Shown here piece by piece: positions 1-64,000 of a stretch of DNA of 64,000 bases. The stretch's first letter is position 1, and every line of letters starts with the position of its first letter. Source of the DNA: an uncultured virus (IMG/VR IMGVR_UViG_3300025652_000050). Its lineage: Duplodnaviria > Heunggongvirae > Uroviricota > Caudoviricetes > Crassvirales. The stretch lies in the IMG/VR virus record IMGVR_UViG_3300025652_000050; one strand, given 5' to 3'. A program made the translations under genes and the position numbers. The notes below the pieces were generated by a model. It had not been told where the DNA came from and searched no databases. It saw only the letters and a list, made by a program, of their open reading frames with translations.

Positions 1-112
1 ATAAACTTACGCACAGGACAGGTTAAACCATTTTGCAAATTACCTTATAAATGAAGAAGGTATGACCATTGAACAGATAGATGCCGAAATATTAGCACTT
101 GACTAATGCCTC

Positions 113-241
113 ATAACGTTCCCTCGCTTGCACGTCGTTGCGGGCTTATGAAAACTAATTATTCAACTTAAAATAAAAGAAAATGGAAAACGAAAACGTG
201 AATAAACCACAATACCCGCAATGCGTGCAAACGAGTGTTAT
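113..241. repeat. attC-like imperfect palindrome (putative ssDNA recombination hairpin)
   Basis: ATAAC(113-117)/GTTAT(237-241), CTCG/CGAG, TTGCACG/CGTGCAA, one extrahelical T135, CGTTGCGGG/CCCGCAATG; asymmetric spacer beside the AAC/GTT core; ~70-nt loop. Confidence 0.7.
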
Positions 242-797
242 AACCAGTGCTTTGTCAATTGTGGGTTCAAGTCGAAAAAATGGAGATAGAGAAGAAAATG
301 ATTTTTATCCAACACCAAGCTATGCAGTAGAAGAACTTTTGAAACGAGAAGTTTTTAATGGAAATATTTGGGAGTGTGCTTGTGGAGAAGGAGATATAAG
401 CGAAGTTTTTAAAAACAAAGGATTTGAAGTTGTTAGTACAGATTTAATTGATAGAGGTTACGGAGAACAACTTGATTTTTTAAAAAGTGATTTAGTAGCT
501 GATAACATTGTAACAAATCCTCCTTACAAAATTTCACTCGACTTTTTATTAAAGGCGAAAATGCAATGTAGAAGTAAAATAGCGATGTTTTTAAAAACTG
601 TTTGGCTTGAAAGTGATGCAAGATATGAAATGTTCCAAGACACAGAATTTCCATTAAAAACTATTTACCAATTTAGTAAAAGAGTTTCGCTTTATAAAAA
701 TGGCAAAAAGATGAAAAATAGTGGAATGATTGCTTATGCTTGGTACGTTTGGGATAAAGATTATGTCGGAAAACCAACTGTTGAATGGATACGCTAA
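183..797 (+). CDS. DNA amino-methyltransferase (N6-adenine type), cassette cargo
   Basis: DFYPTP, WECACGEG SAM-binding motif, NPPY catalytic motif. Confidence 0.85.
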   Translation: MENENVNKPQYPQCVQTSVITSALSIVGSSRKNGDREENDFYPTPSYAVEELLKREVFNGNIWECACGEGDISEVFKNKGFEVVSTDLIDRGYGEQLDFLKSDLVADNIVTNPPYKISLDFLLKAKMQCRSKIAMFLKTVWLESDARYEMFQDTEFPLKTIYQFSKRVSLYKNGKKMKNSGMIAYAWYVWDKDYVGKPTVEWIR

Positions 798-810
798 TAG
801 CATTGGTTAT

Positions 811-828
811 AACTCTTGAATGTACGAA
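811..828 (-). repeat. attI-like conserved site, copy 1
   Basis: AACTCTTGAATGTACGAA, 17/18 identical to reverse complement of 57385-57402; abuts the cassette end. Confidence 0.55.
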
Positions 829-1095
829 ACTCAACTGCAATCACTAAACATTATAAATACTAATAAAATGATTGAATTTAGCGTTATATATAAAGCGAAA
901 TATAGACTAAAAAACAATACAAATTATATTTACTCAACTTCTGGATTATGCTTTAATTTAAAAACTAATAATCTAATAAAGCAAGTTACAAAAGGCTATA
1001 CAATTGGTTATTTAATTGATGGTAAATTCAAATCATTAAAAGTTTTAAAAACAGAATTAGAGATAATTCCAAAAAAAGAATATACACCATTTTAA
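820..1095 (+). CDS. Small hypothetical protein ending PKKEYTPF (true start may be ATG 868)
   Basis: ORF; last 27 nt identical to the end of 57177..57365. Confidence 0.7.
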   Translation: MYETQLQSLNIINTNKMIEFSVIYKAKYRLKNNTNYIYSTSGLCFNLKTNNLIKQVTKGYTIGYLIDGKFKSLKVLKTELEIIPKKEYTPF

Positions 1096-1097
1096 TC

Positions 1098-2339
1098 ATG
1101 AATATACAATTAAAATCATCTGGAAAAAAAGACTTCAATAAGTTAAGTATAAGGTTATATCAAGGATTTTTTGATATATGTTCTACTACAAATTTATTAG
1201 TTCCTAAAAACTCTTGGGATAACAAGAAACAAATATGTAAAGATGAAGTTTTGAATGTAAAAATTCAGAAGTTTAAAATATACATAGCAGAACAAATTAC
1301 AAATTCTTATGTAAATGGAGATATAGTTGATAGAGATTGGCTTGTATTTCATATTAAAAAACATTTTTCAAGAAATTATGAGGAAGTAAATTTTGTTAAT
1401 CCTATTCATAAAATATATTTTAGTGAATTTGCTTCCTGGTGGTTAGAAAATGAATCTATTAAATGGAAAGTTTCAGCAACTAAATACATGGGTAAAAAAG
1501 TAAAGGATCAATATTCTTTATTTTTGGAGAAGTTTAAGGATTTCGAGAGTTTGAATAAAAAAGTAAAATTAGTGGATATAACAAATAACTTCATGTATGA
1601 TTTTGTTTTTCACTTAAAATCCTTGAATTATGGACCAACAACCATAGACAAGAACATATCATATCTAAAATTCTTTTGTAATAGAGCATTGGAGCATGGT
1701 TTTAAAGTAAATCAAGAGTTTAAGCAGCGAGTATTCGTAGAGAATGAAAACAATGAAGTAGAGGGAGTTTATTTGAATGAAAAAGAGATAGACAAAATTT
1801 ACAATTTAGATTTATCGCATGATGATCATTTAGATAATGTGAGAGATTTATTGATACTTTCTGTATGGAGTGGAATGAGAATTTCTGATTTTATGCATAA
1901 TTTAAAAACAGAAAACATAAAAGATGGTTTTATAGAGATTAAGACTCAAAAAACTAAAACTTTTGTAAAAATTCCGGTTCATAGTATGGTTAAAAAAGTC
2001 TTGGATAAAAGGTTTGGACAATTACCTAAAAAAATGAGCAGCACAGAATATAATTTACGAGTAAAAGATGTTTGTATGTTAGCTGATATTGACAATTTAG
2101 TTTTTGGTAGTTTAATGAATCCAGAAACAAGGAGAAAAGAGAATGGTTATTATGAGAAGTATAAATTAATTTCAAGCCACGTTGCAAGGAGGTCTCTAGT
2201 TACTAATTTAAAAGATAAAATATCAGATGAAGCTTTGTCTAGTATAGGTGGTTGGTCAACAACAAATCTTTTAAAAACATACAACAAAAAGTCAAAAACA
2301 GATTATGCAAAAGAGTTGCAAGAGTTTTGGAAGAAATAA
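1098..2339 (+). CDS. int: Tyrosine recombinase / phage integrase
   Basis: GMRISD, KT, HVARR, GW and terminal Y catalytic motifs; arm-binding-like N-terminus and SAM-like domain. Confidence 0.92.
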   Translation: MNIQLKSSGKKDFNKLSIRLYQGFFDICSTTNLLVPKNSWDNKKQICKDEVLNVKIQKFKIYIAEQITNSYVNGDIVDRDWLVFHIKKHFSRNYEEVNFVNPIHKIYFSEFASWWLENESIKWKVSATKYMGKKVKDQYSLFLEKFKDFESLNKKVKLVDITNNFMYDFVFHLKSLNYGPTTIDKNISYLKFFCNRALEHGFKVNQEFKQRVFVENENNEVEGVYLNEKEIDKIYNLDLSHDDHLDNVRDLLILSVWSGMRISDFMHNLKTENIKDGFIEIKTQKTKTFVKIPVHSMVKKVLDKRFGQLPKKMSSTEYNLRVKDVCMLADIDNLVFGSLMNPETRRKENGYYEKYKLISSHVARRSLVTNLKDKISDEALSSIGGWSTTNLLKTYNKKSKTDYAKELQEFWKK

Positions 2340-2370
2340 TTTGTAAATTAAAAGAAAAGAATTATCTTTG
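2340..2370 (+). promoter_or_regulatory. Bacteroidota housekeeping-sigma promoter
   Basis: TTTG(2340-2343)-N19-TATCTTTG(2363-2370). Confidence 0.75.
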
Positions 2371-2376
2371 TTCTAA

Positions 2377-2483
2377 TCAATACGGCTTGCAATTCGGATT
2401 GATTATCTGAATTTGCCGTATTTGACAGAAAAAGATAACCCTCAATTAGTCCCGCAAGCCACTATTTTGAGGGTCTTTTCTTT
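2377..2483 (+). ncRNA. Structured leader RNA: 5' hairpin plus terminator-like hairpin whose loop is complementary to the 5' hairpin
   Basis: AATACGGC/GCCGTATT and AATTCGGA/TCTGAATT stems; ACCCTCAA/TTGAGGGT stem plus U tract; loop GCAAGCC complementary to GGCTTGC(2384-2390). Confidence 0.6.
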
Positions 2484-2499
2484 TATAGAATAACCAAAA

Positions 2500-2830
2500 A
2501 AGTTTTACCTCTTGACTGATAAAATAAGAACCGTATATGAAAGTAATTTTATAGTAGTCGGTGGAGTAATCCAAAAAGTAAAATCTAACAGTTGTAAAAA
2601 TCTCGCAATGTTTTAGCTTAACAACGAGTGCTACAAGCCGAAAGGTAAAAGAATAACAACTGAACGAAAAAACCATTCCTGAAAAAGCATTAATTGTTTT
2701 AATTTAAGGAGAAGTCAATAAGAAAAAATGGTGTAGCTCGGAAGTGTAGATTATTGCTTGATGAATTTTTAGGGTATTCATAAATGTTTCAATTGAGTTT
2801 ATCTCTTATTGTAGCATAAAAGCTATGCTA
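2500..2830 (+). ncRNA. Candidate multi-domain structured RNA
   Basis: No credible + strand ORF; nested helices TTTTAC/GTAAAA, CAGTTGT/ACAACTG, ACCATT/AATGGT; two GNRA hairpins; possible GCTACA/TGTAGC pseudoknot. Confidence 0.4.
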
Positions 2831-2858
2831 TATTTAACAATTAAAAACAAAATATAAA

Positions 2859-3167
2859 ATGAATAAACTTTGTCCAGAAGATATAGAATGGAGTTTTATA
2901 ATGTCAATGGGTTTTACTGACCATCATCATAGTAAATCTATTAATAAAAAGTATGGTTTAGAAATGGAAATTATTACTAAAAAAATAGATGGTTATAGTT
3001 TTGGTAAGGGAAAAGTTTATTATTTCATTACGGGTCAAGAAAAAGAATATACATATTTACAAAAATTATGTGATGATTGGAATGAAATTAAAAACTTTGA
3101 TGATCCAGATAGTGAAATAAAATGGGTTAAGATTATAACAAAAAAAAATCCCACTAAATTTAATTAG
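2859..3167 (+). CDS. Hypothetical protein
   Basis: 102-aa ORF with A-rich leader. Confidence 0.7.
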   Translation: MNKLCPEDIEWSFIMSMGFTDHHHSKSINKKYGLEMEIITKKIDGYSFGKGKVYYFITGQEKEYTYLQKLCDDWNEIKNFDDPDSEIKWVKIITKKNPTKFN

Positions 3168-3178
3168 CGGGATTTTTT
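3141..3178. terminator. Bidirectional intrinsic terminator
   Basis: A8-TCCCACTAA...TTAGCGGGA-T6 between convergent genes. Confidence 0.8.
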
Positions 3179-3203
3179 AGTTGTATTAGTTAATAATGAA
3201 AAG

Positions 3204-3596
3204 CTACATATTGAATAAACTTCTGAATGCTTTAATTCTTTGGAAAGTCTTGGATTTTTGTTTCTTCTGAAAGCTTCCTTTTGGTTTCTCGAAAACTGTT
3301 TTTTCAAAGATTATATGCTTTACAATTATAGGTTGTCCATCTAGTGTATGTCCTACAATAAATTCAATCTCTCTTTTATCTACTGAATCAGATATTGCTT
3401 CCGCTTTGTTCTCGTTTATCTTTAATTTCTTTACGAGTTTATGAAGGTCTTTTTCTTTTCCTCTCCATTGGTTGCGTAAAAGTGAAATTCTATCTTCATC
3501 AAGAGTTTTTTCAGGATTTCTAACTTTAATAGATTCTAGTAGGTCCTCAAATAATTCATCAAATGGTGGTGTTTTTTGCTTTCTCATAATTTTCAA
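3204..3596 (-). CDS. Hypothetical protein
   Basis: ORF in the tightly packed minus-strand cluster. Confidence 0.65.
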   Translation of the reverse strand: MKIMRKQKTPPFDELFEDLLESIKVRNPEKTLDEDRISLLRNQWRGKEKDLHKLVKKLKINENKAEAISDSVDKREIEFIVGHTLDGQPIIVKHIIFEKTVFEKPKGSFQKKQKSKTFQRIKAFRSLFNM

Positions 3597-3786
3597 TTAA
3601 TTCGTTTAGTATTTCAATTTGTTTTGGACCAAGAGTATTTGTTATCTGTCCTGTGTTCTTGTAAATGATAAAAGCATTGTCAATTATACTTCTATTTGCT
3701 CTCTTTACCATTATGTTTTGCAATGATATGGAAAGTTTTTTAAATGCTTTAGTTTCTCTTATTTTGTCTGCTGAAATTATATCCAT
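3559..3786 (-). CDS. Hypothetical protein
   Basis: ORF in cluster. Confidence 0.65.
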   Translation of the reverse strand: MDIISADKIRETKAFKKLSISLQNIMVKRANRSIIDNAFIIYKNTGQITNTLGPKQIEILNELIENYEKAKNTTI

Positions 3787-3810
3787 AATTTTTTATGATT
3801 TTAATATTAA

Positions 3811-4074
3811 TTACAAATTTACCAAAAACTCTTGCAAGTCAACCTCAAAAACTAAAAGTATTTTATGCAGCGTAAAAACATCAACAACATGAGAACCATC
3901 TTCAATTTTAGAAATTCTAGAAGTTTTGGTGCCATTTCCAAAAACTGCTTTTGAAAGTGCATACTTACTCATGTTCTTTTCTTCTCTTTTTATTCTGATA
4001 ACTTTACCAATGGTATTGATTAAATCATATTTCTCTAATTGTTCTCTTACTCGTCTGTCTGTATTGCTTTCCAT
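3811..4074 (-). CDS. XRE-family HTH regulator
   Basis: IGKVIRIKREEKNMSKYALS...ISKIEDG pattern. Confidence 0.8.
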   Translation of the reverse strand: MESNTDRRVREQLEKYDLINTIGKVIRIKREEKNMSKYALSKAVFGNGTKTSRISKIEDGSHVVDVFTLHKILLVFEVDLQEFLVNL

Positions 4075-4208
4075 ACTTTAATTGGTTTTGTGAAAATCTC
4101 TGAATTTGGATCAATTATGTTGTACCCTTCAGGTTTTTCATTATCTCCTGGAATTAAATTACTCAAGAGTTTTTGGTTATATTCTTTAAATTTTTGTTGT
4201 GTTGTCAT
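4047..4208 (-). CDS. Small hypothetical protein (53 aa, not in ORF track)
   Basis: MTTQQKFKEY...AIQTDE*, fills the gap in the operon. Confidence 0.5.
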   Translation of the reverse strand: MTTQQKFKEYNQKLLSNLIPGDNEKPEGYNIIDPNSEIFTKPIKVWKAIQTDE

Positions 4209-4214
4209 AGTAGA

Positions 4215-4604
4215 TTACTTTTTCCGCATTACTTTTTTAGAAATTCCTAAAACACTATTGGGGTCTTTTGCATGAGCTTTCAATATAATAGCAAGTTCTT
4301 CCCATTGGCAAAAAATAGCTTTTGATAGTAATTTTAATACTTCATCTAAATTCTCAAAATTTCGGTCCACAAATTCAGTATCTACCTTGTCAACTTTTTC
4401 AAATTCTTTTACTTCAGCTCTCATTAGTGCCATTATAAAAGGTTTTCCGTATTTTTTAACGTCTGCTTTGTAATATTCAGTTCCTTTCAATACTTCGTTG
4501 TGGTGTAGTGCATTTTGATTAGCTAAAATGCTTTTTGCAAGTGCAGTTTGGAATGCTATTCTTCCGTATTGTTCTTCAGTTAATTCTTCAACTTTTATTT
4601 TCAT
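4215..4604 (-). CDS. Hypothetical protein
   Basis: ORF in cluster. Confidence 0.7.
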   Translation of the reverse strand: MKIKVEELTEEQYGRIAFQTALAKSILANQNALHHNEVLKGTEYYKADVKKYGKPFIMALMRAEVKEFEKVDKVDTEFVDRNFENLDEVLKLLSKAIFCQWEELAIILKAHAKDPNSVLGISKKVMRKK

Positions 4605-4605
4605 C

Positions 4606-4821
4606 TTACTTAATTTTTAATACTTGTTTTGCGTTTTTTACCATTTGTGAAAGTTTCTCCCAATTTTCAAGACTTAAACTTATCTCACTACCTGCATGTT
4701 CCACTACTAACCAGGTTTCCTCGTTTTTATTCGCATCTAGTGTAACTTCTTGCTCTGTAACTTCATTTTTATCACAAAAAATTCTTACTGTTTGTTTAAA
4801 TTCTGCTCTTTGATTTTTCAT
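4606..4821 (-). CDS. Hypothetical protein
   Basis: ORF coupled to neighbours. Confidence 0.65.
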   Translation of the reverse strand: MKNQRAEFKQTVRIFCDKNEVTEQEVTLDANKNEETWLVVEHAGSEISLSLENWEKLSQMVKNAKQVLKIK

Positions 4822-5006
4822 TTTATTTCTATTTTAATTTTTAAATTCATTTGATTAACAATTTTCTGTAAAGTTTTAAAACTTGCCTGACTCTCTCCGT
4901 TTAAAATATGATTAAGTGTTGAGTAGTTTACTTTATACTTTTTTGAAAATTCAATTTGATTTAGTCCGCTTTCTTTTACCAGGTTTATAATAATTTCGTT
5001 GATCAT
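4818..5006 (-). CDS. Cro/XRE-like HTH protein
   Basis: GLNQIEFSKKYKVNYSTLNHILNGE HTH pattern. Confidence 0.75.
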   Translation of the reverse strand: MINEIIINLVKESGLNQIEFSKKYKVNYSTLNHILNGESQASFKTLQKIVNQMNLKIKIEIK

Positions 5007-5054
5007 TAATTCGATATTGATTAATTTACTATTTTATAAAAACTCTTGAAGGAA

Positions 5055-5204
5055 TTACCACCCCATAAAAAAATACCCAATAGCAACAAGATACAAACAA
5101 ATAATTGCCCCTAAATGTTGTGGGTAAAAAACAAGAATCGCAGTTGCAAGTGCAAAAACTATAATTGCCGTTATCATACTGCTCTTTTTATTTTCGTTCT
5201 GCAT
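5055..5204 (-). CDS. Small two-TM membrane protein (49 aa, not in ORF track)
   Basis: MQNENKKSSMITAIIVFALATAILVFYPQHLGAIICLYLVAIGYFFMGW*. Confidence 0.55.
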   Translation of the reverse strand: MQNENKKSSMITAIIVFALATAILVFYPQHLGAIICLYLVAIGYFFMGW

Positions 5205-5242
5205 ACTCGTGTTTTTTTAGTTGTTTTTTTTTTTTGTCATGA

Positions 5243-5392
5243 CTAATCATTTGTTTTAAAATCTGTTGCTTTTCTGTATCTCTTTAATACGTTTCTAGCT
5301 CGTATTAATTCTACTTCACTAAGTTTGTTTTTCTTAAAGTAGTTTCTGTAAGTCTGTGCTAATTGTTCTGCGGTTCTGTTTTTTGCTGCCAT
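5243..5392 (-). CDS. Small basic hypothetical protein (49 aa, not in ORF track)
   Basis: MAAKNRTAEQLAQTYRNY...*, starts 2 nt after the upstream stop. Confidence 0.55.
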   Translation of the reverse strand: MAAKNRTAEQLAQTYRNYFKKNKLSEVELIRARNVLKRYRKATDFKTND

Positions 5393-5394
5393 GA

Positions 5395-5706
5395 TTATTT
5401 GATTTTATTATCTCTTAATCCGTTTTTCAAATATTCCTCTGGTTCCAATTTATCTAATGGAATTTTTGATAAATCAATTTTGGCTTTTGCTTGTCTTCTT
5501 AGGTTTCTATTTTCGATTTCTAAATAGCTTTCAATTCTCTCGGTTTTAATAACTATTTTATTACAAATAGTTACTACTAAATAAGCCGTAATTTGTCGGT
5601 CTTTATTAATTGTCTTAATTGTATAGGTTGTGTCTTGTGCGTTTGTTTTAGTGCTTAAAAATAGTAAGAATCCTAAAATGAATAAAAATGTTTTTGTTGT
5701 TTTCAT
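5395..5706 (-). CDS. Hypothetical protein with N-terminal signal peptide
   Basis: MKTTKTFLFILGFLLFLSTKTNA/Q. Confidence 0.7.
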   Translation of the reverse strand: MKTTKTFLFILGFLLFLSTKTNAQDTTYTIKTINKDRQITAYLVVTICNKIVIKTERIESYLEIENRNLRRQAKAKIDLSKIPLDKLEPEEYLKNGLRDNKIK

Positions 5707-5709
5707 GGT

Positions 5710-5994
5710 TTATTGATTTTTAAAATTAAATTTATGGTTGTATTTTTCTTTGATTTCGTTTGACCTTGTTTTAAAGCTATTTCCGACCTCTTCTTTTTCT
5801 TCCAATATTAGTTTAATATTTAAGATAAAGTTTCCAACAATTGAAACGTGAATGAAGTTTTGAGGTTCGTATTGTGATCCGTTCACGATATACTTTGCAT
5901 TTTCGATATAAATATCGCTTAAACTATGCTTTTGCGGTTCTTCATCTTCTTTGATATTGAATAACCAATTGATAAAATTTTCTAGTTTCTTCAT
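5710..5994 (-). CDS. Hypothetical protein
   Basis: ORF in cluster. Confidence 0.65.
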   Translation of the reverse strand: MKKLENFINWLFNIKEDEEPQKHSLSDIYIENAKYIVNGSQYEPQNFIHVSIVGNFILNIKLILEEKEEVGNSFKTRSNEIKEKYNHKFNFKNQ

Positions 5995-6014
5995 GGTGGT
6001 TTTTTTAAAAGATT

Positions 6015-6055
6015 AAAAAACTAACCTATTTTAAATTATAAAATAGGTTAGTTTT
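6015..6055. terminator. Intrinsic terminator
   Basis: AAAAAACTAACCTATTTT...AAAATAGGTTAGTTTTT inverted repeat. Confidence 0.7.
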
Positions 6056-6063
6056 ATTTATTT

Positions 6064-6501
6064 TTATTCTAACAAATGTGAATTTTCTAAAATTTCAGTT
6101 CCTATTTTTTTTGAATCAGAAAAAGATAATGTAGTATACTTCCCGTTCTTATCAATTATAAATAATATACTAAATCCTTTGTACTTGCTTATTGTGTAAT
6201 TTTTTTCTGTATATGATATTTCAGTTTCTTTTTCAAGGCTTGAAAGTTCGATCAACTTGTTAGCAAAAGTTTCAAGCTTGTCTTTTCCTACAATCATAAT
6301 ACTTCCTATATCAGTAATATGTTTGTATTTTTTATTACTATAACCATAATAAAAATACTTTAATATTTGGCCCGATTCTGATCTTTCGATTATTTCATAA
6401 CCGTTTTTACTTTTTAATAAAGTTTTTCTTTCTACCTGGCTTTGAGCCAAAGTTGTAAAGCTAATTAATAGCATTGCGAAAATTGTAATAAATTTTTTCA
6501 T
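6064..6501 (-). CDS. Exported hypothetical protein
   Basis: Sec signal MKKFITIFAMLLISFTTLA/Q. Confidence 0.75.
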   Translation of the reverse strand: MKKFITIFAMLLISFTTLAQSQVERKTLLKSKNGYEIIERSESGQILKYFYYGYSNKKYKHITDIGSIMIVGKDKLETFANKLIELSSLEKETEISYTEKNYTISKYKGFSILFIIDKNGKYTTLSFSDSKKIGTEILENSHLLE

Positions 6502-6562
6502 AATAAGTGAATTTGATTTTTTTGCCTACTCTTTTAAAGATTTTCGGCTTCCTCTTTTTTGG

Positions 6563-6811
6563 TTAAATTTTTACGATCAATTTTTTGTCTTGATAAAATA
6601 AAGTGTTTTCGTAAACTTTCTTTGACAACATTGTAGTAAACAAGTTAATTGCTAATTGTCTGACTTCATCTTCATTTAAAACTTCTGTTATTTTGTGTTT
6701 TTCAAATATTGAATACTCAAAAATTTCTTTGTTAAATTGGTTTACAAACATTTTTAAATTTGCTTCAGATACTTCTTTGAAAATTTCTATTTTGTCTTGT
6801 GGTGTTGCCAT
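6563..6811 (-). CDS. Hypothetical protein
   Basis: ORF in putative early cluster. Confidence 0.65.
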   Translation of the reverse strand: MATPQDKIEIFKEVSEANLKMFVNQFNKEIFEYSIFEKHKITEVLNEDEVRQLAINLFTTMLSKKVYENTLFYQDKKLIVKI

Positions 6812-6821
6812 TGGTTTAATT

Positions 6822-7130
6822 TTAGTAAGTTCCTATTTGTGTAAAAATCATTTTTCCATTTATATAATCATATACCTGTATCAATCTTTCGGTATATGTA
6901 AAATTAAAATGTGTAATTCTTTGCCATTTGTTAAAAACAACTTTTGAAACAAAAATATTTCTATTTCTAAATTCATCTAAAATAATTAGAATTAACTTTT
7001 TTATATTTTCTTCTGTTCTAACTGCACAAAAAATATTTTCTTTTATACATTCAAAGTTACTTTCTAAATTTTTAAAAAGTTGTTCATCTGTACAATTTTT
7101 TATTATTGCTTTTTGTTTTTCGTTGTTCAT
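6822..7130 (-). CDS. Hypothetical protein
   Basis: ORF in putative early cluster. Confidence 0.65.
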   Translation of the reverse strand: MNNEKQKAIIKNCTDEQLFKNLESNFECIKENIFCAVRTEENIKKLILIILDEFRNRNIFVSKVVFNKWQRITHFNFTYTERLIQVYDYINGKMIFTQIGTY

Positions 7131-7381
7131 GATATAAATTTTATAGGGTTTGCCTTAATTTGGTTCATCTTTTTGTAGATTTTTATTTTACTTTCTGTAC
7201 TTGTAAAGTATATCCTGCATCTAAAATCAACATCAATATTTTCATGTCCGGACCAGTCAATTTCTCTAATTTCTGCATGAGTAACATTTTCAAAAATGTT
7301 TTTTATTTGTTCAATCCATTTTTCAACTTCTTGTTTAGTATCTGCTACTAAATCAACTGCACAATTTTTTAGTTTATCCAT
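7127..7381 (-). CDS. Hypothetical protein
   Basis: ORF overlapping the next gene by 4 nt. Confidence 0.7.
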   Translation of the reverse strand: MDKLKNCAVDLVADTKQEVEKWIEQIKNIFENVTHAEIREIDWSGHENIDVDFRCRIYFTSTESKIKIYKKMNQIKANPIKFIS

Positions 7382-7386
7382 AGTTT

Positions 7387-7719
7387 TTAAGTTTTTAAGT
7401 ATTTTTTAAATTCTTCAATTTGAATTTTCGTAAGTTTTTGTTTTAATGTTTCGTGATTAACATATTCGTTGTCTTTGTTGAATTGTTTTATAACATTATA
7501 TTTTAAAACTTTTTTTGAGGGAATTTGAAAATTTATAAGTGCAATTTTGAAACTGTTTTTTTTAATATCAAAAACTACTTCGATATATTTTTCTGTTTCG
7601 CTGTCTGTTTCTGTATGTTGTAAATAGTGTTTAAAACTGTCTTTAAATTCATTCACTTGTTCTAATTTAATGGATTCCATTTTTGAAAACTCATTAGCTT
7701 GTAATATTGTTTCTAGCAT
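7387..7719 (-). CDS. Hypothetical protein
   Basis: ORF in cluster. Confidence 0.65.
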   Translation of the reverse strand: MLETILQANEFSKMESIKLEQVNEFKDSFKHYLQHTETDSETEKYIEVVFDIKKNSFKIALINFQIPSKKVLKYNVIKQFNKDNEYVNHETLKQKLTKIQIEEFKKYLKT

Positions 7720-7729
7720 TATATTGGTT

Positions 7730-8122
7730 TTAGGTTAATAGACAATGTTGTACGTTTGGTTTTCCATGAAATTCTTCAATTTCTTTTATAGTTTCTCTTA
7801 CTTCTTTGTTGATCATATCGATAATTAAGCGTAAGTTTTGGACCTCTTTTTTATAAGTTTCGTTTTTAAAAAATAATAAATATTCAGTTTTCCCATTTAT
7901 ATTTCCTAAAAAACTTAATTTACCGTAACCATTGCAAATATTTTTTAGTCCGTTGTCTTTCTCTTGAAAAACTTCTTCAATTTTCAAATAAACATTGCCA
8001 AACGCATAACTAAATTTTAATCCGGTTCTATTTGTAAAGTTTTGTTGAATTTCTGTAATTTTCTCGTTTTGTTTTTTGTAAACGTGTGCAATATATTCTG
8101 CACTTTTATTGTATTTTGCCAT
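7730..8122 (-). CDS. Hypothetical protein
   Basis: ORF in cluster. Confidence 0.7.
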   Translation of the reverse strand: MAKYNKSAEYIAHVYKKQNEKITEIQQNFTNRTGLKFSYAFGNVYLKIEEVFQEKDNGLKNICNGYGKLSFLGNINGKTEYLLFFKNETYKKEVQNLRLIIDMINKEVRETIKEIEEFHGKPNVQHCLLT

Positions 8123-8297
8123 AATTTCTATTTTTTTAAGTATTTATTTACTTCTTGAATACTTCTGTTTCCTATTCTCTCAATAAAGTTGCCTTTATAG
8201 TCTTGCACTATGTATTCAAAATCTCCTGTTTTTTCAAATTTTTTAACAACTTTTATATTTGCTTTTTTTGATTGGTGGATTGTTGTTTGCATAATTT

Positions 8298-8867
8298 CTA
8301 AATTTTTCTAAGGTTAAAAGGTTGTGCGTCTAGTCCATAATCAAAAGTGTAGCCTATTGTTTCAAGGTTTTTTTGTAGTCCTGTAAGTTCTTCGTATGTC
8401 ATTGCTTCAATACTTCCGTAACTTTCTAAAATGCTTTTCACGTTTTCGGGTTGGTCCTCGTAAAATTCAAATAAGTCTTTTGTTTCTTTCAGTTCTTGTT
8501 TATTATACCATTTGATAAATTCTACAACTGCATTGTAGCAATTTAAAATTTTACTTTCTCCTTCTTTTAATATTAAATTTTCAAACCATTTTTCATTAGG
8601 GTAATTTGCAGGTGCGTAAAGAATATGTGTTTTGTTTCTATCAATTTGAATATTAAAAACTTGCCCTACTACTTCTGTTTTTTCAATCTTTTCTACTACT
8701 TCCATAAGCCAATTCCAATTTTTGTGAAATTGTAGTTGATTATCAAAAAATTCAGTTTTAAAATCTCCGTTTAATCTTAATGTTCCATGTTGAGGAAAAT
8801 TATAAGGCTGTTCTTTTTCTCCTAAAAATTCAGCTATTAAAATATTGTTTTCTATTTGTGTTTTCAT
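8298..8867 (-). CDS. Hypothetical phage protein
   Basis: ORF; second Met (8867) chosen to avoid overlap; FHKNWNWLMEVVEKIE motif. Confidence 0.7.
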   Translation of the reverse strand: MKTQIENNILIAEFLGEKEQPYNFPQHGTLRLNGDFKTEFFDNQLQFHKNWNWLMEVVEKIEKTEVVGQVFNIQIDRNKTHILYAPANYPNEKWFENLILKEGESKILNCYNAVVEFIKWYNKQELKETKDLFEFYEDQPENVKSILESYGSIEAMTYEELTGLQKNLETIGYTFDYGLDAQPFNLRKI

Positions 8868-8871
8868 GTTT

Positions 8872-9090
8872 TTAGTTTTTGATTTGTTCAAATATGTAGG
8901 TTGTTTCTTCTTCCCAATCTTCTATATGAAAATTTAATTCAGTTTCAATTGAAAAATCAGCGTCTAAATTTCTTTCAATTTCACTTACTAAAACATTTTC
9001 TTCTTTTTTGTTTTTTTGCCATAATCTAATTGTTTCAAAATCTTTAAAATCTTTATTAAAATTATGTAATGTGTAGTATAATTTTTCCAT
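8872..9090 (-). CDS. Hypothetical protein
   Basis: ORF in cluster. Confidence 0.65.
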   Translation of the reverse strand: MEKLYYTLHNFNKDFKDFETIRLWQKNKKEENVLVSEIERNLDADFSIETELNFHIEDWEEETTYIFEQIKN

Positions 9091-9101
9091 GATGTTAGTT
9101 T

Positions 9102-9449
9102 TTAAATTGTTGTTAAAAATTCAATAAATTCGTTGTTAAAATTCCCTTTTTCGTCAAAAACTAAATATTCGCAATAATCAAAATAACAATATAAAGGAAA
9201 ATTGTTTTTTGAATTGTATGTTGTTTGAAAACTTAAAAATTCATCTTTATACGTAAATTCTAAAGAATTTGTTTTTAAACTTCCATCGTCTGTTAATCCA
9301 ATTTTAAAAAAATTGTTTGTTTGTTCTACTTTTAAACCTTCAGGGGCTTGGTTGTCGTGAATTTTAAGTGTTAAAACTCCTAAACATTTTAAAAGTTTAG
9401 CTTCATTAAATAAATCTCTGGGGATAACTCTTGTATAGTCTATATTCAT
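9102..9449 (-). CDS. Hypothetical phage protein, first gene of leftward operon
   Basis: YTRVIPRDLFNEAKLLKCLG N-terminus. Confidence 0.75.
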   Translation of the reverse strand: MNIDYTRVIPRDLFNEAKLLKCLGVLTLKIHDNQAPEGLKVEQTNNFFKIGLTDDGSLKTNSLEFTYKDEFLSFQTTYNSKNNFPLYCYFDYCEYLVFDEKGNFNNEFIEFLTTI

Positions 9450-9586
9450 AATATATAAAGTATTAAATTAATATTTGTTTTTAGTTCCCTTTATTGCTTC
9501 GATGCTACAACTAAATTGTAAAGGGATTTTATTTTTTTTATGGGATTTCGCCACGATTAAAAAATTAAATCATTCATTTAGTTACA

Positions 9587-9600
9587 ATATGTCAAAGAGC
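9587..9600 (-). promoter_or_regulatory. boxA-like antitermination element
   Basis: GCTCTTTGACATAT on the minus strand, ~30 nt downstream of a promoter; resembles rrn/lambda boxA GCTCTTTAACA. Confidence 0.65.
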
Positions 9601-9630
9601 TTATTGAATAACCTTGCTGTTATCTGAGTA

Positions 9631-9638
9631 CAAATATA
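9631..9638 (-). promoter_or_regulatory. -7 promoter element for the leftward operon
   Basis: TATATTTG on the minus strand. Confidence 0.6.
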
Positions 9639-10662
9639 AAAAGATCTTTTTAATTACAGCCGTAAAAGGGTGTAAAATGTTGTTTAAAAGGGTTAATTTA
9701 TATTCATTCTAAATAAAAAGACTGTTTTACTGGGTTTTACGTGATTTTAAGCTAATATAATAGTACAATTGTACACGTGTTAAAAAATACGGAAGTATTG
9801 AGGACTTAATAATTTGAAATGTTGCTTAAAATCTAGCAAAAAGGAACAAACCACCCAAAGAGAATAAACAAACAACCAGGAACAAAAACAATAAAATTAT
9901 ACTTTCATTTTTTTGCTGATTAAATTTGCACTTAATAAGGTATTAAACAAAGACTTAATTAAACGTACATTTTACACGTGATAACAGTAATAAACATACT
10001 AATGTATTACTAACTACAAAAACAGCTCAAAATCTAGGGAAAAAGAACCAAGGGAAAGGAATAGACAAAGAAGGAAACAACGAACAAAACCAGGTAAACA
10101 GTAGATTTATTAATTTATACGTTTGTTTATTGGTATTACATAACTACTGCAATTGAATAAATTTACTATTATACATAAAATCTTGAAGAAAGAAACAAGC
10201 TAAGCAACGAAAACAAACATAAACACAATTCAAAAATAAAAATAAACAAACCAACAAATTGTTATATTTATAACATTTATAACTTTTTTATCAAGTTTTT
10301 GTTGGATATAAATTAAGGTTAGAGGGTTGTTAACCCTTACAAACACTAGACTCACGTAATTACATTGCAAATATATATAATAAATTCTAATTCACATAAC
10401 ATAATTTAAAAAAGGATCTTAAAGCATGAATTCGGGTGTATTTCGGGAGAAAATAAGAAACGTAAATGTATTGTATTGATTTACAACGGTTTATTGCATT
10501 ACTTTGTATTCCTTATATGAATAAAAAGGTTGTTAAAAGTCAAAACATTTGAGAAATGAAAACCAAAAAGAAACCCCCCATGCCAATAAATACGGACTTT
10601 TGCATGTGAAACGCACTACGTTATCCTACTATATAACCTCCTACCCAAACATTACTCTTCAC

Positions 10663-10900
10663 AAAAGGGAACGCTTATATAAAAGGGAACAAAAAAGAAC
10701 AAAAAAGGGAACGATTTAATTATTTAGGTGAACGATTTGGTTAAATATGCTTAAAATAGGCGTTTTATAGGTTATAAAAGTAAGATGAAGTCAATGGTGG
10801 AGCATTCTAAGACAAGGTGAACGGTTTAAAAGGGAACAGTTGTATTTATTTTGATATTAAAAAATATTAGAAATAATTTGGTAAACAGAACGGTGTTCAC
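10663..10900 (+). repeat. Clustered short direct repeats AAAAGGGAAC / AGGTGAACG
   Basis: Copies at about 10663, 10681, 10703, 10726, 10815, 10828; GAACGGTGTTC inverted pair at 10888-10898. Confidence 0.7.
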
Positions 10901-10908
10901 TATATTTG
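10877..10908 (+). promoter_or_regulatory. Bacteroidota promoter for the rightward operon
   Basis: TTTG-N20-TATATTTG. Confidence 0.75.
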
Positions 10909-10939
10909 CATTATAATTAATTTAAAAAGGTATAAAGTT

Positions 10940-11266
10940 ATGGAATCGACTAAAGATTTAAGAAACAAAAGGATTATTGATTTACACAATTCTGGTGAGA
11001 GTATGGGATCTATTTCTAAGGAATTTGGATTAGGCAAGACTACTATTCATAAGATTATCAATTCATTTTTAGACAATGGAGATGTTCCTAGTAAGGAAGT
11101 TGTAGATGTTAAGTTGAGTGGTAAAGAGGAGCGATTTGATTCATTTGTGGGTTATCAGCGTTTGGATGTAAATGAGTATGTTCATAAGGATAGTGGTGAT
11201 ATTATAAGGGTTGCATTTGTAAAGGCGGTTAATCCTGGTGAATTTGGTTATTTTGTAAAGTTGTAG
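10940..11266 (+). CDS. HTH DNA-binding protein
   Basis: RIIDLHNSGESMGSISKEFGLGKTTIHKII HTH. Confidence 0.75.
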   Translation: MESTKDLRNKRIIDLHNSGESMGSISKEFGLGKTTIHKIINSFLDNGDVPSKEVVDVKLSGKEERFDSFVGYQRLDVNEYVHKDSGDIIRVAFVKAVNPGEFGYFVKL

Positions 11267-11361
11267 TTTGTTGAAAAAAAAACGACTGCTTACGCAGTAT
11301 AAGTATGTTCTGGGTTGCGGGTGGCTACGGTGCGAGAATTAAAATAGTAAATTATATAAGT

Positions 11362-11580
11362 ATGGAAGCTAAAGAAAAGGCAATTGAGTTAGTTAAGAAG
11401 TTTTTAAGCATTGAAGATACTCAAGCAAGGTATGGAGGTAATTTAATGTTTAGTGAAGAAGCTAAACAATGTGCTATTATTTCAGTTGATGAGATTATAG
11501 AAGCATGTGAGTATAATAAAGTAGAAAGTTATAACACTGATTGGTGGTTAAAAGTAAAAGAAGAAATATTAAAACTATAA
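11362..11580 (+). CDS. Hypothetical phage protein
   Basis: MEAKEKAIELVKKF...WLKVKEEI; internal ATG chosen as start. Confidence 0.7.
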   Translation: MEAKEKAIELVKKFLSIEDTQARYGGNLMFSEEAKQCAIISVDEIIEACEYNKVESYNTDWWLKVKEEILKL

Positions 11581-11583
11581 ACA

Positions 11584-11952
11584 ATGAAACTAACAGGTAA
11601 AACAAAAGAAGATTTTTGGAAATGGTATTTATCAGAAAAAGTTTTAAAAGAAAATAAGCTTTTGCCAATGTTTAATTTTTCAAACGAAAATGTTATAAAA
11701 ATAAACTTTTTAGCAATGTCTAAAATTTGCCAAAACGCATTAATTATTGAGTTCTTTGATTCGGTTAAAATATACATAAGTATTAATTATGTTGATATGC
11801 ATACAGATTTAAGAAGTGAAAAAGGATTTCAATCTTTAGTAAGTAATAAGCACTTATCTACTATGTTCAGGGTAATTAAATCACGCCCAGAAGCAACCGA
11901 CAAAGCAATTGAAAAAGCAAATGAGATTTATAATGAAATGTTAAATAAATAG
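11584..11952 (+). CDS. Hypothetical phage protein
   Basis: MKLTGKTKEDFWKWY...AIEKANEIYN. Confidence 0.75.
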   Translation: MKLTGKTKEDFWKWYLSEKVLKENKLLPMFNFSNENVIKINFLAMSKICQNALIIEFFDSVKIYISINYVDMHTDLRSEKGFQSLVSNKHLSTMFRVIKSRPEATDKAIEKANEIYNEMLNK

Positions 11953-11962
11953 TTTATAGGTT

Positions 11963-12391
11963 ATGAAAAAATACAAACCTTCAGATGAAGCTTTAAAGTT
12001 AATTAATTTCAAAGAACTATCTTTAGTATTAACCGGAGATTCAAATTCTTTGAGAAGGACATTTATTCCTAAAAGACTTCAAGCAGAAGTGAAAAATCTT
12101 GATAGATATTTAACTCGCTTCATTAATAACAATAGAACTTGGGATGATACGGTTCCAAGAGTTGAGGTAGAATTACCAGGTAGTAGAAGAGTTTTGGTAA
12201 AGGCACCAGATATTGTTCAAAATCATAAAGTTATAAAAGCTCTTCCTAAAGAAGTATCAAAATTAGAAAACGGTTTATTCAAATTTGATGGAAAGTTTTA
12301 CACGACTAAATTCAGTAAAAAAACAGGTGTAGAAGTTCGAGAGTATTACGAACTTGAAGATGCCAAAAAATATCTAAGTAATAAATTATGA
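11963..12391 (+). CDS. Hypothetical protein
   Basis: ORF in operon. Confidence 0.7.
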   Translation: MKKYKPSDEALKLINFKELSLVLTGDSNSLRRTFIPKRLQAEVKNLDRYLTRFINNNRTWDDTVPRVEVELPGSRRVLVKAPDIVQNHKVIKALPKEVSKLENGLFKFDGKFYTTKFSKKTGVEVREYYELEDAKKYLSNKL

Positions 12392-12888
12392 AAGAAATTG
12401 ACTTAATGCCTTTAATAAAAGATGATAGTTATCGTATAGGTAAAAAAATACACATTAATAATGATGATAATTATGCAACTCCTCCAGAATTATACGAGGA
12501 ATTGAATAAACGATTTAATTTTGATTTTGATCCTTGTCCTTATAATGAAGGAGAGATCATAAACGATGGTTTAAAAATTGAATGGGAAAAATCAAATTTT
12601 ATAAACCCACCTTATAGCCAAAAATTAAAAGAACAGTTTGTTGTTAAAGGAGTTGAAGAAATGAAAAAAGGAAAAGTTTGTGTTTTCCTAATACCTGTAT
12701 CTACAAGTACAAAATTATTTCACGAATATATTAAACCAAATGCATCTTCAATTGAATTTATTAAAGGTAGAATAAAGTTTGGCAAGATTGATAAATATGG
12801 TAATTTCTATTTACCCTTAAACTCAAAAGGAAAAACACAGTCAGGAACAAAAGATAGTATGATCGTAGTTTTTGATGGAACAAAATAA
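12388..12888 (+). CDS. Phage Dam-like N6-adenine DNA methyltransferase
   Basis: YATPPE, FDFDPCP, FINPPYS, FIKGRIKF motifs. Confidence 0.85.
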   Translation: MKEIDLMPLIKDDSYRIGKKIHINNDDNYATPPELYEELNKRFNFDFDPCPYNEGEIINDGLKIEWEKSNFINPPYSQKLKEQFVVKGVEEMKKGKVCVFLIPVSTSTKLFHEYIKPNASSIEFIKGRIKFGKIDKYGNFYLPLNSKGKTQSGTKDSMIVVFDGTK

Positions 12889-12937
12889 GTAGTAGCTAAT
12901 ACATAAAGAATCTTTTACAAATCTTAAAGGTAGCTAG

Positions 12938-13028
12938 TTTACATGCGTGAGTCAAAATGGTTTGGTTAGCTGCGATAACTTTCATAGAAGCCGTAAATGT
13001 AAATATGATTGACTGATGGAGAGACATC
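12938..13028 (+). ncRNA. Candidate structured RNA upstream of the C5 methyltransferase
   Basis: TTTACAT/ATGTAAA, ATGGTTT/AAGCCGT, GTTA/TAAC, AGTCAA/TTGACT pseudoknot, GATG-GAGAGA-CATC hairpin. Confidence 0.35.
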
Positions 13029-13044
13029 TTTTTAAAAATTAAAT

Positions 13045-14439
13045 ATGAAAAAAATAAAAACAGGAAGTGATTTTAGCGGAGTAGGTGCTTTTGACCAAGC
13101 TTTAGATAGATTAGGGATAAAACAAAACAAGATTTTTGCTTGTGATATGGATAAATATGCAAGACAAACTTATATTTTAAATTTTGGAGAACCAAAATAC
13201 TACCCAGAGAATGTTTATGATAGAGAAATACCAAAAGAAAGTCTTGATATTTATATGACTTCGCCACCTTGTCAATCTTTTAGTTTAGCCGGTAAAAGAA
13301 AAGGAGAAGATTCTGTAAATGGAGTATTGTTTTATAATTCACACGAATTTATTGTAAAAAACAAACCTCGTTACTTCATATTTGAAAACGTGAAAGGCTT
13401 ATTAAGTGATGATTCCGGTAAAACTTTTCAAAGATGGATTGATTATTTAGGTGGAAAATCAGTAAATGGAAATCCTGTTATTTTTCCACATGAGGAAGCT
13501 ACACCGTATCATGTCTACTTTCAAGTTTTAAACGCTAAACACTACGGCATACCACAAAACAGAGAACGTATTTTTATTATTGGTATTCGTGATGATGAAG
13601 ATAATGATTTTAGTTTTCCAAAACCGTTTAATTTAGAAAAAAGATTGAAAGATGTTTTAGAAAGTGAAGTTGATGAAAAGTATTTTTTGAGTGATTCAAA
13701 CATTAACGCTTTGATAAAGTATAACGAAAGACAAGTTGAAAATAATAGAGGTTTTTCTGCTAAATTCAGAAATCCAGACGAAGTAGAAACAATGGACGCT
13801 TTGAAATGTGGCGGTGGAGGGAAAGATGATTTAATTAAAATAGGTGCAATAAGAGGTCGTAACCCACAAAATCCATTAAGTAGAGTTTCAGGATTACCAA
13901 CGGAACAAATGCTTGAAATAAACGAAAACGGAACTTCAAACGCATTAACTACGGTTCAGAAAGATAATGTAGTTGTTCTTCCTGCTGAAATAAAAATAAT
14001 AGGAAACTTAAAAGGAGATAAAGGTCATAATGTTCAAAATTTCTACGATATTGGTGGAGTTTCCCCTACTGTTATGGAAAACCATGGAAATGTAACGAAA
14101 GTTATAATACCAACCAACAATTCTAAAGGATATGATATAGCAGAAGAAGAAGAAGATTCAATAAATTTCTCAAATCCTAATTCAGAAACTCGCAGAGGTC
14201 GTGTAGGTCATAAGGTGAGTCAAACTCTTGATACGGCTTGTAATCAAGGTATTTATACCCAACAAAGGATTAGACGATTAACTCCAAAAGAATGTTTTCG
14301 CTTGATGTCATTTAATGAAGATTTTATTGAAAGGACTATAAACTCAAAGAAAATATCTGATTCTCAACTTTACAAGCAAGCTGGTAATTCAATTGTTGTA
14401 GATGTTTTAGTCGAGATTATCAAAAAACTTAAATTATGA
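13045..14439 (+). CDS. dcm: DNA (cytosine-5)-methyltransferase
   Basis: FSGVG, SPPCQSFS, ENVKG, QNRERI, RRLTPKEC, YKQAGNS motifs. Confidence 0.95.
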   Translation: MKKIKTGSDFSGVGAFDQALDRLGIKQNKIFACDMDKYARQTYILNFGEPKYYPENVYDREIPKESLDIYMTSPPCQSFSLAGKRKGEDSVNGVLFYNSHEFIVKNKPRYFIFENVKGLLSDDSGKTFQRWIDYLGGKSVNGNPVIFPHEEATPYHVYFQVLNAKHYGIPQNRERIFIIGIRDDEDNDFSFPKPFNLEKRLKDVLESEVDEKYFLSDSNINALIKYNERQVENNRGFSAKFRNPDEVETMDALKCGGGGKDDLIKIGAIRGRNPQNPLSRVSGLPTEQMLEINENGTSNALTTVQKDNVVVLPAEIKIIGNLKGDKGHNVQNFYDIGGVSPTVMENHGNVTKVIIPTNNSKGYDIAEEEEDSINFSNPNSETRRGRVGHKVSQTLDTACNQGIYTQQRIRRLTPKECFRLMSFNEDFIERTINSKKISDSQLYKQAGNSIVVDVLVEIIKKLKL

Positions 14440-14669
14440 AAACAAAAAACCGAGTAAAATACCAGAGAAATATTTTCACAGAAGAACAAAAGCATAAGAT
14501 TATTCATTATTTCACAACATTAGAAGATAATCGAATAAATGTTATAGCTGATTTAATGGAAACTACAAATTCAAGAGTTGCAAAGATTATCAATGACTAT
14601 TTGGATGGGAAGTACAAGATAATGAAAAAAAACATAAAACTTGAAGAGCAAAACAATGATGATAAGTAA
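14436..14669 (+). CDS. Small HTH-like protein
   Basis: INVIADLMETTNSRVAKII. Confidence 0.55.
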   Translation: MKTKNRVKYQRNIFTEEQKHKIIHYFTTLEDNRINVIADLMETTNSRVAKIINDYLDGKYKIMKKNIKLEEQNNDDK

Positions 14670-14916
14670 AGAGCTTTTTGAGAAGAGTATTGAGTCAATT
14701 CGACTTTTAGCTTTAGATAAAAACGGTAAAAACAACTTCAATGCAATTCGAGTTTCAATAGAAATCCTAGAAATGTTTTTTCCAAAGGATGAAAACGGAT
14801 TTTCTGAAATTGAATTTTATTGTATATTTTGTAACTTTGGGAAGCCAAACATTGACTCTGAATATGAGAGTCCTATAAAACTGTACGAAAGACTAATTAA
14901 GAATCAATCTAAATAA
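14656..14916 (+). CDS. Hypothetical protein
   Basis: ORF; ATG at 14656. Confidence 0.65.
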   Translation: MMISKELFEKSIESIRLLALDKNGKNNFNAIRVSIEILEMFFPKDENGFSEIEFYCIFCNFGKPNIDSEYESPIKLYERLIKNQSK

Positions 14917-14923
14917 ATAAAAA

Positions 14924-15190
14924 ATGGCAAATATACCTTTAGGATTAGAATTACAAAGTTTTTGGACAGATGATCAAGATGCTATTAATAATAGCGAGAG
15001 TTTAAATATTCCAATTCCGGATGAATTAATAATAACAAAACCAATTATGTTTTACAACATTGATAATGTAAAGCCAAATGGTCCAGAAATGTGTTATGTA
15101 AATTCTGGAATGGATGAATACTGCATTAATGAATCATACGAAAGTGTTATTGCAAAAATTAATTCAAGAATGATTTTTAAATTTAATTAA
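14924..15190 (+). CDS. Hypothetical protein
   Basis: ORF in operon. Confidence 0.7.
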   Translation: MANIPLGLELQSFWTDDQDAINNSESLNIPIPDELIITKPIMFYNIDNVKPNGPEMCYVNSGMDEYCINESYESVIAKINSRMIFKFN

Positions 15191-15196
15191 ATTGTT

Positions 15197-15871
15197 ATGC
15201 GAATAAGGAACAAAAACTCCATGATGTTTGAGCAAGACTTCAATATAAGAATTTCAAAAATACAAAGGGAGATGAAGTTAAGAGAAGGCGAGTCTCGAAA
15301 GCAATGGGAAAAGCGTACAGAAAGATTACGTTTTGAAGAGGAGAAAGTAAAGGAAGATAAAAGGAAAGCAGTTATAGACAGAAAAAATGTACTTCAAAAA
15401 AAGAAGAGTGAAAAATACAATAAGGCCCATCAAGTAGTTTATTTCAATCCAAGGTCAAGTACATATTTAGAGAATTTAGGATTACTAATGTCATTGGCTG
15501 AGTTAAGATATAAGATTGACAAAAAGATTCTGTTCCTGGTAATTTTCCTGTACAACAAAAAAACCTTATTTTTGAAAGCCGACATTAACTACTATTTGGA
15601 GATGCATAATATTCAAATGACTTATGCTAAGTTAATTCAGATTGGGGTTATTAATTATTTGGTTGATCACAAAAAGACATCAAGAAAAAACGAATTACTC
15701 ACATTATCAAGTAATTATTCAATAATAGCGAGTTCAATTTACAATGCTATTATAAATGCACATGAAGGAAATACAGATAAGCAGATTTTAACTGTTGATT
15801 ACATTAAGGAATTAACTTTTCAAGAGAATTTAATGAAACAAATAGCTGATATTAAAACTAAGAAAAAGTAA
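15197..15871 (+). CDS. Hypothetical protein (basic coiled coil, possible winged helix)
   Basis: 224-aa ORF. Confidence 0.7.
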   Translation: MRIRNKNSMMFEQDFNIRISKIQREMKLREGESRKQWEKRTERLRFEEEKVKEDKRKAVIDRKNVLQKKKSEKYNKAHQVVYFNPRSSTYLENLGLLMSLAELRYKIDKKILFLVIFLYNKKTLFLKADINYYLEMHNIQMTYAKLIQIGVINYLVDHKKTSRKNELLTLSSNYSIIASSIYNAIINAHEGNTDKQILTVDYIKELTFQENLMKQIADIKTKKK

Positions 15872-16182
15872 TGATTAAGAAGCCAAAAGTAAAACCTAAA
15901 ACTATAAATGAGAGTGTTCGAGAGATTGCTAAAGAGCAGAACATTCCGAGTAAATTAGTAAAGCATATAATTGAATGTTTCTTGGATAAGGTAAAGGAAT
16001 GTGCAGAAGAGGAGCGAGAATTTAAGTTCCATAAAATGTTCAGTTTAAAAATCAAGACTACAAGCGACAGAACCCATCACAATATTCACACAAGAGAAAT
16101 GAGTGAGTCTAAAGGTAGAGATATTCCATTTGTAAAGACTACAAGGCACTTCATAACTAAGAACAAAAAGAAAAACAAGTAA
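15871..16182 (+). CDS. HU/IHF-like DNA-binding protein
   Basis: Two helices, FKFHKMFSLKIK strand, HNIHTRE arm, PFVK. Confidence 0.7.
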   Translation: MIKKPKVKPKTINESVREIAKEQNIPSKLVKHIIECFLDKVKECAEEEREFKFHKMFSLKIKTTSDRTHHNIHTREMSESKGRDIPFVKTTRHFITKNKKKNK

Positions 16183-16200
16183 CCATAATAATTATATAAA

Positions 16201-16545
16201 ATGAGTAATTTAAAGATTGAAAACTTCGTTGAAAAAGGAGTAAAAACAGTTTCACACAAAGGAGAAACATTACTAGAGCTTTCAAGTTTAGGTAAAAAAG
16301 CACAAGGATTAAAGTACAGTAAATCCGATGTTATTACAATTGAAGAAAATGAATATGTTAGATTATCTGATATTCAGATTTCTAAATTAGGAAAAGCTCA
16401 AAAAGTTGCTGCTAAAAAAGAAGTAAAAAACATTGATGTAAAAGAACCTGTATTTGTACCATGTGATGCAGGAGAAGATTGTGGATGCTTAATGAGTCAA
16501 GAAGATTCTGAGAAGGCACTTGAGAAATGTGAAAAGAAGAAGTAA
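16201..16545 (+). CDS. Hypothetical protein
   Basis: 114-aa ORF with Cys-containing C-terminus. Confidence 0.7.
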   Translation: MSNLKIENFVEKGVKTVSHKGETLLELSSLGKKAQGLKYSKSDVITIEENEYVRLSDIQISKLGKAQKVAAKKEVKNIDVKEPVFVPCDAGEDCGCLMSQEDSEKALEKCEKKK

Positions 16546-16578
16546 AAAAAATCCCTGACTAATAATCAGGGATTTTTT
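16544..16578. terminator. Bidirectional terminator
   Basis: A8-TCCCTGA...TCAGGGA-T6. Confidence 0.85.
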
Positions 16579-16581
16579 AAT

Positions 16582-16872
16582 TTAAAATACTATTACAATA
16601 TCTGTAAAATGCAGAACTGTATATTCAACAGTTTCCAAGGTTACTAAAGTACTTCGATTTCCATCAAAGAGTATTTCGTCTCCAACTTCAACTGAGTTAG
16701 CACCATCTTCTTTTTTAGGGCATTGTAACCCAACACTAACTACTGTTCCAAGTTTGAATTTTTGATTTTTGTCTTCACTTGAAGTTAAATCAATTCCAGA
16801 GTTTGTGATGTTTTCAATATCCTTTACCTTAACAACTACGTTATGGTTTACTGCTTGTCCTTTAAAGTTCAT
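16582..16872 (-). CDS. groES: Co-chaperonin GroES (cpn10)
   Basis: TNSGIDL mobile loop, GTVVSVG, VEVGDEILF; start at MNFKGQ overlapping the groEL stop. Confidence 0.88.
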   Translation of the reverse strand: MNFKGQAVNHNVVVKVKDIENITNSGIDLTSSEDKNQKFKLGTVVSVGLQCPKKEDGANSVEVGDEILFDGNRSTLVTLETVEYTVLHFTDIVIVF

Positions 16873-18502
16873 ATTTTTCGCGTTTGAGACTAACAATGTT
16901 GTCCGTTAATAGTATTGTGTTTGCAACTGATATAGCATTTACAAGAGCATTTTTGATACCTTTATGACTATCTACAATTTTTGCTTCAAACATATTCACT
17001 TTAGAAAAGTTTTTTACATCATATCCAATTGGATATTTAGGAATTTCAACTTTATTAATACCTTGCTCTAAACAGAAAATATATTTTAAATAAAACTTAA
17101 CTTTCTCAAATAATTTAAGTTTTCTTTTTTCAGTAACATCAAAATTTGCATTTTCCATTATTCTAAAAAATGGAGTAGTAATAGCTACGGAAGAAACGTA
17201 GTCTAATTCATTACTTAAATCAGCACTTGCATTCATTAAAGCAATTCCACCACCTGCTAAAACTCCTTCTTCTTTAGCTGAGTAAACTGCCTTAACTGCA
17301 TCATCAACTCTTGCTAATCTTTCAAGTAACTCACTCTCTGTAACTCCACCTACTTTTATAATAGATATTCCTCCTGAAAGTTTTGATATACGACTACTAC
17401 AGTATTTCTTCTCTGAATTACTCGTTGTATTCTTGATTACTTCTTTTAATTCAGCTATTTGTCCTTGGACTTTTTCTGAAATAGTTTCATCAACTTTTGG
17501 AGTTATGATAGTATCAGTTTTTCCAATAACAATCTTTTGACATTCACCAAAAAACTCAGCGGTTCTTCCATCAAAATTATCTCCTGATAAAGTTGTGATA
17601 CATTGTGTTCCACAAATCATTGCTAAATCTTTCAAAGTATCTTTACGTTTTTGACCAAAACTTGGAGGTGCAACAACTGAAATTTTCAAAGCTCCTTTCA
17701 ATTTGTTTTTAAGTAAAACATCTTTTACGTGAAACTCCATTTCAGATACAATAACTAATTCTCTATTATTGTTGGCAGCAAATTCCAAGAAAGGTGAAAT
17801 TTGATTTACAGTCTTGAAATTAATTTCAGAAAAAATCATTAAAGGGTTGTTATCGAACACTACCGTTCTATCTGAATGCACATTTATAAATAAATCATCT
17901 ACATATCCACTCTCTACAAGAGTTCCTTCAATAGTCTCTAAATACGTTTCATCTGTATCACTTCTAAAATGTGCTACTGCTCCATTTTCTCCTGCAGATA
18001 AAAAAGCATCTGTTACAATTTTTGCAATTTCTTCATCAGAATTTGCAGAAGTTTTTGCAACACTATAAATCAATTCATCTGTAATTGGAGTAGCAATTTT
18101 TTCTAAGTACTCCAATATCTTATCACGAGATTTTTCAATGTCGTTTTTAATATCAATTGGAGATTTCCCTTTCTTAAACTCCTCGTATGAATACTTTACA
18201 AAAGCCTGAGCCAAAACAATTGTAGCAGTAGTGGAATCACCTGCTAAATCAACAGTTTTTTGAGAAGCTTCTTTAAGTAATTCACAAGCTAAATTATGTA
18301 GTGGGTTTTCTAAATGGATTGCTTGAAGTGCATCATATCCATCTTTTGTAGGGTAATTTTTATTACCTTCAGTTTCTATTAAAACTGTACGACCTCTATA
18401 TCCAAGTGTTGAGCCAATTACGTTTCCGATAATGTTTACTCCCTCAATAAGAGATTCCTTAGCCTGATTTCCAGAACTAATGTCTTTAATAATGTTACTC
18501 AT
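16862..18502 (-). CDS. groEL: Chaperonin GroEL (cpn60)
   Basis: TLGYRGRTV, TKDG, AGDSTTAT, PSFGQKRK, KLSGGISIIKVGG, EEGVLAGGG. Confidence 0.95.
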   Translation of the reverse strand: MSNIIKDISSGNQAKESLIEGVNIIGNVIGSTLGYRGRTVLIETEGNKNYPTKDGYDALQAIHLENPLHNLACELLKEASQKTVDLAGDSTTATIVLAQAFVKYSYEEFKKGKSPIDIKNDIEKSRDKILEYLEKIATPITDELIYSVAKTSANSDEEIAKIVTDAFLSAGENGAVAHFRSDTDETYLETIEGTLVESGYVDDLFINVHSDRTVVFDNNPLMIFSEINFKTVNQISPFLEFAANNNRELVIVSEMEFHVKDVLLKNKLKGALKISVVAPPSFGQKRKDTLKDLAMICGTQCITTLSGDNFDGRTAEFFGECQKIVIGKTDTIITPKVDETISEKVQGQIAELKEVIKNTTSNSEKKYCSSRISKLSGGISIIKVGGVTESELLERLARVDDAVKAVYSAKEEGVLAGGGIALMNASADLSNELDYVSSVAITTPFFRIMENANFDVTEKRKLKLFEKVKFYLKYIFCLEQGINKVEIPKYPIGYDVKNFSKVNMFEAKIVDSHKGIKNALVNAISVANTILLTDNIVSLKREKYEL

Positions 18503-18631
18503 ATAAAGTATATTTGATTAAAATTTTAAACAAAAATAACTATTTGTCAATTGATATACAAATAATTAGAGATTAACAATTATTTTATTTATTTTTGTTC
18601 TGTTTAACAAGACTTATTAAAAATAGTAACA

Positions 18632-18937
18632 ATGGCAAAATACAATATAACGGCTAATGGCAATCAACTTGTTATAACACTTATTGTTACCGACCAAGAC
18701 TTTTCACCAAATATCCGAACCTTTAAAACTCCAAGTATAAAATTAACTCCATTTACTGTAAAGTTTATGGAAGATGGATTTTATAAAATGGCTTTAAATT
18801 TCAATGAAATAAATCAAATCGGTGGAGCAGCACCTATTGACTTAAATGATGCATCAGATTTAATTATTGAGTTAATTGGAACAGGAACTATTGAAGGAGG
18901 TATTTTTGATAAAACATTTGACGATACTTTTGAATAA
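18632..18937 (+). CDS. Putative virion protein, paralogue of the N-terminus of 19416..20549
   Basis: Shared GNQLV..LIVT..DFSPN.RTFK.PSIKLTP. Confidence 0.7.
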   Translation: MAKYNITANGNQLVITLIVTDQDFSPNIRTFKTPSIKLTPFTVKFMEDGFYKMALNFNEINQIGGAAPIDLNDASDLIIELIGTGTIEGGIFDKTFDDTFE

Positions 18938-18959
18938 AAACTTTAAAAAATAAAAAATT

Positions 18960-19397
18960 ATGACACCAAGTATAGAAGCTAAAATAGTAGTAATAGAAGA
19001 AGAAACAGGTATTGGAGCAAATACCAAATTAAGAATTGGAGAAGTTTTAAGAGAAATTGCAAACGAAAAACCATATAAAGTATATACTGCAATTCTTACA
19101 CAAACAGGAACAGATGACCCTGTAGTGGTAGAGTTAGAAAACACTCTTGGAAATATTGTTTGGACAAGATTAGGGATTGGTCAGTATAACGCTACAACAA
19201 TTAACTTGTTTACTGCAAACAAGACTTTTTTAACAATACAAGGCTCTAATGATGGAGATACTTCTGCCGCTTACGTTAAAGACAAACTATATAAAGTAGA
19301 TGAAAATAATTTAAGTTGTATAACAGTAGATGGAGTAAATACGCGTTCTGACGGTTTCTTAAACAACACATCAATAGAAATTCGAGTTTATAACTAA
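18960..19397 (+). CDS. Putative virion/tail-associated protein
   Basis: YKVYTAILTQTGTDDP...IEIRVY beta-rich domain. Confidence 0.65.
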   Translation: MTPSIEAKIVVIEEETGIGANTKLRIGEVLREIANEKPYKVYTAILTQTGTDDPVVVELENTLGNIVWTRLGIGQYNATTINLFTANKTFLTIQGSNDGDTSAAYVKDKLYKVDENNLSCITVDGVNTRSDGFLNNTSIEIRVYN

Positions 19398-19415
19398 CAT
19401 AAAAAAACATAAATC

Positions 19416-20549
19416 ATGGCACAATACAATATTTCAGTAAGTGGTAATCAATTAGTAGTAGAGCTAATTGTAACAGGAGGAGATTTTTCACCAAATGTTA
19501 GAACATTCAAAAGTCCGAGTATAAAGCTTACTCCTGACACAATTAAATTCAATGAGAGTGGGATATATAAAATGTCCTTAAACTTTAACGAAATAAACGA
19601 AATCGGAGGAATTGTACCTACTGATTTAGAAGATGCTGCTAATCTAGTTACAGATTTAATAGCAAATTTTAATGGGGGAGGTGCATCCCCAGAAATAAAT
19701 GCAGCATTATTAGCTTCAGAAAATCCAAGTGATACTAATCCATTTGCAACTGAAACTTGGGTAGATGATAATTTTCAATCGATTTTAGTTTCTGGAACAA
19801 ATATTAAAACAATTAACGGAACATCAGTTTTAGGGAGTGGAGATTTGACTGTTCCTGGCGGAAGTGGTGACGGTGATTTTGAATTCTACGGAGTTGTTAG
19901 ATACATACCTTTAACAAATACATGGGAATTGTTAAATGATGCGGCACATAGTTCTAAAAACATAACATCTATAATTTCCACAGATACTACAAACGGATTT
20001 AAAATTAACCCAACATATCCGTCTGATGCCTTATATAATATAGGTTTTGTTAATATCACACCTGATGAAAGTTTAGTCCGTTCTGGAATTTCGGCAGGAG
20101 CTTCTTTTGGATTTACGCAAATTACTTGTCCTGTGGTTCAAAATCAAGGTTTCGGATTCATAATGAATGGCACAGTAATACTATCAGACACCACACACAT
20201 TGTACCAGTTGCTTATGAGTTAAGTTGGGACGCAACAGCAATGAGCTTAACATTGGAATTTCGAGGTTTGAACCAACAAGTCGGAGAAGGATTGGGTGCT
20301 TCTAATTTCAATGTAAACATACTTCCTTCTAGTAATTCTAATTTTTTCTTCGCAAGGTATGATTTGAATTACACCCCAAATGGTACAAAAATAAAAATTA
20401 AATTTTACGATTTATCTGGTAATGTTGTTACGCCTACAGGTAGATGGTTGTTTAATAGAACGCAACCTTGGCAACCATTGAATAATCAACTAAGTAAGGT
20501 TGGTCCAAACGCTAACTTTTGGGTTTATGGAAAATATAAAAAAGTTTAG
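19416..20549 (+). CDS. Putative tail fibre/spike protein
   Basis: LVSGTNIKTINGTSVLGSGDL fibre motif, beta-rich C-terminus. Confidence 0.65.
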   Translation: MAQYNISVSGNQLVVELIVTGGDFSPNVRTFKSPSIKLTPDTIKFNESGIYKMSLNFNEINEIGGIVPTDLEDAANLVTDLIANFNGGGASPEINAALLASENPSDTNPFATETWVDDNFQSILVSGTNIKTINGTSVLGSGDLTVPGGSGDGDFEFYGVVRYIPLTNTWELLNDAAHSSKNITSIISTDTTNGFKINPTYPSDALYNIGFVNITPDESLVRSGISAGASFGFTQITCPVVQNQGFGFIMNGTVILSDTTHIVPVAYELSWDATAMSLTLEFRGLNQQVGEGLGASNFNVNILPSSNSNFFFARYDLNYTPNGTKIKIKFYDLSGNVVTPTGRWLFNRTQPWQPLNNQLSKVGPNANFWVYGKYKKV

Positions 20550-20701
20550 TAGCTTTTGGATCTACTTTTGGACTTCCTTTAATAATATGTATAATTCAAA
20601 ATTTAAGATAAATGAGATATTTTACGAGCAGTTCTTGGGGCTATAATAGTTCTGTTTATTAATTCTAGATTTTAAAAAAAAAATAAAAAAAAATAAAAAA
20701 A

Positions 20702-20860
20702 ATGACATCAACAGTAATAATTTTAGAAGGAACATTTTCAGAGGAAACAATTGACAGAGTGAATGAGTTTTTAGCTTATATGGAAACCGTAGAAGAAGTT
20801 GAAAAAGTTTCACATTCAATAGGTGGAGGAGGATTTATAAACACTAAACCAAAAAAATAA
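20702..20860 (+). CDS. Small protein (52 aa, not in ORF track)
   Basis: MTSTVIILEG...SIGGGGFINTKPKK*, A-rich leader, abuts next gene. Confidence 0.6.
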   Translation: MTSTVIILEGTFSEETIDRVNEFLAYMETVEEVEKVSHSIGGGGFINTKPKK

Positions 20861-21187
20861 TTGAAGAAGTTAGTAAATATATTAAAGGAGTATTACCCAC
20901 CAATTGTATTAGTGGTGATACTCTTTTTTTTATTAATTGATTTGGAAAACTACCATATTTTGATTATATTTTCTAATGTATTTGGGTTTTCAATAGTTGG
21001 AAATTCGATTATAAAAGAGAGATACAAAAAAAATAGTTTAAGCAGAAATTCTGTATATGGATTGAATGTTATAAATTTATTGAATATTATAGGTTGTTTT
21101 TTAAATTATGAACTTTATATAAAATATTTAATGATAACTACTATAATTTTAGTATTAACTGTAACAGTCTATAAAAGATGCAAATAG
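20861..21187 (+). CDS. Multi-pass membrane protein
   Basis: Three to four hydrophobic segments; TTG start. Confidence 0.6.
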   Translation: MKKLVNILKEYYPPIVLVVILFFLLIDLENYHILIIFSNVFGFSIVGNSIIKERYKKNSLSRNSVYGLNVINLLNIIGCFLNYELYIKYLMITTIILVLTVTVYKRCK

Positions 21188-21489
21188 AAGAAGAAGTAAA
21201 AAAAAATGCGATGAGATTAGAGAGATTAGAGAACCATTATGATTTCTTAAAAAAGAGTAATGAGAGAATTGAAGCTAATGTTAATAAGATTTCTGAAGCA
21301 TTACTTGGAAATCCTTTTGGAGACGTTGGATTAGTTGAAAGGTTTAAAGAAAACAGTAAAAGAACTACTGAAATTGAAAAAGAAATGGAGAAAATGAAAG
21401 TTTATTTCAAGCAATTTGCATGGTTTACTGCTATAGTAGTAAGTGCAGTTTTAGTAATATTAATTAAGTATATTTTTAAAGGATTATGA
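21178..21489 (+). CDS. Coiled-coil protein with C-terminal TM (lysis-cassette associated)
   Basis: Coiled coil, GLVERF, C-terminal hydrophobic helix. Confidence 0.65.
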   Translation: MQIEEEVKKNAMRLERLENHYDFLKKSNERIEANVNKISEALLGNPFGDVGLVERFKENSKRTTEIEKEMEKMKVYFKQFAWFTAIVVSAVLVILIKYIFKGL

Positions 21490-21752
21490 AAAAATTAAGA
21501 GACGATACGCTTAAAAGTCCAAACGGAAAATATAGTAGAAAATCACTAACGATGTTCTGCTCATTTCTAGTATGTATAATCCTTGGAACATACATTGTAA
21601 TTTCTAACTACATAACTCAAACGCCAATTGCAACTCACGCGATTGATGTTTTTAATGGATTTTTGCTTCTTGTGGGTACTTTATCTGGAATAACTGTTTG
21701 GGACAAGCAAACTTTATCTAAAAATAATACTAACTCAAACACAGAGGAATAA
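21486..21752 (+). CDS. Putative holin
   Basis: GKYSRKSL plus two TM helices, directly before the endolysin. Confidence 0.65.
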   Translation: MKKLRDDTLKSPNGKYSRKSLTMFCSFLVCIILGTYIVISNYITQTPIATHAIDVFNGFLLLVGTLSGITVWDKQTLSKNNTNSNTEE

Positions 21753-22342
21753 TGGGAGTACTTACAATACCAAATAAACCGCAAGTTAAAAAATCAGTAA
21801 TTGATAAAATTCTGAAAGACAAAGGAATTGATACTAAAAAATATCCAATGCTTATTATTGGTATTCGTGGTTATTTCCTTAATACTTTAGGAGAAAAAGG
21901 AACAAACGACAGAGGTTTATACGATGATGCATTAATCATTTATACTCCAAGCGTATATGCTACTTTTAATGGAAACGTTGACCCAAGTGTTCAGTATAAA
22001 ACAGGAAGAGCAGTATTAAAAAAAGGTTTTTATTTATCACATAAATTCGATATTCATGGTGGAAGAACTTCTCAATATCCTGCAATTTGTCAGAGATTAG
22101 GGAAGGTTACTGTAATTCGTGATGGAAAAGGTGAAGATACAGGAAACTTTGGAATTAACATTCATAAAGGAGGTTTTGGAACAACAAGTTCTGAAGGTTG
22201 TCAAACTATACCACCAAGCCAATGGGATGCTTTTTATCAATTAGCAAAATCAGAATGGATTCGTGCTTATGGAAATGATTGGAACAAAGTAGTAGTTCCT
22301 TATTTACTTTTAGATAATCAGTCAGATAAATTAGGAATTTAA
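21752..22342 (+). CDS. Putative endolysin (L,D-transpeptidase-like Cys peptidase)
   Basis: IGIRG, YDD, GINIHKG...SSEGCQ His/Cys motif; lysis context. Confidence 0.7.
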   Translation: MGVLTIPNKPQVKKSVIDKILKDKGIDTKKYPMLIIGIRGYFLNTLGEKGTNDRGLYDDALIIYTPSVYATFNGNVDPSVQYKTGRAVLKKGFYLSHKFDIHGGRTSQYPAICQRLGKVTVIRDGKGEDTGNFGINIHKGGFGTTSSEGCQTIPPSQWDAFYQLAKSEWIRAYGNDWNKVVVPYLLLDNQSDKLGI

Positions 22343-22353
22343 TAGTTTAAAAA

Positions 22354-23091
22354 ATGATACAGATAAATCCAATTAAAATTTACGAATTTTTGAAAAGATA
22401 CACACCACACTTCATTGCAATTGTGGTTATTTTGTTTTGTTTAAAACAATGCAATAATACAGAAGTTTTAACTGCTGAAAAAGATGCTTTAGAGAAACAA
22501 GTAAAAGTTTCTGAACAACTAATAGCTGATAAACTTTCAGAGAACGAATTAATCCAGAAAAACTTAATTGATAAATACAAAGACACTATTGCGTTTTTAG
22601 ATAGTCAAGCATATAAGAAGCAGTTAATAATAGAAGAACTCAACAGAGAGAGAAAAAACAAGGCAGAATCGGTCAAAAACTTTAATGATGATGATATGGT
22701 TCGATTCTATGTAGATAGATACCATAATAAAAATGTTTTCAAGACTATTATTGGAGTAGAACTTCAAACAGAAGTATCTAAAAAAGTAGTATCTGATTTA
22801 GTCGATAGAGATGTATTAGATAATTTACTAATTGAGACAACTGATTTACTTGCAATAGAAAAGGATGCAAGTTTTTTAAAAGACTCAGTAATAAATAATC
22901 TTGAGTATAAGGAAAAAAACCTTAATTTTGTGATTAAAGAAAAAGGTAATATCATTGGAAATCAGAATGAAATGATTAAAGTCCAAGAAAATATTATCAA
23001 AAAACAAACAAGAAAAAACAACCTGTATAAATATGCTATACCTGCAGCAATAGTTACAGGAATAGTTACAGGAGTATTAATAACAAAATAA
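22354..23091 (+). CDS. Putative spanin (possibly unimolecular)
   Basis: N-terminal hydrophobic stretch ending LKQC, long coiled coil, C-terminal TM. Confidence 0.55.
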   Translation: MIQINPIKIYEFLKRYTPHFIAIVVILFCLKQCNNTEVLTAEKDALEKQVKVSEQLIADKLSENELIQKNLIDKYKDTIAFLDSQAYKKQLIIEELNRERKNKAESVKNFNDDDMVRFYVDRYHNKNVFKTIIGVELQTEVSKKVVSDLVDRDVLDNLLIETTDLLAIEKDASFLKDSVINNLEYKEKNLNFVIKEKGNIIGNQNEMIKVQENIIKKQTRKNNLYKYAIPAAIVTGIVTGVLITK

Positions 23092-23098
23092 AACTGAG

Positions 23099-25918
23099 AT
23101 GACTAAAATATCTAATCAACAAGTTTACAAACCAGATACAGAAATAGTAGGGAAAGACTATGTTGTAGGTACTGATAGTAACCAAGCTAAAAAAACTGTT
23201 AATTTCAGAATTGAAGATATTGGAAGTCATTTTAATTCGGTTAATGGAGTAAGAAATTTTGATTTTTATTTTTACGCACACCAATCAGCAAACCCAAAAC
23301 CTGCTGATGGATGCTTCTACTCAAATGGTAATGAACAAGATCCAAATAACATAACAGAATTTTACTTCTCTAAAATTACTCAATTAGGAAAAGATATATC
23401 TCAATTCTTCCAAAGTATTGAAACTGAAAATCCTTTTGATTTAGTAATAGCTCAGAAAACAGGAGTAAACTCAGTAATATTCTTTCAAATAGATAATATC
23501 GAGATTTTTAATGGGTACTATAAATTAAATGTTTCAGAAGTATTTTTTCCTGAAGGAAATGGAATAGAATACATTTTAAGCTATGCTATTTTTAATTTAA
23601 AACCTATTGGAAATACTTCGGGAAATACTGATTTAGGGTATATTGAATCACCAACACAAGGTACTGTAACAAGTGACACAGGTACAGATGCAAATATACC
23701 TGTTGTAGATTTTACTATTGCAGGATTACAAACTCCAAGTGATAAACAGTTAGAATATAATAATGCATCAACAGGACTAATATCTTTTGATGGCTTATCT
23801 ATAAATGCAGATAACACTAAATTTGACGTAGGTTTAATAAAAGGGTGGTTTGTAGATAACACAACTAATCCTGAAATACCAACAAAAACCTATGTCGAGT
23901 TTTCACAATCTTTAGCTAATTCGGTTAATAATATAGCAACTCAGAATGTAACTTATATTGCGATAAACTCTTCAGGTGTATTACAACAAAGCGGAATTCC
24001 ATTTGAACCCGAACAACAAAGAGATTGGATTCCTTTAGGTGTAGTTATACATTCAAACAGAACAAACATAAATGCTGTAAACAATCAACCTGTAGTAGCA
24101 TTAAGTCCTAACAATCAACTTTCTGATTTGATGGAAAGTATAGGATTTTTTAATATTTCAGGAAATGCATTTTCCCCAAATGGTGCAAATTTAAATATAA
24201 ATAAAAGTGCAGGACACGTATTTAAACAAGGGAGTAATTTTATAAATAATAATAAAGACCCTCACACTTTAAGTTTAAATGCTTTAGTTGCACCAAGTAA
24301 TATAAGATATAGACTTCAAGATGGAACAGAGTCATCAGATTCATCAATCATAGACCCTAATTTTTGGGACAATGGTGGAACATTAACAGCAATGATAGGT
24401 ACTAGATGGAGTATTCAAAGAATATACATTTTTCAGTCTAACTTAGTAAGAATCCAATACGGACAAGCTACTTACTCTAACCAAGCTGATGCAATACAAG
24501 CTATAGCAACTGAAGCTTTTGTAGTTGAACAAAACTTGTTAGAGAATGGTCTTTTTAGAGGTCTTTTAATAGTAAGAAGAAACGCAACGGATTTGACAGA
24601 TACTTCAAGAGCCTTATTTATTGAAGCAAGTAAATTTGGAAGTGTCGCAGGATTAGGTAGTTTAAGTACAACATCTCTACAGCAAGCTTATAATAACTCA
24701 CTAACTCCTGAAATAATAACAGACTCTACGTTAGGCGCAGTCTCTATAAAAAGAGGGAGTGCTTCTGATACAGATAACATAATTGAAGGTTTAAATAATG
24801 CAGGTTCTGTAACAAGTTGGATAAAAGCAGATGGAACAAGTAGCTTTGAACAAGTTTCAAACAAAAAAACAGATTTAGAAGCAAATAAAACCTCAAATAC
24901 TTTCTATGCAAGTTGTAAGGCTATTGTAGATTGGATTTATAATTTTTTCATTCCATTAGCAGGAATTACAGTTAGCGGAAGAAAAATGAAGTTCAACTTC
25001 CTTTCAACAGGCTTAAAAATATCATCACGTTCAGATGGTAGCGAAATTGGGGTTGATATTAACACTGACAATCTACCTAGTGATATAAATGTACAATTCG
25101 GAGTAGGTGGAGGAACGGTTGCTTATGAGGGAATGGCACAAAAGAATATAACTTTTAATGACTTAGATAATAATCCCTATATAAAATTTGGTTATAATTC
25201 AACTACTGATGAAACAGGTATATGGTATGATAACGGAGTAGATGTACAAACAAGATTAGCTTTATTTAATGGTGGTTTTCAAATGATAATGCCATCTTCT
25301 TCTAATTCAGGAATGACAGATGATTATTTTGGAGTAAGTAAAGGAACAAATGCATCTTTTAAAGGGATAAGGGGTAATGAAGACTTCTCCCCAAACTACG
25401 ACGATTTAACCTACGTTCAAAAGAAATGGGTGGTTGATAATTTTAGTAAATATTTATTAAAAGTAATTACACCAACTGCACCAGTAACGGGTACTACTGC
25501 AGAAACTGTTTTATATACTTGGTTTGTACCAGCTGATACTTTTTCAACAACGGATAGAATTTCAATTGATGACTTTACTTGTGTAAGTAATGGAACATTA
25601 ACAGGAACTTCATTAGCTAGAATAAGGTTTAATACAACTTCAACAGTTGATATATCGACTAATAACAAAGTTTTTGCTACAATAGCTTTTTCAGCTGGTT
25701 CAGGTGATAGATATTTTAGAGCCGAAAGAATTGTTGATTTTATAGGTGGGAAAATAAAAGGTTATTTTAATTTAGCGGGGAGTTTTACGGACACATTTTC
25801 AAGTGTGTACACCTCTAATGATTTCGATACAACAGTTGATAACTGGTTTTTCTTTACAATTCAACCAGCAGATGTAAGCAACTCAATTTACATGAAAAAT
25901 TTAATAATAACAAAATAA
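23099..25918 (+). CDS. Putative tail fibre / receptor-binding protein
   Basis: 939 aa, mosaic S/T/G/N-rich; N-terminal domain shared with 26032..26967. Confidence 0.65.
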   Translation: MTKISNQQVYKPDTEIVGKDYVVGTDSNQAKKTVNFRIEDIGSHFNSVNGVRNFDFYFYAHQSANPKPADGCFYSNGNEQDPNNITEFYFSKITQLGKDISQFFQSIETENPFDLVIAQKTGVNSVIFFQIDNIEIFNGYYKLNVSEVFFPEGNGIEYILSYAIFNLKPIGNTSGNTDLGYIESPTQGTVTSDTGTDANIPVVDFTIAGLQTPSDKQLEYNNASTGLISFDGLSINADNTKFDVGLIKGWFVDNTTNPEIPTKTYVEFSQSLANSVNNIATQNVTYIAINSSGVLQQSGIPFEPEQQRDWIPLGVVIHSNRTNINAVNNQPVVALSPNNQLSDLMESIGFFNISGNAFSPNGANLNINKSAGHVFKQGSNFINNNKDPHTLSLNALVAPSNIRYRLQDGTESSDSSIIDPNFWDNGGTLTAMIGTRWSIQRIYIFQSNLVRIQYGQATYSNQADAIQAIATEAFVVEQNLLENGLFRGLLIVRRNATDLTDTSRALFIEASKFGSVAGLGSLSTTSLQQAYNNSLTPEIITDSTLGAVSIKRGSASDTDNIIEGLNNAGSVTSWIKADGTSSFEQVSNKKTDLEANKTSNTFYASCKAIVDWIYNFFIPLAGITVSGRKMKFNFLSTGLKISSRSDGSEIGVDINTDNLPSDINVQFGVGGGTVAYEGMAQKNITFNDLDNNPYIKFGYNSTTDETGIWYDNGVDVQTRLALFNGGFQMIMPSSSNSGMTDDYFGVSKGTNASFKGIRGNEDFSPNYDDLTYVQKKWVVDNFSKYLLKVITPTAPVTGTTAETVLYTWFVPADTFSTTDRISIDDFTCVSNGTLTGTSLARIRFNTTSTVDISTNNKVFATIAFSAGSGDRYFRAERIVDFIGGKIKGYFNLAGSFTDTFSSVYTSNDFDTTVDNWFFFTIQPADVSNSIYMKNLIITK

Positions 25919-26031
25919 TGCAAGAAAAATTAATAGCTCTACTACCTGAGTGGTTAAAAATAGATAAAATTATAAATCAATTGTTTAATAAAAAAGATTA
26001 TTTTTGTTAAACAATTCATAATCAAAGAGAC

Positions 26032-26967
26032 ATGACAAAAATTTTAAATAAGATTGCATATCCATTAGATACTTTAATTACAGATGAAGACTATGTAATA
26101 GGTTCAGATGCAGAAACTCTTGGGAAAACAACTAAGAATTATAATATAGGAGCATTAAGAGAATTTATTTTATCAGGACTTTCTCCAGAATTAGGTGGAA
26201 CTTTAAAGATAAGAGAAATTACCTATACAGGAGTTTTTACTTCTCCTGAAGATGTGGTTAATGAACTTGTTCCTGATGTTCAAATACTATCTTATGATTT
26301 GTTTTTTGTTTCTGTAAATGGTCAAAAGTTTTTATTGAAACCTCAAAACATTTTAGTTGGAGCAGGTCAAACACCTCTTTTAGATACAGATTTTATTGAA
26401 TTTCCTATATCAGTAGGTCCTTCAGGAGAAGATGGTATAGATGGAGAGAACGGTACAGATGGAAATGGAATAGCATCAATAGTATTACATGATACAGTTG
26501 GATTAGTAAAAACATACAGAATAACTTTTACTGATGCTACTACATTTGATTTTGATGTTACAGATGGTTCAGGAGAAAATACTTATCTTACAGATGGGAC
26601 ATCTACAACTGTATCAGGAACAGGAACAGTTTCAGACCCTTTTAAAGTTGAAACTAAAAACCTTCAAAAGTCTATTGACACTTTTCCTTATACATTAGTA
26701 GCAGCAGATGACAAGCAAACTATATTTGTGGATAATTTATCAGCAAATGTTTCTATTCTTGTCCCAAATAGTTTACCTGATAGTTTTACTTGTGTATTTA
26801 TTCAAAGAGGTACAGGTACAGTTACAATAACTGCAACAGGATTAACTGTACTAAACTATCCAACTGAACTTACTGCAGTAGTAAAAGGCAGATATTACAT
26901 GGCTTTATTAGAGAAAGACACAGATACAACAAACTTCTATTTAGGTGGTGGTTTAAAATTAGTATAA
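26032..26967 (+). CDS. Putative tail fibre protein with short collagen-like stretch
   Basis: GPSGEDGIDGENGTDGNG; YTLVAADD...QRGTGTVTI C-terminal domain. Confidence 0.65.
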   Translation: MTKILNKIAYPLDTLITDEDYVIGSDAETLGKTTKNYNIGALREFILSGLSPELGGTLKIREITYTGVFTSPEDVVNELVPDVQILSYDLFFVSVNGQKFLLKPQNILVGAGQTPLLDTDFIEFPISVGPSGEDGIDGENGTDGNGIASIVLHDTVGLVKTYRITFTDATTFDFDVTDGSGENTYLTDGTSTTVSGTGTVSDPFKVETKNLQKSIDTFPYTLVAADDKQTIFVDNLSANVSILVPNSLPDSFTCVFIQRGTGTVTITATGLTVLNYPTELTAVVKGRYYMALLEKDTDTTNFYLGGGLKLV

Positions 26968-26968
26968 T

Positions 26969-27247
26969 ATGTTAAATAAATTCAAAAGATTTTATAGTAT
27001 TGACCAATCGGAAATAATAACTCCACCAAATCCTTGTTACTCTTATGAAGTAACAGTACTTGTAGAGGAAAATATTGTTTTTACTTATACTCCATGTGTG
27101 GGAAGTCCAACAACTATAACATTAAACGGAGACGGAATAACAAATCCAAGAATAGCAACATTATGTTGTAGTACAGGACCATCAACAACTGCAAATCCAT
27201 CTAAATATGATATTTTTATTGGAGATTCTTGTTTTGTTGGTGCTTAA
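26969..27247 (+). CDS. Small Cys-containing putative virion protein
   Basis: CYSY, YTPC, LCC, DSC. Confidence 0.6.
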   Translation: MLNKFKRFYSIDQSEIITPPNPCYSYEVTVLVEENIVFTYTPCVGSPTTITLNGDGITNPRIATLCCSTGPSTTANPSKYDIFIGDSCFVGA

Positions 27248-27272
27248 ATAATAATAAATTAAATAAAATATA

Positions 27273-27539
27273 ATGGGAAACATAGTAAGAAAGGTAACAA
27301 TAATGAAGTTTTTCACTAATCAATTACCAAATGGACAAGTAGTAGAAAGTCCAATGGCATATAAAGTTGATAGTGAATATGCAGTAGAAATTGATGGTGT
27401 TAAAGTTAGAAAGAGAATTTCTCAGATAACTGAAACAGAAACTCACTTACTTGTGTATCTAAAATCAGAAGATGAATATCAATTATGGAATAAAATTCCT
27501 AAAAATGAAATGGTAATAATCGAATATAAACTCGATTAA
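27273..27539 (+). CDS. Hypothetical phage protein
   Basis: IVRKVTI...MAYKV...LWNKIP...IEY. Confidence 0.75.
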   Translation: MGNIVRKVTIMKFFTNQLPNGQVVESPMAYKVDSEYAVEIDGVKVRKRISQITETETHLLVYLKSEDEYQLWNKIPKNEMVIIEYKLD

Positions 27540-27543
27540 ATCT

Positions 27544-28113
27544 ATGAAAAGTTTAACTAATTTTATAATATCTCCAAAGAATGGTGAGAAATATATCAAT
27601 ACAAAAAAAGTAGGTGATGTAGAATTAATCATTAACACGAGTATAGAAGAAGCTAAAGATGTTCAGAGAATAGGTATTGTCAAAAGTGTTCCAAAACTAT
27701 TCAAAACAGAAGTAAAAATTGGAGATGAAATAGTAGTATGGCATAATGTATTCAGAATGATATACGATAACAAAGGTTATCCGGTAGAATCGAAACATTA
27801 TATTAAAGATGATTTATTTTATGCTGATCCAGAACTTACTTACATGGTAATTAGAGATGGAGTTAAAATAGCTATTCACGATAACGTATTTGTGGTTCCA
27901 TCAAAAATAAATGACAAATGGGAAGGAGAAAAACTACATGAACAAGTAGGAATAATAAAATACGCAAATGCTACTATAAAAAATCTTGGAATAAATGAAG
28001 GTGATAAAATAGTATTCAAGAAAAACTGCGAACATGAGTTTGAAATTGATGGAGAAAAAATGTACAGAATGAAAAACAATCGTATATTAGCAGTATTAAA
28101 CAGTAACCCTTAA
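27544..28113 (+). CDS. Tandem GroES-like (two cpn10-like domains) protein
   Basis: GIVKSVP...VKIGDEIVV and GIIKY...INEGDKIVF...IDGEKMYRM...ILAV. Confidence 0.6.
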   Translation: MKSLTNFIISPKNGEKYINTKKVGDVELIINTSIEEAKDVQRIGIVKSVPKLFKTEVKIGDEIVVWHNVFRMIYDNKGYPVESKHYIKDDLFYADPELTYMVIRDGVKIAIHDNVFVVPSKINDKWEGEKLHEQVGIIKYANATIKNLGINEGDKIVFKKNCEHEFEIDGEKMYRMKNNRILAVLNSNP

Positions 28114-28124
28114 TACCTAATAAC

Positions 28125-28424
28125 ATGAAAACAGTAGTTCAAGCAACTTCTAAAACAACTTCAGTAGAGCTGAATTGGTACGAAGGAAAAGTTCAAACAG
28201 TCGCATTAACAGATGCAGCAGACACAGAATTTGAATTTACCATTGTAAGTAAAAAAGCAAGACCAGGATGCTTAATTATGCTAACTGCACTTTATCCAGG
28301 AGCAGGAGTAGCAAATGTAGCACTTGTAAGCCAAACAAAAGGAAGTTTCGTAGTAAGAGTAAGCAATGTTGGAGTTGCAGCATTCGATGACTCAGTAGAG
28401 ATAGGATTCAAAATCTATTACTAA
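28125..28424 (+). CDS. Putative virion decoration / beta-sandwich protein
   Basis: VVQATSKTTSVELN...GSFVVRVSN. Confidence 0.6.
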   Translation: MKTVVQATSKTTSVELNWYEGKVQTVALTDAADTEFEFTIVSKKARPGCLIMLTALYPGAGVANVALVSQTKGSFVVRVSNVGVAAFDDSVEIGFKIYY

Positions 28425-28465
28425 AAAAACAACAACACAACTATTTTAAAAACCACTAATTAATG

Positions 28466-29086
28466 TTAGTGGTTTTTTTTATTTCTTCTTTTTATTAAAT
28501 GTTCAATACATTTTCCTTCCTCAATTAATTTAAGAGCTTCTTGTCTAACATCATAAGCTTCTTTTGGTGTTACATAAGAACCTAAGTTACAATGACCATT
28601 ATTCCACCATATAGTAGATGTATATTTTTTGTGGCTAATTCTTACTCCTGGAAAACCTAATTCATTCACTTTGTCTTTATTTGAATTAGCTCTATTTGTT
28701 ATTACTTGAAAATTACCTACAAAGTTATGAGTTGGTATATTATTTTTATGATCAAAAACTAATTTATTTGTTCCATCTGAAAAATGATTATAAAAAGCCA
28801 TTCCAATTATTAAATGAGTTTTAATATGTCTTTTTTTACTGTTTTTTGATAAAGTAACTCTTAAGTAACCATGACTATCAAAACATTGTTTAAGAATAAT
28901 AGTTGGCCTATGTTGTAGTTTACTTCCGTTTTTTTGAAATCTTTCTAAAGACTTTAATCTACCAATATCACTCACTTGATATAATCCTTCATATTCTGGA
29001 ATATCTTTCCAAATTTCCTCACAAACTTGACCTTCGTCATTCGTGTAAATTATATTTTCTAAACTTAAATTCTTGTAGTATTCCAT
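28466..29086 (-). CDS. NUMOD4-HNH homing endonuclease with AP2-like C-terminus (copy A)
   Basis: EIWKDIPEYEGLYQVSDIGR NUMOD4; DHKN...N...N HNH; HCNLGSY. Confidence 0.88.
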   Translation of the reverse strand: MEYYKNLSLENIIYTNDEGQVCEEIWKDIPEYEGLYQVSDIGRLKSLERFQKNGSKLQHRPTIILKQCFDSHGYLRVTLSKNSKKRHIKTHLIIGMAFYNHFSDGTNKLVFDHKNNIPTHNFVGNFQVITNRANSNKDKVNELGFPGVRISHKKYTSTIWWNNGHCNLGSYVTPKEAYDVRQEALKLIEEGKCIEHLIKRRNKKNH

Positions 29087-29099
29087 GATATTTTAATAT

Positions 29100-29194
29100 A
29101 AAAAGAAAATCCTCAAAGAGCCACTACGCATCTTCAAGGATTTCTCGTTTAGGGTGTTTCACCTATTTATCTTAAACGCAAGTAGTGGATTGCA
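29100..29194 (-). ncRNA. Structured leader RNA of HNH gene A
   Basis: Three hairpins plus CCACTAC/GTAGTGG loop-loop pairing; covaries with 44925-45019; TACATTTG promoter at 29198-29205. Confidence 0.75.
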
Positions 29195-29246
29195 TTGCAA
29201 ATGTATAAAAAAAATCATTACTTTTGTTAATATAATTAAATTAAAT

Positions 29247-31892
29247 ATGATACAATCAAAAGATATTGAAATTTCAATTGGAAATTCTCTTGAAGGACTA
29301 ACAAGAGATATTGACATTTTAACAGTTGATGATGAAAAATTAGAACGATTAGTAAAATCTAGACAAGAATCATTTTCTTCTATAAAAGAAATGCTTGGTA
29401 TATGGCAAAACTCACCAAATGCACCAAGACAAGAAAAACTAATTACATATACTGAAAAACTAATTGCTGCAGGAAACAAAACCTCTGAAATTTTAAGAAG
29501 TGCTTTAGTAAAAGAAATAGACTTTGATGACTTAGATCCTGAAAAATATGGATCAGCAATTAAGTCAAAACCAATAATTTATCGTGCAATTTCAGAGATA
29601 GATTCAGGTATAAAAGTACTTCAGAGACAAATAGAAACAAGTACGTTAACTTTTAAAGAACAAGATTTCAAACCAGGATTTCCAGAGAGGTTTGCAAAAC
29701 AAGAATTATTTCCTGAAAAAGATTATCATAAAGAATGGTATGATGAAGAAAATGAATCTATACTTATTTGTCCAAAAGGAACAAAAGGTGAGGTTATAGA
29801 ACTTAATGGATTAAAAATAACACTACCAGAAGTCCCTAAGAAAAAGTCAGAAATACTATTTAGCAAACTGCCAATAGAAGATCAGTATTGGAAAAGAATA
29901 GAAATGCCAAAAGGATTAAGTCCAGAAAATGAAGAAGAATATTCTGATTATATAGAGCAAGAATTTAAAAAAAGAAGAGAAGGTGTATGGTTTATGAACA
30001 ACGGCAAACCTACATGGGTAACTCCATGTCATTATATGGGACTACAATGGAATCAAATGCTTGAAACAGGAGGTTATAAAGATTTCCGTATGGCACAATG
30101 TACAATGTATTATTTTGCACTTGCAACTATTGTAGATCCTCGTTGTGTAGGTAAAATATTCACTAAAGGTAGAAGATCGGGGTTTACTGAAATGGCACTT
30201 GACCATTTCATGCACTATGCTACATCTACAAAAAATAACCATTTTGGGATAACATCAAAAACAGGTGATGATGCTGTAAAAGCATATACAAAATTTGTTT
30301 ATGGACTACGAAATTTACCATTCTTTTTTATACCTGTTTTAAAAGGTAAAATAGATGACACTAAAAAAATAGAATTTGGAAAACCTTCGGATAATTCAAA
30401 AATTTCTAAAAAGAAAAGAGATACATCTACAGAAGATTACTTAAACGTAACTATTGATTATAGAGCTACTGCCACACTTGCTTATGACTCTATTGCAATG
30501 AAAATGTATATTGGAGATGAAGCAGGTAAATGGGAAAGACCAAATAATTACATTGACCATTGGACTAACGTTAAACCTACCATGGTCCAAGGGGGTAGAG
30601 TAGTTGGAAAAGCATTAATTGGATCAACTTTAAATCCTTTAGATAAAGGAGGTAGAGAGTTTCAGACACTTTATTACGGTTCAGATGTAAGGAAAAGAAA
30701 TTCAAATGGAAGGACTCCTACAGGTTTATATGGTTATTTTTTACCTGCACATAAAAACTATGAAGATTTTACAGATAAATACGGAATTTGTCATGAAATT
30801 CTACAACCAGGAGAATCAATTATTAATTCACATGGAGAAAAGAAAACTATTGGAGCTTTACAGTATTTAGAAAACGAATTTAAGTCAGCAAAATCAATGG
30901 GTTCAAAAGCGTATAATAACTCTAGAAGACTTGACCCAATTACATTAGATGATGCATTTAGAGATGAAATGGCTTCTCAGTTATTAGATACTGAGAAAAT
31001 AAACACTCAATCAAAATACAATAGAGAGAATAATATTGAACACAATTTGGTACGTGGAAACTTTTACGAAAAAGATGGTATTCAAGATGGAGAAGTTATA
31101 TGGAAACCACAAGAAGATGGAAGATTTTTAATTTCATGGTTTCCTCCAAAAGAGATGCGTAATAAGCATGTAATGAAGAATATTTTTGGTAGGATGACCA
31201 AATGTCCTGTTAATGATTTTGGTGCATTTGGAGTTGACTCCTATGACCAAGATGCTGTAATTGATGCTAAACTTGTAGCTACTGAAAATGGTATTGAATA
31301 TGATTTAGGTTCTAAAGGAGCAATGCATGGAGTTACGGGAACAAATATGGGGGATATTCCGAGTAATTATTTCTTTGTAGAATATGTGGCAAGACCAAAA
31401 GATGCTTATACTTTTTTCCAAGATGTTTTATTATGTGCAAGATTTTATTCATTACCTGTACTTGTAGAGAATAATAAAAAAATGCTTTTGGAACATTTTT
31501 ACCAAAGAGGTTATCGTGGATTTTCAATAACTCGTTTTGATAAAGATATGAACAGATTATCACCTGATGAAAAGAAATTAGGAGGTATGCCAAATAGTGG
31601 ACCAGACATTATTCAAAAGCATTGGACTTCATTAGAGAAGTATGTAAATGACTATGTAGGGGAATATGTTTGTGAAGATGGAGAGCAACCAATTAGAGAA
31701 ATTGGAGAAATTGGAGACATGCCATTTAATAGAACTTTAGGAGATTGGTTAAAGTTTGACATTAATAATAGAACGAAATTTGATGCTTCAATTAGTTCTG
31801 GATTAGCACTTATGGCAGTAAATAGAGAAATTTATAGACCTAAAGTTGAAAGAAAAACTGTAACTTTGAAAATAAAACGTTATAGAAATTAA
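29247..31892 (+). CDS. terL: Terminase large subunit with long N-terminal extension
   Basis: KGRRSGFT Walker A, IGDEAGKW Walker B, GVDSYD and KFDASIS nuclease motifs; ATG 29247 follows a TACTTTTG promoter. Confidence 0.9.
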   Translation: MIQSKDIEISIGNSLEGLTRDIDILTVDDEKLERLVKSRQESFSSIKEMLGIWQNSPNAPRQEKLITYTEKLIAAGNKTSEILRSALVKEIDFDDLDPEKYGSAIKSKPIIYRAISEIDSGIKVLQRQIETSTLTFKEQDFKPGFPERFAKQELFPEKDYHKEWYDEENESILICPKGTKGEVIELNGLKITLPEVPKKKSEILFSKLPIEDQYWKRIEMPKGLSPENEEEYSDYIEQEFKKRREGVWFMNNGKPTWVTPCHYMGLQWNQMLETGGYKDFRMAQCTMYYFALATIVDPRCVGKIFTKGRRSGFTEMALDHFMHYATSTKNNHFGITSKTGDDAVKAYTKFVYGLRNLPFFFIPVLKGKIDDTKKIEFGKPSDNSKISKKKRDTSTEDYLNVTIDYRATATLAYDSIAMKMYIGDEAGKWERPNNYIDHWTNVKPTMVQGGRVVGKALIGSTLNPLDKGGREFQTLYYGSDVRKRNSNGRTPTGLYGYFLPAHKNYEDFTDKYGICHEILQPGESIINSHGEKKTIGALQYLENEFKSAKSMGSKAYNNSRRLDPITLDDAFRDEMASQLLDTEKINTQSKYNRENNIEHNLVRGNFYEKDGIQDGEVIWKPQEDGRFLISWFPPKEMRNKHVMKNIFGRMTKCPVNDFGAFGVDSYDQDAVIDAKLVATENGIEYDLGSKGAMHGVTGTNMGDIPSNYFFVEYVARPKDAYTFFQDVLLCARFYSLPVLVENNKKMLLEHFYQRGYRGFSITRFDKDMNRLSPDEKKLGGMPNSGPDIIQKHWTSLEKYVNDYVGEYVCEDGEQPIREIGEIGDMPFNRTLGDWLKFDINNRTKFDASISSGLALMAVNREIYRPKVERKTVTLKIKRYRN

Positions 31893-31941
31893 AAAAAATA
31901 ACTATTTTTACAGTAAATTATAGATACCCAACATTTTACAG

Positions 31942-34365
31942 ATGAATAATAACGAAAAACCAGAGATTAAGATAGGTAGTAATTGCAACTATCCTAGTCA
32001 ATTAGCATCTTATGAAGAGAAAATTTCAGATGAATTTGCATTAGAGGTTAAAAGATCAATTGAATCTGAGTGGTTTTCTCGTTATAATGGAAATCAAAAG
32101 TGTAAATTTTACACTCAGAAAGAGCAGTTTGCACAAAGAAGAATGTATGCAAAAGGACTTCAATCTATGTCTAAGTATAAAAAACAACTTGGATTAGATG
32201 GAGATTTATCCTTTTTAAGTTTATCTACGGAACCAATTACAATTATTCCTAAACTTGTAGATGTTGTTTGTAATGGATTTGCAAATAGAGATGCTACAAT
32301 TAAAGCTTATGGAATTGATGATGTATCACAAGAGAATAGAGTTTCTTATAGAAAAACTATTGAGACAGATATGTTATCAAAAGAACTATTAGTAAAAGCA
32401 AAAAAAGAGCTTGGAATAGATGCTTCATCTATGCCAATAGACCAACTTCCAGAAAACACACAAGAGTTAGATATACATATGCAGATGGATTACAAGCCAT
32501 CTATTGAAATGTCCCAAGAATTAGCTATTGAAACTATTTTTGGAGAAAACAAATACACAGATAAAGTTGAGTCTAAAGTTTTAAAGGATTTAACTATTTG
32601 TGGAGCAGCTTGGGTGAAGAATAGATTTGTAAAAGATAGAGGAATTTTAGTAGAATGGGTTGATGTAGAAAACAAAATCCAATCATATACTGAAGATCCT
32701 TTTTATTCAGATTGTTTTTATCATGCAGAATTTAAACCTACATTAATTTCAGATGTTAGAGTAGAATATCCTTGGATAAATAATGAACCTGAATTATTAA
32801 AACAACTAGAGTTCTCAGGTAAAAATTGGACAAGCTATCATGATTTACAAAATGATGAAAAGTTAAAAGGAACAACAAGCTTATTATACGTTACTTATAA
32901 AACTACTAGAGAATTAGGTAGCAAAATAAAAGAAAAGCAAACAGGAGCAAGAAAAGTAACTCCTACCAACTACACAAAAGGACAAGCCAAAAGAAAAGAT
33001 TATAAAATAGTTTCGGCAGGAGTTGAAGAAGTACTATTTGAAGGAGTTTTTGTACTTGGTACAGATATAATCTTGAAATGGGAAGTTGCTGAGTCTATGA
33101 GTAGACCAAAATCAAATAAGCAATTAGTTATCGAACAGTTTGTTGGAGTAGCACCAAACAGAGAAAAAGGATATATTGATTCCCTTGTTGCTCGTATGAT
33201 TCCTATTGAAGATAAGTTAAACATTATTGAATTAAAAGCAGACCAAATAATCAGGAAAATAACTCCTGATGGTTACAGAATTGATGTAGGTGCATTAGCT
33301 GACTTAGATTTAGGTGATGGTAAAGCATTAACACCTTTAGAACATTTAGATATGTTATTGCAAACAGGTTCGGTTTTCACGAACAGTTTAACTTCTGGTG
33401 GTGAATTTAATTATGGTAAAGATCCAATAACTGAATTACGAACAGGAGATTCATTAAACAAACTACAATCATTAACAAACCAAAGAGAAGTTTACTTAAA
33501 TTTAATTCGTGATGTAATTGGATTAAACAAAGCTTCTGATGCAAGTACACCTGATAAAGATTCATTAGTAGGACTTCAAAAACTTGCTGCATTAAATTCA
33601 AATACTGCAACAAGACACATCTTAGATGCAAATAATATAATTAAAAAAGATACTGCACAAGCTATAACTTATAGAATACAAGATGTTCTTAAATTCTCTG
33701 ATTTAAAAGATGATTTAGTTAGAAAAATTGGTGCAACTTCTGTATTAGATTTAGAATATGTAAAAGAATTACACCTATACGACTTTGCAATTTTCCTTGA
33801 AGTTTCTCCGGATGATGAAGAAAAAGCTAAATTAGAAGCTGATTTAACAAAAGAAATCGACAAAGGAGTTATTGGTACTGAGGATAAATATAGAATTATT
33901 GGTATCAAAAATTTAAAACTTGCTACATCTGTACTTTCTATTATAAAAAGAAAACGTGCAAAAGAGCAAGAGGAAGTTAAAATGCGTGAGATACAAGCAC
34001 AAACTCAGGGTAATATTCAATCAGCACAAGCATCCGAACAAGCAAAACAACAAACTGCACAATTGGAAGCAATGGTTAAGACTGAATTACAAAAAATGAT
34101 TGACTCAGGAGCAATTTCAAAAGAACAAGCAAGAGGTGAACAAGACAGATTAACTGAGGAGTTAAAAGCAAATAAGAAAATAGAATTACAATACATTATC
34201 AATAGCGGACAATCACAAAAAATACAAGACCAAGAGGATGCTAAAAAGGAAAGATTGCTAAAACAAGCATCAATGGACTCTGAAAAAATTGACCAACGTG
34301 CTAACAATAAGCAACCTATTGACTTTGAAGAAAGAGAAAAATCAACAAATGTATTTGAAATGTAA
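31942..34365 (+). CDS. Portal protein
   Basis: 807 aa after terminase; PITIIPKLVDV, IRDVIGLN, Q-rich barrel-like C-terminus. Confidence 0.82.
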   Translation: MNNNEKPEIKIGSNCNYPSQLASYEEKISDEFALEVKRSIESEWFSRYNGNQKCKFYTQKEQFAQRRMYAKGLQSMSKYKKQLGLDGDLSFLSLSTEPITIIPKLVDVVCNGFANRDATIKAYGIDDVSQENRVSYRKTIETDMLSKELLVKAKKELGIDASSMPIDQLPENTQELDIHMQMDYKPSIEMSQELAIETIFGENKYTDKVESKVLKDLTICGAAWVKNRFVKDRGILVEWVDVENKIQSYTEDPFYSDCFYHAEFKPTLISDVRVEYPWINNEPELLKQLEFSGKNWTSYHDLQNDEKLKGTTSLLYVTYKTTRELGSKIKEKQTGARKVTPTNYTKGQAKRKDYKIVSAGVEEVLFEGVFVLGTDIILKWEVAESMSRPKSNKQLVIEQFVGVAPNREKGYIDSLVARMIPIEDKLNIIELKADQIIRKITPDGYRIDVGALADLDLGDGKALTPLEHLDMLLQTGSVFTNSLTSGGEFNYGKDPITELRTGDSLNKLQSLTNQREVYLNLIRDVIGLNKASDASTPDKDSLVGLQKLAALNSNTATRHILDANNIIKKDTAQAITYRIQDVLKFSDLKDDLVRKIGATSVLDLEYVKELHLYDFAIFLEVSPDDEEKAKLEADLTKEIDKGVIGTEDKYRIIGIKNLKLATSVLSIIKRKRAKEQEEVKMREIQAQTQGNIQSAQASEQAKQQTAQLEAMVKTELQKMIDSGAISKEQARGEQDRLTEELKANKKIELQYIINSGQSQKIQDQEDAKKERLLKQASMDSEKIDQRANNKQPIDFEEREKSTNVFEM

Positions 34366-34420
34366 AAATTTTAACTATTTTTGTACTAATAAATACTATT
34401 TTAATTTAATCTAAATAAGA

Positions 34421-35506
34421 ATGCCAACAGATAACCAAAACCAAAACGCTGATAATCCAGATGTAGTAGTTGAAGAAACTACACCTCAGTTTACAGTTAG
34501 AGTTGCAGATGATATTGAAACACCACAAGTTGTTGTTGAAACTCCTGCAGTTGAAGAGGAAGTAATTACGGAAGATACAGTAGTTGAAGAAACTCCTGAA
34601 GTAATTGAAACACCTCAAACAAGTATTTCAGAAGAAAGTGTTTTAAGTTTCTTGAAAGAAAAAGGTATTGATGCAGAAAATCTTGAAGCATTGAAACCAA
34701 AAGAAGCGAAAAAATTAACTCCTGAAGTAGAAAAGTTCTTAGAGTTCTCAGAAAAGACAGGTAACAAAAATTACAATGACTTCTTAGCTACTCAAAAAGA
34801 ATGGGATAAAGAAGACCCAACAAACGTTCTTAAAGAAATGTTGAGAATTGAAAACCCAACATTAGATACAAAACAGATTGATCATCTTTTTAACAAAAAC
34901 TATTCTTATGATGCTGATTTAGCAGATGAAGATGAAGTGATGGATAAAGATATTAATAAACAACAACATCTACAAAAAGCATTCAAAATGCTTGAAGATA
35001 GAAAGTCTGAATATATGGTTCACAGAGGTTCTGATGAATTAATTCCAGATGACTACAAACAAGCAAAAGCTTTAGTAGATAAGTTAAGTTCTGACCAAGT
35101 TGAAAATGCAAGAGTTTCAGAAGAAGTTAGAAATAATTTCTTAAAAATTACAAATGACACGTTGAACGATAATTTTGAAGGTTTCAAAGTTAAAATCGGA
35201 GACAAGGATTTCGTAATCAAACCTGATAATATTGCAGAAGTAAGAAATGTTCAGTCGGATATAGGAAATATCCAAAAAAAGTTCTTTGATGACAATAACA
35301 CACTTATAGACCCGGTAGGGTATCATAAATCTCTTTATGCTGCTAATAACCCTGATAAATTTGCCGAACATTATTTTAATTTAGGTAAAGCAGAACAAGC
35401 AGAAGAACAAGAGAGAATATCTAAGAACATTCCTGGAAATGGAATGAGACAAGTTGATACTTCAAAAGGTGGACCAGGTATTACTGTTAAAGTTGTTGAA
35501 GGATAG
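34421..35506 (+). CDS. Scaffolding protein
   Basis: Acidic E/V/T/P-rich N-terminus; lies between portal and capsid; FAEHYFNLGK. Confidence 0.7.
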   Translation: MPTDNQNQNADNPDVVVEETTPQFTVRVADDIETPQVVVETPAVEEEVITEDTVVEETPEVIETPQTSISEESVLSFLKEKGIDAENLEALKPKEAKKLTPEVEKFLEFSEKTGNKNYNDFLATQKEWDKEDPTNVLKEMLRIENPTLDTKQIDHLFNKNYSYDADLADEDEVMDKDINKQQHLQKAFKMLEDRKSEYMVHRGSDELIPDDYKQAKALVDKLSSDQVENARVSEEVRNNFLKITNDTLNDNFEGFKVKIGDKDFVIKPDNIAEVRNVQSDIGNIQKKFFDDNNTLIDPVGYHKSLYAANNPDKFAEHYFNLGKAEQAEEQERISKNIPGNGMRQVDTSKGGPGITVKVVEG

Positions 35507-35533
35507 TAAACAAACCTAAAAACAAAAACAATT

Positions 35534-36865
35534 ATGGCTTTAGCTGCAGTTCCAGGAGTTATTTTTACTCCTTCACCAACAAAAACACCTACCCCAACAA
35601 ATTACTTGGGTAGTGATGACTTTGATTTTTTAAATCAATACTTACCTGAAACTTACAACAAAATCACAAACAGATTTGGTTCGCAAGATATTACAGGAAT
35701 GTTAGAATTAATGGGTAAAGAAATGCCTTTCCAATCTGACAATATTAAATGGACTGAGGAAGGTCGTTTGACTCAACTTGGTACAGGAGTTACAAGAGCA
35801 GTAAATGTATTTACATTAGCAGATCACACATTTAGAGTAAACGAAACTATTGTTGTTCACAATGCTGATGGTTCAGTAGAAAGACAAGGTTTAATTACTG
35901 AAACTACTTCTACAACTTTTACTGTTCTTTGTGGACATGCATCTGGTTGGACTGCAGTAGGAACAACTGATTTAAAAGTTTATGCAGACTCTAATGAGTT
36001 TAAGAAAAAAACAGATGGAATGTCTCAATCTTTAAACTCTCAAGTAGAACACTTTGAGCAAACTCCAACAATCGTTAAAGAAATGATTGATGAATCAGGT
36101 TCAAACTTAGCTCAAATTACTTGGTTAGAAGTTGGAGATGGTAATGGTGGTACAGGATTCGTATGGTACTATAAAAACTATAATGATACTGAGAAACGTT
36201 TCAAAAATGCAATCGAGAATAAATTGATTCGTGGTAAAAGATGGGCAGGAGATTTAGCTGCTGCAGGTTATGGTGGTACTAAAGGATTGTTTGATTACGC
36301 TGCAGGTGGTAACTTGTTTGCAGGTCCAGCAACAGATTTAGATGATTTCGATTCTATCATTGACCGTTTAAATGCACAAGGTATGATTGCAGACAACTAT
36401 ATCTATGGTACATCAGCACAAAACCTTGCAATTGATGACATGTTAAAAGACCAAGTTCAATCTTCAATGGGTTGGGGTATGTTTGATAACGATGAAAAAA
36501 TGGCATTAAATTTAGGATTCTCTAGTTTTAAAAGAGGTGGTTTTGAATTTGGATATTCTCGTTGGAGATATTTAGATAACCCAACTACTGAGGGATCTAA
36601 TATTGGAGCATCTAAAGTTCACGCAGTTTTAATTCCTTCTGGAAGTAAAAATGTTTATGATGTTATCAAAGGAGAATCAGCAGCTCAACCAATGCTTCAC
36701 GTTAGATATAGAGCAAATGCTAAAACTAACAGAAAGTATAAAATGTCAATCAGAAGTTTTGAAGATGGTACTTCAGGAGGTAATGATAGTATTACTAATG
36801 ACTTTATCACAGAAAGAGCATTAGTGGTATTAGGAGCAAATAATCTTATTCAATTTAAAGGATAG
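35534..36865 (+). CDS. Major capsid protein
   Basis: 443 aa after the scaffold, strongly biased codons, followed by a terminator. Confidence 0.82.
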   Translation: MALAAVPGVIFTPSPTKTPTPTNYLGSDDFDFLNQYLPETYNKITNRFGSQDITGMLELMGKEMPFQSDNIKWTEEGRLTQLGTGVTRAVNVFTLADHTFRVNETIVVHNADGSVERQGLITETTSTTFTVLCGHASGWTAVGTTDLKVYADSNEFKKKTDGMSQSLNSQVEHFEQTPTIVKEMIDESGSNLAQITWLEVGDGNGGTGFVWYYKNYNDTEKRFKNAIENKLIRGKRWAGDLAAAGYGGTKGLFDYAAGGNLFAGPATDLDDFDSIIDRLNAQGMIADNYIYGTSAQNLAIDDMLKDQVQSSMGWGMFDNDEKMALNLGFSSFKRGGFEFGYSRWRYLDNPTTEGSNIGASKVHAVLIPSGSKNVYDVIKGESAAQPMLHVRYRANAKTNRKYKMSIRSFEDGTSGGNDSITNDFITERALVVLGANNLIQFKG

Positions 36866-36887
36866 TAGCCTTTAAAATATTTTAATT

Positions 36888-36914
36888 AAACACCTCTATA
36901 TGAGGTGTTTTTTT
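36888..36914 (+). terminator. Intrinsic terminator
   Basis: AAACACCTC-TATAT-GAGGTGTTT plus T tract. Confidence 0.85.
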
Positions 36915-36963
36915 ATATCTTTGAATTATTATTTATATTAAGTCTAATTAAATTTATTAAAAA

Positions 36964-37980
36964 ATGGCAAAACAAGATGCAAAACCTCAAGTAGAAAAGC
37001 TTGAATTAAAAGAATTGGACAACAACGAAACTATTGTTCAAGAATTAGAGACTCCGAAAACACCTGTTCAGGAAACTCCGAAAGTGGATATGATTCCATT
37101 GGACCAAGTAAACGATTTAATCGAAAAAAGGATTCAGGAAGCATTATCAAAACAAAAGACACAAGTTGAAGTAGAGACTCCAAAAACTCAACCAAGACCT
37201 TCTCAAGACTATTCAGAAAAAAACATCAACACAGATGAAATACCTGGATTAGAAAACTTTGAATACAAAGACAGAATGTACATTACAGTTGATGGAACAA
37301 AGAGTCCTACATTTGAGATTAGAAGCAGACATAAGAAATTAAGTCCTTTACAGTTCACTAATCCAAACACAAAAATTGTTCATACATTAAGATATGGTTC
37401 AAACCACCCTTCTTTTTTTGTGGACCAACAAAAAGGTGCTGATGTTCTTACTACACATATTCTTATGAAAGATGGGATTTTACGTGTACCAAAAGAAAAC
37501 ACAACACTTCAAAGATTTTTACAAATTCACCCTGATAAGGATAAAATTTGGAAAGAATTGGATCACGCATTAGAAAGTAAAAAAATTGTTGACCAAGAAG
37601 AAATTCTATACCAAGCTCAGAAACTTTCAAGAGAAATTGGGGCATTGGAATTAACTGCTGCTGCAAGAATTTTTTGCGTAGGATTTAGTGAAGATTGGGA
37701 TAGTTATACTCTTAAAAGCGAAGTTTATGCTGAGGTTAAGAGAAGACCAGAAGTTTTCATTAAAATAGCTACTGATAAATCTTTAAAAGCTAAAGGTATT
37801 ATCAAAACTGCATTATCAAGAGGATTCATTGCATATAGAAACTACAAGTTCTATGATGGAAACAATGAAGAAATTTTTGCAGTAGGAAGAAATGAAAATG
37901 AGTTGGATGCTATGATTAACTACATGGATTCAACAGATGGAAAAGCTCTTTATGAATATTTAGAGAACGCAGTAAACTAG
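36964..37980 (+). CDS. Hypothetical protein of the virion module
   Basis: 338 aa with its own TATCTTTG promoter (36916-36923). Confidence 0.75.
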   Translation: MAKQDAKPQVEKLELKELDNNETIVQELETPKTPVQETPKVDMIPLDQVNDLIEKRIQEALSKQKTQVEVETPKTQPRPSQDYSEKNINTDEIPGLENFEYKDRMYITVDGTKSPTFEIRSRHKKLSPLQFTNPNTKIVHTLRYGSNHPSFFVDQQKGADVLTTHILMKDGILRVPKENTTLQRFLQIHPDKDKIWKELDHALESKKIVDQEEILYQAQKLSREIGALELTAAARIFCVGFSEDWDSYTLKSEVYAEVKRRPEVFIKIATDKSLKAKGIIKTALSRGFIAYRNYKFYDGNNEEIFAVGRNENELDAMINYMDSTDGKALYEYLENAVN

Positions 37981-38002
37981 AGTTTCACTACAATTATAAA
38001 TC

Positions 38003-38034
38003 AAAAAACCACCTTATTACAGGTGGTTTTTTTT
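38003..38034. terminator. Bidirectional terminator
   Basis: A6-CCACCT...AGGTGG-T8. Confidence 0.85.
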
Positions 38035-38162
38035 ATGGAAGAATTTAAAATACTAAAACGATAAAAGTAAATTAACAAACGAATGACACAAATGTAACAA
38101 ATTAAGTTTAAACACAATACATAAACTAAATTTTTTTATCTTTGTTAATAAATTATTAGACC

Positions 38163-38900
38163 ATGATAAGTATAAATACTGTAAGAAACATTGTTTTACA
38201 ACTATTAAACAAGAATAATAGAGGGTATATTACTCCTGAAGAGTTTAATAATTTCTGTAAAATGGCTCAAATCTCTGTTTTTGAAGAGTTATTTGATGAC
38301 TACAATAAGAACATTAACAAGCAAAATAGAAGACTTACTAATTCTGAATACGCTAATATTCCAAAAAATATCAGAGAAATGATTGATGTTTTTGCTGAAT
38401 ACTCAACTACTACAAACTTCACATATAATGACTTAACAAATGTATGGGAGTTTTCTGGAACAGACCTTTACAGAACAGAAAATATATCTTTAGTTACAAT
38501 TGCTAATAAAGTAAAAAAAGATGTAGAGGAAGTATCTAAAAGCGAGGTAAACAACTTAGTTAACTCAAATATGATTGCTCCAACAACAACTTACCCTGCT
38601 TATGTTAAGATAGGTCAAGTTTATAGATTGTTTCCAACTGTAGATTTAGATGATTATTATTTAGAATTATTCTATATAAGAACACCAAAAGACCCAAAAT
38701 GGACTTATGTAAATGTTCAAGGTAATCCAATTTACAATCCATCAGCAGCAGACAAACAAGATATTGAACTACATGAATCTCTTTTAAATAGATTAGTTGT
38801 AAAGATTTTATTATATTGTGGAATATCAATACGTGAGGACCAAGTTATCCAAATTGCAAATAATGAGGATATGAAAAACGAACAAAAGAAAAACCAATAA
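38163..38900 (+). CDS. Putative tail tubular / head-tail adaptor protein
   Basis: NKNNRGYITPEEFN, PKDPKW, DIELHES; position. Confidence 0.65.
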   Translation: MISINTVRNIVLQLLNKNNRGYITPEEFNNFCKMAQISVFEELFDDYNKNINKQNRRLTNSEYANIPKNIREMIDVFAEYSTTTNFTYNDLTNVWEFSGTDLYRTENISLVTIANKVKKDVEEVSKSEVNNLVNSNMIAPTTTYPAYVKIGQVYRLFPTVDLDDYYLELFYIRTPKDPKWTYVNVQGNPIYNPSAADKQDIELHESLLNRLVVKILLYCGISIREDQVIQIANNEDMKNEQKKNQ

Positions 38901-38903
38901 ACA

Positions 38904-39749
38904 ATGGCATCACAGAACCCACAAGAATATTACGAAAATTTAGAGAATCATGGTGATTTCCAATATGAAACTTTAGAAAATCTTGTAAACAATTACATGC
39001 AAAACTTCACAGGAGACAATTCTATTTTAGGAGTTATTCCAAGAAGACAAGTTTTGTTTTGGATGAAAAAAGGTATTCAAAATTTTACTTTTGATGCTTT
39101 AAAAGAAGTGAAAGCAGTAGAGCTTGAACTAGGAGAAGATTTAAGTGTTATTATGCCACCTGATTACGTTCAATATGTTAGAATATCTTGGTTAGATACT
39201 AATACAGGTTATTTTAGACCGATGGCAGAAAACAGAAGAATGGCTATTTCAACTGCTTACTTACAAGACCATGAAGCGAACATTTTATTTGATAATGAAG
39301 GAGAAATTTTAGAAGGAACTTCAGCTTCGGAATTAATACACAGTCAAAAATCATATTCAATAAGTCCAGATTGTGGTTGTTCAGGTCAGAATTGGTCAAT
39401 CGATCCATCTAAAAATTACAATGGAGAATTTAATATTGATAAGAGAGCAGGTAAAATTAGATTTAGTTCTCAAAATGCAACAAAAATAATTACATTAGAG
39501 TACATATCTGATGGTTTAGAATATTCTAATGAAAGCGATATTAAAGTACATAAGTTCGCAGAAATGGCTTTATACGCTTGGACAAGTTGGAATTTATTCA
39601 ATAACAAAATAGGAGTAAACGAATACGACAGAAGATCAAAAAAGAAAGATTACGATACTGCTTTTAGAAATTGTAAACTAAAATTAATGAATCTTAGAAT
39701 TTCAGAGGTAACACAACTTTTAAAAGGTAGAGACAGATGGGTAAGATAA
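38904..39749 (+). CDS. Putative structural (tail ring) protein
   Basis: PPDYVQYVRIS, LEYISDG; position. Confidence 0.6.
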   Translation: MASQNPQEYYENLENHGDFQYETLENLVNNYMQNFTGDNSILGVIPRRQVLFWMKKGIQNFTFDALKEVKAVELELGEDLSVIMPPDYVQYVRISWLDTNTGYFRPMAENRRMAISTAYLQDHEANILFDNEGEILEGTSASELIHSQKSYSISPDCGCSGQNWSIDPSKNYNGEFNIDKRAGKIRFSSQNATKIITLEYISDGLEYSNESDIKVHKFAEMALYAWTSWNLFNNKIGVNEYDRRSKKKDYDTAFRNCKLKLMNLRISEVTQLLKGRDRWVR

Positions 39750-42700
39750 AAAATCTACTAACAAGTGGAATTGTAAATAAAGATGTCGATGAAAGATTAG
39801 TGCCATCAAATATGATGATAGATGCTGAGAACTTCATTGTTACATCTACTGATGGTTCAAATGCAGGAGTTGGTAAAAATGTACAAGGAAACGTAAAAAA
39901 AACAGATTACAATTTTACCGGTGCCAAAACAATTGGTTCTGGAACAAATCCATCAAAGGAAAACGTTTACAATTTAATCAAGGGAACAGATTTTGATTAT
40001 GTTGTTGAATATAATGTAGAAAGTGATACTTCTGAAATAGTTTTACAATCTACAACAGGTGGAGTTTTAAACTTTAAAGAAGGAGAAAGAATACTAAATG
40101 TAGATATTATTTCAAGTGGTGAAGAGGAAGGTGATTTAATTGCATTTTCAGGAGATAGTAATCCCCCAAGAATAGTTAATATAGCTACAGCCAAAACCTT
40201 TGCTATTGATGGATTTACAGATGACCAAATTTCAGTAATGAAACCTGCACCATTTTTTGCACCTACAATAGTTCCTGCAACTGTTGGTGATAATAATGCA
40301 GTATTTTTAGAAGAGAGATTTGTTTGTTTTGGTTACAGATGGAGATACAAAGGTGGATATTACTCAGCTATTTCAACTTGGTCGGAATACAATTTTACTC
40401 CTGATAATTTTAACGTAGATTTTGATACGTTTGAGAATTTAGGAATGATAAACAAGTTCAATGCAGTTAGAATATTTTTTAACACAGGACTTATTGATGT
40501 AGAATCTATTGAATTATTATTCAAAGAAAGTAATTCTGAGAATGTATATGTAATAGATAAGTTTAATAAAGAAGAGTTAAATTATGGTGATAATGAAACT
40601 AAAAACTTCTTATTCTCAACTAATAAAATTTACACAATATTATCTTCTGAACAATATTTTAGAAATTATGATGCGGTTCCATTAAGAACAGTTGCTCAAA
40701 CTTTAATTGGAAATAGATTAGCTTATGCAAACTATTATGAGCAAATGGATTTAATTGATGTAGAAGGAAACCCAATAAACCTAAACTTCACAGTTGATTA
40801 TGTTTCAGAACCAATAGGAGAAAAAACTTTAAACAATAATTTTTCTACAACAGAATATGTTTCTGATGCAGGAACAGTAGATATATTAGAATCAACACTA
40901 AATATAGATTTTACAGGAACTATATTTAAAGAATCAGCAATTATAAGCATTCAGTTTTTTATTGAATCTGGAGGAGTAGTTGGAAGAGACCCTGAAAAAA
41001 CAACATTCAATGAAACTTTTAACTATGTGTTAGAAAGTGATTTTATTGATTTAGCAGATTTTTATACTAACTCTAACTTCAAGGATAATTTAGAAACTGA
41101 TTTATCATTGTTGTTTGAAACAAGTACTTTAACACTTCCTGATGATGGTACATTACACGAATTTATAGAATTTGAGGTAACTAATCCAAACTCAAATACT
41201 CTTGCAATTAAACTACCTGCATTTGTATTTTTAATTGACAATGGAGTTGACCCATCAAGTTATGTAGCAGAATACTATTCTAACCAAATAGTAAAATCAT
41301 TTTACTCAGTAAGTGGTTCAAAAAGCTCTATGCATTCTAATAGAGAATATGAAGGCTGTATGATTTACTTGGACAGTAAAGGAAGAAAAACAACAGCATT
41401 GGTAAGCAAAACTAATTCTGTTTATATTCCAATTTCTGAAAGTGTAAATAAAAACAGACTTGTTATTGATGTTAATAGCAATCCACCTGCAGATGCAACA
41501 CATTATAAATTTGGGATAAAACAGATAAACAAACTTTATGAAACTATTTATGCAAGTATTTTTTATGAAGATGGAGTTTATAGGTGGGTAAAACTTGAAG
41601 GAAGTAATAAAAACAAAGTTACTGAAGGAGATGTTTTAATTGTAAAATCAGATAGAAATGGGCCATTAACTAATGTTATTAAAATAAAAGTTTTAGAGGT
41701 AACACTTAAAGAAAAAGATTTTATTGAAAACAATAAAGATATTACGGGGAATTTAATAACAGAACAATCAGGATTTTACATGAAATTTAAACCTGTAGGT
41801 ATCAATATAAATTATCAAACAAATGAGTTTATTCAATCTCCATATACAGAAGGTAAAGTATATGTTGATAGACCATTTGTATATATAGATTTATTTTCAA
41901 TTGAAGACACTTCTAATCCAGGAACTTATATACCTTATGGATTAACTCCAGGAGATGTTGTAACTATAAGAATGGATTCTTATAGAAAAGGTCGTTCAGA
42001 TGCTTTTTATCAAGATAGTTTTAATGTAAATGGTATTTATGCAAACTTTAAAGAATGGTTTGATACAGAAATGTCATCTGTAGTATTTGAATCAAATACA
42101 GGAGAAAATTACAATGTAGAAATAGTAGAAGGTACAGCAGTTCGTATTGATGTAGGAGATGTAGTTGATTATAACTTTACACCTTCAAATAATGGTAGAT
42201 TTTACTTTAAGTTTGAAGGTGTTCACCCTGGTAATGGAACACAACAAAGAGGTTTTGCAGATGGTACAGTTTCAGTAAGAGATGTAACAGGAATAATCAT
42301 TTTTGAAAAAGAAACAGAAGATGTAATTAATACAAGTTATTTTGAAACTCCTGAAACATATAGAATAATCGACAACCAACATGAGTTTGTACAACATACT
42401 TTATCAAGAACTTTTAATTGTTTTTGTTTTGGAAATGGTGCCGAATCATATCAAATAAAAGATAATTTCAATGCTAAGTTTTTGAACATTGATTTTAAGC
42501 CAACATTAGTAAGTGAGGATATTTATAAGAAAATAAATAGATTTGCAGACATAACTTATTCTGGGGTATTCAATAGTAATTCAGGAGTAAATAGGCTAAA
42601 TGAGTTCAATTTATCACTTGCAAATTATAAAGATGATATTGAGAAGTCTTATGGTCCAATTTACAAGATAAAAGGACAAGATACAAATTTAGAAGTTTAT

Positions 42701-43768
42701 CAAGAAGATAAACCTAGTATTGTTTTTTATGGAAAAGACTTACTATATAATGCAGATGGCACAAGCAATTTATCAAGAATTGAAGATGTATTAGGTCAAC
42801 AAAAAACAGATGGTGGAGAATTTGGTATTTCATATCACCCATTATCTTATGATGACTTTGCTTTTAATTCATACTTTACTGATGTAAAAAGAGGAGTGGT
42901 TTTAAAAAGAAATTTTAACAATGGACTTTTCGAGATTTCAAGTCAAGGAATGAGAAGTTATTTCAAAAAACTATTCAGAAATAATAAAATAAATCACATT
43001 AAAGGAGCTTACGATCAGTTTAGAGATTTCTATTTACTAAACATTCAGTACAATGATACAGAGTATGTAACATGGGTTTATTCAGATAAAGACAATGGTT
43101 GGTTAGGTAGATTAACAATGAATCCAGAAGACATGATAAAAATCAATAATGATTTTGTCGCATTTAAAAACGGAGAAGTTTATTTATGTAATCAGGATAG
43201 TATTTATAACACTTTCTTTGGAGAAGAAAATGATAGTATATTTAGTTTTAACTTTAGCCAAGAACCAAGTTTAAGAAAGAATTTCAGAAACATTAGTATT
43301 GAAGGTACAGATGCATGGGAAGTTACGTTAGAAACAGAACAAGACCAAGGATATATTAGAAAAGAAGACTTTGAAAACAAAGAAGGAGTTTATTACGGAT
43401 ATGTAAGAAACTCAAATGATACAATTGATACTTCAAAATTAAGTTGTCAAGGAGTTGGAATAGCTACTATTAATGGTTTAGTTTTAAGTTTTAATAACCC
43501 AATAGAAAGTGTTATTTCAATAGGGGATGAAGTTAGAAATATTAATCTTGAAGTTGTTGGAACTATACAGTCAAAAACTGATAATACTCTTGGGTTAAAT
43601 ACAGTAAATAATTTAGCAACAGGAGACTTTGTATTGGTAACAAAACCACAAAGTATTGAAAATCAAATAATGTTAGGATATTATATGAAAGTAACAATGA
43701 GATTAAGAAAAAATACTTATACAGAAGTTTATTCAATTAATTCAGAAGTAAACCAAAGTTCAGAATAG
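39737..43768 (+). CDS. Putative tail stabilisation / nozzle protein
   Basis: 1343 aa; NKDVDERLVP..MIDAEN start; beta-propeller-like; position. Confidence 0.7.
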   Translation: MGKIKNLLTSGIVNKDVDERLVPSNMMIDAENFIVTSTDGSNAGVGKNVQGNVKKTDYNFTGAKTIGSGTNPSKENVYNLIKGTDFDYVVEYNVESDTSEIVLQSTTGGVLNFKEGERILNVDIISSGEEEGDLIAFSGDSNPPRIVNIATAKTFAIDGFTDDQISVMKPAPFFAPTIVPATVGDNNAVFLEERFVCFGYRWRYKGGYYSAISTWSEYNFTPDNFNVDFDTFENLGMINKFNAVRIFFNTGLIDVESIELLFKESNSENVYVIDKFNKEELNYGDNETKNFLFSTNKIYTILSSEQYFRNYDAVPLRTVAQTLIGNRLAYANYYEQMDLIDVEGNPINLNFTVDYVSEPIGEKTLNNNFSTTEYVSDAGTVDILESTLNIDFTGTIFKESAIISIQFFIESGGVVGRDPEKTTFNETFNYVLESDFIDLADFYTNSNFKDNLETDLSLLFETSTLTLPDDGTLHEFIEFEVTNPNSNTLAIKLPAFVFLIDNGVDPSSYVAEYYSNQIVKSFYSVSGSKSSMHSNREYEGCMIYLDSKGRKTTALVSKTNSVYIPISESVNKNRLVIDVNSNPPADATHYKFGIKQINKLYETIYASIFYEDGVYRWVKLEGSNKNKVTEGDVLIVKSDRNGPLTNVIKIKVLEVTLKEKDFIENNKDITGNLITEQSGFYMKFKPVGININYQTNEFIQSPYTEGKVYVDRPFVYIDLFSIEDTSNPGTYIPYGLTPGDVVTIRMDSYRKGRSDAFYQDSFNVNGIYANFKEWFDTEMSSVVFESNTGENYNVEIVEGTAVRIDVGDVVDYNFTPSNNGRFYFKFEGVHPGNGTQQRGFADGTVSVRDVTGIIIFEKETEDVINTSYFETPETYRIIDNQHEFVQHTLSRTFNCFCFGNGAESYQIKDNFNAKFLNIDFKPTLVSEDIYKKINRFADITYSGVFNSNSGVNRLNEFNLSLANYKDDIEKSYGPIYKIKGQDTNLEVYQEDKPSIVFYGKDLLYNADGTSNLSRIEDVLGQQKTDGGEFGISYHPLSYDDFAFNSYFTDVKRGVVLKRNFNNGLFEISSQGMRSYFKKLFRNNKINHIKGAYDQFRDFYLLNIQYNDTEYVTWVYSDKDNGWLGRLTMNPEDMIKINNDFVAFKNGEVYLCNQDSIYNTFFGEENDSIFSFNFSQEPSLRKNFRNISIEGTDAWEVTLETEQDQGYIRKEDFENKEGVYYGYVRNSNDTIDTSKLSCQGVGIATINGLVLSFNNPIESVISIGDEVRNINLEVVGTIQSKTDNTLGLNTVNNLATGDFVLVTKPQSIENQIMLGYYMKVTMRLRKNTYTEVYSINSEVNQSSE

Positions 43769-43789
43769 AATTTTCATTATATTTGTCTT

Positions 43790-44191
43790 ATGAATTTTAC
43801 AGTAAAAAAACATAGTACGGAAGAAGTTTATGATATTATGTGTTCCTTTTGGGATATGCATAAATTTCCAAGAGTAGATTTATCGTATCTACCTGTAAAC
43901 ACATTCATTGTCTATTCAGAGGAAATTCCTTTGTATTCAATGTGTTTTTACTTTACAGATGCGAAAGGTTTAGCTTGGATAGCATGGCAAATTTCAAATA
44001 AAAATGTTACATTTAAGAAAAGAGATGGAGCATTAGCAGTACTTTTAAATCATATAAAAAACTATGCTAAGAAAAAAGGGGTAGGATTTCTTATGACAAC
44101 CTCAAATACTGAAGCAGTAGTAACCGTTCTTAAAAATTCAGATTTTATTGAAGGTGATTTGAATGTCAACCAATATTTTTGCAAATTATAA
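43790..44191 (+). CDS. GNAT-like protein of the podovirus virion module
   Basis: AWIAWQISN...GALAVLL...AKKKG pattern; position ahead of the ejection proteins. Confidence 0.55.
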   Translation: MNFTVKKHSTEEVYDIMCSFWDMHKFPRVDLSYLPVNTFIVYSEEIPLYSMCFYFTDAKGLAWIAWQISNKNVTFKKRDGALAVLLNHIKNYAKKKGVGFLMTTSNTEAVVTVLKNSDFIEGDLNVNQYFCKL

Positions 44192-44911
44192 TATTAATCC
44201 TTTTTGTTTAAAAAATAATAATCTAGCGTTATATCCTTCTTCTTTTGTTTTAAAGTATCCTAAATTATATGTTTTTCCATTAAAAGAAGCTCTGGCATAA
44301 AAAACTTGACCTTTTTTGTAAACACATTTATATATATCTATTGACTTTTTATTTCTTACAGATAGAAAATCTTTGCCTAACAAATATAATTCAATAGATT
44401 TTTTTCTTGCAAATATAGCATCTTCTTTATTATCAAATACCCCTATGTTATATGCTTTATTATCAAAAAAAACACTTGCTCCAAACTTTCCGTTTTTAGA
44501 CAAATACAACCCTAATTCACCTGTTTTATTAAAAATATTTTTAGAATCATTTTCTCTATGAGAAATTATTTGTAAATTACATAATCTATTATCAGTTTTT
44601 ATATTATTTATATGGTCAACTATTTTGTTGTGTCCATTGGGAATATGATTTAAGAAAACATTTGCAATCAAAACATGTATAGCATTAGGTTTTTTATTGT
44701 TACAAACACAAAGACAAATGTATCTATATGTTTTAAAAAAAGAACCCTTTAGTATTTTTGTTTTTTTTCTGCAACTTTTTACTCTTCCTAAATCACTTAC
44801 TTGATATAATCCTTCATATTCTGGAATATCTTTCCAAATTTCTTCACAAACTTGACCTTCATCATTTGTGTAAATTATATTTTCTAAACTTAAGTTTTTG
44901 TAGTATTCCAT
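44186..44911 (-). CDS. NUMOD4-HNH homing endonuclease with two AP2-like repeats (copy B)
   Basis: First 40 aa identical to copy A; VDHINNIKTDNRLCNL; YNIGVF and YNLGYF repeats. Confidence 0.9.
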   Translation of the reverse strand: MEYYKNLSLENIIYTNDEGQVCEEIWKDIPEYEGLYQVSDLGRVKSCRKKTKILKGSFFKTYRYICLCVCNNKKPNAIHVLIANVFLNHIPNGHNKIVDHINNIKTDNRLCNLQIISHRENDSKNIFNKTGELGLYLSKNGKFGASVFFDNKAYNIGVFDNKEDAIFARKKSIELYLLGKDFLSVRNKKSIDIYKCVYKKGQVFYARASFNGKTYNLGYFKTKEEGYNARLLFFKQKGLIL

Positions 44912-44924
44912 GATGTTTTAATAT

Positions 44925-45019
44925 AAAAAGAAAATCCAAATAGAGCTACTACACATCTATTTGGACTTCTCGTTTAGGGTGTTTCACCTATTTATCTTAA
45001 ACGCAAGTAGTAGATTGCG
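44925..45019 (-). ncRNA. Structured leader RNA of HNH gene B
   Basis: Same fold as 29100-29194 with CTACTAC/GTAGTAG pairing; TATATTTG promoter at 45023-45030. Confidence 0.75.
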
Positions 45020-45096
45020 AGACAAATATATAAATATTAATTCAATTTAATTAAAAAAAATCATTATTTTTGTTTAATAATTTATAAATTATAATT

Positions 45097-45711
45097 ATGG
45101 CATCAGCAGGAGCAGGAGCATTAGGAGCAGGTGTTGGATTGTACCAGACAATTCAAGGATCCAAACAAGCTAAAGAAGCAAGACAAGCATTGGAAGATTA
45201 CCAAAGACAAGAACTCGTGAATACAGGTGAAGGTCTTCAAGTATCTACAATGGGTGCGGATTTACAAAGAGAGGAGCAACAAAGAATGGCTGCTACTCAA
45301 ACTAATGCTTTACAAGAAGGAGGAACAAGAGCAATTGTAGGTGGTGCAGGTAGAGTTGAAGCAGGAAACCAAAGAGTAAACAGACAAATTGGTGCTGATT
45401 TAGATATGCAACAAAAACAGATTGAACAATATACTGCTCAAGAAGGTGTTAGACTTCAAGGAATGACTGAGCAAAGGCAAAATATGGATATTAATGCATT
45501 AAGTTCTCAATACAATACAGGGCAACAAAATATGATGTCAGGATTAGGGAATATTATTGCAGGAACAGGACAAGCAGCAGTTGGAGCTATGGGTAAAAAC
45601 ACTACAGCTACACCAGTTACACTAAATACTACTCAAAACGCAGATGGAACTTTTAGCTATAAAGGACCTACAAGTTCTACAATGATAGATAATAATAACT
45701 ACTTAGGATAA
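45097..45711 (+). CDS. Internal virion / ejection protein
   Basis: A/G-rich hydrophobic N-terminus, Q-rich helices. Confidence 0.7.
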   Translation: MASAGAGALGAGVGLYQTIQGSKQAKEARQALEDYQRQELVNTGEGLQVSTMGADLQREEQQRMAATQTNALQEGGTRAIVGGAGRVEAGNQRVNRQIGADLDMQQKQIEQYTAQEGVRLQGMTEQRQNMDINALSSQYNTGQQNMMSGLGNIIAGTGQAAVGAMGKNTTATPVTLNTTQNADGTFSYKGPTSSTMIDNNNYLG

Positions 45712-45713
45712 TC

Positions 45714-47243
45714 ATGGCAATAGGTAAAACAGGAAGTTTCGCAACCACACAAGCACCAACGGACAACATACTACAATCAATGCAGTATGTTGACCAACTT
45801 GATTATAGAGCAAAGCAAGACCAAGCTAAAGCGGATGCAGCAAAAGAAGCAGCAAAATCAAAACAAGACGAAGAATTTAATAAAGATTTAGAGAAAGCAA
45901 GAGCAGTAACCACAGGAAATAGAGGTTACGATGCTCCTGTAATAGATGCTGTAAGGTCATTAGCTGAGAAAATGGCTAATGACTATAGGGATTTAAGTTC
46001 AGGAAAACTATCAACTGCAGAATATAATATTAAAAAAAATAATTTACTTTCTCAAGTTGATTTATTAAAACAAAAAAGTGAGGGAATAATTAAAAATTAC
46101 GAAATTTATAATGAAATGCTTAAAGCAGGTAAGCTTGAAGATGGTTGGGATGAAGGAGTTTTATCTTTAGGGAAATCTGTTGATAATGGACATGTAACAT
46201 CTGAAGTTGATGAAAATGGTAATACAACAATGATTGCATGGGAAGTTGATGAAAACAACCAACCAATAAGAATTATAGAAAAAACTCCATTAGCTGAGTT
46301 TGGTAATTCAAAATTAACTCCTGTAACAAAAATTGAATTTCAAAAAGATATTGAACAATTTAAGAAAAATAATGAATTAGGACTTCAAGAGTCTTTAGGT
46401 TATAATACCAAAACAGGTATTAAAGAATTAAAAAAAGGTTCTAATATTGATAGAAATATTATTGCATTTTCAAAAGCAAAAGTTAAAGACCCTAACTTCT
46501 TAAAAGTAGCATATAGAAATGCTACAGGAGAAACCATATATGATGCTGAAGAAATAAGTAAAGACCCTGAAAAAGTAAAAAAAGCAGAAGATTGGGCATA
46601 TAATCAACTTTTCGATTCTTACTCAAAAGAAGTAACTAAAGATGAAGCAGCTAGTAGAGCTAGACTGCAAGAAGAAAAAAGAAAGAACAAAGAAGAAGAA
46701 AAAGATAAAAAAGCTTCTTTTGGACAAGTAGAAGTTCCATCTTCTATAACAAGTGCAGGTTATCAATCAAAAGAAGGATATAAAGCTGTTTCTGTTAGAA
46801 ATGGAAGACCTTTTAATATATTAGCAGGACAAACATTTGCTACTGTAAATTCATATACTGTTACTACAGATGGAACAGGTAAAGAAAGAATAGTTGCTGA
46901 GATAGTTTATCCAGATATTAAAACATCATCATTAACTCCTCAAGAACAAAATATTTTTGATAAACTTGAAAAAAACCCTGAATCACTTACAGAATCAGAA
47001 AAATTAGTTGTGTCGAGAGTTACAACAGGAGCAGTTAATAAGACAAAAATTGTTACATTAGATGAAGCTGATTCAGATAAACTTGCAGGTCAAATTGGAT
47101 TAAATAATCCAAAAGAAGTTAGAGATGCAGCTAAATATAAAGATGTAAACGAAAAGTCTGAAAGAGAAAAATGGGATGATGCATACAATAAAGGACCAAA
47201 AAAAGGAACTACAAAAACAGAAGCAGAAAACTTAGGTATTTAA
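45714..47243 (+). CDS. Internal virion / ejection protein
   Basis: 509-aa helical protein between ejection genes. Confidence 0.6.
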   Translation: MAIGKTGSFATTQAPTDNILQSMQYVDQLDYRAKQDQAKADAAKEAAKSKQDEEFNKDLEKARAVTTGNRGYDAPVIDAVRSLAEKMANDYRDLSSGKLSTAEYNIKKNNLLSQVDLLKQKSEGIIKNYEIYNEMLKAGKLEDGWDEGVLSLGKSVDNGHVTSEVDENGNTTMIAWEVDENNQPIRIIEKTPLAEFGNSKLTPVTKIEFQKDIEQFKKNNELGLQESLGYNTKTGIKELKKGSNIDRNIIAFSKAKVKDPNFLKVAYRNATGETIYDAEEISKDPEKVKKAEDWAYNQLFDSYSKEVTKDEAASRARLQEEKRKNKEEEKDKKASFGQVEVPSSITSAGYQSKEGYKAVSVRNGRPFNILAGQTFATVNSYTVTTDGTGKERIVAEIVYPDIKTSSLTPQEQNIFDKLEKNPESLTESEKLVVSRVTTGAVNKTKIVTLDEADSDKLAGQIGLNNPKEVRDAAKYKDVNEKSEREKWDDAYNKGPKKGTTKTEAENLGI

Positions 47244-47249
47244 AACAAT

Positions 47250-50200
47250 ATGGAAGAAAATAAAAACATAGAAGATCCAAAATACGTTAAAAACGTATAT
47301 AATGCTTTAAAAAGTAAAGTGGATGGTTTTAATAAAACTGAACAAGAGTTTAATGAATCTTTAAAAGATGAAGCTTATGTTATGAATGTTCATAATGCTT
47401 TATCAAAAAAGATTAATGGATTTAATAAAACAAGTGATGAGTTTAAAACACTTATGATGCCATTAAAAAAAAAAGATGGTACGAAAACTCCATCAACATC
47501 TACTACAAAAACTCCAAATACGGGTTCGGTACCAACAAATGGTTCTTTGGATTCCAAACAACAAAATAAACAATCTGCATTTTCAACAAAAAAAGTAGGT
47601 TTACCAGATGCTAGTGGAAAATTAGTAAATCCAATATCAGTAAATGAAAAAACACCTTATGAAAATGAAAATTTAAGAATTGCAAATAAAGCTTATGATT
47701 ATGCATTATCTAAATTAGATAAAAAAACTTCTGAAGATAGGCTTTCAAGCGAATTAAATCAATATGAATTTTCTGATGGATTAAAAGAAGGAGCTAAAAG
47801 TCTTTTTAATTCTATTATTGGTGATCCTTTAACAAAAATAAACGAAAAACTTGGTGGTAATAAGGATTTTAAAATTGGTGAATACAAACCGCTTCAGAAA
47901 GAATTAATTTTAGCTGAAAAAGAAATAAGAAAAGAAAAACCAGGAGTTAAGAATATTAGTTCGGTAGAAATTAAAGATAGAGCTGAAAAAATATTTATTG
48001 AGAATGACTTACAGACTCAAATGAATCAACTAATAGATGAATCATTACCTTATGGATATGACAGAGAAGGTGTTTTTAAGGAATTAAAGTTAAAAGAAAT
48101 AAACAGCAATGATTTTTTAAGACAAAAAATTATAGGAGCTGAAGTTCATAAAAAACAAATTGAACAGTTTACTGATTTTGAAAAGACTATTAATAAAGAA
48201 AATCCAACTGAACAAGATGTTTTACAATATAATAGTTTGTTTGAAAAAGCTTCAATAGCTGTAAAAAGTTTAAAACATTTAGAAGAAAACTTTGATAATA
48301 TTTTAAAAGAAGCAAAAACAGATGGAGAAAAATTAGAACTTTTCAAATATAACTACAATGATTTTGAAAAATTTTCAAGTAATTTATACACAACATCATT
48401 AGGTATTATAGGCGGGGCATCAAAATTAGCAGGAGATACAATTAAATACGTATCGCCAGAAGCTAACAAAAATACACCAACTAAAGTTATTGGAAATGCT
48501 TTGTCTGGACTAGGTGATGAAATGATGAAAGATGCGAATGCGTTATCAAATCAATTCTACAACTACAAAGCATCAAGTTTAAATAGTTTTTCTGATTTAG
48601 GTTCATTTGCAGGGCAATTAATTTCTCAACAATTACCTATTCTTGGAACTATTTACTTAGGTGGTAATTTTGGTGTTGGAGCAGTTTCAATGTCTTCAGG
48701 TGGTCAAAAAATTCAAGGATTAGAAGAACAAGAAAAATCATCTTTTGGAGCAATAAATTATTCTGATGGAAAGAAACTTGCTGCCGGATGGCTTTATGCG
48801 GGTGCTGAATTTTTTCCTGAAAAAATAGGTACTACAAGAATTTTTAAAGATTTAGAAAGAACTGTAGCTTCTGCTTCAAGTGCTTCAAGAAAACTTTTTA
48901 ATCAAGGATTAATTAAGAGTACTCCTAAAGCAATAAGGAAAACTGCATTTAATATAGGTTTAGAAGGTGGAACAGAATACATAACTACTGAAGGTCAAAT
49001 AACTATTGACCAAGAACTTTTAGGTATCATAAAAACTGATTACGAGAAAAAAGAATTAAGAAAAGAAAGCACAATTGCAGGTGGTTTTATGGGTGGAGCA
49101 ATGTCTATTGGTGGTGGTGCAATGGCATTAATAGTATCTCAGTCAAAACTATACTCAGATAATAATGATATTAGAGAAGTTCAATCTTTGTTGAAAAACA
49201 TAGACAAAATACAACAAGAAATTGAAAACAATAGTCTTTTAACAGATGAAGAAAAAACATCTTTGTATAAAGAGATGAATGAAATTAACAATAAAGCTTT
49301 TGATATTGTTGCTAAAAATGCAAACAAAGGTGTTGATTTAAGTTTTCAAGACAAATCATTATTAGTTGATTTTAATTCAAAACAAATAGATTTAAAAGAA
49401 AAATACAAAGAAATAGTAAATTCAAATTTCTCAAAAGAAATAAAAGATTCTAAAATAAAAGAAATAGAATCTGAATTTAATACATTGGAAAAAAACAGAG
49501 TAAAAGTTTTAAATGGAGAATATACTGTATTAGATTCAATGTCTGATAGTGAATCTTTAAAATACAAATATAAGGCAGCAAAAGAGCTTTTAGCAGACGC
49601 AAAATCAAAAGGCTTAACTGACACTAAAATAAAATTTACTGAAGAGCAAATCAACAAAAAAGCTATTGAAATTTACAATAATTCAAAGATAAACTTAAAT
49701 GCTAAAAAGGGAGATGAATTATATACTAATGAAATTAAAACAAAAGTAGATGATGTACAAGAAAACGCAGTTACCAAAGAAGAACAAAGTCCACAATCAC
49801 AAACCGAAATCAAAGAAACAGAGCAAGAAGTATTAGATGTTGATGAAGAAACTGAAACAACTACAACTATTTCGGAAGCTTTAAATGATAATAAAGACAT
49901 TTATGTTTATAATGGAGAAAAAGGTCAAGTAAATTTAAGTGGTGAAATAGTTGTGTTTGAAACAAATGATAAGATAATTGATTTAGGTAATATTAATGAT
50001 TTATCAGAAGCTACATTAGAAGAGTTTGGAATAACAAAAGAACAAGAGTTAGACATTGTTTTAAATGAAGACAACAGTATAGAATTTAACGGTAAAAAGT
50101 ATGTAAATAATTATAGTAATCCTGAATCAGCTTTCAGTAAAGACAAAGATGGTAATTATACTGTTAGTTTAGAAACTGAAAATGGTCAAAAAAGAACTTT

Positions 50201-53200
50201 TAGAGGTCAACAAGCTGACCAAATAGTTTATCAAACAAAACTTAAAAACTTTGAACAAAATGCAACAGAACAACAAATCGAAGAAGCAAGTAGACTTGCA
50301 GACGAAATTATCGAATCTGAAAAAGAAATTAGAGAGTCTTCCCCTAAACGAAAGGGTAAAAGTGTTAGAAAAGGTAAACGAACTACTTTAAAAAAGACAT
50401 CATCAAATAACGGTAAAATAACTGATGTAGAGTATAGTGATTTTATTGATAAAGGAATTGTTTCAGAAGAAAGGTTAAGTAGTATTGCTAATAAAGTTAA
50501 AAATCAAGAAAAACTTTCAGAAAAAGAAACAGCTATTTTTAACGACAAAACTTCTGAAATTAATGAAATACTAAAAAATGAAGCAACACCGGCAGAAAAT
50601 AATGTTCCTGATGGAAACTCTGGGATTGGAGTTAAGCCATTGGGAGAGATGGGAGAAGCAGGGAAACAAGAAGGAGCAGTTGATAACCAAGAAGGTATTC
50701 AACCAACCGTTGAGTCCAAGCCAACTGAGGGAAAAGTTCAAGCAGTAAAAATTTCAGTTGGAAAATACGATTATACATTTGAAAATGGAACTTGGACCGC
50801 AAAAGATAAAGATGGAAACATTAAAGAAAAAAACAAATCTACTTATATCAATAAGAAAGGTAAAAAAGTAAAAAGGAAAGAAAAGTACATTCCAAACAAA
50901 GTTTATGAAGAATTTGCTAAAACAATTAACTTTACTGAAGGAGAAAAAGTAATTGATGACCCTTATGTTAATGGAGAAGAATATGTTTATGAAGTAGCTA
51001 AAAGGTCAAAAAATCCTGCTGAAATAGCGGGAGAAATTGCTTATGCAGAAACTCAAGATTTTAATGAAAAGAAGCACCCTTTACTTTTAGCAATAGCAAA
51101 AGTTATAGGAACAAAATCAGTAAACAGACAAAGTTTTATAGACGCTAGTGATATTAGTAATATTAATCAATCAATAGGACTACAATACTTTACTCCAAAA
51201 GAAAAAGGTAAAGGAAAAGGTATTGACCAAATAGCACAATATGTAGAGATTGAATTTTATGGTGATTACAATGCTAATGAACCAAGAGTTACAGAGGAAG
51301 ATATTGTTAAGTTTATTTTAGATAATCCAGGAGGAACTGAAAAGTTTTTAAACGAAAATAAGAATGAAATTTTAGATTCTTTAAAAACTGCATTTACAGA
51401 TGTAACCGGATTACCTGCAAACCAAAAATTTTTAGAACAAGCTATTGACCAACAAATTGAAAAACAAGAAAGAATAGCAGGTCAAGACATTTTATTTGCT
51501 TATAATCAAGAGCAACTGATAGAATTATCAAAAGAATTAGATGAATTTAAAAAACAAGAAAATGGAACAGAAACTACAACCAACAAGTCTGATGAAAAAA
51601 TTAGCAATCCTAAAAATATTGCAGAAAGCCAACCAAAATCAGAAAGCGAAGAAGTTTCTGGAAAACAAGTTGAAGGAAACAAAAGAAGAACCGACCAAAT
51701 AAATGATATACTAAATGATTTAGATAAGAGGTTAGAAGATTTTGGAAGAAACAACCTTGGTATTAATATAGCAGGAGTTGTTGCAAGAGGAGCTATAAAA
51801 GCAATGAAATTAGCCAACAATGGAGTTGCTACATTAGAAGATGTAGTAAAAGCAGGTATTGACTATATAAAATCAACAGATTGGTATCAGAATTTAGATG
51901 AATCTAAGCAAGATATGATTAATGAAAATACTTTATTGGACATTTTAGATAACACCATTAAAGAAAACGAAAAATCAAAAAAAGTAATTGCTGATTTAAG
52001 ACAGAAAATAAAAGACAATAAATCAAACGCAAAACAAATCGTTGAGGATATTAAAAACTTCTTGGCAAATAATTCTATTGATGGAGTTCTTACACCTGCA
52101 CAAGCAGATGCTTTAATTAGAAAATCAAATGATATTTTAGTAGCAACAGATACTTTAAAAGCATTTGATAAATTCATTGAATACTATGAAAAAGTAAAAA
52201 CAAAAGCAGAGAACAAACTTAATGACAAAGCTAAAATAAAGGCTAAATATGAACAACAAAAGAAACAAGTTTTAGATTTAAAAGCTCAAGGAAAATCTTT
52301 AGCAGATATAATTTCAATACTTAATCAGTCAAGAGTAAAAGAGTTGTCTGAAAAAGAAACTCAAATTGTAGAAATGATTTTTAAAACTGCTGATGTAGCT
52401 AAAATGACTAATGCAGAAATAAAAACCTATGTTGATGAAATGTTTGCAGAATCAAGAAAAATCGTTTCTGATTCAAACAAGCCTTGGAAAAGAGTAAAAG
52501 AATCGTTTAAAGGATTAAGGGTTAAATTCCTTGATTCACAAGCAACTGCTAAGAAGATACTTAACAAGAGTAATTTATCTTTAGTAACAGATAGAATGAT
52601 TGCTTTAAAAGGTGCTTCAGCAAAAGCAGAAATTGTTTTTGAACAAGCTAAAACAAAAATTTACTCTAAATTAAACACAGAGCAAAGGCAAAAACTTGAT
52701 GAAATTATTTCATTAAGAAGAATAATTGCAATTGACAAAAATAGGGCAGAAAGAGGATTAACTCCTTTATTACACTCTAAATATGTTAATGGAGAAATGT
52801 CTCAAAGAAAACTAGAGACAATGGAGCAAGATATGGGTAAAGAAGAGTTTGATAATCTTAATGAAAGAGCTGATTTTTACTTTGATGAATTTAGAAATAT
52901 TCTAAATGAAATGGAAGAAAATGGTTTAATTAGTAAGCAAACTAGAGACCAATTATTTGAAGTTGATTATCAACCAAGAAAGTTTTTACATCACTTAATG
53001 AATGGTTCCGAAGAAATTTCAGAGAATGCAAAAGCATGGCAGAAATCAACTTATGGATTATCAGGAGACCAAGTATTAAAACTAGACCAAGGTTCAGTTG
53101 AAGCAATGGTTTTAAATTCTGAATGGCTTTTAGCAACTGCAGTAAGTATGCGACAAAAAAGTATGTTTATGAATAAGTTAAATACAAAATTAGCAACTGA

Positions 53201-55376
53201 ATTTAATAAAAAATCTACTGAAATAGAAGCATTAAGACAAAAACCAAATAAAACTAAAGCAGAAATAAAGCAGATAAAAGAATTTAAGAATTTATCAGAA
53301 ACTTTTATACCAAATCCTATTATTGGAGTTACAAAATCAGGTAACCCAAAGTATAAATACAATACTGTAAAACCAGGATATAGAAATGCTTACTACTATG
53401 TTAATGGAGTGCAGCAGAAAATAATGATGAAAGAAGAAATTTACGAGCAATGGTTTGGGGAGAAAAAATTCATAAACAATCCAAAAGCAATTGAAAAATT
53501 AGCTAAATGGAGTGGTTCAAGACTTCTTAAAACAATGGCAACAGGTAGAAACCCATTATTCTTTATAACAAATACTCCTAGAGATTTTGTAAATACTTTA
53601 ATTGTATCACCTGAGTATAGTAAATTCAAACTTTTAGCAGCAGGTCAATTGATTAAAGATTTATTAAAATCATTTGTAGCAATTAAGAACAAAAACGATT
53701 CATTTGAAAAGTATTTTGAATATGGTGGAGGAATGTCATTTTTAAGTTCTGAAGGAATGTTAACAGGTAAAAGTTTGACAAGAGAAATACTTGAAAACTC
53801 TAAAAATAAAACTGTAAAAACTATATTAGATGCCAATATAAAAGACAAGGCAGGAAAAGTATTAGATTGGCTTACATTACATGAACTTAATCAATATTCT
53901 GAACTTATTTTTAGAATTGCAATATTTGATAGAACAGTTAAAAATGAACTTGGTAAAATAAATGAAACTGATATAAACTCTCTTTCAAAAGAACAACAAG
54001 AAGATATTTATTTCAGAGCAGTTGCTTCAGCTAGAAGTGTAATGGATTTCAATCAAGGTGGTTACATCACTAAAGATATGGAATCAGTTATGCCTTACTT
54101 AAATGCTGCAACACAAGGTTCAAGAGTTTTAATGGATGCATTCGTTGAAAGACCAATAGAAACAACATCTAACATACTTCAATTAACTGCTATGGGAGTT
54201 ACAGGAGCTATGGGTATGTCGATTGCTTTATCAGGACTAGGAAAAGATGATGATGACGAAAGAACATCAACTCAAATTTACTTAGAAAATCTTGAAATGG
54301 TTAGTCCATACGATAGAAGAAACTTTTTCATAATTTTTACAGGTAGAAAAGATGAAGATGGAAACCCAGAATATTTAAAATTTGCAAAAGCACAACAAAT
54401 AACTCCATTTACACAAATAGCAGAACATCATACTGAAAACTATTTCAGAAAACAATATGGTTTAAAAGAAAAAGACAATTTATTAGAAAAGTCTTTATCA
54501 GCAGTAAATGATAATATTTCTCCAATACAGTTTATGTCATTTAAGGATGACCCATCATTAGTAGGCATATCATTAATGGCTAGAAACCCATTTGGAAGAG
54601 CTGCTATGACTTACGCAACAGGTTATGATTTTTACAGACAAGAAAAACTTTCATGGGATATTGATAATAAAGATGTTCCTAAATATATGGAAGGATATAC
54701 TTCTGATAGAGTAGATGATTTTTATAAAGAGTTAGGTCAAGATTTAAAAATATCTCCTATAAGAACAAAAGCTTTTGTGGAAAGTATTGTAACATCACCA
54801 GGAACAAATCCATATTTAGGTGTAATTTATGCAGGATTAGATGCAACAATGTCAGAAGATCAAACTAAAAACAGACTTGAAATTTTAAAAGAGAACACTT
54901 TAAAAAACATTGGTAAAAGAGCGATTGGTTTTGGAAAACCATACAATGTTACTTTAGAAGAGAAGGAAAAACTTAAAGAACAAATTGAGGAGATTCAAGC
55001 AGAAAATATTATTTTCAATAAAAAAGTTGATGATATTGCAAAAGGATTTATCAATAAAACTGAATCACGAAAAGTTTTAGTAGATAGATTGAAAAAAGAA
55101 CTAAAATTAGAACCATTTAAAGCCGAGAGAGCAGTAAAAAGATTGGAAGATAAGATTAAGTTTAGCGATGTTGACCAATTCTATTTAGATTTAAAGTACG
55201 AGAATAATAATGAAGTAAAAGCTTTAATGATTTTTAATAAGTTTGGTGATATAAGCAAACTATCTCCTGAAAAAAGAAAAGAAGCAGGAAAACAACTTGA
55301 AGATATAAGTTTCACGTTTAATGATGAAACTGCAAATAAGTATAGAGAATTACTTATAGAATTTGAAGAAAGATAA
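47250..55376 (+). CDS. Giant internal virion / ejection protein
   Basis: 2708 aa; G/A-rich hydrophobic segments; MDFNQGG...PYLNAATQG C-terminal region like large polyvalent proteins. Confidence 0.7.
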   Translation: MEENKNIEDPKYVKNVYNALKSKVDGFNKTEQEFNESLKDEAYVMNVHNALSKKINGFNKTSDEFKTLMMPLKKKDGTKTPSTSTTKTPNTGSVPTNGSLDSKQQNKQSAFSTKKVGLPDASGKLVNPISVNEKTPYENENLRIANKAYDYALSKLDKKTSEDRLSSELNQYEFSDGLKEGAKSLFNSIIGDPLTKINEKLGGNKDFKIGEYKPLQKELILAEKEIRKEKPGVKNISSVEIKDRAEKIFIENDLQTQMNQLIDESLPYGYDREGVFKELKLKEINSNDFLRQKIIGAEVHKKQIEQFTDFEKTINKENPTEQDVLQYNSLFEKASIAVKSLKHLEENFDNILKEAKTDGEKLELFKYNYNDFEKFSSNLYTTSLGIIGGASKLAGDTIKYVSPEANKNTPTKVIGNALSGLGDEMMKDANALSNQFYNYKASSLNSFSDLGSFAGQLISQQLPILGTIYLGGNFGVGAVSMSSGGQKIQGLEEQEKSSFGAINYSDGKKLAAGWLYAGAEFFPEKIGTTRIFKDLERTVASASSASRKLFNQGLIKSTPKAIRKTAFNIGLEGGTEYITTEGQITIDQELLGIIKTDYEKKELRKESTIAGGFMGGAMSIGGGAMALIVSQSKLYSDNNDIREVQSLLKNIDKIQQEIENNSLLTDEEKTSLYKEMNEINNKAFDIVAKNANKGVDLSFQDKSLLVDFNSKQIDLKEKYKEIVNSNFSKEIKDSKIKEIESEFNTLEKNRVKVLNGEYTVLDSMSDSESLKYKYKAAKELLADAKSKGLTDTKIKFTEEQINKKAIEIYNNSKINLNAKKGDELYTNEIKTKVDDVQENAVTKEEQSPQSQTEIKETEQEVLDVDEETETTTTISEALNDNKDIYVYNGEKGQVNLSGEIVVFETNDKIIDLGNINDLSEATLEEFGITKEQELDIVLNEDNSIEFNGKKYVNNYSNPESAFSKDKDGNYTVSLETENGQKRTFRGQQADQIVYQTKLKNFEQNATEQQIEEASRLADEIIESEKEIRESSPKRKGKSVRKGKRTTLKKTSSNNGKITDVEYSDFIDKGIVSEERLSSIANKVKNQEKLSEKETAIFNDKTSEINEILKNEATPAENNVPDGNSGIGVKPLGEMGEAGKQEGAVDNQEGIQPTVESKPTEGKVQAVKISVGKYDYTFENGTWTAKDKDGNIKEKNKSTYINKKGKKVKRKEKYIPNKVYEEFAKTINFTEGEKVIDDPYVNGEEYVYEVAKRSKNPAEIAGEIAYAETQDFNEKKHPLLLAIAKVIGTKSVNRQSFIDASDISNINQSIGLQYFTPKEKGKGKGIDQIAQYVEIEFYGDYNANEPRVTEEDIVKFILDNPGGTEKFLNENKNEILDSLKTAFTDVTGLPANQKFLEQAIDQQIEKQERIAGQDILFAYNQEQLIELSKELDEFKKQENGTETTTNKSDEKISNPKNIAESQPKSESEEVSGKQVEGNKRRTDQINDILNDLDKRLEDFGRNNLGINIAGVVARGAIKAMKLANNGVATLEDVVKAGIDYIKSTDWYQNLDESKQDMINENTLLDILDNTIKENEKSKKVIADLRQKIKDNKSNAKQIVEDIKNFLANNSIDGVLTPAQADALIRKSNDILVATDTLKAFDKFIEYYEKVKTKAENKLNDKAKIKAKYEQQKKQVLDLKAQGKSLADIISILNQSRVKELSEKETQIVEMIFKTADVAKMTNAEIKTYVDEMFAESRKIVSDSNKPWKRVKESFKGLRVKFLDSQATAKKILNKSNLSLVTDRMIALKGASAKAEIVFEQAKTKIYSKLNTEQRQKLDEIISLRRIIAIDKNRAERGLTPLLHSKYVNGEMSQRKLETMEQDMGKEEFDNLNERADFYFDEFRNILNEMEENGLISKQTRDQLFEVDYQPRKFLHHLMNGSEEISENAKAWQKSTYGLSGDQVLKLDQGSVEAMVLNSEWLLATAVSMRQKSMFMNKLNTKLATEFNKKSTEIEALRQKPNKTKAEIKQIKEFKNLSETFIPNPIIGVTKSGNPKYKYNTVKPGYRNAYYYVNGVQQKIMMKEEIYEQWFGEKKFINNPKAIEKLAKWSGSRLLKTMATGRNPLFFITNTPRDFVNTLIVSPEYSKFKLLAAGQLIKDLLKSFVAIKNKNDSFEKYFEYGGGMSFLSSEGMLTGKSLTREILENSKNKTVKTILDANIKDKAGKVLDWLTLHELNQYSELIFRIAIFDRTVKNELGKINETDINSLSKEQQEDIYFRAVASARSVMDFNQGGYITKDMESVMPYLNAATQGSRVLMDAFVERPIETTSNILQLTAMGVTGAMGMSIALSGLGKDDDDERTSTQIYLENLEMVSPYDRRNFFIIFTGRKDEDGNPEYLKFAKAQQITPFTQIAEHHTENYFRKQYGLKEKDNLLEKSLSAVNDNISPIQFMSFKDDPSLVGISLMARNPFGRAAMTYATGYDFYRQEKLSWDIDNKDVPKYMEGYTSDRVDDFYKELGQDLKISPIRTKAFVESIVTSPGTNPYLGVIYAGLDATMSEDQTKNRLEILKENTLKNIGKRAIGFGKPYNVTLEEKEKLKEQIEEIQAENIIFNKKVDDIAKGFINKTESRKVLVDRLKKELKLEPFKAERAVKRLEDKIKFSDVDQFYLDLKYENNNEVKALMIFNKFGDISKLSPEKRKEAGKQLEDISFTFNDETANKYRELLIEFEER

Positions 55377-55433
55377 AATAAAGTTTGGGAGTAGCCACCA
55401 ATTAAAAAACGTGAGGTATTTTATTTAAAATAG

Positions 55434-55463
55434 AAACCCTATCCGATTGAGATAGGGTTTTTT
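55434..55463. terminator. Terminator between convergent modules
   Basis: AAACCCTATC...GATAGGGTTTTTT. Confidence 0.85.
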
Positions 55464-55490
55464 ATTTTCAGGGAGTTTAACTAATACTTG

Positions 55491-55628
55491 TTAGTTTTTG
55501 TCGTTGATTATTTCTACTATTTCTTCAACAGTTTCACAAATAATCATTGGTTCATCACAGTCTAACATGTTGTATGCTTCGTAGCCTGAAACTTTGCTTG
55601 GTTCTATTCGGTAGTTTTTGTAAGTCAT
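55491..55628 (-). CDS. Small hypothetical protein (45 aa, not in ORF track)
   Basis: MTYKNYRIEP...IINDKN*. Confidence 0.55.
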   Translation of the reverse strand: MTYKNYRIEPSKVSGYEAYNMLDCDEPMIICETVEEIVEIINDKN

Positions 55629-55640
55629 GGAGTTTTGGTG

Positions 55641-56405
55641 TTATTTGTTAAAAATACAATATTTTTCTTCGTAAATTCCTAATTCGATATTAATTTGATT
55701 TCTTAGTTCTATTCTTTTTTCTAAAGAATGTTTTTTGCTTATTTTTTTAAGCTTTAAGACTATTTTTTTTGCTTTAAATGTTAGTTCCTCATATTCAAAA
55801 GATTTTAACTTAGGAGTTTCTGTAGCCTTTAAATCTGTTATAAAGTTCATATAATCTTGTCCATACTCTCTAATAACTCCTTCTCTTAAAAGACCATCAT
55901 CATTTTGAAAGTGATTTGACTGAGCATTTTGTCTATGAATATTATGTAAATTATACTTAATATTTGAATTACCACCTCTTGCGTATATATGACCTGCGTG
56001 AATTTGACCACCTCTTTGTCTTGCTAAACAATCTAATCCAAAATCTATTAATCTAACTATTTTATTAACTTCTTTTTGGAGTTCGTTTTTCCAATTAGTT
56101 GTACTTGATTTAAGTTTTTGTTTAAACTTTTTCTCATTTTGTATTTTAGTTTTTTCAACTATTTTTAAAGCATACGAAACTTTACAATCTATATTATCAC
56201 AAACTTTATTTTCATACCTACCAACTGGCATGAAATATTCTTTACATTCTTGACATTTTTTTTTCTTTATTACTAATGGAGATTTCAGTTTCAAATTTGG
56301 TTTTTTGTCCTTGTTGAAACATTCTCTTGAACAATGTCTTTCAGTTTTACTGTACTTTGGAGTAAATTCTTTTCCGCAACTTGGATTTTTACACTTCTTT
56401 GCCAT
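55641..56405 (-). CDS. NinG/Rap-like recombination endonuclease
   Basis: N-terminal CxxC clusters; LQKEVNKIVRLID, HAGH, NIHRQ motifs. Confidence 0.75.
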   Translation of the reverse strand: MAKKCKNPSCGKEFTPKYSKTERHCSRECFNKDKKPNLKLKSPLVIKKKKCQECKEYFMPVGRYENKVCDNIDCKVSYALKIVEKTKIQNEKKFKQKLKSSTTNWKNELQKEVNKIVRLIDFGLDCLARQRGGQIHAGHIYARGGNSNIKYNLHNIHRQNAQSNHFQNDDGLLREGVIREYGQDYMNFITDLKATETPKLKSFEYEELTFKAKKIVLKLKKISKKHSLEKRIELRNQINIELGIYEEKYCIFNK

Positions 56406-56597
56406 CTATTCTGTTTTTTCGATTAACAATTTAACTTCTTTCCAAAACTCCTTTGTTTGAGTCGGTGGAACTTTGAATCCAATGTAAGCTTCGTGTTGTG
56501 TAGCACTTATACATTCTTCTACTAAAATCATAACATACTCTTTGTTGTTATCAAATTTAGCCATTAATTCAATTAGTTTTACTTCTGGTTTTTGCAT
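56406..56597 (-). CDS. Hypothetical phage protein, similar to 11362..11580
   Basis: P..K.IEL..KF...FWKEVK pattern. Confidence 0.65.
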   Translation of the reverse strand: MQKPEVKLIELMAKFDNNKEYVMILVEECISATQHEAYIGFKVPPTQTKEFWKEVKLLIEKTE

Positions 56598-56598
56598 T

Positions 56599-56802
56599 TT
56601 ATAAAAATATTAGTTTGTGGTTAATTCCTTCACGAATTTTAATTCGCTTCTCTTTGTACAGTTTCATTAGAACTTCTCGACATTCTTTATAAGAAATTCC
56701 AAATTCATTCTGAACTTTTACAATTGGTGTTCCGCATTTATTACCGTTTGATTTTTGCTCAAACTCTAGGAATAAAAATATTTCAAATTCTAAATCTTCC
56801 AT
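56599..56802 (-). CDS. Small winged-helix-like protein
   Basis: GNKCGT...LMKLYKEKRIKIREGIN; ATG 56802. Confidence 0.6.
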   Translation of the reverse strand: MEDLEFEIFLFLEFEQKSNGNKCGTPIVKVQNEFGISYKECREVLMKLYKEKRIKIREGINHKLIFL

Positions 56803-56900
56803 GCTAAGTACATCTATATAAGCAGTAAAAAATAAAAAAAGCAATTATCCATGCTATTAATTCATCTATAATTTTATTTAGTTTGTTTCTATTCATAATT

Positions 56901-57164
56901 TTAAAATTTAAACATTGTTACTGGATTAACTCTAATTTCCCAAATTTCAAATACCCATTTAGGTTGGTCTATTGTTTCTTTTTTAGGCTCAATTGCTTTT
57001 TTAGGCTTCTTTTCTTTAAAAACTTTTAAATTTTTTTCTTCCATATATTTATTTACAGAATTAAAGCTAACTTCTAGGTTTAAAGAAATTTGATTGATTG
57101 ACATTTTTAGTCTATTTTCTGAAATGAAGTCTTTTTGTTTTTTTGTAAATTCTTTTCTTTTCAT
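56901..57164 (-). CDS. HTH-like protein
   Basis: MSINQISLNLEVSFNSVNKY. Confidence 0.6.
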   Translation of the reverse strand: MKRKEFTKKQKDFISENRLKMSINQISLNLEVSFNSVNKYMEEKNLKVFKEKKPKKAIEPKKETIDQPKWVFEIWEIRVNPVTMFKF

Positions 57165-57176
57165 TCACGTTTTGGT

Positions 57177-57365
57177 TTAAAATGGTGTATATTCTTTTTT
57201 TGGTTTTAATATTTCGTGTTTATCACGTGCTAATTTTTCTGCTATTGCATCACGAATGAAATCACAAACTCGAATGTTATATTTACCTAAATTTTTCAAT
57301 GTTGTACTTTGAATTTTGGTTAATTTTACGGTTTTAACTTCTGTATATTTTAGTGGTGTTGGCAT
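57177..57365 (-). CDS. Small ribbon-helix-helix-like protein ending PKKEYTPF
   Basis: KTVKLT...VCDFIRDAIAEKL; last 27 nt identical to 1069-1095. Confidence 0.7.
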   Translation of the reverse strand: MPTPLKYTEVKTVKLTKIQSTTLKNLGKYNIRVCDFIRDAIAEKLARDKHEILKPKKEYTPF

Positions 57366-57384
57366 AGATTTGTGATACTTTAGG

Positions 57385-57402
57385 TTCGTACATACAAGAG
57401 TT
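57385..57402 (+). repeat. attI-like conserved site, copy 2
   Basis: TTCGTACATACAAGAGTT; GTT at 57400 begins the cassette. Confidence 0.55.
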
Positions 57403-57412
57403 GGCAGTAATT

Positions 57413-57877
57413 TTACCCAACATTGCGCGCCAATTGCAATTCGAGTTTTTTAATGTTTATCATTTGAGAAACTACATTGCAAATTGCGTTCGCTTGATTA
57501 ATGTAAGTTTTGTCTTTTTGTACTTTTTGAATAGTATCTAAAAGAATTACACTCAAATCATTTTCTTGTATTGCTACAATATTTTTTTTATTTTCTTCCA
57601 TTTTATTAGGGTTGAGTTCGTCTTTTTTCACTTGTATTGATACATTTTTTAATTCATTTTGTCTTTTTTCTAAAACTCCTTGTTTTAGTTTTACTCTTAC
57701 AGGAATTAAATTCTCAATAAATAAATCTATTTCGTTTTCAAAGAAATTATAAGTTTGCTTATCTGTAAAAACAATATAAGTAACTCCTACTTTTTTCCAT
57801 TTAGTTATAGTGATAATTTTATCCTTATAATTAAATTTCTTATCGATTAATAAATTTAGCTTTTGTTGCATCTTCAA
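57413..57877 (-). CDS. Hypothetical protein, cassette cargo
   Basis: ORF whose stop overlaps the cassette end repeat. Confidence 0.7.
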   Translation of the reverse strand: MKMQQKLNLLIDKKFNYKDKIITITKWKKVGVTYIVFTDKQTYNFFENEIDLFIENLIPVRVKLKQGVLEKRQNELKNVSIQVKKDELNPNKMEENKKNIVAIQENDLSVILLDTIQKVQKDKTYINQANAICNVVSQMINIKKLELQLARNVG

Positions 57878-58121
57878 GTTGTTGTTTTAGCTCTAAATTC
57901 AAGTCATAAAGTTTTATAATCTCTATTGATAATTTCTTTATTTGCTCGTCTTTGGTTTCTTTTTCTTCATTCATCGCTCCGTAATATCGGGTGCAAACAG
58001 ATGTAGCAGTTCTTCCAGTTTTCAATGAAGCAATAAAAAACGCTTCTCTTAAATTATTAGGGTTTTTTAAAACCTCTTGTTTAATAATTTCTTCTTCTTC
58101 TGTGGTCCAATTTTTTGCCAT
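57840..58121 (-). CDS. Myb/HTH-like protein, cassette cargo
   Basis: WTTEEEEII...GRTATSVCTRYY. Confidence 0.65.
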   Translation of the reverse strand: MAKNWTTEEEEIIKQEVLKNPNNLREAFFIASLKTGRTATSVCTRYYGAMNEEKETKDEQIKKLSIEIIKLYDLNLELKQQLEDATKAKFINR

Positions 58122-58218
58122 AATATTATTTTTAGTAAAGTTTTCCTAAAGTGGTCGAATTTGACCACTTTAAATATTAAATAGTTAGTAAAATTTTCCT
58201 AACATCAAAAAACTACTG

Positions 58219-58345
58219 CCAACACGTGCTATAAGAAATAGCGGGTTCGGTGCTTTCTGAAAGTTCAGGTGTATTTTTAAAATCTGTCATAAATTTAAAG
58301 TTTAGTTTTTATTAATCCGCTACTTCTCATAGCACCATACGTTAG
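58219..58345. repeat. attC-like imperfect palindrome
   Basis: CCAAC/GTTAG core; GTGCTATAAGAAATAGCGG vs CCGCTACTTCTCATAGCAC (17/19); asymmetric AC vs CATAC spacer. Confidence 0.72.
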
Positions 58346-58563
58346 TAGCAAGAATACGATTTCGTTTCATTCGCGAATCTCCAATGCTCGTTTTTTTCTA
58401 TAAATCCAATATTACCATTTGATAACTGAACGGAATGTAAGTATCCATATATAGCTATTTTGTCTTTACTTTCAAAGTCAACTTTTATGATAGTTCCATA
58501 TAATCCTTGATAATTTCCACTTATAAATTTTACGTTGTCACCGTTTTTTAATTCCTTTTTCAT
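58342..58563 (-). CDS. Small KOW/SH3-like protein
   Basis: GDNVKFISGNYQGLYGTI KOW pattern; stop lies in the hairpin core. Confidence 0.65.
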   Translation of the reverse strand: MKKELKNGDNVKFISGNYQGLYGTIIKVDFESKDKIAIYGYLHSVQLSNGNIGFIEKNEHWRFANETKSYSCY

Positions 58564-58648
58564 AATATATTTAGTTTTATAATAACTGCTATATTTAATA
58601 GCTATTATTTAATTTCTCTTCTTTTTCCCTTGTAATACCATCTGTTAT

Positions 58649-60130
58649 TTAAAAAGGAATATCATTTTCGTCAGGTAAATCAAAAGCATCTTTTATGCTT
58701 ACTTTTGGAATTTCTAATAATTCTACTTTTACAATATTTGGATTTTCTCTGAAATATCTACCTGAAATATTTTGTCCTAAATGTTCTAAATCCATAAACC
58801 TCATGTATTTTAATTGACAACCAACTCTGCAATATCCTGTTTCTCCATGCCTATATTTAGCAACTTCTATTTCTGCTTGGTCAATTGTAGGAGAACGTTC
58901 GTCGTCATCCCATTCATCTATTTTATAATATTCTGGTCGATAAATAAACATAACAACATCTGCATCTTGTTCTATTGATCCAGAATCCCTTAAATCAGAT
59001 AGCATAGGTCTTTTACTTGAACCTCTTTGTTCTACACTTCTTGACAATTGTGCTAATGCAATTACAGGAACATCTAAGTCTTTAGCTAGAGCTTTTAGAG
59101 AATTTGATATTTCTGCAACTTCTTGTTCTCTATTGTTTATTTTTTTATTTTTTACTTTCATTAATTGTAAATAATCAACAAAAATAATTTTAATAAATTT
59201 TTCTCTTTTTAATTTATTGCTTTTTATTTTTAACTCAATTGGAGAAATTCCACTTGTATCATCAATTGTAATTGGTAAGTTTGCTAATAAGTCAGAACAT
59301 TTTTTTAATTCTATTATTTCTTGTGGTGTTAAGTTAAAACTATTTATTTTTACAATATCGATACCTGAAATAATACTTAACATTCTTCCTATTATTTGTT
59401 TTTCACTCATTTCAAGACTAAAAAAAGCAACAGGAATACCTCTTAAACCACATTCAATTATTTCATTTAAAGCGTATGCAGTTTTACCACTTCCAGGTCT
59501 TCCTCCTAAAACTATTAAATCTGAATTTTGGAAACCATTTAGTTTTTTATTTAAAAGTGTTAGACAAGATTTTACACCTGGATTATTATTTTTATTACTA
59601 TTTAAATAAGCATTTACATTTTCTTTAAAATCTGAATCTTTTCCAACGGTTATTAAGTCTGTAACTTCCCCAAATTCCTTATAAGCTTTTTCTAATAATT
59701 CAAAAACATCAACATCTTCATTGTATGAATCCTCTATCATATTTGAAGAAACTTTTATACATTTTCTTTGAATATATTTTTGAAGTAAAATTCTTGAATG
59801 ATATTCTATATGAGCTGAAGAAGATACTTTTTGAGTTAATTCTATTAAAGTAAAATCTCCACCAATTAAATCTAATTTAGATACTCTTTTTAATTCTGCT
59901 GAGACTGTTAATAAATCAACTCCTTTATTTTGATGATATAAATTAATTATTGCTTCGAAAATAAATTTATTACTTTCTTTGTAAAACACATCAGGAGTAA
60001 GTAATTCAACTGCTTCATTTAAGCCATTTTTATCAATCATCATAGCTCCAATTACAGCTTCTTCTAAATCTATCGACTGAGGAGGTAATTTACCTTTATT
60101 TAGATCTATTATATTTGATTTCTCTACCAT
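58649..60130 (-). CDS. dnaB: Replicative DNA helicase DnaB
   Basis: PPQSIDLEEAVIG, GGRPGSGKT, FSLEM, VDYLQL, QLSR, SGSIEQDAD. Confidence 0.97.
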   Translation of the reverse strand: MVEKSNIIDLNKGKLPPQSIDLEEAVIGAMMIDKNGLNEAVELLTPDVFYKESNKFIFEAIINLYHQNKGVDLLTVSAELKRVSKLDLIGGDFTLIELTQKVSSSAHIEYHSRILLQKYIQRKCIKVSSNMIEDSYNEDVDVFELLEKAYKEFGEVTDLITVGKDSDFKENVNAYLNSNKNNNPGVKSCLTLLNKKLNGFQNSDLIVLGGRPGSGKTAYALNEIIECGLRGIPVAFFSLEMSEKQIIGRMLSIISGIDIVKINSFNLTPQEIIELKKCSDLLANLPITIDDTSGISPIELKIKSNKLKREKFIKIIFVDYLQLMKVKNKKINNREQEVAEISNSLKALAKDLDVPVIALAQLSRSVEQRGSSKRPMLSDLRDSGSIEQDADVVMFIYRPEYYKIDEWDDDERSPTIDQAEIEVAKYRHGETGYCRVGCQLKYMRFMDLEHLGQNISGRYFRENPNIVKVELLEIPKVSIKDAFDLPDENDIPF

Positions 60131-60996
60131 TATTCTATTCTTTTTCTTTTGTTAGGATCAGGAACTATTATTTCTTTATGATTAATTTGTTTAATAACTG
60201 TGTTTTTCTTTGCTAATAGTGTTGATATTTTTTCCCTTAATTTAGATGTGGAAAGAATGTTTGATTTCCAAAACTCTCCCTCTTTTGAATTTAGATATGA
60301 ATAAGCGTCTCTTATTTGCTGTTTAGTTACTTTATCATTATCAATCATTAATCTTATTGGCTCTACAAAATTTTTATATTTTGTTTTTTCTATTTGATTT
60401 GTCGGAGAACCTTTTTCTTTTAAGTTATTAATAAATAGTTTATAAAAACCAATAGCAGTATTATAATTAAAAAGAGAGTCTTCATTTATTTCAATTTCTA
60501 AATCTTTAATTTTAAAAAACTTTTTATCGTCTGAAATTTTAATTTCTGACAAAAGAGAATTATTAAGTATATTATTATTGTTTAATTGTTTATTGTTTAT
60601 ATTGTTAGTTGTTGTTACTTGTTTGTTGGTTTGTTTGTTACTTGTTTGTTGTTTGTTTGTTGTTTGTTTTTCTTGAGTTTGATAATCATCATATTTTACA
60701 ACGTCTAACAAGGTGTATTTGTTTGTTGTTTGTATGTTGAGTTCGTGTGTTTTTGTTAGTTTAAAAATCGACGTCCTAATTTGCTGAATTGTGAGGTTTG
60801 TTTCTTTAGATAATGCTTGATTACTCGTTATAAAACTTCCTCTTTTTATATCAATACCTCTCCAATTTTTATCTTCCCAATTTGCTTTTAAAAGACAGTG
60901 TATAAACAAAGTTTTAGTATTTATGTCTGAATACCACTCCCAGTCTAAAAGTTTTCGATGTAATGTTATAAATCCACTCATATTTTTAAAGGTCAA
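60130..60996 (-). CDS. Replication initiator (lambda O / DnaD-like)
   Basis: GFITLHRKLLDWEWY N-terminus, low-complexity T/N/K/Q linker, FWKSNILSTSKLREK; adjacent to dnaB. Confidence 0.8.
   Translation of the reverse strand: MTFKNMSGFITLHRKLLDWEWYSDINTKTLFIHCLLKANWEDKNWRGIDIKRGSFITSNQALSKETNLTIQQIRTSIFKLTKTHELNIQTTNKYTLLDVVKYDDYQTQEKQTTNKQQTSNKQTNKQVTTTNNINNKQLNNNNILNNSLLSEIKISDDKKFFKIKDLEIEINEDSLFNYNTAIGFYKLFINNLKEKGSPTNQIEKTKYKNFVEPIRLMIDNDKVTKQQIRDAYSYLNSKEGEFWKSNILSTSKLREKISTLLAKKNTVIKQINHKEIIVPDPNKRKRIE
60575..60670. repeat. Iteron-like repeats inside the initiator gene (putative ori)
   Basis: TTGTTACTTGTTTGTTG at 60612 and 60635 within a TTGT-rich run. Confidence 0.55.
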
Positions 60997-61171
60997 ATCC
61001 TAGAGAATGCTTCATATAGAATACTTCAAGAGGTTTCCATGAATTAGAAGTCATTCTATTGCTAATAGTTACTTTATCAAGATTAAGTTTTTTAGAAAGA
61101 TCCTCTTGAGTCATCTTTCTTCTTGATAGTTCTAATTTAATTTTTTCAGATGTTGTTAATCTAATTCCCAT
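60986..61171 (-). CDS. Cro-like HTH regulator
   Basis: MTQEDLSKKLNLDKVTISNRM; TATATTTG promoter at 61195-61202. Confidence 0.75.
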   Translation of the reverse strand: MGIRLTTSEKIKLELSRRKMTQEDLSKKLNLDKVTISNRMTSNSWKPLEVFYMKHSLGFDL

Positions 61172-61313
61172 AATAAGTATGTTTATTTTTTTTACAAATA
61201 TATAAATTAATTTTAATTAATTAATAAAAATTTATAAAAATAATTTAAAAAAAAAACTATGAGTATTAATAAGACCCATAGTTTTATGTAGTTAAAAGTT
61301 TCTACTCTACAAA

Positions 61314-62030
61314 TTAAAATTCGATAATAGTAACTTTGTCTTTTATTTTTTCAACTTCCTGGTTTACTCTTTGTTCAAATTGAGATTCAATTAGTTCAGC
61401 AGCATCTACGCTTTCAAGAGAACATTTAATATCAGAACCATGAGCTTCTAAAATAACATTTACTTCGATTTGAATTGGGTCCTCGCCTTCTAAAAGAGGT
61501 AATTTAAGTTTAATAGCATCAGGCATATTACTTTCAACAGTTTGTTTGAAATTTTGAGTAACATTTCCTTTTCTATCATCTGCTTTATCTATATCAGCAT
61601 TAACTTTTGCCTTTAAGTTTCTTAAAGTGTTGCAAATAGAAGCGTGTTCCATATTACTAACAAACATTGATCTTAAAAGTTTAAGTTTGTTTGCTAATTC
61701 TTCTGGTGAATATAACATCTTATCGTTATTAATCCCAAGAGAATTGAATTTTTTTGAAACTGAAATTTCACCAATAACAGTATATTTATTAACTACGCTT
61801 TGTTCGTTTAAAATTAATTCAATTACACCATCTGTTTTTGAAACCATACAATGTGCTTTACTTCCTTCAAATTCAGTAATCTTACCTTCTAAAAATCTTG
61901 AAGGAGCATCAATATTACCTTTAATATTTACCGGTTGTGGATTATGTTGTTCAGGTGCTTTTCCTTCTAAAATAACCAAGTTAGTTACTCCATTTTCAAC
62001 CATTGTCTGTACTTTTTTGTCGTTACTCAT
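61314..62030 (-). CDS. Hypothetical phage protein
   Basis: 238-aa ORF followed by a hairpin at ~61252-61284. Confidence 0.75.
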   Translation of the reverse strand: MSNDKKVQTMVENGVTNLVILEGKAPEQHNPQPVNIKGNIDAPSRFLEGKITEFEGSKAHCMVSKTDGVIELILNEQSVVNKYTVIGEISVSKKFNSLGINNDKMLYSPEELANKLKLLRSMFVSNMEHASICNTLRNLKAKVNADIDKADDRKGNVTQNFKQTVESNMPDAIKLKLPLLEGEDPIQIEVNVILEAHGSDIKCSLESVDAAELIESQFEQRVNQEVEKIKDKVTIIEF

Positions 62031-62469
62031 TTGTTCCTGTTTTTAAAGTTTTAATTTTTGTTTGTTTTTCTTCTGAAGTTAATCTTCTTGCATCAACACA
62101 AATACCTGTGTTATCAAAAGAATACATCATACCTGAAGCTTGGTCATCAACAAGGAATAGTTTTCCGTATTTTTGCTCTGACTTAAATTTAATAGACTCA
62201 ATTAAAATTGATGCTTGAGCTTTTGGTTCTTTTTCCAGAAGTTTAAATCTGTCCATTGCTTCTTTTTTCTGTTTAGCAAGTTCAGATAATTCAATACCAA
62301 TTTGAGAATATTCGTCTTTTCTCTCAGCTACTTCTTTTTCAGTAAGATTTTTTGTGTAGCTCGTCTCTTGTAATCCATAAGCAACTGCTTCTAAATTGTC
62401 TTGGATTTCTTTTTGAGACATTCCTTCAAATGCTTGATCATAATGTTGACCGATTTTAAATGCTTCCAT
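62023..62469 (-). CDS. Hypothetical phage protein
   Basis: 148-aa ORF overlapping the next gene. Confidence 0.75.
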   Translation of the reverse strand: MEAFKIGQHYDQAFEGMSQKEIQDNLEAVAYGLQETSYTKNLTEKEVAERKDEYSQIGIELSELAKQKKEAMDRFKLLEKEPKAQASILIESIKFKSEQKYGKLFLVDDQASGMMYSFDNTGICVDARRLTSEEKQTKIKTLKTGTNE

Positions 62470-62514
62470 ATATTTGGTTTTTGGGTTTTATAAAGGTCGC
62501 CCAAACCTATTGAT

Positions 62515-62862
62515 TTAATTTTTAATTCTCATTGGTTCTAAAATAGCATCTACTATTGATTTTATAAACTCTTTTTTTTCAGATGGCACATGAATAGATA
62601 ATGTTTCAGATTCTCCTTCGTACATTTTTTTTCTACCAGATTTTGACTTAGGTTTGTTTTCTTTTTGATTTTTAATAAAAGTATCAATTGTTTTTTTTAA
62701 TTGTAAACATTCTTCAATACCAATTCCAACCTCTCCTAATCTTTGTTCATTGTTTTTAAATATTTCAAAATTTAAAACATCATCAATACCAGTAATTTTT
62801 AAACTATAGCACAATTCTTCTTTGTCTAATAATAAAATATCTATTTTTTTTTCTTTACTCAT
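62515..62862 (-). CDS. Hypothetical protein, possible RHH C-terminus
   Basis: SGRKKMYEGESETLSIHVP. Confidence 0.65.
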   Translation of the reverse strand: MSKEKKIDILLLDKEELCYSLKITGIDDVLNFEIFKNNEQRLGEVGIGIEECLQLKKTIDTFIKNQKENKPKSKSGRKKMYEGESETLSIHVPSEKKEFIKSIVDAILEPMRIKN

Positions 62863-62863
62863 T

Positions 62864-63583
62864 TTATTGATTTTTAATTTTTTCTGCGAAATAAACCTGA
62901 CCTTTACCTGTTATTTTTGTAGTTCTTGTCGTGAAAGTTTCTGATCCGCTACCAATAGTTCTTGTGATAACTTCAAATAATCCAGAAGCAACATGATTTT
63001 GGTAAGGTTCATTATCTTTATTTAAAAATTTATTTTCTCTAAACCATTCAAAAAGTCTGTTTTGACCTATTTCAAAATCTTCATCGCATAAATCTTTTGC
63101 AAACTGTCTAACTAAAATAGAATTAGAACTACCAATTACACTTTCAGCGAATACAATTTTAGGTTTATCTTCTTCAATTTTATTATTAGCTTCTATTAAT
63201 AAGTTAGAAACACGTTCTTTCTCTATTAATAAAGCCATTTCAGACTGTAAAACTTCAAGATGTGTTCTTGGAACTATTTCTTTTAATTTTTTCTCACAAG
63301 CTATAAAATACTGTCTTGCTTCTTTTCCTTTATCACTTCTTTGAATCATGGAAATTTCTTTAGCAGTATCTAATGTTAAAACAAAGTCTTGAACTTCTTG
63401 ATTTGCAAGGGTGTTAAATACTTTACACCCATTATAATCTACTCCTTCTATGAATCCGTACTCTAATTGTCTATTCATCCAATTAGAAAATCTTTCAGTA
63501 GCACCTAAAAATTCATAAAGATTCCTAGCACTAACTAATTGTTGACCTTTTTCGTTTTCTGTAACTTTAATTAATTCTTTCAT
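62864..63583 (-). CDS. ant: Phage antirepressor (AntA/B N-terminus plus KilAC C-terminus)
   Basis: VSARNLYEFL, LTLDTAKEISM, KPKIVFA, IGQNRLFEW, ITGKGQVYF. Confidence 0.9.
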   Translation of the reverse strand: MKELIKVTENEKGQQLVSARNLYEFLGATERFSNWMNRQLEYGFIEGVDYNGCKVFNTLANQEVQDFVLTLDTAKEISMIQRSDKGKEARQYFIACEKKLKEIVPRTHLEVLQSEMALLIEKERVSNLLIEANNKIEEDKPKIVFAESVIGSSNSILVRQFAKDLCDEDFEIGQNRLFEWFRENKFLNKDNEPYQNHVASGLFEVITRTIGSGSETFTTRTTKITGKGQVYFAEKIKNQ

Positions 63584-63654
63584 AAGTGTTTATTTTAAAT
63601 AATTACAAATATATTAATATTATATAATAAAACAATAAAAAATATAGAAAATTA

Positions 63655-63691
63655 AAAAAAGGTGAGTATTAATACATAATACTCACCTTTT
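63655..63691. terminator. Intrinsic terminator
   Basis: AAAAGGTGAGTATT...AATACTCACCTTTT. Confidence 0.75.
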
Positions 63692-63723
63692 AAAAACATA
63701 AATAATTAAATATCAATTAGTTA

Positions 63724-64000
63724 CTAAAAAGGAAGGTTATCTTTATCCTCTTCATCTGTTGGAGCATAATCTGGCTTAAACTCTTGTGGATTATTATTCA
63801 TAGGGGGTGGATTAAACTGTGCTGCATCTTCTTGTTGTTTATCTGCAGGTTGTATTTTCCAACAAACCAAAGTGTTAAAATATTTATCTTCATTTTGGGG
63901 ATTTGTCCAAAGTTTTCCTCTGATATTTATACCACAAATAACCTCTTGCCCTTCAGTATAAGCATCAATTATATCTGTTTTGTCTCCATGGAGTTCTAAT
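63724..64000 (-). CDS. SSB-like protein (DUF3127-like), partial, not in ORF track
   Basis: ...INIRGKLW...YFNTLVCWKI...DEEDKDNLPF*; OB-fold motifs plus acidic PF tail. Confidence 0.8.
   Translation of the reverse strand, partial: LELHGDKTDIIDAYTEGQEVICGINIRGKLWTNPQNEDKYFNTLVCWKIQPADKQQEDAAQFNPPPMNNNPQEFKPDYAPTDEEDKDNLPF

What the first reader, a model, noticed from the sequence alone, without database searches (positions are those of the whole stretch)
113..1095. Integron-like gene-cassette locus in a phage, left copy: methyltransferase cassette near an integrase
Seen: an attC-like hairpin (113-241). The methyltransferase body is bounded by inverted ends GTTATAACCAGTGCT (237-251) and AGCATTGGTTATAAC (799-813), 14/15 complementary. 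Next come AACTCTTGAATGTACGAA (811-828), a small gene ending PKKEYTPF, and a tyrosine recombinase. The same four parts, in the same order, recur 56 kb away around unrelated cargo. Established: integron cassettes start with GTTRRRY and end in an attC whose R'' matches that start. Read on the minus strand this locus fits attI-like site, cassette, attC, with the gene inverted relative to integron convention and the integrase pointing away. Inference: a phage-borne cassette-exchange system that swaps accessory genes such as anti-restriction methyltransferases. The array probably continues left of the window, because a new GTTATGAGGC start lies at 108-117 on the minus strand. Which recombinase acts is unknown; the neighbour looks like an ordinary prophage integrase rather than IntI.
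Basis: partly seen in the sequence, partly recalled or inferred. Interest (0 to 1): 0.88.

Follow-up and report, generated by a model that had tools for sequence, protein, structure and literature searches.

The report
Integron-like gene cassettes in a phage
This phage carries accessory genes, such as a DNA methyltransferase, as swappable cassettes bounded by hairpin sites, much as bacterial integrons do; related phages exchange whole cassettes at the same base positions, and many encode their own small recombinase next to the array.

Summary

**Anatomy.** On the gene strand each locus reads: ..TAAC | ~118-nt hairpin | GTTA-cargo-TAAC | conserved 15-mer TCTTGWATGTACGAA | small gene.

**Same cargo, other flanks.**
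- The methyltransferase unit (237-813) recurs in two other viral contigs at 94-95% identity, while both flanks differ.
- The right-hand cargo (57400-58223) recurs at 94.9% identity in another phage's array.

**Breakpoints and structure.**
- Five nearly identical Flavobacterium psychrophilum phages differ by whole hairpin-plus-gene units. Every breakpoint lies in TAACG(T).
- Thirty-one distinct hairpins share one stem with strong covariation. G.T wobbles show that the coding strand folds.

**A candidate recombinase.**
- In 45 of 61 viral loci that encode a 266-268-aa Xer/IntI-like recombinase, sense-oriented hairpin arrays lie directly upstream. There are 109 hairpins upstream, none downstream and none in the opposite orientation.
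- These arrays end at a conserved TAAC|TACTATATGTA box about 52 nt before the recombinase start codon.
- The window lacks that recombinase. Its neighbouring gene is an ordinary integrase.

**Prior work.** One short relative of the hairpin, in Polaribacter phage P12002L, was published as a predicted attC and was the one site not recombined by IntI1.

**Verdict.** This is a new variant of the integron principle. Recombination itself has not been shown.

The parts
108..117 (+). End of the preceding unit (..GCCTCATAAC). Its complementary start would lie left of the window.
   Evidence: Read from the sequence. It has the same ..TAAC| form as 31 aligned hairpin flanks.
118..236 (+). attC-like hairpin element of the methyltransferase cassette. 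Arms 123-144 and 215-235, 70-nt loop that holds the ATG at 183.
   Evidence: Folds; homologs in Flavobacterium phages and 10 viral contigs; covariation on alignment A5.
237..813 (+). Cargo unit with complementary ends (237-251 and 799-813). It carries the body of a DNA methyltransferase; the ORF is 183-797.
   Evidence: PHROG 799 DNA methyltransferase, E 9.5e-60 over residues 24-203; the same 577-nt unit sits in L175 and L176 with other flanks.
814..828 (+). Terminal site of the array (attI-like candidate), TCTTGAATGTACGAA.
   Evidence: the same 15-mer follows three different last units (window left, window right, L045).
820..1095 (+). Small ORF of 91 aa with no family match. Its last 27 nt are shared with the right-hand small gene.
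   Evidence: In G001 its 3' end is joined to the genes that lie downstream of the right module.
1098..2339 (+). 413-aa tyrosine recombinase of the ordinary phage or Bacteroidota integrase kind. It is neither IntI nor the Xer-like array recombinase.
58224..58340 (-). attC-like hairpin of the right-hand cassette.
   Evidence: (pair I4).
57400..58223 (-). Right-hand cargo unit with complementary ends (58209-58223 and 57400-57414). It holds ORFs 57840-58121 (weak Myb-like match) and 57413-57877.
   Evidence: pair I7. 94.9% identical to L025 6498-7322, while the flanks are about 60% identical.
57385..57399 (-). Terminal site of the right-hand array, TCTTGTATGTACGAA.
57177..57365 (-). Small ORF of 62 aa (PHROG 25647, function unknown) ending in PKKEYTPF.

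Best explanation
Both loci are the terminal ends of integron-like gene-cassette arrays embedded in operons of a Bacteroidota (probably Flavobacterium-type) phage.

**The cassette.** On the coding strand a cassette consists of:
- a ~118-nt imperfect hairpin that starts just after ..TAAC with a G and ends in T;
- then a cargo unit whose first ~12-15 nt (GTTA......) are complementary to its last ~12-15 nt (......TAAC).

In a circularised cassette these ends would extend the hairpin stem (inferred).

**The proposed reaction (inferred).** Cassettes are gained, lost and replaced by site-specific recombination. The crossover lies in TAA(C)|G at the 5' foot of the hairpin on the coding strand. In integron terms the coding strand therefore plays the part of the attC bottom strand. 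New cassettes enter at a conserved terminal site: TCTTGWATGTACGAA here, and TACTATATGTA-type boxes in relatives.

**The likely enzyme.** In many related phages it is a 266-268-aa Xer/IntI-like tyrosine recombinase encoded about 52 nt beyond that terminal site. This window does not encode it. Its arrays are therefore either relics or are served in trans. Service by the adjacent 413-aa integrase is less likely.

**Second role of the hairpin.** About half of the hairpin loops hold the start codon of the cargo gene, as for the methyltransferase here.

**Cargo.** Accessory and largely unknown. DNA-modification genes are the main recognisable class.

**Shown:** the anatomy, covariation, strand bias, exact breakpoints and the link to the recombinase. 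**Inferred:** the recombination chemistry, the single-stranded substrate and the enzyme.
For: 1. **Same cargo, different flanks, switching exactly at T|GTT and AAC|.**
2. **Whole-unit differences among close relatives.** Five F. psychrophilum phages that are 97-100% identical differ by four indels and one replacement, each made of hairpin-plus-gene units. Every edge lies in (C)TAACG(T). Four different last units abut one terminal site, and D35 has an extra cassette exactly there.
3. **Hairpin family.** 31 distinct members share 17 pairs, 15 of them with compensatory changes. The covariation score is 0.791 against 0.206 in shuffles (0 of 500 as high), and slid controls stay at or below 0.175.
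4. **Complementary unit ends.**
   - 11 of 20 adjacent hairpin pairs have at least 10 of 12 complementary bases, against 1.7% of 860 control pairings.
   - In the recombinase-linked arrays the figure is 35 of 63.
   - Homologous methyltransferase units carry different but still complementary ends.
5. **Strand bias.** In 109 hairpins there are 150 G.T and 14 T.G wobbles, against 25 C.A and 5 A.C.
6. **Recombinase link.**
   - 45 of 61 loci with at least 1 kb upstream of a homolog of the 268-aa recombinase have sense-oriented hairpins there, 109 in all.
   - 0 of 69 loci have any downstream, and none is in the opposite orientation.
   - A conserved box follows the last TAAC.
7. **Recombinase family.** Nearest XerA/XerC/XerD and IntI models: NF040815 E 4e-53, TIGR02249 E 2e-42. 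Both scores are below the curated cut-offs.
8. **Published attC features.** AAC followed by G on the recombining strand, and cleavage within ..AAC (passages of PMC2727003).
Against: - No recombination product, circle or enzyme activity has been observed.
- The window has no Xer-like recombinase. The nearest relative G001 (53% complete), the 99%-complete G002 and Polaribacter phage P12002L also lack it, yet G002 and P12002L have such hairpins.
- Deeper comparisons show exchange at the 3' edge of the hairpin as well. One hairpin type sits in front of many different cargos, and the right-hand cargo has a different upstream hairpin in L025. A one-point integron crossover does not explain this.
- The extra base lies on the 5' arm, not where integron extrahelical bases lie.
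- Gene polarity is opposite to that of integrons.
- The published short relative P12002L_attC1 was the one of six phage sites that IntI1 did not recombine (PMC9892861 section 3.4 and supplement).
- My hairpin scans from then on required AACG and TGTT. The invariance of G and T in those sets is therefore partly by construction.
- The likeness between the window's 15-mer and the TACTATATGTA box (9-10 of 15) was judged by eye.
Confidence: 0.7

Rival explanations
1. The hairpins are RNA elements: 5' leaders of each cistron that set translation starts, mRNA stability or processing. Under this view the modular look arises because conserved leaders act as linker sequences for ordinary homologous recombination between co-infecting phages, as proposed for the promoter/stem-loop cassettes of T4-type phages (recalled, not read here).
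For: - The folding strand is the sense strand: 164 G.T/T.G wobbles against 30 C.A/A.C.
- All hairpins point with transcription.
- 50 of 109 loops hold an ATG that opens an ORF running at least 50 codons past the hairpin, against 1 of 109 on the other strand.
- Two different hairpins give in-frame starts to the same methyltransferase.
- One hairpin subfamily encodes a conserved leader peptide in front of several methyltransferases.
Against: - Breakpoints fall at the same base even where the two hairpins involved share only about 6 nt.
- Unit ends are complementary over hundreds of bases with compensatory change.
- A dedicated tyrosine recombinase and a conserved terminal box sit at the array end, with strict polarity.
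- Rfam gives nothing for 1-900 at E up to 10 except three chance-level hits.
- The two roles are not exclusive. I treat the leader role as a second function of the same element.
Confidence: 0.15
2. The hairpins are small non-autonomous mobile elements (MITE-like) that insert into TAAC|GTTA-type palindromes between genes. The cargo units would then simply be resident genes.
For: - A hairpin of one type appears between many different flanks, with sharp edges on both sides.
- Sizes are uniform, about 117-124 nt.
- In L015 the two flanks of one hairpin are complementary to each other.
Against: - The indels among close relatives are hairpin plus cargo, never hairpin alone.
- No target-site duplication is seen.
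- Cargo ends pair with each other across the gene rather than across the hairpin.
- Identical cargo units move between arrays.
- Arrays are polar and tied to a recombinase.
Confidence: 0.07
3. The four parts recur by chance or through ordinary shared ancestry of two paralogous regions. Under this view there is no special mechanism.
For: The genome is AT-rich, and short inverted repeats are common there. The 15-mer search at 3 mismatches is not significant on its own.
Against: - The 18-mer recurrence: 0 of 100 shuffles.
- Fold z-scores.
- Five shuffled windows yield 0-2 hairpin-like hits, against dozens in related loci.
- All the comparative results above.
Confidence: 0.02

Closest known systems
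Integrons (IntI integrase, attI site, attC-bounded cassettes)
   Same: - Arrays of single-gene or few-gene cassettes.
- Imperfect palindromic sites of about 130 nt bounded by ..AAC and GTT...
- The sites are conserved as structure, not as sequence.
- The cassette start is complementary to the inverse core.
- AAC is followed by G on the strand that folds.
- Breakpoints lie at the core.
- A conserved terminal site is where the most variable cassette sits.
- In relatives, a tyrosine recombinase gene lies next to that site and points away from the array.
- Cargo is mostly of unknown function.
   Different: - The recombinase is a 266-268-aa Xer-like enzyme. It scores below the IntI cut-off, and its TIGR02249 match comes in two stretches, the best covering model positions 5-178 of 315. 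That the gap is the IntI-specific insertion is inferred from that split.
- Genes lie on the folding strand, so they read towards the terminal site and the recombinase.
- The hairpin has a ~70-nt open loop that often holds the gene's start codon.
- Complementary ends run 12-23 nt.
- The irregularities are a conserved G.T and a 5'-arm bulge, not the integron extrahelical bases.
- Exchange is also seen at the other edge of the hairpin.
- The system sits in phage operons.
- This window has no such recombinase.
CALIN reported in Polaribacter phage P12002L (PMC9892861; section 3.4 and supplement read)
   Same: - The host is in the same bacterial family group, and the array holds methyltransferase genes.
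- The published P12002L_attC1 oligo is the TAAC|G..T|GTTAGGC hairpin between two methyltransferase genes.
- Other intergenic hairpins of that phage have the same edges. One follows ..AAAATTACTGCCAAC, the same unit end as the window's right-hand cargo.
   Different: - Those hairpins are short, about 40-50 nt between AAC and GTT.
- The paper treats them as integron attC sites found by HattCI. In the parts I read it describes neither the complementary unit ends, nor the coding-strand polarity, nor an associated recombinase.
- attC1 was the one site IntI1 did not recombine.
Promoter/stem-loop (PeSL) cassettes of T4-type phages (recalled; no paper read here)
   Same: Accessory phage genes in hyperplastic regions are flanked by conserved regulatory stem-loop modules that travel between genomes.
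   Different: As recalled, PeSL exchange is ascribed to homologous recombination between repeated modules, with no dedicated recombinase, no AAC/GTT cores and no complementary cassette ends.
Xer recombinases and elements that exploit dif-type sites (recalled)
   Same: The array-linked recombinase is closest to the XerA/XerC/XerD models.
   Different: No dif-like 28-bp site was sought or seen. The sites here are long hairpins in arrays.

Membership tests
Integron | Integron integrase (IntI) with the IntI-specific insertion in the catalytic domain | tested here: not met
   - Window integrase: no TIGR02249 hit at E up to 0.1, only weak XerC/XerD matches.
- Array-linked recombinase of relatives: TIGR02249 scores 146 bits against a cut-off of 265. 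The match is in two stretches, the best covering model positions 5-178 of 315.
- 0 of 5 Bacteroidota genomes that hold the hairpin have a hit over the cut-off.
- The need for the insertion comes from a passage of PMC8138268.
Integron | attC: imperfect palindrome bounded by inverse core RYYYAAC and core GTTRRRY, conserved in structure rather than sequence | tested here: inconclusive
   - ..TAAC and GTTA.. bound every hairpin, and structure is conserved with covariation.
- The RYYY/RRRY positions are not consistently met (for example TCATAAC, GTTATAA).
- No attC model (IntegronFinder, HattCI) could be run.
Integron | G directly after AAC on the recombining (bottom) strand | tested here: met
   - All sense-oriented hairpins in the scan that did not demand it (read by eye) have AAC|G. 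The opposite strand has AAC|A.
- Later sets were selected with AACG, so they cannot be counted as evidence.
- The feature itself comes from a passage of PMC2727003.
Integron | Extrahelical bases on the R''-L'' arm that set strand choice | tested here: not met
   - The extra base, present in a minority of rows of alignment A5 (column 33, counted by eye), lies on the 5' arm of the folding strand.
- The conserved irregularity is a G.T wobble, present in 28 of 31 sequences.
Integron | Cassette boundaries and crossover at the core (G|TT) | tested here: met
   All edges of the five whole-unit differences lie in TAACG(T). The window's own units switch at the cores. This is comparative inference, not an observed reaction.
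Integron | attI site next to the integrase gene, where cassettes are inserted | tested here: inconclusive
   - Relatives: a conserved box follows the last TAAC, 52 nt before the recombinase ATG in 15 loci, and all 37 loci printed show such a box.
- Window: a 15-mer shared by three arrays. It is followed by small genes and, on the left, by an unrelated integrase.
Integron | Cassette genes read away from attI, with attC downstream of the gene | tested here: not met
   Genes lie on the folding strand and read towards the terminal site. The hairpin lies upstream of its gene.
Integron | Recombination of the site by an integron integrase | not testable with these tools
   Published assay only: the short relative P12002L_attC1 gave no verified recombinants with IntI1 (PMC9892861).
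CALIN (cluster of attC sites lacking an integrase) | At least two predicted attC sites close together with no IntI nearby | not testable with these tools
   Each window locus shows one hairpin. The left array is cut by the window edge. No attC predictor was available.
MITE | Short element with terminal inverted repeats and target-site duplication, moving on its own | tested here: not met
   No duplication is seen, and the indels always include cargo.

The most novel reading that the evidence does not exclude
Bacteroidota phages carry their own analogue of the integron, with four distinctive features:
- a small Xer-like recombinase with an adjacent insertion site;
- arrays of cassettes whose ~120-nt hairpin sites fold on the coding strand;
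- hairpins that double as translation-start leaders;
- gene polarity opposite to that of integrons.

This platform would stock and swap counter-defence genes such as DNA methyltransferases, Mom-type modification enzymes and RNA ligase-like genes. The window would hold two array ends of this system that have lost, or borrow, the recombinase.
Probability: 0.55. Interest if true: 0.9.

Novelty: new variant of a known kind. Interest (0 to 1): 0.85.

Why it matters
Integrons are the textbook bacterial device for capturing genes. A phage-borne counterpart with its own recombinase family would show three things:
- the hairpin-cassette principle evolved, or was adapted, outside IntI;
- how these phages swap anti-restriction genes so quickly;
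- where to find a large pool of unknown accessory genes, since 94 of 109 cargo ORFs have no Pfam family.

The system also offers a compact, structure-guided recombination module to test, and a rule (TAAC | hairpin | GTTA) that lets cassette boundaries be read directly from sequence.

Tried and rejected
**Searches that gave nothing useful**
- Rfam at gathering thresholds on the whole window found only DUF805b at 6523-6557. At E up to 10 on 1-900 it gave three chance-level hits. No tRNAs were found.
- No whole genome is held for the window.
- The window integrase found no relatives in viral contigs: 11 pattern hits, none confirmed.
- blastn of 56800-58700 against phages found no match.
- Earlier findings of this scan: nothing on record.

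**Searches dominated by chance hits**
- The 16-mer terminal-site pattern in viral contigs gave 23 loci. Only L045 is a true homolog; the rest have GC 0.30-0.50 and unrelated flanks.
- The hairpin pattern gave 3 false hits among 13 viral loci. It also matched 41 genome loci, of which I took only five Bacteroidota/Flavobacterium records as true, judged from record titles and match length.

**Checks that narrowed the finding**
- My ungapped hairpin scan of the window found only the right-hand hairpin among GC-rich candidates.
- My scan of Polaribacter phage P12002L missed its short hairpins. I read them directly instead.
- The window's other methyltransferases (12388-12888 and 13045-14439) were checked and are not cassette-bounded.

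**Ideas dropped**
- An invertible segment between the two oppositely oriented modules, IS200/IS605-type single-strand transposition, and restriction-site (AACGTT) mediated joining. No supporting feature was found and none was tested further.

**Rows left out of the recombinase count**
- One search kept 80 loci. Before the count I dropped 10 by eye because the match was truncated or the flank was short: L126, L127, L143, L152, L154, L166, L167, L171, L173, L174.
Full report
**1. What is in the window**

The window is AT-rich phage DNA. It encodes DnaB, NinG, an antirepressor, HNH/NUMOD4 endonucleases, a crAss-type muzzle domain, GroES/GroEL and one tyrosine recombinase.

On the + strand the left end reads as follows:
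- ..GCCTCATAAC (108-117).
- A hairpin element, 118-236. Its arms are 123-144 and 215-235 and its loop is 70 nt.
- A 577-nt unit, 237-813. Its ends GTTATAACCAGTGCT and AGCATTGGTTATAAC are complementary at 14 of 15 positions.
- TCTTGAATGTACGAA (814-828).
- A 91-aa ORF (820-1095) and a 413-aa integrase (1098-2339).

The methyltransferase ORF (183-797) begins at an ATG in the hairpin loop. Its match to phage DNA methyltransferases starts at residue 24, just past the hairpin and the unit start.

The same order recurs on the minus strand:
- hairpin 58224-58340;
- an 824-nt unit, 57400-58223, with complementary ends and two ORFs;
- the 15-mer with one change (57385-57399);
- a 62-aa ORF that ends in the same PKKEYTPF.

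Both hairpins fold far better than shuffled sequence as RNA (z -4.2). As single-stranded DNA the left one does too (z -3.07, 1 of 200 shuffles as good); the right one is weaker (coding strand z -2.12, 6 of 200 shuffles).

- The right copy has no recombinase after it.
- The two small proteins share only their C-terminal 19 residues. At DNA level the genes share the start region (the 18-mer and a few bases beyond) and 26 identical bases ending in the stop codon.

**2. The hairpin belongs to a large, structured family**

- Window 126-230 matches unannotated intergenic DNA of six Flavobacterium psychrophilum phage records at 75.7%.
- A pattern built from the two arms found 13 viral loci. Ten are true homologs. 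In all ten the hairpin is conserved, while the flanks change completely at ..TAAC|G on one side and T|GTTA.. on the other.
- A scan for AAC..GTT-bounded inverted repeats then found many further hairpins of quite different sequence in the same loci. Each measures about 117-124 nt between AAC and GTT. Five shuffled windows gave 0-2 hits.
- Thirty-one distinct hairpins align to one stem (alignment A5).
  - 15 of 17 pairs show compensatory changes.
  - 88.1% of cells are paired, against 54.7% in shuffles (0 of 500 as high).
  - The covariation score is 0.791 against 0.206, and sliding the partners gives at most 0.175.
- One pair is G.U in 28 of 31 sequences.
- In a second set of 109 hairpins, arm mismatches are 150 G.T and 14 T.G, against 25 C.A and 5 A.C.

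The strand under selection to fold is therefore the coding strand, either as RNA or as single-stranded DNA.

**3. The units between hairpins have complementary ends**

- In 12 loci, 11 of 20 adjacent hairpin pairs have at least 10 of 12 complementary bases between the 12 nt after one hairpin and the 12 nt before the next. The figure for control pairings is 1.7% of 860. The failures are long gaps where my scan missed a hairpin in between.
- In the recombinase-linked arrays the figure is 35 of 63.
- Homologs of the window's methyltransferase in other contigs carry different ends that are still complementary. Examples are GTTAGGCGTAGTGCC../..GGCATTACGCCTAAC and GTTGTGCGTAGTGC../..GCATTACGCACAAC.
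- More distant homologs sit in ordinary gene contexts with no such ends.

**4. Content switches exactly at the cores, including for the window's own cargo**

*Left unit.* L175 and L176 hold the same 577-nt unit with the same ends. Identity is 95.0% and 94.3%. The 119 nt upstream are 71% identical (a different hairpin with similar feet), and the 119 nt downstream are 64-66% identical.

*Right unit.* L025 6498-7322 is 94.9% identical (783 of 825). The upstream hairpin is 59.8% identical and the downstream 117 nt are 60.7% identical. In L025 the unit lies between two hairpins in an array with three methyltransferase genes.

*Close relatives.* Five F. psychrophilum phages (2A, D15, D17, D35, F7) are 97-100% identical across this region but differ by four indels and one replacement.
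- Every edge lies in (C)TAACG(T). The edge is either at the 5' foot of a hairpin or at the array's terminal site, ..TAAC|GTATAGATTTCACTC.
- Four different last units abut that terminal site.
- D35 has one extra cassette exactly there.

The unit of gain and loss is therefore the hairpin plus the following cargo. One such cassette in phage 2A encodes what looks like an RNA ligase: I read a KYDGSN motif in the translation by eye, and no family search was run on it.

*Terminal 15-mer.* In this window's lineage three different last units end at AAC directly before TCTTGWATGTACGAA: window left, window right and L045.

**5. A candidate enzyme and platform in relatives**

- In G003 (L025) and in a Bacteroidota genome bin (L088), the last cassette is followed within about 55-60 nt by a 268-aa or 266-aa tyrosine recombinase. 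The two proteins are 50% identical.
- Its best family models are XerA (NF040815, E 4e-53), XerD, XerC and the integron integrase TIGR02249 (E 2e-42). All scores are below the curated cut-offs. The IntI match comes in two stretches, the best covering model positions 5-178 of 315. That the gap corresponds to the IntI-specific insertion is my inference.
- A search of viral contigs with this protein found 92 relatives, of which 80 loci were kept. I tabulated 70 of them.
  - Of 61 loci with at least 1 kb upstream, 45 have at least one sense-oriented hairpin there, 109 hairpins in all.
  - None of 69 loci with at least 1 kb downstream has one.
  - None is in the opposite orientation.
- In all 37 loci that I printed, the last (T/C)AAC is followed by a box of the TACTATATGTA type, read by eye. 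The sequence in front of it differs from locus to locus. In 15 loci the TAAC lies exactly 52 nt before the recombinase ATG.
- Cargo: 109 longest ORFs were scanned and 15 have a Pfam family at E up to 1e-5. These are N6_N4 methylase x6, C5 methylase x1, Mom x2, PAPS reductase, YopX, a dATP/dGTP pyrophosphohydrolase, an ADP-ribosyltransferase and an EF-Tu fragment. The other 94 have none.
- In 50 of 109 hairpins a loop ATG opens an ORF that runs at least 50 codons past the hairpin. On the other strand the figure is 1 of 109.

**6. What does not fit, or is missing**

- The window has no such recombinase. Its integrase is unrelated beyond the superfamily and gives no IntI hit.
- G001 (53% complete), G002 (99% complete, with hairpins) and Polaribacter phage P12002L also lack the Xer-like protein.
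- None of five Bacteroidota genomes that hold the hairpin has an IntI above the cut-off.
- One hairpin type stands in front of many cargos, and the right-hand cargo has another hairpin in L025. Exchange therefore also happens at T|GTT.
  - A passage of PMC2727003 says that an attC without extrahelical bases loses strand selectivity and then recombines at the other core.
  - That could explain two exchange points, but it is only an inference.
- G001 joins the 3' end of the left-type small gene to the genes downstream of the right module. The small gene between the 15-mer and the shared 3' end is thus itself a swappable allele, and I cannot explain its role.

**7. Literature**

- Five full-text searches found one relevant paper, PMC9892861. 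I read section 3.4, other passages and part of the supplement.
  - It reports 17 CALINs in phages, including Polaribacter phage P12002L with two methyltransferase cassettes.
  - Its P12002L_attC1 oligo is a short member of the present family. It was the one site of six that gave no verified IntI1 recombinants.
- I found no paper that describes the complementary unit ends, the coding-strand polarity, the loop start codons or the Xer-like recombinase platform. Papers outside the held library were not searched.
- PMC2727003 and PMC8138268 were read as passages only.

**8. Verdict**

It is not an integron in the strict sense, because the IntI, gene-polarity and extrahelical-base criteria fail. It works like one. 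It is best described as a new variant of the hairpin-cassette principle in Bacteroidota phages, with this window holding two array ends that lack the dedicated recombinase. The chemistry and the enzyme remain to be shown.

Noticed in passing
window 6523-6557 (-): Full-length match to the Rfam DUF805b RNA motif: 54.9 bits against a gathering score of 35.6, E 6.5e-13. It lies between small early-region ORFs of the phage.
   Followed up: no
window 28953-29209 and 44778-45034; ORFs 28466-29086 (-) and 44186-44911 (-): Two NUMOD4 (one also HNH_3) homing-endonuclease-type genes share a 257-nt repeat at 89% identity over their 5' ends and upstream DNA. Both are inserted antisense among structural genes.
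   Followed up: partly
window 16582-18502 (-): A phage-encoded GroES (Cpn10) and GroEL (Cpn60) pair.
   Followed up: no
window 12388-12888 and 13045-14439 (+): Two further DNA methyltransferases (Dam-like and C5) that are not hairpin-bounded. The C5 enzyme resembles one that in G003 is fused to a hairpin-encoded leader. The leader is therefore dispensable for this enzyme family.
   Followed up: partly
window 183-236; L001 ~3056-3136; L005, L010, L013, L056, L072, L088: One hairpin subfamily encodes a conserved leader peptide (M)MRNENMIEPQNPQCVQ.. (MENENVNKPQYPQCVQ in the window). The leader is fused in frame to methyltransferases of different classes, and in other phages it ends after about 26 codons. 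Whether the peptide itself matters is unknown.
   Followed up: partly
window 1069-1095 (+) and 57177-57203 (-); G001 1-105: The two small genes after the terminal 15-mers share 26 identical bases ending in the stop codon (..PKKEYTPF*). In the nearest relative G001 this stretch joins the left-type gene to the right-module neighbours. This suggests a second exchange point or a conserved signal.
   Followed up: partly
window 60628-60739, inside ORF 60130-60996 (-): Short tandem TTGTTTG-type repeats with 11-nt spacing inside a coding region.
   Followed up: no
window 39737-43768 and 47250-55376 (+): A 1343-aa protein with a crAss-type muzzle C-terminal domain (E 5e-9), and a 2708-aa ORF with no Pfam family.
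   Followed up: no
L056 (Flavobacterium cellulosilyticum contig, locus coordinates ~4051-6562): A leader-fused C5 methyltransferase and two further hairpins lie next to a 513-aa transposase-like ORF in a bacterial contig. It is unclear whether this is a prophage or a chromosomal array.
   Followed up: no

What the first reader, a model, noticed from the sequence alone, without database searches (positions are those of the whole stretch)
29087..29205. Covarying pseudoknotted leader RNA in front of NUMOD4-HNH endonuclease A
Seen on the minus strand, in order: promoter TACATTTG; hairpin GCAA-UCCACUAC-UUGC; a CGUUUA...UAAACG domain containing GGUG-AAA-CACC; a terminator-like stem UCCUUGAAGA/UCUUUGAGGA with loop UGCGUAGUGGC and a U tract; then the ATG ~15 nt later. 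The two loops are complementary over 7 nt (CCACUAC/GUAGUGG). In copy B four consecutive stem pairs change yet all still pair (UCCAAAUAGA/UCUAUUUGGA), and the loop-loop pair switches C-G to U-A on both sides. The G-U pairs work only on this strand, which fixes the orientation. Inference: a conserved attenuator, antitoxin-like RNA or RNP partner that travels with the nuclease. I cannot assign it to a known family.
Basis: partly seen in the sequence, partly recalled or inferred. Interest (0 to 1): 0.8.

Follow-up and report, generated by a model that had tools for sequence, protein, structure and literature searches.

The report
Pseudoknotted terminator leader RNA in flavobacterial phages
A roughly 95-base folded RNA that ends in a transcription stop signal sits between a promoter and the homing-endonuclease genes of this phage, and the same RNA precedes DNA-replication genes in related uncultured phages, so it looks like a portable gene-dosing switch and not a partner of the nuclease.

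Summary
Both window copies (29097-29195 and 44922-45020, minus strand) have the described hairpins, terminator and 7-nt loop-loop complementarity. I found 24 leader loci (22 distinct sequences in alignment A3, plus L269 and a duplicate-sequence locus) in uncultured phage contigs and one Flavobacterium MAG contig.

Covariation:
- The loop-loop helix pairs in 154 of 154 cells, with five different complementary 7-mer pairs.
- The terminator stem has double changes at 10 of 10 pairs.
- The middle hairpin has them at 4 of 5 pairs.
- G-U pairs fix the strand.

No Rfam 15 family matches.

A Bacteroidetes TAnnTTTG box lies 4-8 nt upstream in 22 of 23 loci. At least four U follow the stem in 21 of 22 distinct sequences (three in the other). 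A start codon follows closely.

Downstream genes at the 24 loci:
- 12 HNH endonucleases
- 5 helicases
- 2 primase-polymerases
- 1 C5 methylase
- 4 of unknown family

The RNA therefore does not belong to the nuclease. The best reading is a portable promoter-proximal attenuator that homing endonucleases have co-opted. The effector is unknown. An unnamed entry in a 2023 catalogue may be the same motif.

The parts
29198..29205 (-). Copy A: TACATTTG, a Bacteroidetes sigma-A type -7 box (TAnnTTTG). It lies 4 nt before the first G of hairpin H1, so the predicted transcription start is that G.
   Evidence: An exact TAnnTTTG lies 4-8 nt before GCAA in 22 of 23 loci. The box occupies -12 to -5 in Flavobacterium psychrophilum (PMC9723704, passage seen). 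The transcription start is inferred, not measured.
29178..29193 (-). Copy A hairpin H1: GCAA-UCCACUAC-UUGC. Loop L1 holds the 7-mer CCACUAC (29188-29182).
   Evidence: The stem is invariant in the 22 sequences, but my search patterns required it, so this says nothing. The G001 variant has a different H1 stem, UUAUAG/UUAUAA.
29166..29177 (-). Copy A junction J1: a variable 3-4 nt followed by the conserved AAGAUA(A/U)(A/U).
   Evidence: AAGAUA is invariant in alignments A2 and A3 and is also present in the G001 variant. No pairing partner was found.
29150..29165 (-). Copy A hairpin P3: UAGGUG-AAA-CACC(C)UA.
   Evidence: 4 of 5 pairs show changes on both sides across the family. The loop sequence is not conserved (GAAA, UAAC, AAUA, AAC, UUUU and others).
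29110..29140 (-). Copy A hairpin P4, terminator-like: UCCUUGAAGA / UCUUUGAGGA with 11-nt loop L2, UGCGUAGUGGC. GUAGUGG (29127-29121) pairs with L1.
   Evidence: 10 of 10 stem pairs have changes on both sides and 99.1% of cells pair. 28 G-U cells make the sense strand 99.1% paired against 86.3% for the antisense strand. The L1-L2 helix pairs in 154 of 154 cells and 4 of 7 pairs have double changes.
29100..29109 (-). Copy A U tract (UUUUCUUUUU) directly after the G+C-rich base of P4.
   Evidence: A run of at least 4 U at or one base after the end of the stem in 21 of 22 distinct sequences. The other (L241) starts UUUG after a stem whose last base is U.
28466..29086 (-). HNH-A: NUMOD4 / HNH-family homing endonuclease gene (206 aa), opposite in orientation to both neighbouring genes.
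   Evidence: Pfam NUMOD4 6.5e-16. PHROG HNH endonuclease 9e-22. Orientation.
28448..28477 (.). 13-bp hairpin with T runs on both sides, between the 99-aa plus-strand gene and the end of HNH-A. Probably a two-way terminator that closes the HNH-A unit.
   Evidence: Identical in G001.
45023..45030 (-). Copy B: TATATTTG -7 box, 4 nt before H1.
44922..45020 (-). Copy B leader: H1 45018-45003 (loop UCUACUAC), P3 44990-44975, P4 44965-44935 (loop UGUGUAGUAGC), U tract 44934-44925.
   Evidence: Covariance-model hit of 101.6 bits. Alignment to copy A.
44186..44911 (-). HNH-B: NUMOD4 + HNH_3 homing endonuclease gene (241 aa), inverted relative to its neighbours.
   Evidence: Pfam NUMOD4 8.5e-17 and HNH_3 3.7e-6. 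Orientation.

Best explanation
This is a portable expression cassette of phages of Flavobacteriaceae.

A host-type sigma-A promoter (TAnnTTTG) starts an RNA at, or a few bases before, a 5'-terminal hairpin (H1). The RNA continues through a conserved single-stranded stretch (AAGAUAUU), a second hairpin (P3) and a G+C-based hairpin followed by a U run (P4), which is an intrinsic terminator. The 7 bases of the H1 loop pair with 7 bases of the terminator loop, so the roughly 95-nt RNA closes on itself as a kissing-loop pseudoknot. The start codon of the regulated gene lies about 20 nt further on.

The gene can be expressed only by polymerases that read through P4, so the leader acts as a transcription attenuator that sets or gates the dose of the downstream gene. 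The unusually large terminator loop (8-12 nt) docked on H1 is the likely control point: whatever changes the kiss changes how well P4 terminates.

In small phage genomes the cassette heads the replication genes (helicase, primase-polymerase). Free-standing HNH homing endonuclease genes, inserted backwards between late genes, carry the same cassette as their own promoter and leader. Because it works in unrelated phage backbones, its effector, if any, should be a host factor, a common metabolite, or nothing beyond the fold itself.

Shown: the fold, the strand, the U run, the promoter box position, the gene contexts. Inferred: the transcription start, termination, read-through and any regulation.
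For: **Fold.**
- On 22 distinct sequences the four helices pair in 97.9% of cells. 18 of 26 pairs have changes on both sides, against 7.6 +/- 1.6 in shuffles (0 of 500 shuffles reach it).
- The kiss alone pairs in 154 of 154 cells with five partner sets: CCACUAC/GUAGUGG, CUACUAC/GUAGUAG, CCAUCAC/GUGAUGG, CUCUCAC/GUGAGAG and CUAUCAC/GUGAUAG.
- The four non-majority sets were seen outside the window only in loci from patterns that did not fix the variable loop positions.
- A variant that the model cannot detect, in G001, keeps the plan with an 8-bp kiss, CAUCUCAC/GUGAGAUG.

**Strand.** 28 G-U cells in P4.

**Terminator.** The stem base is G+C-rich. At least 4 U follow at or one base after the stem end in 21 of 22 sequences.

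**Promoter.** An exact TAnnTTTG lies 4-8 nt before H1 in 22 of 23 loci. The box sits at -12 to -5 in a Flavobacterium.

**Acts in cis.**
- An ORF starts 16-26 nt after the model end in 21 of 23 loci. One starts at 53 nt, and one was called from a TTG inside the U run.
- The inverted HNH cassettes have no other candidate promoter.

**Not nuclease-specific.** 12 HNH, 5 helicase, 2 Prim-Pol, 1 C5 methylase, 4 unknown.

**Cassette is an insertion.** Cultured relatives elemoB and Panino have the GroES gene directly before the terminase gene.

**Not a host element in those searched.** Found in 1 of 151 genomes of the family of the MAG that carries one copy, and that one is the MAG itself.
Against: - The start, the 3' end and read-through are all unmeasured.
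- No conserved alternative (antiterminator) helix was found in the alignment. The classical switch logic is therefore missing, and the element may be a constitutive damper.
- The terminator loop is larger than in textbook terminators, and the simple terminator scan did not flag P4.
- The H1 stem and part of the J1 conservation are built into my search patterns.
- The U run could partly reflect the A+U-rich translation start regions of Bacteroidetes.
- 11 of the 22 sequences come from a pattern that fixed the majority loop sequences and add nothing to the test of the kiss.
Confidence: 0.6

Rival explanations
1. A riboswitch-like sensor. The conserved junction bases (AAGAUAUU, AAC) together with the kiss form a pocket for a small molecule or a host protein. 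Binding stabilises or loosens the docking of the terminator loop and so times replication genes and homing endonucleases. This is a special case of the attenuator reading, with a defined effector.
For: Invariant unpaired bases lie next to covarying helices. The pseudoknotted fold is compact, a terminator serves as the output, and the downstream genes all act on DNA. Portability across phage backbones argues for a universal effector. From memory, not from a call: cobalamin riboswitches dock an aptamer loop onto the loop of the regulatory hairpin.
Against: No mutually exclusive helix was found. No ligand is suggested by gene context in the way biosynthetic or transporter genes would suggest one. 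No Rfam aptamer matches even at E up to 10. The P3 loop is not conserved.
Confidence: 0.2
2. A stand-alone small RNA of about 95 nt is the product, acting in trans or as a decoy. Expression of the downstream gene by read-through is incidental.
For: The element has its own promoter and a strong-looking terminator. Both ends are protected by structure. A second promoter-structure-terminator unit with no adjacent ORF exists at window 2363-2485.
Against: A start codon follows within 16-26 nt in 21 of 23 loci, and every locus has a downstream ORF. The inverted HNH genes have no other promoter. The only conserved complementarity of the loops is to each other.
Confidence: 0.12
3. A 5' UTR stabiliser or translation element. 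The 5'-terminal hairpin and compact fold protect the mRNA, P4 is only a stable hairpin, and little termination occurs.
For: H1 sits at the predicted 5' end. The start region downstream is unpaired in the predicted folds. A very stable hairpin just upstream of the ribosome-binding site is described for seg43(25) of Aeromonas phage 25 (PMC2988022, passage seen).
Against: The run of U directly after a G+C-rich stem base, seen in 21 of 22 sequences across diverged lineages, is the signature of an intrinsic terminator. Protection alone does not explain the conserved junction bases or the kiss.
Confidence: 0.06
4. One reading: an antitoxin-like RNA or an RNA partner that binds and travels with the HNH nuclease.
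For: 12 of 24 loci precede HNH genes. Copies A and B share the leader together with the first 130 nt or so of the gene.
Against: The same RNA precedes helicase, Prim-Pol and methylase genes. Three HNH architectures (NUMOD4-HNH_3, HNH_3-AP2, NUMOD4 only) share it. In G001 a homologous HNH gene at the same locus has a different leader sequence.
Confidence: 0.02

Closest known systems
Regulation of free-standing homing endonuclease genes in T4-type phages: terminators in mobE and segF, RBS-sequestering hairpins of I-TevI, segB and Aeh1 mobE, and antisense-oriented segD (review PMC2988022, passages seen)
   Same: Homing endonuclease genes in phages are kept at low or timed expression by intrinsic terminators and RNA hairpins near their 5' ends. 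One of them (segD) is inverted between essential late genes.
   Different: The T4 elements are single hairpins. They sit inside the coding region or over the ribosome-binding site, and many of those genes have no promoter of their own. Here the gene brings its own host-type promoter and a four-helix pseudoknotted leader. The start codon is not sequestered, and the same leader also serves replication genes.
Riboswitch expression platforms whose hairpin loop docks on the aptamer, such as the cobalamin L5-L13 kissing loop (from memory, no call)
   Same: A loop-loop helix ties an upstream structured domain to the loop of the hairpin that controls expression.
   Different: There is no cobalamin aptamer core and no Rfam match. 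No ligand is known, and no alternative pairing was found.
Promoter-proximal terminators that gate phage operons: lambda PR'-tR' '6S' RNA with Q, nut/N, and HK022 put (from memory, no call)
   Same: A short terminated RNA lies just downstream of a phage promoter, and the genes beyond are expressed only by read-through.
   Different: Those systems depend on phage-encoded Q or N, or on a put RNA that acts on polymerase, and their terminators are not part of a conserved fold. Here the terminator loop is itself a conserved pairing partner, and the cassette moves between unrelated phage backbones.
Kissing complexes of antisense control systems, ColE1 RNA I/RNA II and the P1/P7 c4 RNA with its covarying loops (from memory; c4 is Rfam RF01695)
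   Same: Loop-loop helices of 7 nt. In c4, compensatory loop differences distinguish related phages.
   Different: Those pair two different transcripts. Here both loops lie in one roughly 95-nt RNA. No Rfam c4 match.
Unnamed candidates DNAVirus_8377 and DNAVirus_1203 in the IMG/VR catalogue of Fremin et al. 2023 (PMC10690425)
   Same: DNAVirus_8377 is 105 nt with 88 sequences, is predicted to hold a terminator, has Bacteroidetes hosts where predicted, and lies within 25 bp upstream of HNH_3, NUMOD4 and AP2 genes. DNAVirus_1203 is 96 nt with 18 aquatic sequences, upstream of NUMOD4/HNH_3 genes (supplementary tables).
   Different: Identity could not be checked. The alignment archives could not be read and the contig numbers were not found in file 4. 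The tables report 3 and 1 covarying bases. The passages and tables I saw describe no pseudoknot, no replication-gene context and no function.

Membership tests
Any Rfam 15 family (4227 models) | Score at or above the family's gathering threshold | tested here: not met
   The whole window at gathering thresholds gave only DUF805b at 6523-6557. The leader region at E up to 10 gave six chance-level hits of 14-21 bits against thresholds of 37-90.
Intrinsic (Rho-independent) terminator | Stable hairpin with a G+C-rich base followed directly by a U run | tested here: met
   The stem pairs in 99.1% of cells with covariation at 10 of 10 pairs. At least 4 U follow at or one base after the stem end in 21 of 22 distinct sequences.
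Intrinsic (Rho-independent) terminator | Short loop (about 3-8 nt) | tested here: not met
   The loop is 11 nt in most members and 8-12 nt overall. The consensus scan with loop 3-8 did not flag P4.
Intrinsic (Rho-independent) terminator | RNA 3' ends at the U run | not testable with these tools
Transcriptional riboswitch | Conserved unpaired bases framed by covarying helices (aptamer) | tested here: inconclusive
   AAGAUA is invariant, along with the UAG...CUA base of P3 and AAC. Part of this conservation was imposed by the search patterns.
Transcriptional riboswitch | Mutually exclusive terminator and antiterminator pairings | tested here: not met
   A scan of all column pairs of A3 found no further conserved helix of 3 bp or more that competes with P4.
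Transcriptional riboswitch | Binding of a ligand | not testable with these tools
   Needs probing or binding assays.
T4-type translational hairpins of homing endonuclease genes | [quoted passage not shown] | tested here: not met
   The start codon lies 16-26 nt beyond the model end in 21 of 23 loci and is unpaired in the predicted folds.
   12 of 24 loci are HNH. The rest are helicase, Prim-Pol, methylase or unknown.
Catalogue candidates DNAVirus_8377 / DNAVirus_1203 (PMC10690425) | Sequence or alignment identity | not testable with these tools
   The archives with the alignments could not be read. Only summary rows were seen.

The most novel reading that the evidence does not exclude
A new class of phage riboregulator in which the loop of an intrinsic terminator is part of the sensor. 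A 5'-terminal hairpin kisses the terminator loop, and a conserved junction (AAGAUAUU / AAC) binds a host-supplied signal, such as a nucleotide-related metabolite or a host protein. That signal couples read-through into replication genes, and into hitch-hiking homing endonucleases, to the state of the infected cell. The covarying 7-mers would then serve as private 'addresses' that keep co-resident copies from mispairing. In all three genomes with two copies the two kisses differ (window A and B; G009; G001).
Probability: 0.15. Interest if true: 0.85.

Novelty: new variant of a known kind. Interest (0 to 1): 0.62.

Why it matters
The motif is absent from Rfam 15 and has unusually clean covariation, including a pseudoknot supported by five compensatory loop pairs. 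It comes from a poorly studied group, the phages of marine and freshwater Flavobacteriaceae.

It shows a concrete route by which free-standing homing endonucleases solve their expression problem when inserted backwards into late operons. They carry a promoter-leader cassette that the same phage community uses for replication genes.

A terminator whose loop is a conserved docking partner is an uncommon design. It is directly testable with loop mutants and compensatory rescue. If it responds to a signal, it would be a new phage-borne sensor.

It is also a compact, host-promoter-driven part that could be useful for tuning expression in Bacteroidetes.

Tried and rejected
58.8% paired across the family and no better than shuffles. 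I checked by eye a CUUG/CAAG pairing and pairings of J1 with either arm of P4. None is kept across the variants, and the column-pair scan found nothing.
- **Short upstream ORF in the terminator** (MRSGSLRIFFLY in A, MCSSSIWIFFLY in B). Every difference between the copies changes the amino acid while keeping the RNA pairs, so it is not coding.
- **DNA-level inverted repeat or function on the plus strand.** G-U cells make the antisense strand pair less well, 86.3% against 99.1%.
- **Exact 18-mer scan of metagenomes.** 69 loci, of which 67 were unrelated genes; only L059 (the same as copy B) and L060 were real.
- **Cultured phages.** blastn of the leaders found nothing relevant. The model found nothing in 5 of 5 related complete genomes: elemoB, Panino, phi38:1, phi13:2 and Gundel_1.
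- **More copies.** Four of five further contigs searched whole hold one strong copy each; three complete genomes also hold one copy. G009 holds two.
- **Generic scan of the window and stored loci** for terminators whose loop complements upstream sequence. Apart from A and B, the counts are at shuffle level. Only window 2363-2485 and the G001 variant looked credible.
- **Earlier findings of this scan.** None.
- **Catalogue identity.** Could not be checked.

Full report
**What is in the window.** On the minus strand the stretch 29205-29087 reads as follows:
- TACATTTG
- 4 nt
- GCAA-UCCACUAC-UUGC (H1)
- GUUU-AAGAUAAA (J1)
- UAGGUG-AAA-CACC-C-UA (P3)
- AACGAGAAA (J2)
- UCCUUGAAGA-UGCGUAGUGGC-UCUUUGAGGA (P4)
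- UUUUCUUUUU
- 13 nt
- ATG of a 206-aa ORF (28466-29086)

Pfam places that ORF in NUMOD4 and PHROGs in HNH endonucleases.

A second copy lies at 45030-44912 before a 241-aa NUMOD4+HNH_3 ORF. The two copies are 89% identical over 257 nt, which covers the leader and the first 130 nt or so of the genes. The sense strands fold with z = -3.3 and -3.6.

Both HNH genes point against all their neighbours. They sit back to back with plus-strand promoter-like boxes of the terminase large subunit gene (29247-31892) and of a gp14-like virion protein gene (45097-45711).

**Finding relatives.**
- Exact scans with pieces of the central domain first returned only copies identical to A or B.
- They then returned one new variant (L022) and one from metagenomes (L060). 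The other 67 of the 69 metagenome loci were unrelated genes or a repeat of copy B.
- A pattern fixing both loop sequences gave 11 viral loci.
- To avoid circularity I then used two patterns that leave the variable loop positions free: GCAA-N8-TTGC-N3-4-AAGATAWWT and a more specific version.
- I filtered the results with a covariance model built from 11 sequences (R1).
- The final model-based alignment A3 holds 28 hits and 22 distinct sequences.
- A second model (R2) found one more copy in a complete 74.8-kb genome (L269).
- The members come from uncultured viral contigs, one metagenome contig and one contig of a Flavobacterium MAG. That MAG contig carries the cassette next to the same gp14-like gene family as copy B.

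**Structure.** With the pseudoknot written in, 97.9% of 571 cells pair, against 83.5 +/- 0.9% in shuffles and 34-44% when partners are slid. 18 of 26 pairs have changes on both sides, against 7.6 +/- 1.6 in shuffles (0 of 500 reach it).
- **P4.** All 10 pairs have double changes.
- **P3.** 4 of 5 pairs have double changes. The 10 unpaired cells are the five members with a longer P3, which the model misaligns. Read by eye they pair as UAGGUG/CACC-C-UA or with G-U. The P3 loop is not conserved.
- **The kiss.** 154 of 154 cells pair. 4 of 7 pairs have double changes (5 of 500 shuffles reach that). The covariation score is 0.272 against 0.125 +/- 0.018 (0 of 500). The five partner sets are CCACUAC/GUAGUGG, CUACUAC/GUAGUAG, CCAUCAC/GUGAUGG, CUCUCAC/GUGAGAG and CUAUCAC/GUGAUAG.
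- **Limits of the kiss test.** The pseudoknot is not part of the covariance model, so the alignment was not fitted to it. However, 11 of the 22 sequences were retrieved with the majority loops fixed and carry no information on this point.
- **H1.** The stem never varies, but my patterns required it.
- **Strand.** 28 G-U cells in P4 make the sense strand 99.1% paired and the antisense strand 86.3%.
Not kept: 58.8% paired, and 47 of 500 shuffles reach it.
- **Other helices.** A scan of all column pairs found no further conserved helix, and in particular no antiterminator.

**A more distant variant.** In G001, the record nearest to the window, the flanks of the HNH-A locus are 99% identical. The promoter box, the last bases before the ATG and the start of the HNH gene are all conserved, but the 100 nt or so between them are different. 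Model R2 does not detect this variant. It still has:
- a 5' hairpin, UUAUAG-CAUCUCAC-UUAUAA;
- the AAGAUAUU stretch;
- a long hairpin followed by AUUUUUU, whose loop holds GUGAGAUG, complementary to the first loop over 8 nt.

It has no P3. The family is therefore wider than my model sees, and the kiss between a 5' hairpin and the terminator loop is its constant feature.

**Signals around the fold.**
- An exact TAnnTTTG lies 4-8 nt before GCAA in 22 of 23 loci, and the other has one mismatch.
- The octamer alone is at chance frequency in this A+T-rich window (127 found, 123.6 expected). Only its fixed position counts.
- In Flavobacterium psychrophilum the sigma-A box occupies -12 to -5 (PMC9723704, passage seen). 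With a 4-nt spacing this puts the start on the G of GCAA, so H1 would be the very 5' end. That is an inference.
- A run of at least four U starts at or one base after the end of the stem in 21 of 22 sequences. L241 has UUUG after a stem ending in U.
- A long ORF starts 16-26 nt after the model end in 21 of 23 loci. One starts at 53 nt, and one was called from a TTG inside the U run.
- P4 has an 8-12-nt loop, larger than textbook terminators, and the simple scan with loops of 3-8 nt did not flag it.

**Gene context.** Downstream genes at the 24 loci:

| Downstream gene | Loci | How assigned |
|---|---|---|
| HNH-type endonuclease (NUMOD4, HNH_3 and/or AP2) | 12 | L269 from its N-terminal sequence only |
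| SF2 helicase | 5 | three by Pfam, two by near-identical N-termini |
| Prim-Pol/DUF3987 protein | 2 | one by Pfam |
| C5 DNA methylase | 1 | Pfam |
| No Pfam family | 4 | two of them in PHROGs of unknown function |

In one search (22 loci), 12 loci are cassettes of one or two genes inverted against both neighbours. Ten of these are HNH cassettes, and the other two carry proteins of unknown family (L247, L254). The remaining HNH locus in that set (L242) is inverted against its upstream neighbour only. The helicase and Prim-Pol leaders are co-oriented with the genes on both sides, in complete genomes of 37-42 kb that hold a single copy.

Cultured relatives elemoB and Panino have the GroES gene directly before the terminase gene, so HNH-A with its leader is an insertion. 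The model finds nothing in 5 of 5 related cultured phage genomes. It finds a hit in 1 of 151 genomes of the MAG's family, the MAG itself, among those searched and with strict filters.

**How it most likely works.** The inverted HNH genes have no other promoter, and every locus has a gene close behind the U run. The RNA is therefore a cis-acting leader, and the gene can be made only by read-through of P4. That makes it a promoter-proximal attenuator.

The conserved kiss ties the 5' hairpin to an unusually large terminator loop. I propose, as an inference, that this docking sets the termination efficiency and is the point where regulation, if any, acts.

The cassette works in at least two kinds of phage backbone and moves with homing endonuclease genes. 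A phage-specific antiterminator is therefore unlikely. A host factor, a common metabolite, or no effector at all (a fixed damper with a protected 5' end) fits better.

The more diverse helicase and Prim-Pol leaders, and the more uniform HNH leaders, are consistent with endonucleases having borrowed a replication-gene leader. I did not build a tree, so the direction of that borrowing is not shown.

**Comparison with what is known.**
- No Rfam 15 family matches.
- T4-type phages restrain homing endonuclease genes with terminators inside the gene and with hairpins over the ribosome-binding site, and one such gene is inverted between late genes (PMC2988022, passages seen). The purpose is the same but the device differs.
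- Kissing of an aptamer loop to the regulatory hairpin (cobalamin riboswitches), promoter-proximal terminators read through by Q or N, put RNAs, and the covarying loops of c4 RNA are analogies recalled from memory. None was tested here.
- A catalogue of 8,495 candidate structured RNAs from IMG/VR lists unnamed entries that may be this motif. DNAVirus_8377 is 105 nt with 88 sequences, is predicted to hold a terminator, has Bacteroidetes hosts and lies upstream of HNH_3, NUMOD4 and AP2 genes. DNAVirus_1203 is 96 nt with 18 sequences (PMC10690425: passages, supplementary tables).
- The alignments of that catalogue could not be read, so priority of detection is open. In the passages and tables I saw there is no pseudoknot, no replication-gene context and no function.
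- My two literature searches for such an element and one on Cellulophaga phage transcription returned nothing closer.

**Verdict.** The structure is real with high confidence. The attenuator reading is the best supported (0.6). The link to the nuclease is one of co-option, not partnership. This is a new, well-supported RNA motif of a known general kind, with an unusual design and an unknown effector.

Noticed in passing
window 6523-6557 (-): Rfam DUF805b RNA (RF02914) matches at 54.9 bits against a gathering score of 35.6. It is the only Rfam family found in the window.
   Followed up: no
window 2363-2485 (+): A TATCTTTG box is followed by a structured stretch of about 110 nt and a strong terminator (CCCTCAA...TTGAGGG, then TCTTTTCTTTT). 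The terminator loop holds GCAAGCC, complementary to GGCTTGC in an upstream hairpin loop. No plus-strand ORF follows until 2859. Model R1 gives a weak hit of 14.8 bits. This may be a separate small RNA with a similar loop-to-loop plan.
   Followed up: partly
window 25970-26010, 29190-29230, 45024-45087 (+): A repeated promoter-like motif (an A run, then AT.A.TTTTGTTAA containing TAnnTTTG) lies upstream of plus-strand structural and packaging genes. At 29190-29230 it sits back to back with the copy A leader promoter (families D2 and D18).
   Followed up: no
window 28448-28477: A 13-bp hairpin flanked by A and T runs lies between the convergent 99-aa gene and HNH-A. It is probably a two-way terminator and is identical in G001.
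   Followed up: no
L271 about 2500-2625 (+) (G001, same locus as copy A): A homologous HNH gene with the same promoter box and ORF start carries a different leader. It has an 8-bp kiss (CAUCUCAC/GUGAGAUG) and no P3, and the covariance model does not detect it. The leader segment seems to be exchanged as a module between near-identical phages.
   Followed up: partly
window copies A and B; L269 and L270 (G009); L271 and L003 (G001): In each of the three genomes that hold two leaders, the two copies use different kissing 7-mers or 8-mers. With the majority loop in 14 of 22 variants, three out of three is not significant, but it would fit selection against cross-pairing.
   Followed up: no
window 29130-29092 and 44955-44917 (-): A 12-codon ORF starts at an ATG that spans the junction of the P4 stem and its loop, in both copies. 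The ORF finder extended the L060 methylase ORF from the equivalent ATG. All differences between copies A and B change the amino acid while keeping the RNA pairs, so it is most likely not translated for its product.
   Followed up: partly

Follow-up and report, generated by a model that had tools for sequence, protein, structure and literature searches.

A probable integron-type cassette array in the replication operon of a flavobacterial phage

The integron, known mostly from Proteobacteria, is the textbook system of gene capture. Its cassettes are recognized by a 5' end that is complementary to the cassette's own 3' end, and canonical crossover takes place only at the triplet GTT. A locus lying between dnaB and ninG in the 64-kb stretch of phage DNA analysed here (the window) raises the question of whether it belongs to such a system and, if so, which enzyme could move its genes. 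An initial annotation had described at this place two inverted genes enclosed by complementary ends and followed by an attC-like hairpin. The region 57385-58348 is very probably a short cassette array of the integron type, located in this flavobacterial phage's replication operon. The features of this right locus are the following:

57177-57365, minus strand: ORF of 62 aa beside the array-end site, matching a PHROG without assigned function (PHROG 25647, E 2.9e-16)
57385-57402, minus strand: candidate array-end site (attI-like), matching 811-828 at 17 of 18 positions, with related sites at seven array ends
57400-58223, minus strand: mobile two-gene cassette with complementary 15-nt ends, matched in the phage genomes G002 and G003
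57413-57877, minus strand: cassette ORF of 154 aa with no assigned function, weakly matching a PHROG of the same status
57840-58121, minus strand: cassette ORF, 93 aa, showing a Myb/SANT-like DNA-binding signature that is weak (Pfam PF00249 at E 0.0018, which misses the cut-off)
58132-58202, minus strand: likely control region of the cassette's own, with two 18-nt direct repeats around a palindrome
58213-58290, minus strand: putative leader ORF of 25 codons, starting in the hairpin loop and stopping at a TAG in the cassette's first bases
58216-58348, minus strand: attC-like hairpin of 133 nt (family model R1, 90.9 bits)
58342-58563, minus strand: ORF of 73 aa with a weak KOW-like signature and a stop codon within the TAAC core
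58575-58641, minus strand: conserved segment bounding the variable locus on its outer side, 91% identical in the relative L107

The hairpin 58216-58348 carries the triplets AAC (58341-58343) and GTT (58221-58223) and consists of a 19-bp stem (58317-58335 with 58226-58244) and a loop of about 72 nt; its arms, 58226-58247 and 58314-58335, have 86% complementarity across 22 nt. Folded as minus-strand RNA, the region reaches -61.3 kcal/mol (z -7.5), and as plus-strand DNA -13.7 kcal/mol (z -1.07). An Rfam search of 55000-64000 returned nothing relevant, and a scan of 58200-58350 for the consensus of intrinsic terminators, which combine a small loop, a short G+C-rich stem and a trailing T-run, found none; a T-run is present after the GTT end of the hairpin. 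The ORF 58342-58563 had been read as ending inside the hairpin core (TAAC/GTTA), in agreement with its coordinates. The loop ATG of the putative leader ORF reads on into the downstream cassette in many metagenome copies.

A hairpin of the same family occurs at the left locus of the window, together with a second cassette and a second end site:

110-244, plus strand: attC-like hairpin (R1, 101.1 bits)
237-813, plus strand: left-locus cassette with the DNA methyltransferase gene 183-797, its ends complementary in the pattern 10 + G/A + 4
811-828, plus strand: array-end site of the left locus; ORF 820-1095 and a 413-aa integrase gene (1098-2339) come after it

The left-locus hairpin had been noticed by eye and is indeed present, but it is longer than was visible in this way, and a fold of 95-185 gave nothing because the hairpin extends to 244. 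Its loop contains the start codon (183) of the methyltransferase (PHROG 799 DNA methyltransferase, E 9.5e-60). The R1 model was self-built from sites found by a simple hairpin scan and was used with filters off on the window and the main loci; the scores of the two window sites (90.9 and 101.1 bits) are given by construction, both sites being part of the training set, and the best non-family match in the window reaches 18 bits. Each of the two loci holds one hairpin, while the definition of a CALIN calls for at least two sites within a few kb.

In this hairpin family structure is kept over sequence, as had been proposed from the two window hairpins. The ends are invariant (TAACG...TGTT) and, across 20 aligned sites, compensatory changes are found in 17 of the 23 predicted stem pairs. 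Paired cells account for 91.6% of the alignment versus 65.4% in shuffles, and the covariation score is 0.615 versus 0.161 in shuffles (none of 500 reaches 0.615) and about 0.1 when the partners are slid. As DNA, 17 of the 20 sites fold better on the strand that was modelled. In phage arrays the cassette genes lie on the better-folding strand of the hairpin and often start within the loop, whereas in chromosomal arrays the gene strand is opposite to the phage arrangement and has the canonical orientation. Moreover, the cassette genes of the window and of the other phage arrays read toward the end site, contrary to Pc reading from the attI end.

The ends of the right-locus cassette were claimed to be complementary, and 58209-58223 does pair with 57400-57414 through ten matches, a G/T at position 11 and four further matches. 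The 10-mer GTTGGCAGTA is found exactly twice in the window, at 57400-57409 (plus strand) and 58214-58223 (minus strand), and across 20 nt the arms 57395-57414 and 58209-58228 have 85% complementarity. Within 57100-58700 there is one inverted 10-mer pair with at least five G/C, and at least one such pair arises in 4.4% of 500 mononucleotide shuffles; end complementarity in a single cassette is only suggestive on its own and becomes decisive at the level of the family. In particular, among pairs of adjacent sites the 5' GTT end of the cassette is complementary to that cassette's 3' AAC end over a run of at least 8 nt in 19 of 24. When the two flanks of a single hairpin are compared, 1 of 33 has such a run, and among all 1056 pairings the share is 5.9%. 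Both window cassettes show complementary ends. The end sequences vary between cassettes, the GTT/AAC triplets and the G/T position being the only constant elements.

As for the cargo, the two ORFs reported as inverted are both on the minus strand. The 154-aa ORF has no Pfam family and its nearest Atlas clusters are viral hypothetical proteins, while copies of the 93-aa ORF are 97-100% identical in four viral contigs; no transposase family is encoded in the cassette according to Pfam and PHROG. The 18-nt direct repeats (58132-58149 and 58185-58202, spaced 53 nt) enclose a palindrome (58147-58172, 11-bp arms, fold z -5.5), and this region is likely to regulate the cassette.

At the opposite end of the cassette lies the 18-nt site, whose near-identity to a site at the left locus had already been pointed out. 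The match between 57385-57402 (plus strand) and 811-828 (minus strand) stands and is the sole other match in the 64-kb window; allowing up to three mismatches, about 0.17 matches are expected in the window, and two or more matches occur in 4 of 100 shuffles. Read on the minus strand, the site is AAC followed by TCTTGTATGTACGAA, where AAC (57400-57402) is also the final triplet of the cassette. The junction between end site and last cassette is placed exactly at AAC/GTT in all seven array ends found, and homology to a third context (L015/G004) ends exactly at 57402. In four of the seven array ends a related end site is located 50-65 nt upstream of an Xer-like recombinase gene; the one at 57385-57402 adjoins small ORFs, not a recombinase gene. 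Taken together, 57385-57402 appears to mark the array end in an attI-like manner.

Do the cassettes actually differ between genomes, and do they differ at these borders? An invariant interval, or breakpoints away from the cassette and hairpin edges, had been set beforehand as the outcome that would refute the cassette idea; the interval varies, and its limits coincide with those edges. In G003, a complete phage genome, the cassette matches over 58225-57400 at 94.7% identity and the surroundings are unrelated to the window except for two short stretches. In G002, also complete, the match covers 58224-57368 at 96.7% identity, with 64-79% identity outside the cassette where aligned. The limits of homology in the two genomes are 57400 and 58224/58225. 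This cassette abuts three upstream hairpins of different sequence, each time joined at an identical base, and no target duplication was seen at cassette junctions. In metagenomes, the 20-mer of the 5' arm of the window hairpin matched 93 stretches, 80 of which were fetched; 57 of them contain the full hairpin with flanks, the core being at least 90% like that of the window in 35, and these 57 complete copies have 49 different upstream 10-mers and 20 different downstream 10-mers. Among BLAST segments of metagenome contigs, 42 of 82 have a limit at 58221 and 45 of 82 at 58344 or 58351. The breakpoints thus flank the hairpin on both sides, at AAC and at GTT.

The comparison of the dnaB-ninG interval suggested in the initial annotation found alternative arrays in relatives, including a larger one in the close relative L107. 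There, between flanks 99.9% and 99% identical to the window, the right locus contains six hairpins and six cassettes, all six with complementary ends, and closes in the same end site. A phage-collection DNA search with 56800-58900 gave no match. The relatives of DnaB in viral contigs are distant only and the interval downstream of their dnaB is short and unrelated; family hairpins are present after dnaB in two of these distant relatives (L007 and L008). Beyond the hairpin, the ORF 58342-58563 varies among relatives and lacks cassette-end complementarity: L107 has two other ORFs at its position, while L123 keeps a sequence like its C-terminus together with the hairpin and has a different downstream cassette. 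The segment 58575-58641 is bordered in L107 by genes that differ from those of the window on either side. A relic hairpin proposed at 58581-58609 was not supported, since 9 to 15 of 200 shuffles fold as well and R1 gives no match there; it falls within this conserved segment.

The ORF next to the end site, 57177-57365, shares its final 27 nt (57177-57203) with the end of ORF 820-1095, and G001 and L107 carry the ORF 820-1095 type in its place; its product may have a ribbon-helix-helix fold, according to our reading of the sequence. An inversion of 56 kb between the inverted end sites and the 27-nt gene ends, which would make G001 an inverted isomer, was considered and rejected; local replacement fits better because L107 joins ORF 820-1095 to right-side sequence on both sides.

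The family is not limited to phages. A search of host chromosomes, also suggested at the outset, showed that the same hairpins occur between genes in host-type genomes. One Flavobacterium metagenome-assembled genome has at least 98 family matches among 150 scored candidates, in dense arrays, although this is a metagenome bin in which phage contigs may be mixed in and from which a canonical integrase may be absent; on one of its contigs 17 sites lie on one strand within 16.5 kb. Among sampled Flavobacteriaceae genomes, 62 of 151 have a match at E <=1e-6, counts that are lower bounds owing to the stricter filters used in this survey. The truncated Xer-like gene of Flavobacterium davisii has no hairpin closer than 10 kb, and three family hairpins are found elsewhere in the chromosome. 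In Polaribacter phages, no family match was found in the first 9 kb of Freya_1 or in 12 kb of Freya_8, the parts that surround the Xer-like integrase gene.

Which enzyme could act on these sites? The initial annotation had stated that no recombinase adjoins the cassette, and the sole tyrosine recombinase in the 64-kb window is indeed the one at 1098-2339; no Xer-like recombinase of the candidate type is encoded in the window. Elsewhere, the recombinase beside the end site is Xer-like in all four contexts that have a recombinase there, with a length of 267 aa. The array-adjacent recombinases of G002 and G003 reach 146 bits with the integron-integrase model TIGR02249, in two stretches, against a cut-off of 265 bits, and none of four hairpin-bearing genomes, the one with at least 98 copies among them, passes the cut-off. 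Every TIGR02249 match skips model positions of about 180-231. The Xer-like enzyme has 31 residues opposite 79 of VchIntIA and is without the integron-integrase insertion. It has the usual catalytic C-terminal region and is most like XerA (PDB 5hxy, E 7e-33; NF040815, 187 bits, below the cut-off of 220 bits). The recombinase is likely to be Xer-like and not a canonical integron integrase.

Within such a scheme, each cassette would be mobilized as a unit through site-specific recombination at the AAC/GTT of hairpins that presumably fold from single strands, and would be transferred via a circular intermediate, in which case the 15-nt ends of the cassette would be the two halves of one site, pairing together. 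The recombinase would act in trans, and the best candidate for it is the Xer-like tyrosine recombinase of about 267 aa, which related phages and the array-rich Flavobacterium genome carry beside the same end site. The phage hairpin may also supply a start codon and serve as a weak terminator, as phage genes lie on the better-folding strand and often start in the loop.

Other explanations have to be weighed against this one. The locus could be a fragment of a canonical integron, that is, a CALIN whose hairpins are true attC sites used by a host IntI, with the Xer-like enzyme being there by chance and serving phage integration or dimer resolution. This idea agrees with the integron type of both the core triplets and the cassette-end logic; in addition, phage attC clusters are reported in the accessible passages of Qi et al. 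2023 (PMC9892861), according to which IntI1 recombined one of the two P12002L sites in Escherichia coli, and P12002L has one R1 match of 35.3 bits. Yet no hairpin-bearing genome of the four passes the TIGR02249 cut-off, incomplete bins being a possible cause, the neighbour of the end site is Xer-like wherever a recombinase is found there (4/4) and has 31 residues instead of the 79 of VchIntIA, and breakpoints fall at AAC besides GTT, all of which makes a canonical fragment unlikely.

Ordinary phage mosaicism would instead have the hairpins as conserved intergenic terminators or RNA-processing sites, with homologous recombination shuffling their neighbours and breakpoints being the edges of shared sequence. 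Homologous recombination could contribute to the shuffling of flanks, since the hairpin cores show about 95% conservation across 117 nt in many contexts, and the T-run, the strong RNA fold on the transcribed strand and the co-orientation of phage genes with the hairpin suit a role in transcripts; furthermore, ORF 57177-57365 and ORF 820-1095 seem to have been swapped, with a 5' site and the 27-nt 3' end as shared borders, as in homology-driven replacement. What mosaicism leaves unexplained is the junction of one cassette with three different hairpins at the same base, the 10 + 4 nt self-complementary ends with a constant G/T in 19 of 24 cassettes (1 of 33 hairpin flanks), and the 17 sites in 16.5 kb of a bacterial contig with genes on the opposite strand, so that it is quite improbable. 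Hardly any weight is given to the idea that a small transposon or a MITE-like element, bounded by terminal inverted repeats of 15 bp, inserts beside hairpins: inverted repeats, exact boundaries in three genomes and the lack of a recombinase inside the element would agree with it, whereas its repeats differ from cassette to cassette apart from the GTT/AAC and the G/T position, target duplication was not seen and the cargo encodes no transposase family.

Returning to an integron-type array as the preferred reading, a broader proposal can be made tentatively, as a serious possibility. Flavobacteriia and their phages may share an integron-like system of their own, in which a short Xer-type recombinase, in place of an integron integrase, would recognize 133-nt folded sites and the conserved end site. 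Phages would keep small arrays at several loci, beside the integrase module and in the replication operon, and through them would trade cassettes, among them methyltransferase and regulatory ones, both with other phages and with the chromosomal arrays of hosts, and the hairpin would work as a portable start-codon and leader module, a role suggested by the fact that phage cassettes are read from the strand opposite to chromosomal ones.

Collectively, these data point to a widespread cassette system in Flavobacteriaceae (62/151 genomes, one with at least 98 sites) that extends into phages, with cassettes shared between unrelated phage genomes at base-pair-precise limits. Should the recombinase be the Xer-like enzyme, folded attC-type sites would be recognizable without an extra domain of the integron-integrase kind, a point that would bear on the origin of integrons from Xer recombinases. 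For phage biology, the system would represent a concrete mechanism by which methyltransferase and accessory genes are exchanged at defined hot spots.

The integron features used for comparison are generally known, in part from passages of PMC9892861. Like integrons and their attC sites, including the sedentary arrays of Vibrio, the family described here has imperfect hairpins with structure kept over sequence and constant AAC/GTT, a cassette 5' end complementary to its own inverse core, same-strand chromosomal arrays with near-identical sites, an upstream gene whose stop codon lies within the inverse core, and an end site adjoining a divergent tyrosine recombinase gene. It differs in that the candidate recombinase lacks the integron-integrase insertion, the spacer is 4 nt, unpaired and on one side only, unlike that of canonical attC, complementarity of the R box reaches 15 nt with a constant G/T position, breakpoints fall at both AAC and GTT, and phage genes are on the strand opposite to that of chromosomal arrays, often starting in the loop. 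Unlike archaeal XerA and bacterial XerC/D, the candidate enzyme sits at the array end by a conserved end site, not dif.

Among published elements, the passages available from the IntegronFinder 2.0 paper list Bacteroidetes with integrase-alone elements only, plus one complete integron. Qi et al. 2023 (PMC9892861), in the portions accessible, describe attC clusters in phages, among them one with methyltransferase cassettes in P12002L, a phage of Polaribacter; the main text of that paper lacks the words Flavobacterium, Cellulophaga, Bacteroid- and Xer. From the same portions, the P12002L CALIN is alike in that its carrier is a flavobacterial phage, in that its methyltransferase cassettes lie between attC-type sites and in that an integron integrase is lacking, and its methyltransferases resemble those of G003 when compared by eye with the excerpted supplement. 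It is unlike the present family in its two published attC sites, about 55-65 nt long in that supplement, as against 133 nt here. Neither a second locus in a replication operon nor an end site nor the exact transfer of a cassette between phages is described in the accessible portions. Thus, phage attC clusters were already published in 2023 (PMC9892861), and the system with 133-nt sites reported here is a variant thereof.

At its right locus the window carries a small, genuine array of cassettes belonging to an integron-like system; the array sits between a DnaB-type helicase gene and a NinG-like gene, in a region (from 55491 to the window's right end) where all long ORFs are carried by the minus strand. 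With a G+C content of 29%, the window represents a phage or prophage whose nearest isolates by protein are marine flavobacterial phages; its helicase and that of Cellulophaga phage phi39:1 share 41% identity. The features of the right and left loci are as follows.

55641-56405, minus strand: NinG-like gene
57385-57402: right-locus end site
57400-58223, minus strand: right-locus two-gene cassette
58216-58348, minus strand: right-locus attC-like hairpin
58649-60130, minus strand: DnaB-type helicase gene
110-244, plus strand: left-locus hairpin
237-813: left-locus methyltransferase cassette
811-828: left-locus end site
1098-2339: 413-aa integrase gene

Elsewhere, the window carries a direct repeat of 257 nt (28953-29209 and 44778-45034, 89% identical), also found in the nearest viral record, G001, each copy of which spans the beginning of an ORF on the minus strand (28466-29086 and 44186-44911) within the plus-strand structural block. 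A two-way terminator-like hairpin lies at 55432-55462, where a plus-strand 2708-aa ORF (47250-55376) meets the minus-strand block.

The sequence does contain all the elements that the initial annotation had listed for the right locus. The 18-mer at 57385-57402 is matched at just one further place in the window, 811-828, in inverted orientation and with a single mismatch; the 10-mer that starts the cassette has exactly two occurrences in the 64 kb, one direct (57400-57409) and one inverted (58214-58223). The complementarity of 14 of 15 positions noted for the cassette ends corresponds to the end pattern of the family, and the arms are complementary at 17 of 20 positions when extended. The hairpin arms (58226-58247 and 58314-58335) are 86% complementary across 22 nt and fold into a stem of 19 bp (58226-58244 with 58317-58335), the two non-Watson-Crick arm positions being G:U pairs on the minus strand; the fold of the region has a z of -7.5 as minus-strand RNA versus only -1.07 as plus-strand DNA. 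The stop codon of the ORF at 58342-58563 does fall within the TAAC preceding the stem. The relic hairpin proposed at 58581-58609 is not supported, its fold being no better than those of shuffles.

A long-stem scan of the window and five viral records yielded 26 candidate hairpins, most of them about 133 nt long in total and bordered by TAAC-G (5') and T-GTTA (3'). In an alignment of 20 candidates TAACG and TGTT are invariant, as are two G:U positions, and RNAalifold predicts 23 pairs, with compensatory changes in 17. Paired cells amount to 91.6% versus 65.4% in shuffles, and the covariation score is 0.615 versus 0.161 in shuffles (none of 500 as high) and about 0.1 with partners slid; DNA folding is better on the modelled strand at 17 of the 20 sites. 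On these alignment patterns, the hairpins are one family. Run with filters off, the covariance model of this family (R1) identifies just two sites in the window, 110-244 (+) and 58216-58348 (-), the next-best match having 18 bits; both hairpins belong to the training set, so that their own scores hold by construction, and what carries information is how far they stand above everything else in the window. This confirms the left-locus hairpin, whose length was underestimated at first.

The ends of the cassettes provide the signature of an integron. For neighbouring sites, the sequence from the GTT after one hairpin was compared with the reverse complement of the sequence ending at the AAC before the next, that is, the two ends of one cassette. 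A complementary run of at least 8 nt is present in 19 of 24 such pairs, compared with 1 of 33 for the own two flanks of a hairpin and 5.9% of all 1056 pairings, and the typical pattern consists of 10 matches, a G versus A position and then 4 matches, which the left-locus methyltransferase cassette (237-813) also has. In a site-specific system with a circular intermediate, cassette ends pair mutually while the flanks adjacent to a site do not; general recombination between conserved hairpins would not leave it.

The cassette and its hairpin are each found in other surroundings. With both cassette ORFs as protein queries, the viral contigs yielded four that carry the pair, at protein identities of 73-100%. 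Two of these, G003 (59 kb) and G002 (72.8 kb), which the collection rates as complete genomes, match the window in DNA, over 58225-57400 at 94.7% and over 58224-57368 at 96.7%, respectively; the two others have both cassette genes without the terminal repeats. The phage of G002 is distantly related to that of the window (64-79% identity in the alignable parts), and its cassette stands 10 kb from its helicase gene; G003 has almost nothing else in common with the window. The upstream neighbours of the cassette are three different hairpins, with the junction at the identical base in all three. As for the hairpin, its 20-nt 5' arm has 93 exact matches in metagenome contigs, of which 80 were fetched; both arms and 20-nt flanks are complete in 57 copies, with a 117-nt core at least 90% like the window's in 35 and with 49 different upstream and 20 different downstream flanking 10-mers. 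Of 82 BLAST segments, 42 have their end at 58221, 29 start at 58344 and 16 start at 58351; one contig (L123) keeps a similar gene end upstream and the hairpin, followed by another cassette. These homology limits bear out the breakpoints predicted at 57400, 58223 and 58341, and the right-locus cassette is in all probability a unit that moves.

The initial annotation had singled out the dnaB-ninG interval for comparison among relatives, and the contig of a close relative, L107, is informative in this respect. L107 shares 99.9% identity with window 62048-61286; next, where the window has 61286-58641, come other replication genes, followed by the 58641-58575 segment at 91%, by six R1 hairpins and six cassettes with complementary ends in each, by the same end site, by an ORF of the 820-1095 type (99%) and by the sequence following window 57177. 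The junction in G001 is the same. What the interval holds is thus an array that varies, and that of L107 is larger than the window's. The replication-module swap is bounded by the 58575-58641 segment, two ORFs of L107 (764-2402; 264 and 232 aa) standing in for the genes of a 288-aa protein and the DnaB helicase. Family hairpins also lie directly 3' of diverged helicase genes in two viral contigs (L007, 7480-7613; L008, 7993-8539; helicases about 47-48% identical to the window's) and in G002 (28249-30113; gene about 70% identical in DNA), which makes the position after dnaB a recurrent site for these arrays.

The small ORFs beside the end sites, 57177-57365 and 820-1095, are unrelated, begin after the same 18-nt site and share a 27-nt 3' end (57177-57203 and 1069-1095), both proteins ending KKEYTPF, and the right locus of G001 and L107 carries the 820-1095 type. 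The small ORF is thus probably exchangeable between the shared 5' site and the shared 3' end, in what looks like allelic replacement. Short acidic/aromatic C-terminal tails with a final PF occur in the helicase (DENDIPF) and in both small ORFs (EYTPF), and an L107 cassette protein (5283-5576) ends NLPF; we take these tails to resemble that of single-strand-binding proteins.

Seven sites emerged from a pattern search for the end site, each of them immediately following the AAC of the final cassette of an array. A tyrosine recombinase gene lies 50-65 nt downstream of four of them (in G002, in G003 and in two contigs from bacterial genome bins, L038 and L039), while small ORFs follow instead at both window sites and at that of another viral record, G004. 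The recombinase, of 267 aa (268 aa in G003), is closest to archaeal XerA (NF040815, 187 bits, cut-off 220); the integron-integrase model matches it in two stretches, below the cut-off, and it has 31 residues opposite 79 in the Vibrio integron integrase structure. The window lacks a gene of this type, and its 413-aa integrase is of another type. The Xer-like enzyme is a candidate for the acting recombinase, and both its role and the strand on which it would act are inferred. The Polaribacter phages Freya_1 (MT732463) and Freya_8 (MT732470), strains of one species differing by about 4 kb, have Xer-like integrase genes near which no family hairpin was found; upstream of that gene, Freya_8 has seven small ORFs that are missing from this position in the Freya_1 record.

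A search for the Xer-like protein in bacterial genomes led to a Flavobacterium genome bin (G007) with at least 98 R1 matches among 150 scored candidates. One of its contigs packs 17 sites, all on the same strand, into 16.5 kb; there the hairpins are almost identical and the ends of the cassettes are complementary. A match at E 1e-6 or better was present in 62 of 151 sampled genomes of the family of Flavobacterium davisii, a lower bound given the strict filters of the survey, and the integron-integrase model had a match above its cut-off in none of four hairpin-bearing genomes. In the chromosomal arrays, as in canonical integrons, the genes occupy the strand complementary to the modelled one and their stop codons fall within the core; the genes of the phage arrays, and those of a prophage-like contig from the G007 bin, share the modelled strand and often start in the loop. 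Three G007 contigs (C42, C55 and C18; loci L064, L065 and L067) carry cassettes of one to three genes, several ORFs having N-terminal hydrophobic stretches, and three large ORFs (374-455 aa) at one contig end may be a restriction-modification or defence unit. Across window 126-230 and G003 44862-44967, the window methyltransferase and a different, C5-type one of G003 are alike in their first ~20 codons, since in both the 3' arm of related hairpins supplies this coding sequence.

Clusters of attC in phages are an already published phenomenon. Qi et al. 2023 (PMC9892861) report integron parts in 21 phages, among them Polaribacter phage P12002L, which carries methyltransferase cassettes and two short attC sites, one of which the integron integrase IntI1 recombined in E. 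coli; R1 has one match in P12002L, at 39118-39249. For Bacteroidetes, the IntegronFinder 2.0 paper states only integrase-alone elements and one complete integron found until then. No paper describing a family of flavobacterial hairpins alongside a Xer-like integrase was found among full texts outside the subscription journals, which falls short of proving that none exists. Compared with these known systems, the site family, the extended end pairing, the end site, the reversed gene orientation in phages, the Xer-like candidate enzyme and the second locus in the replication operon appear to be new variations.
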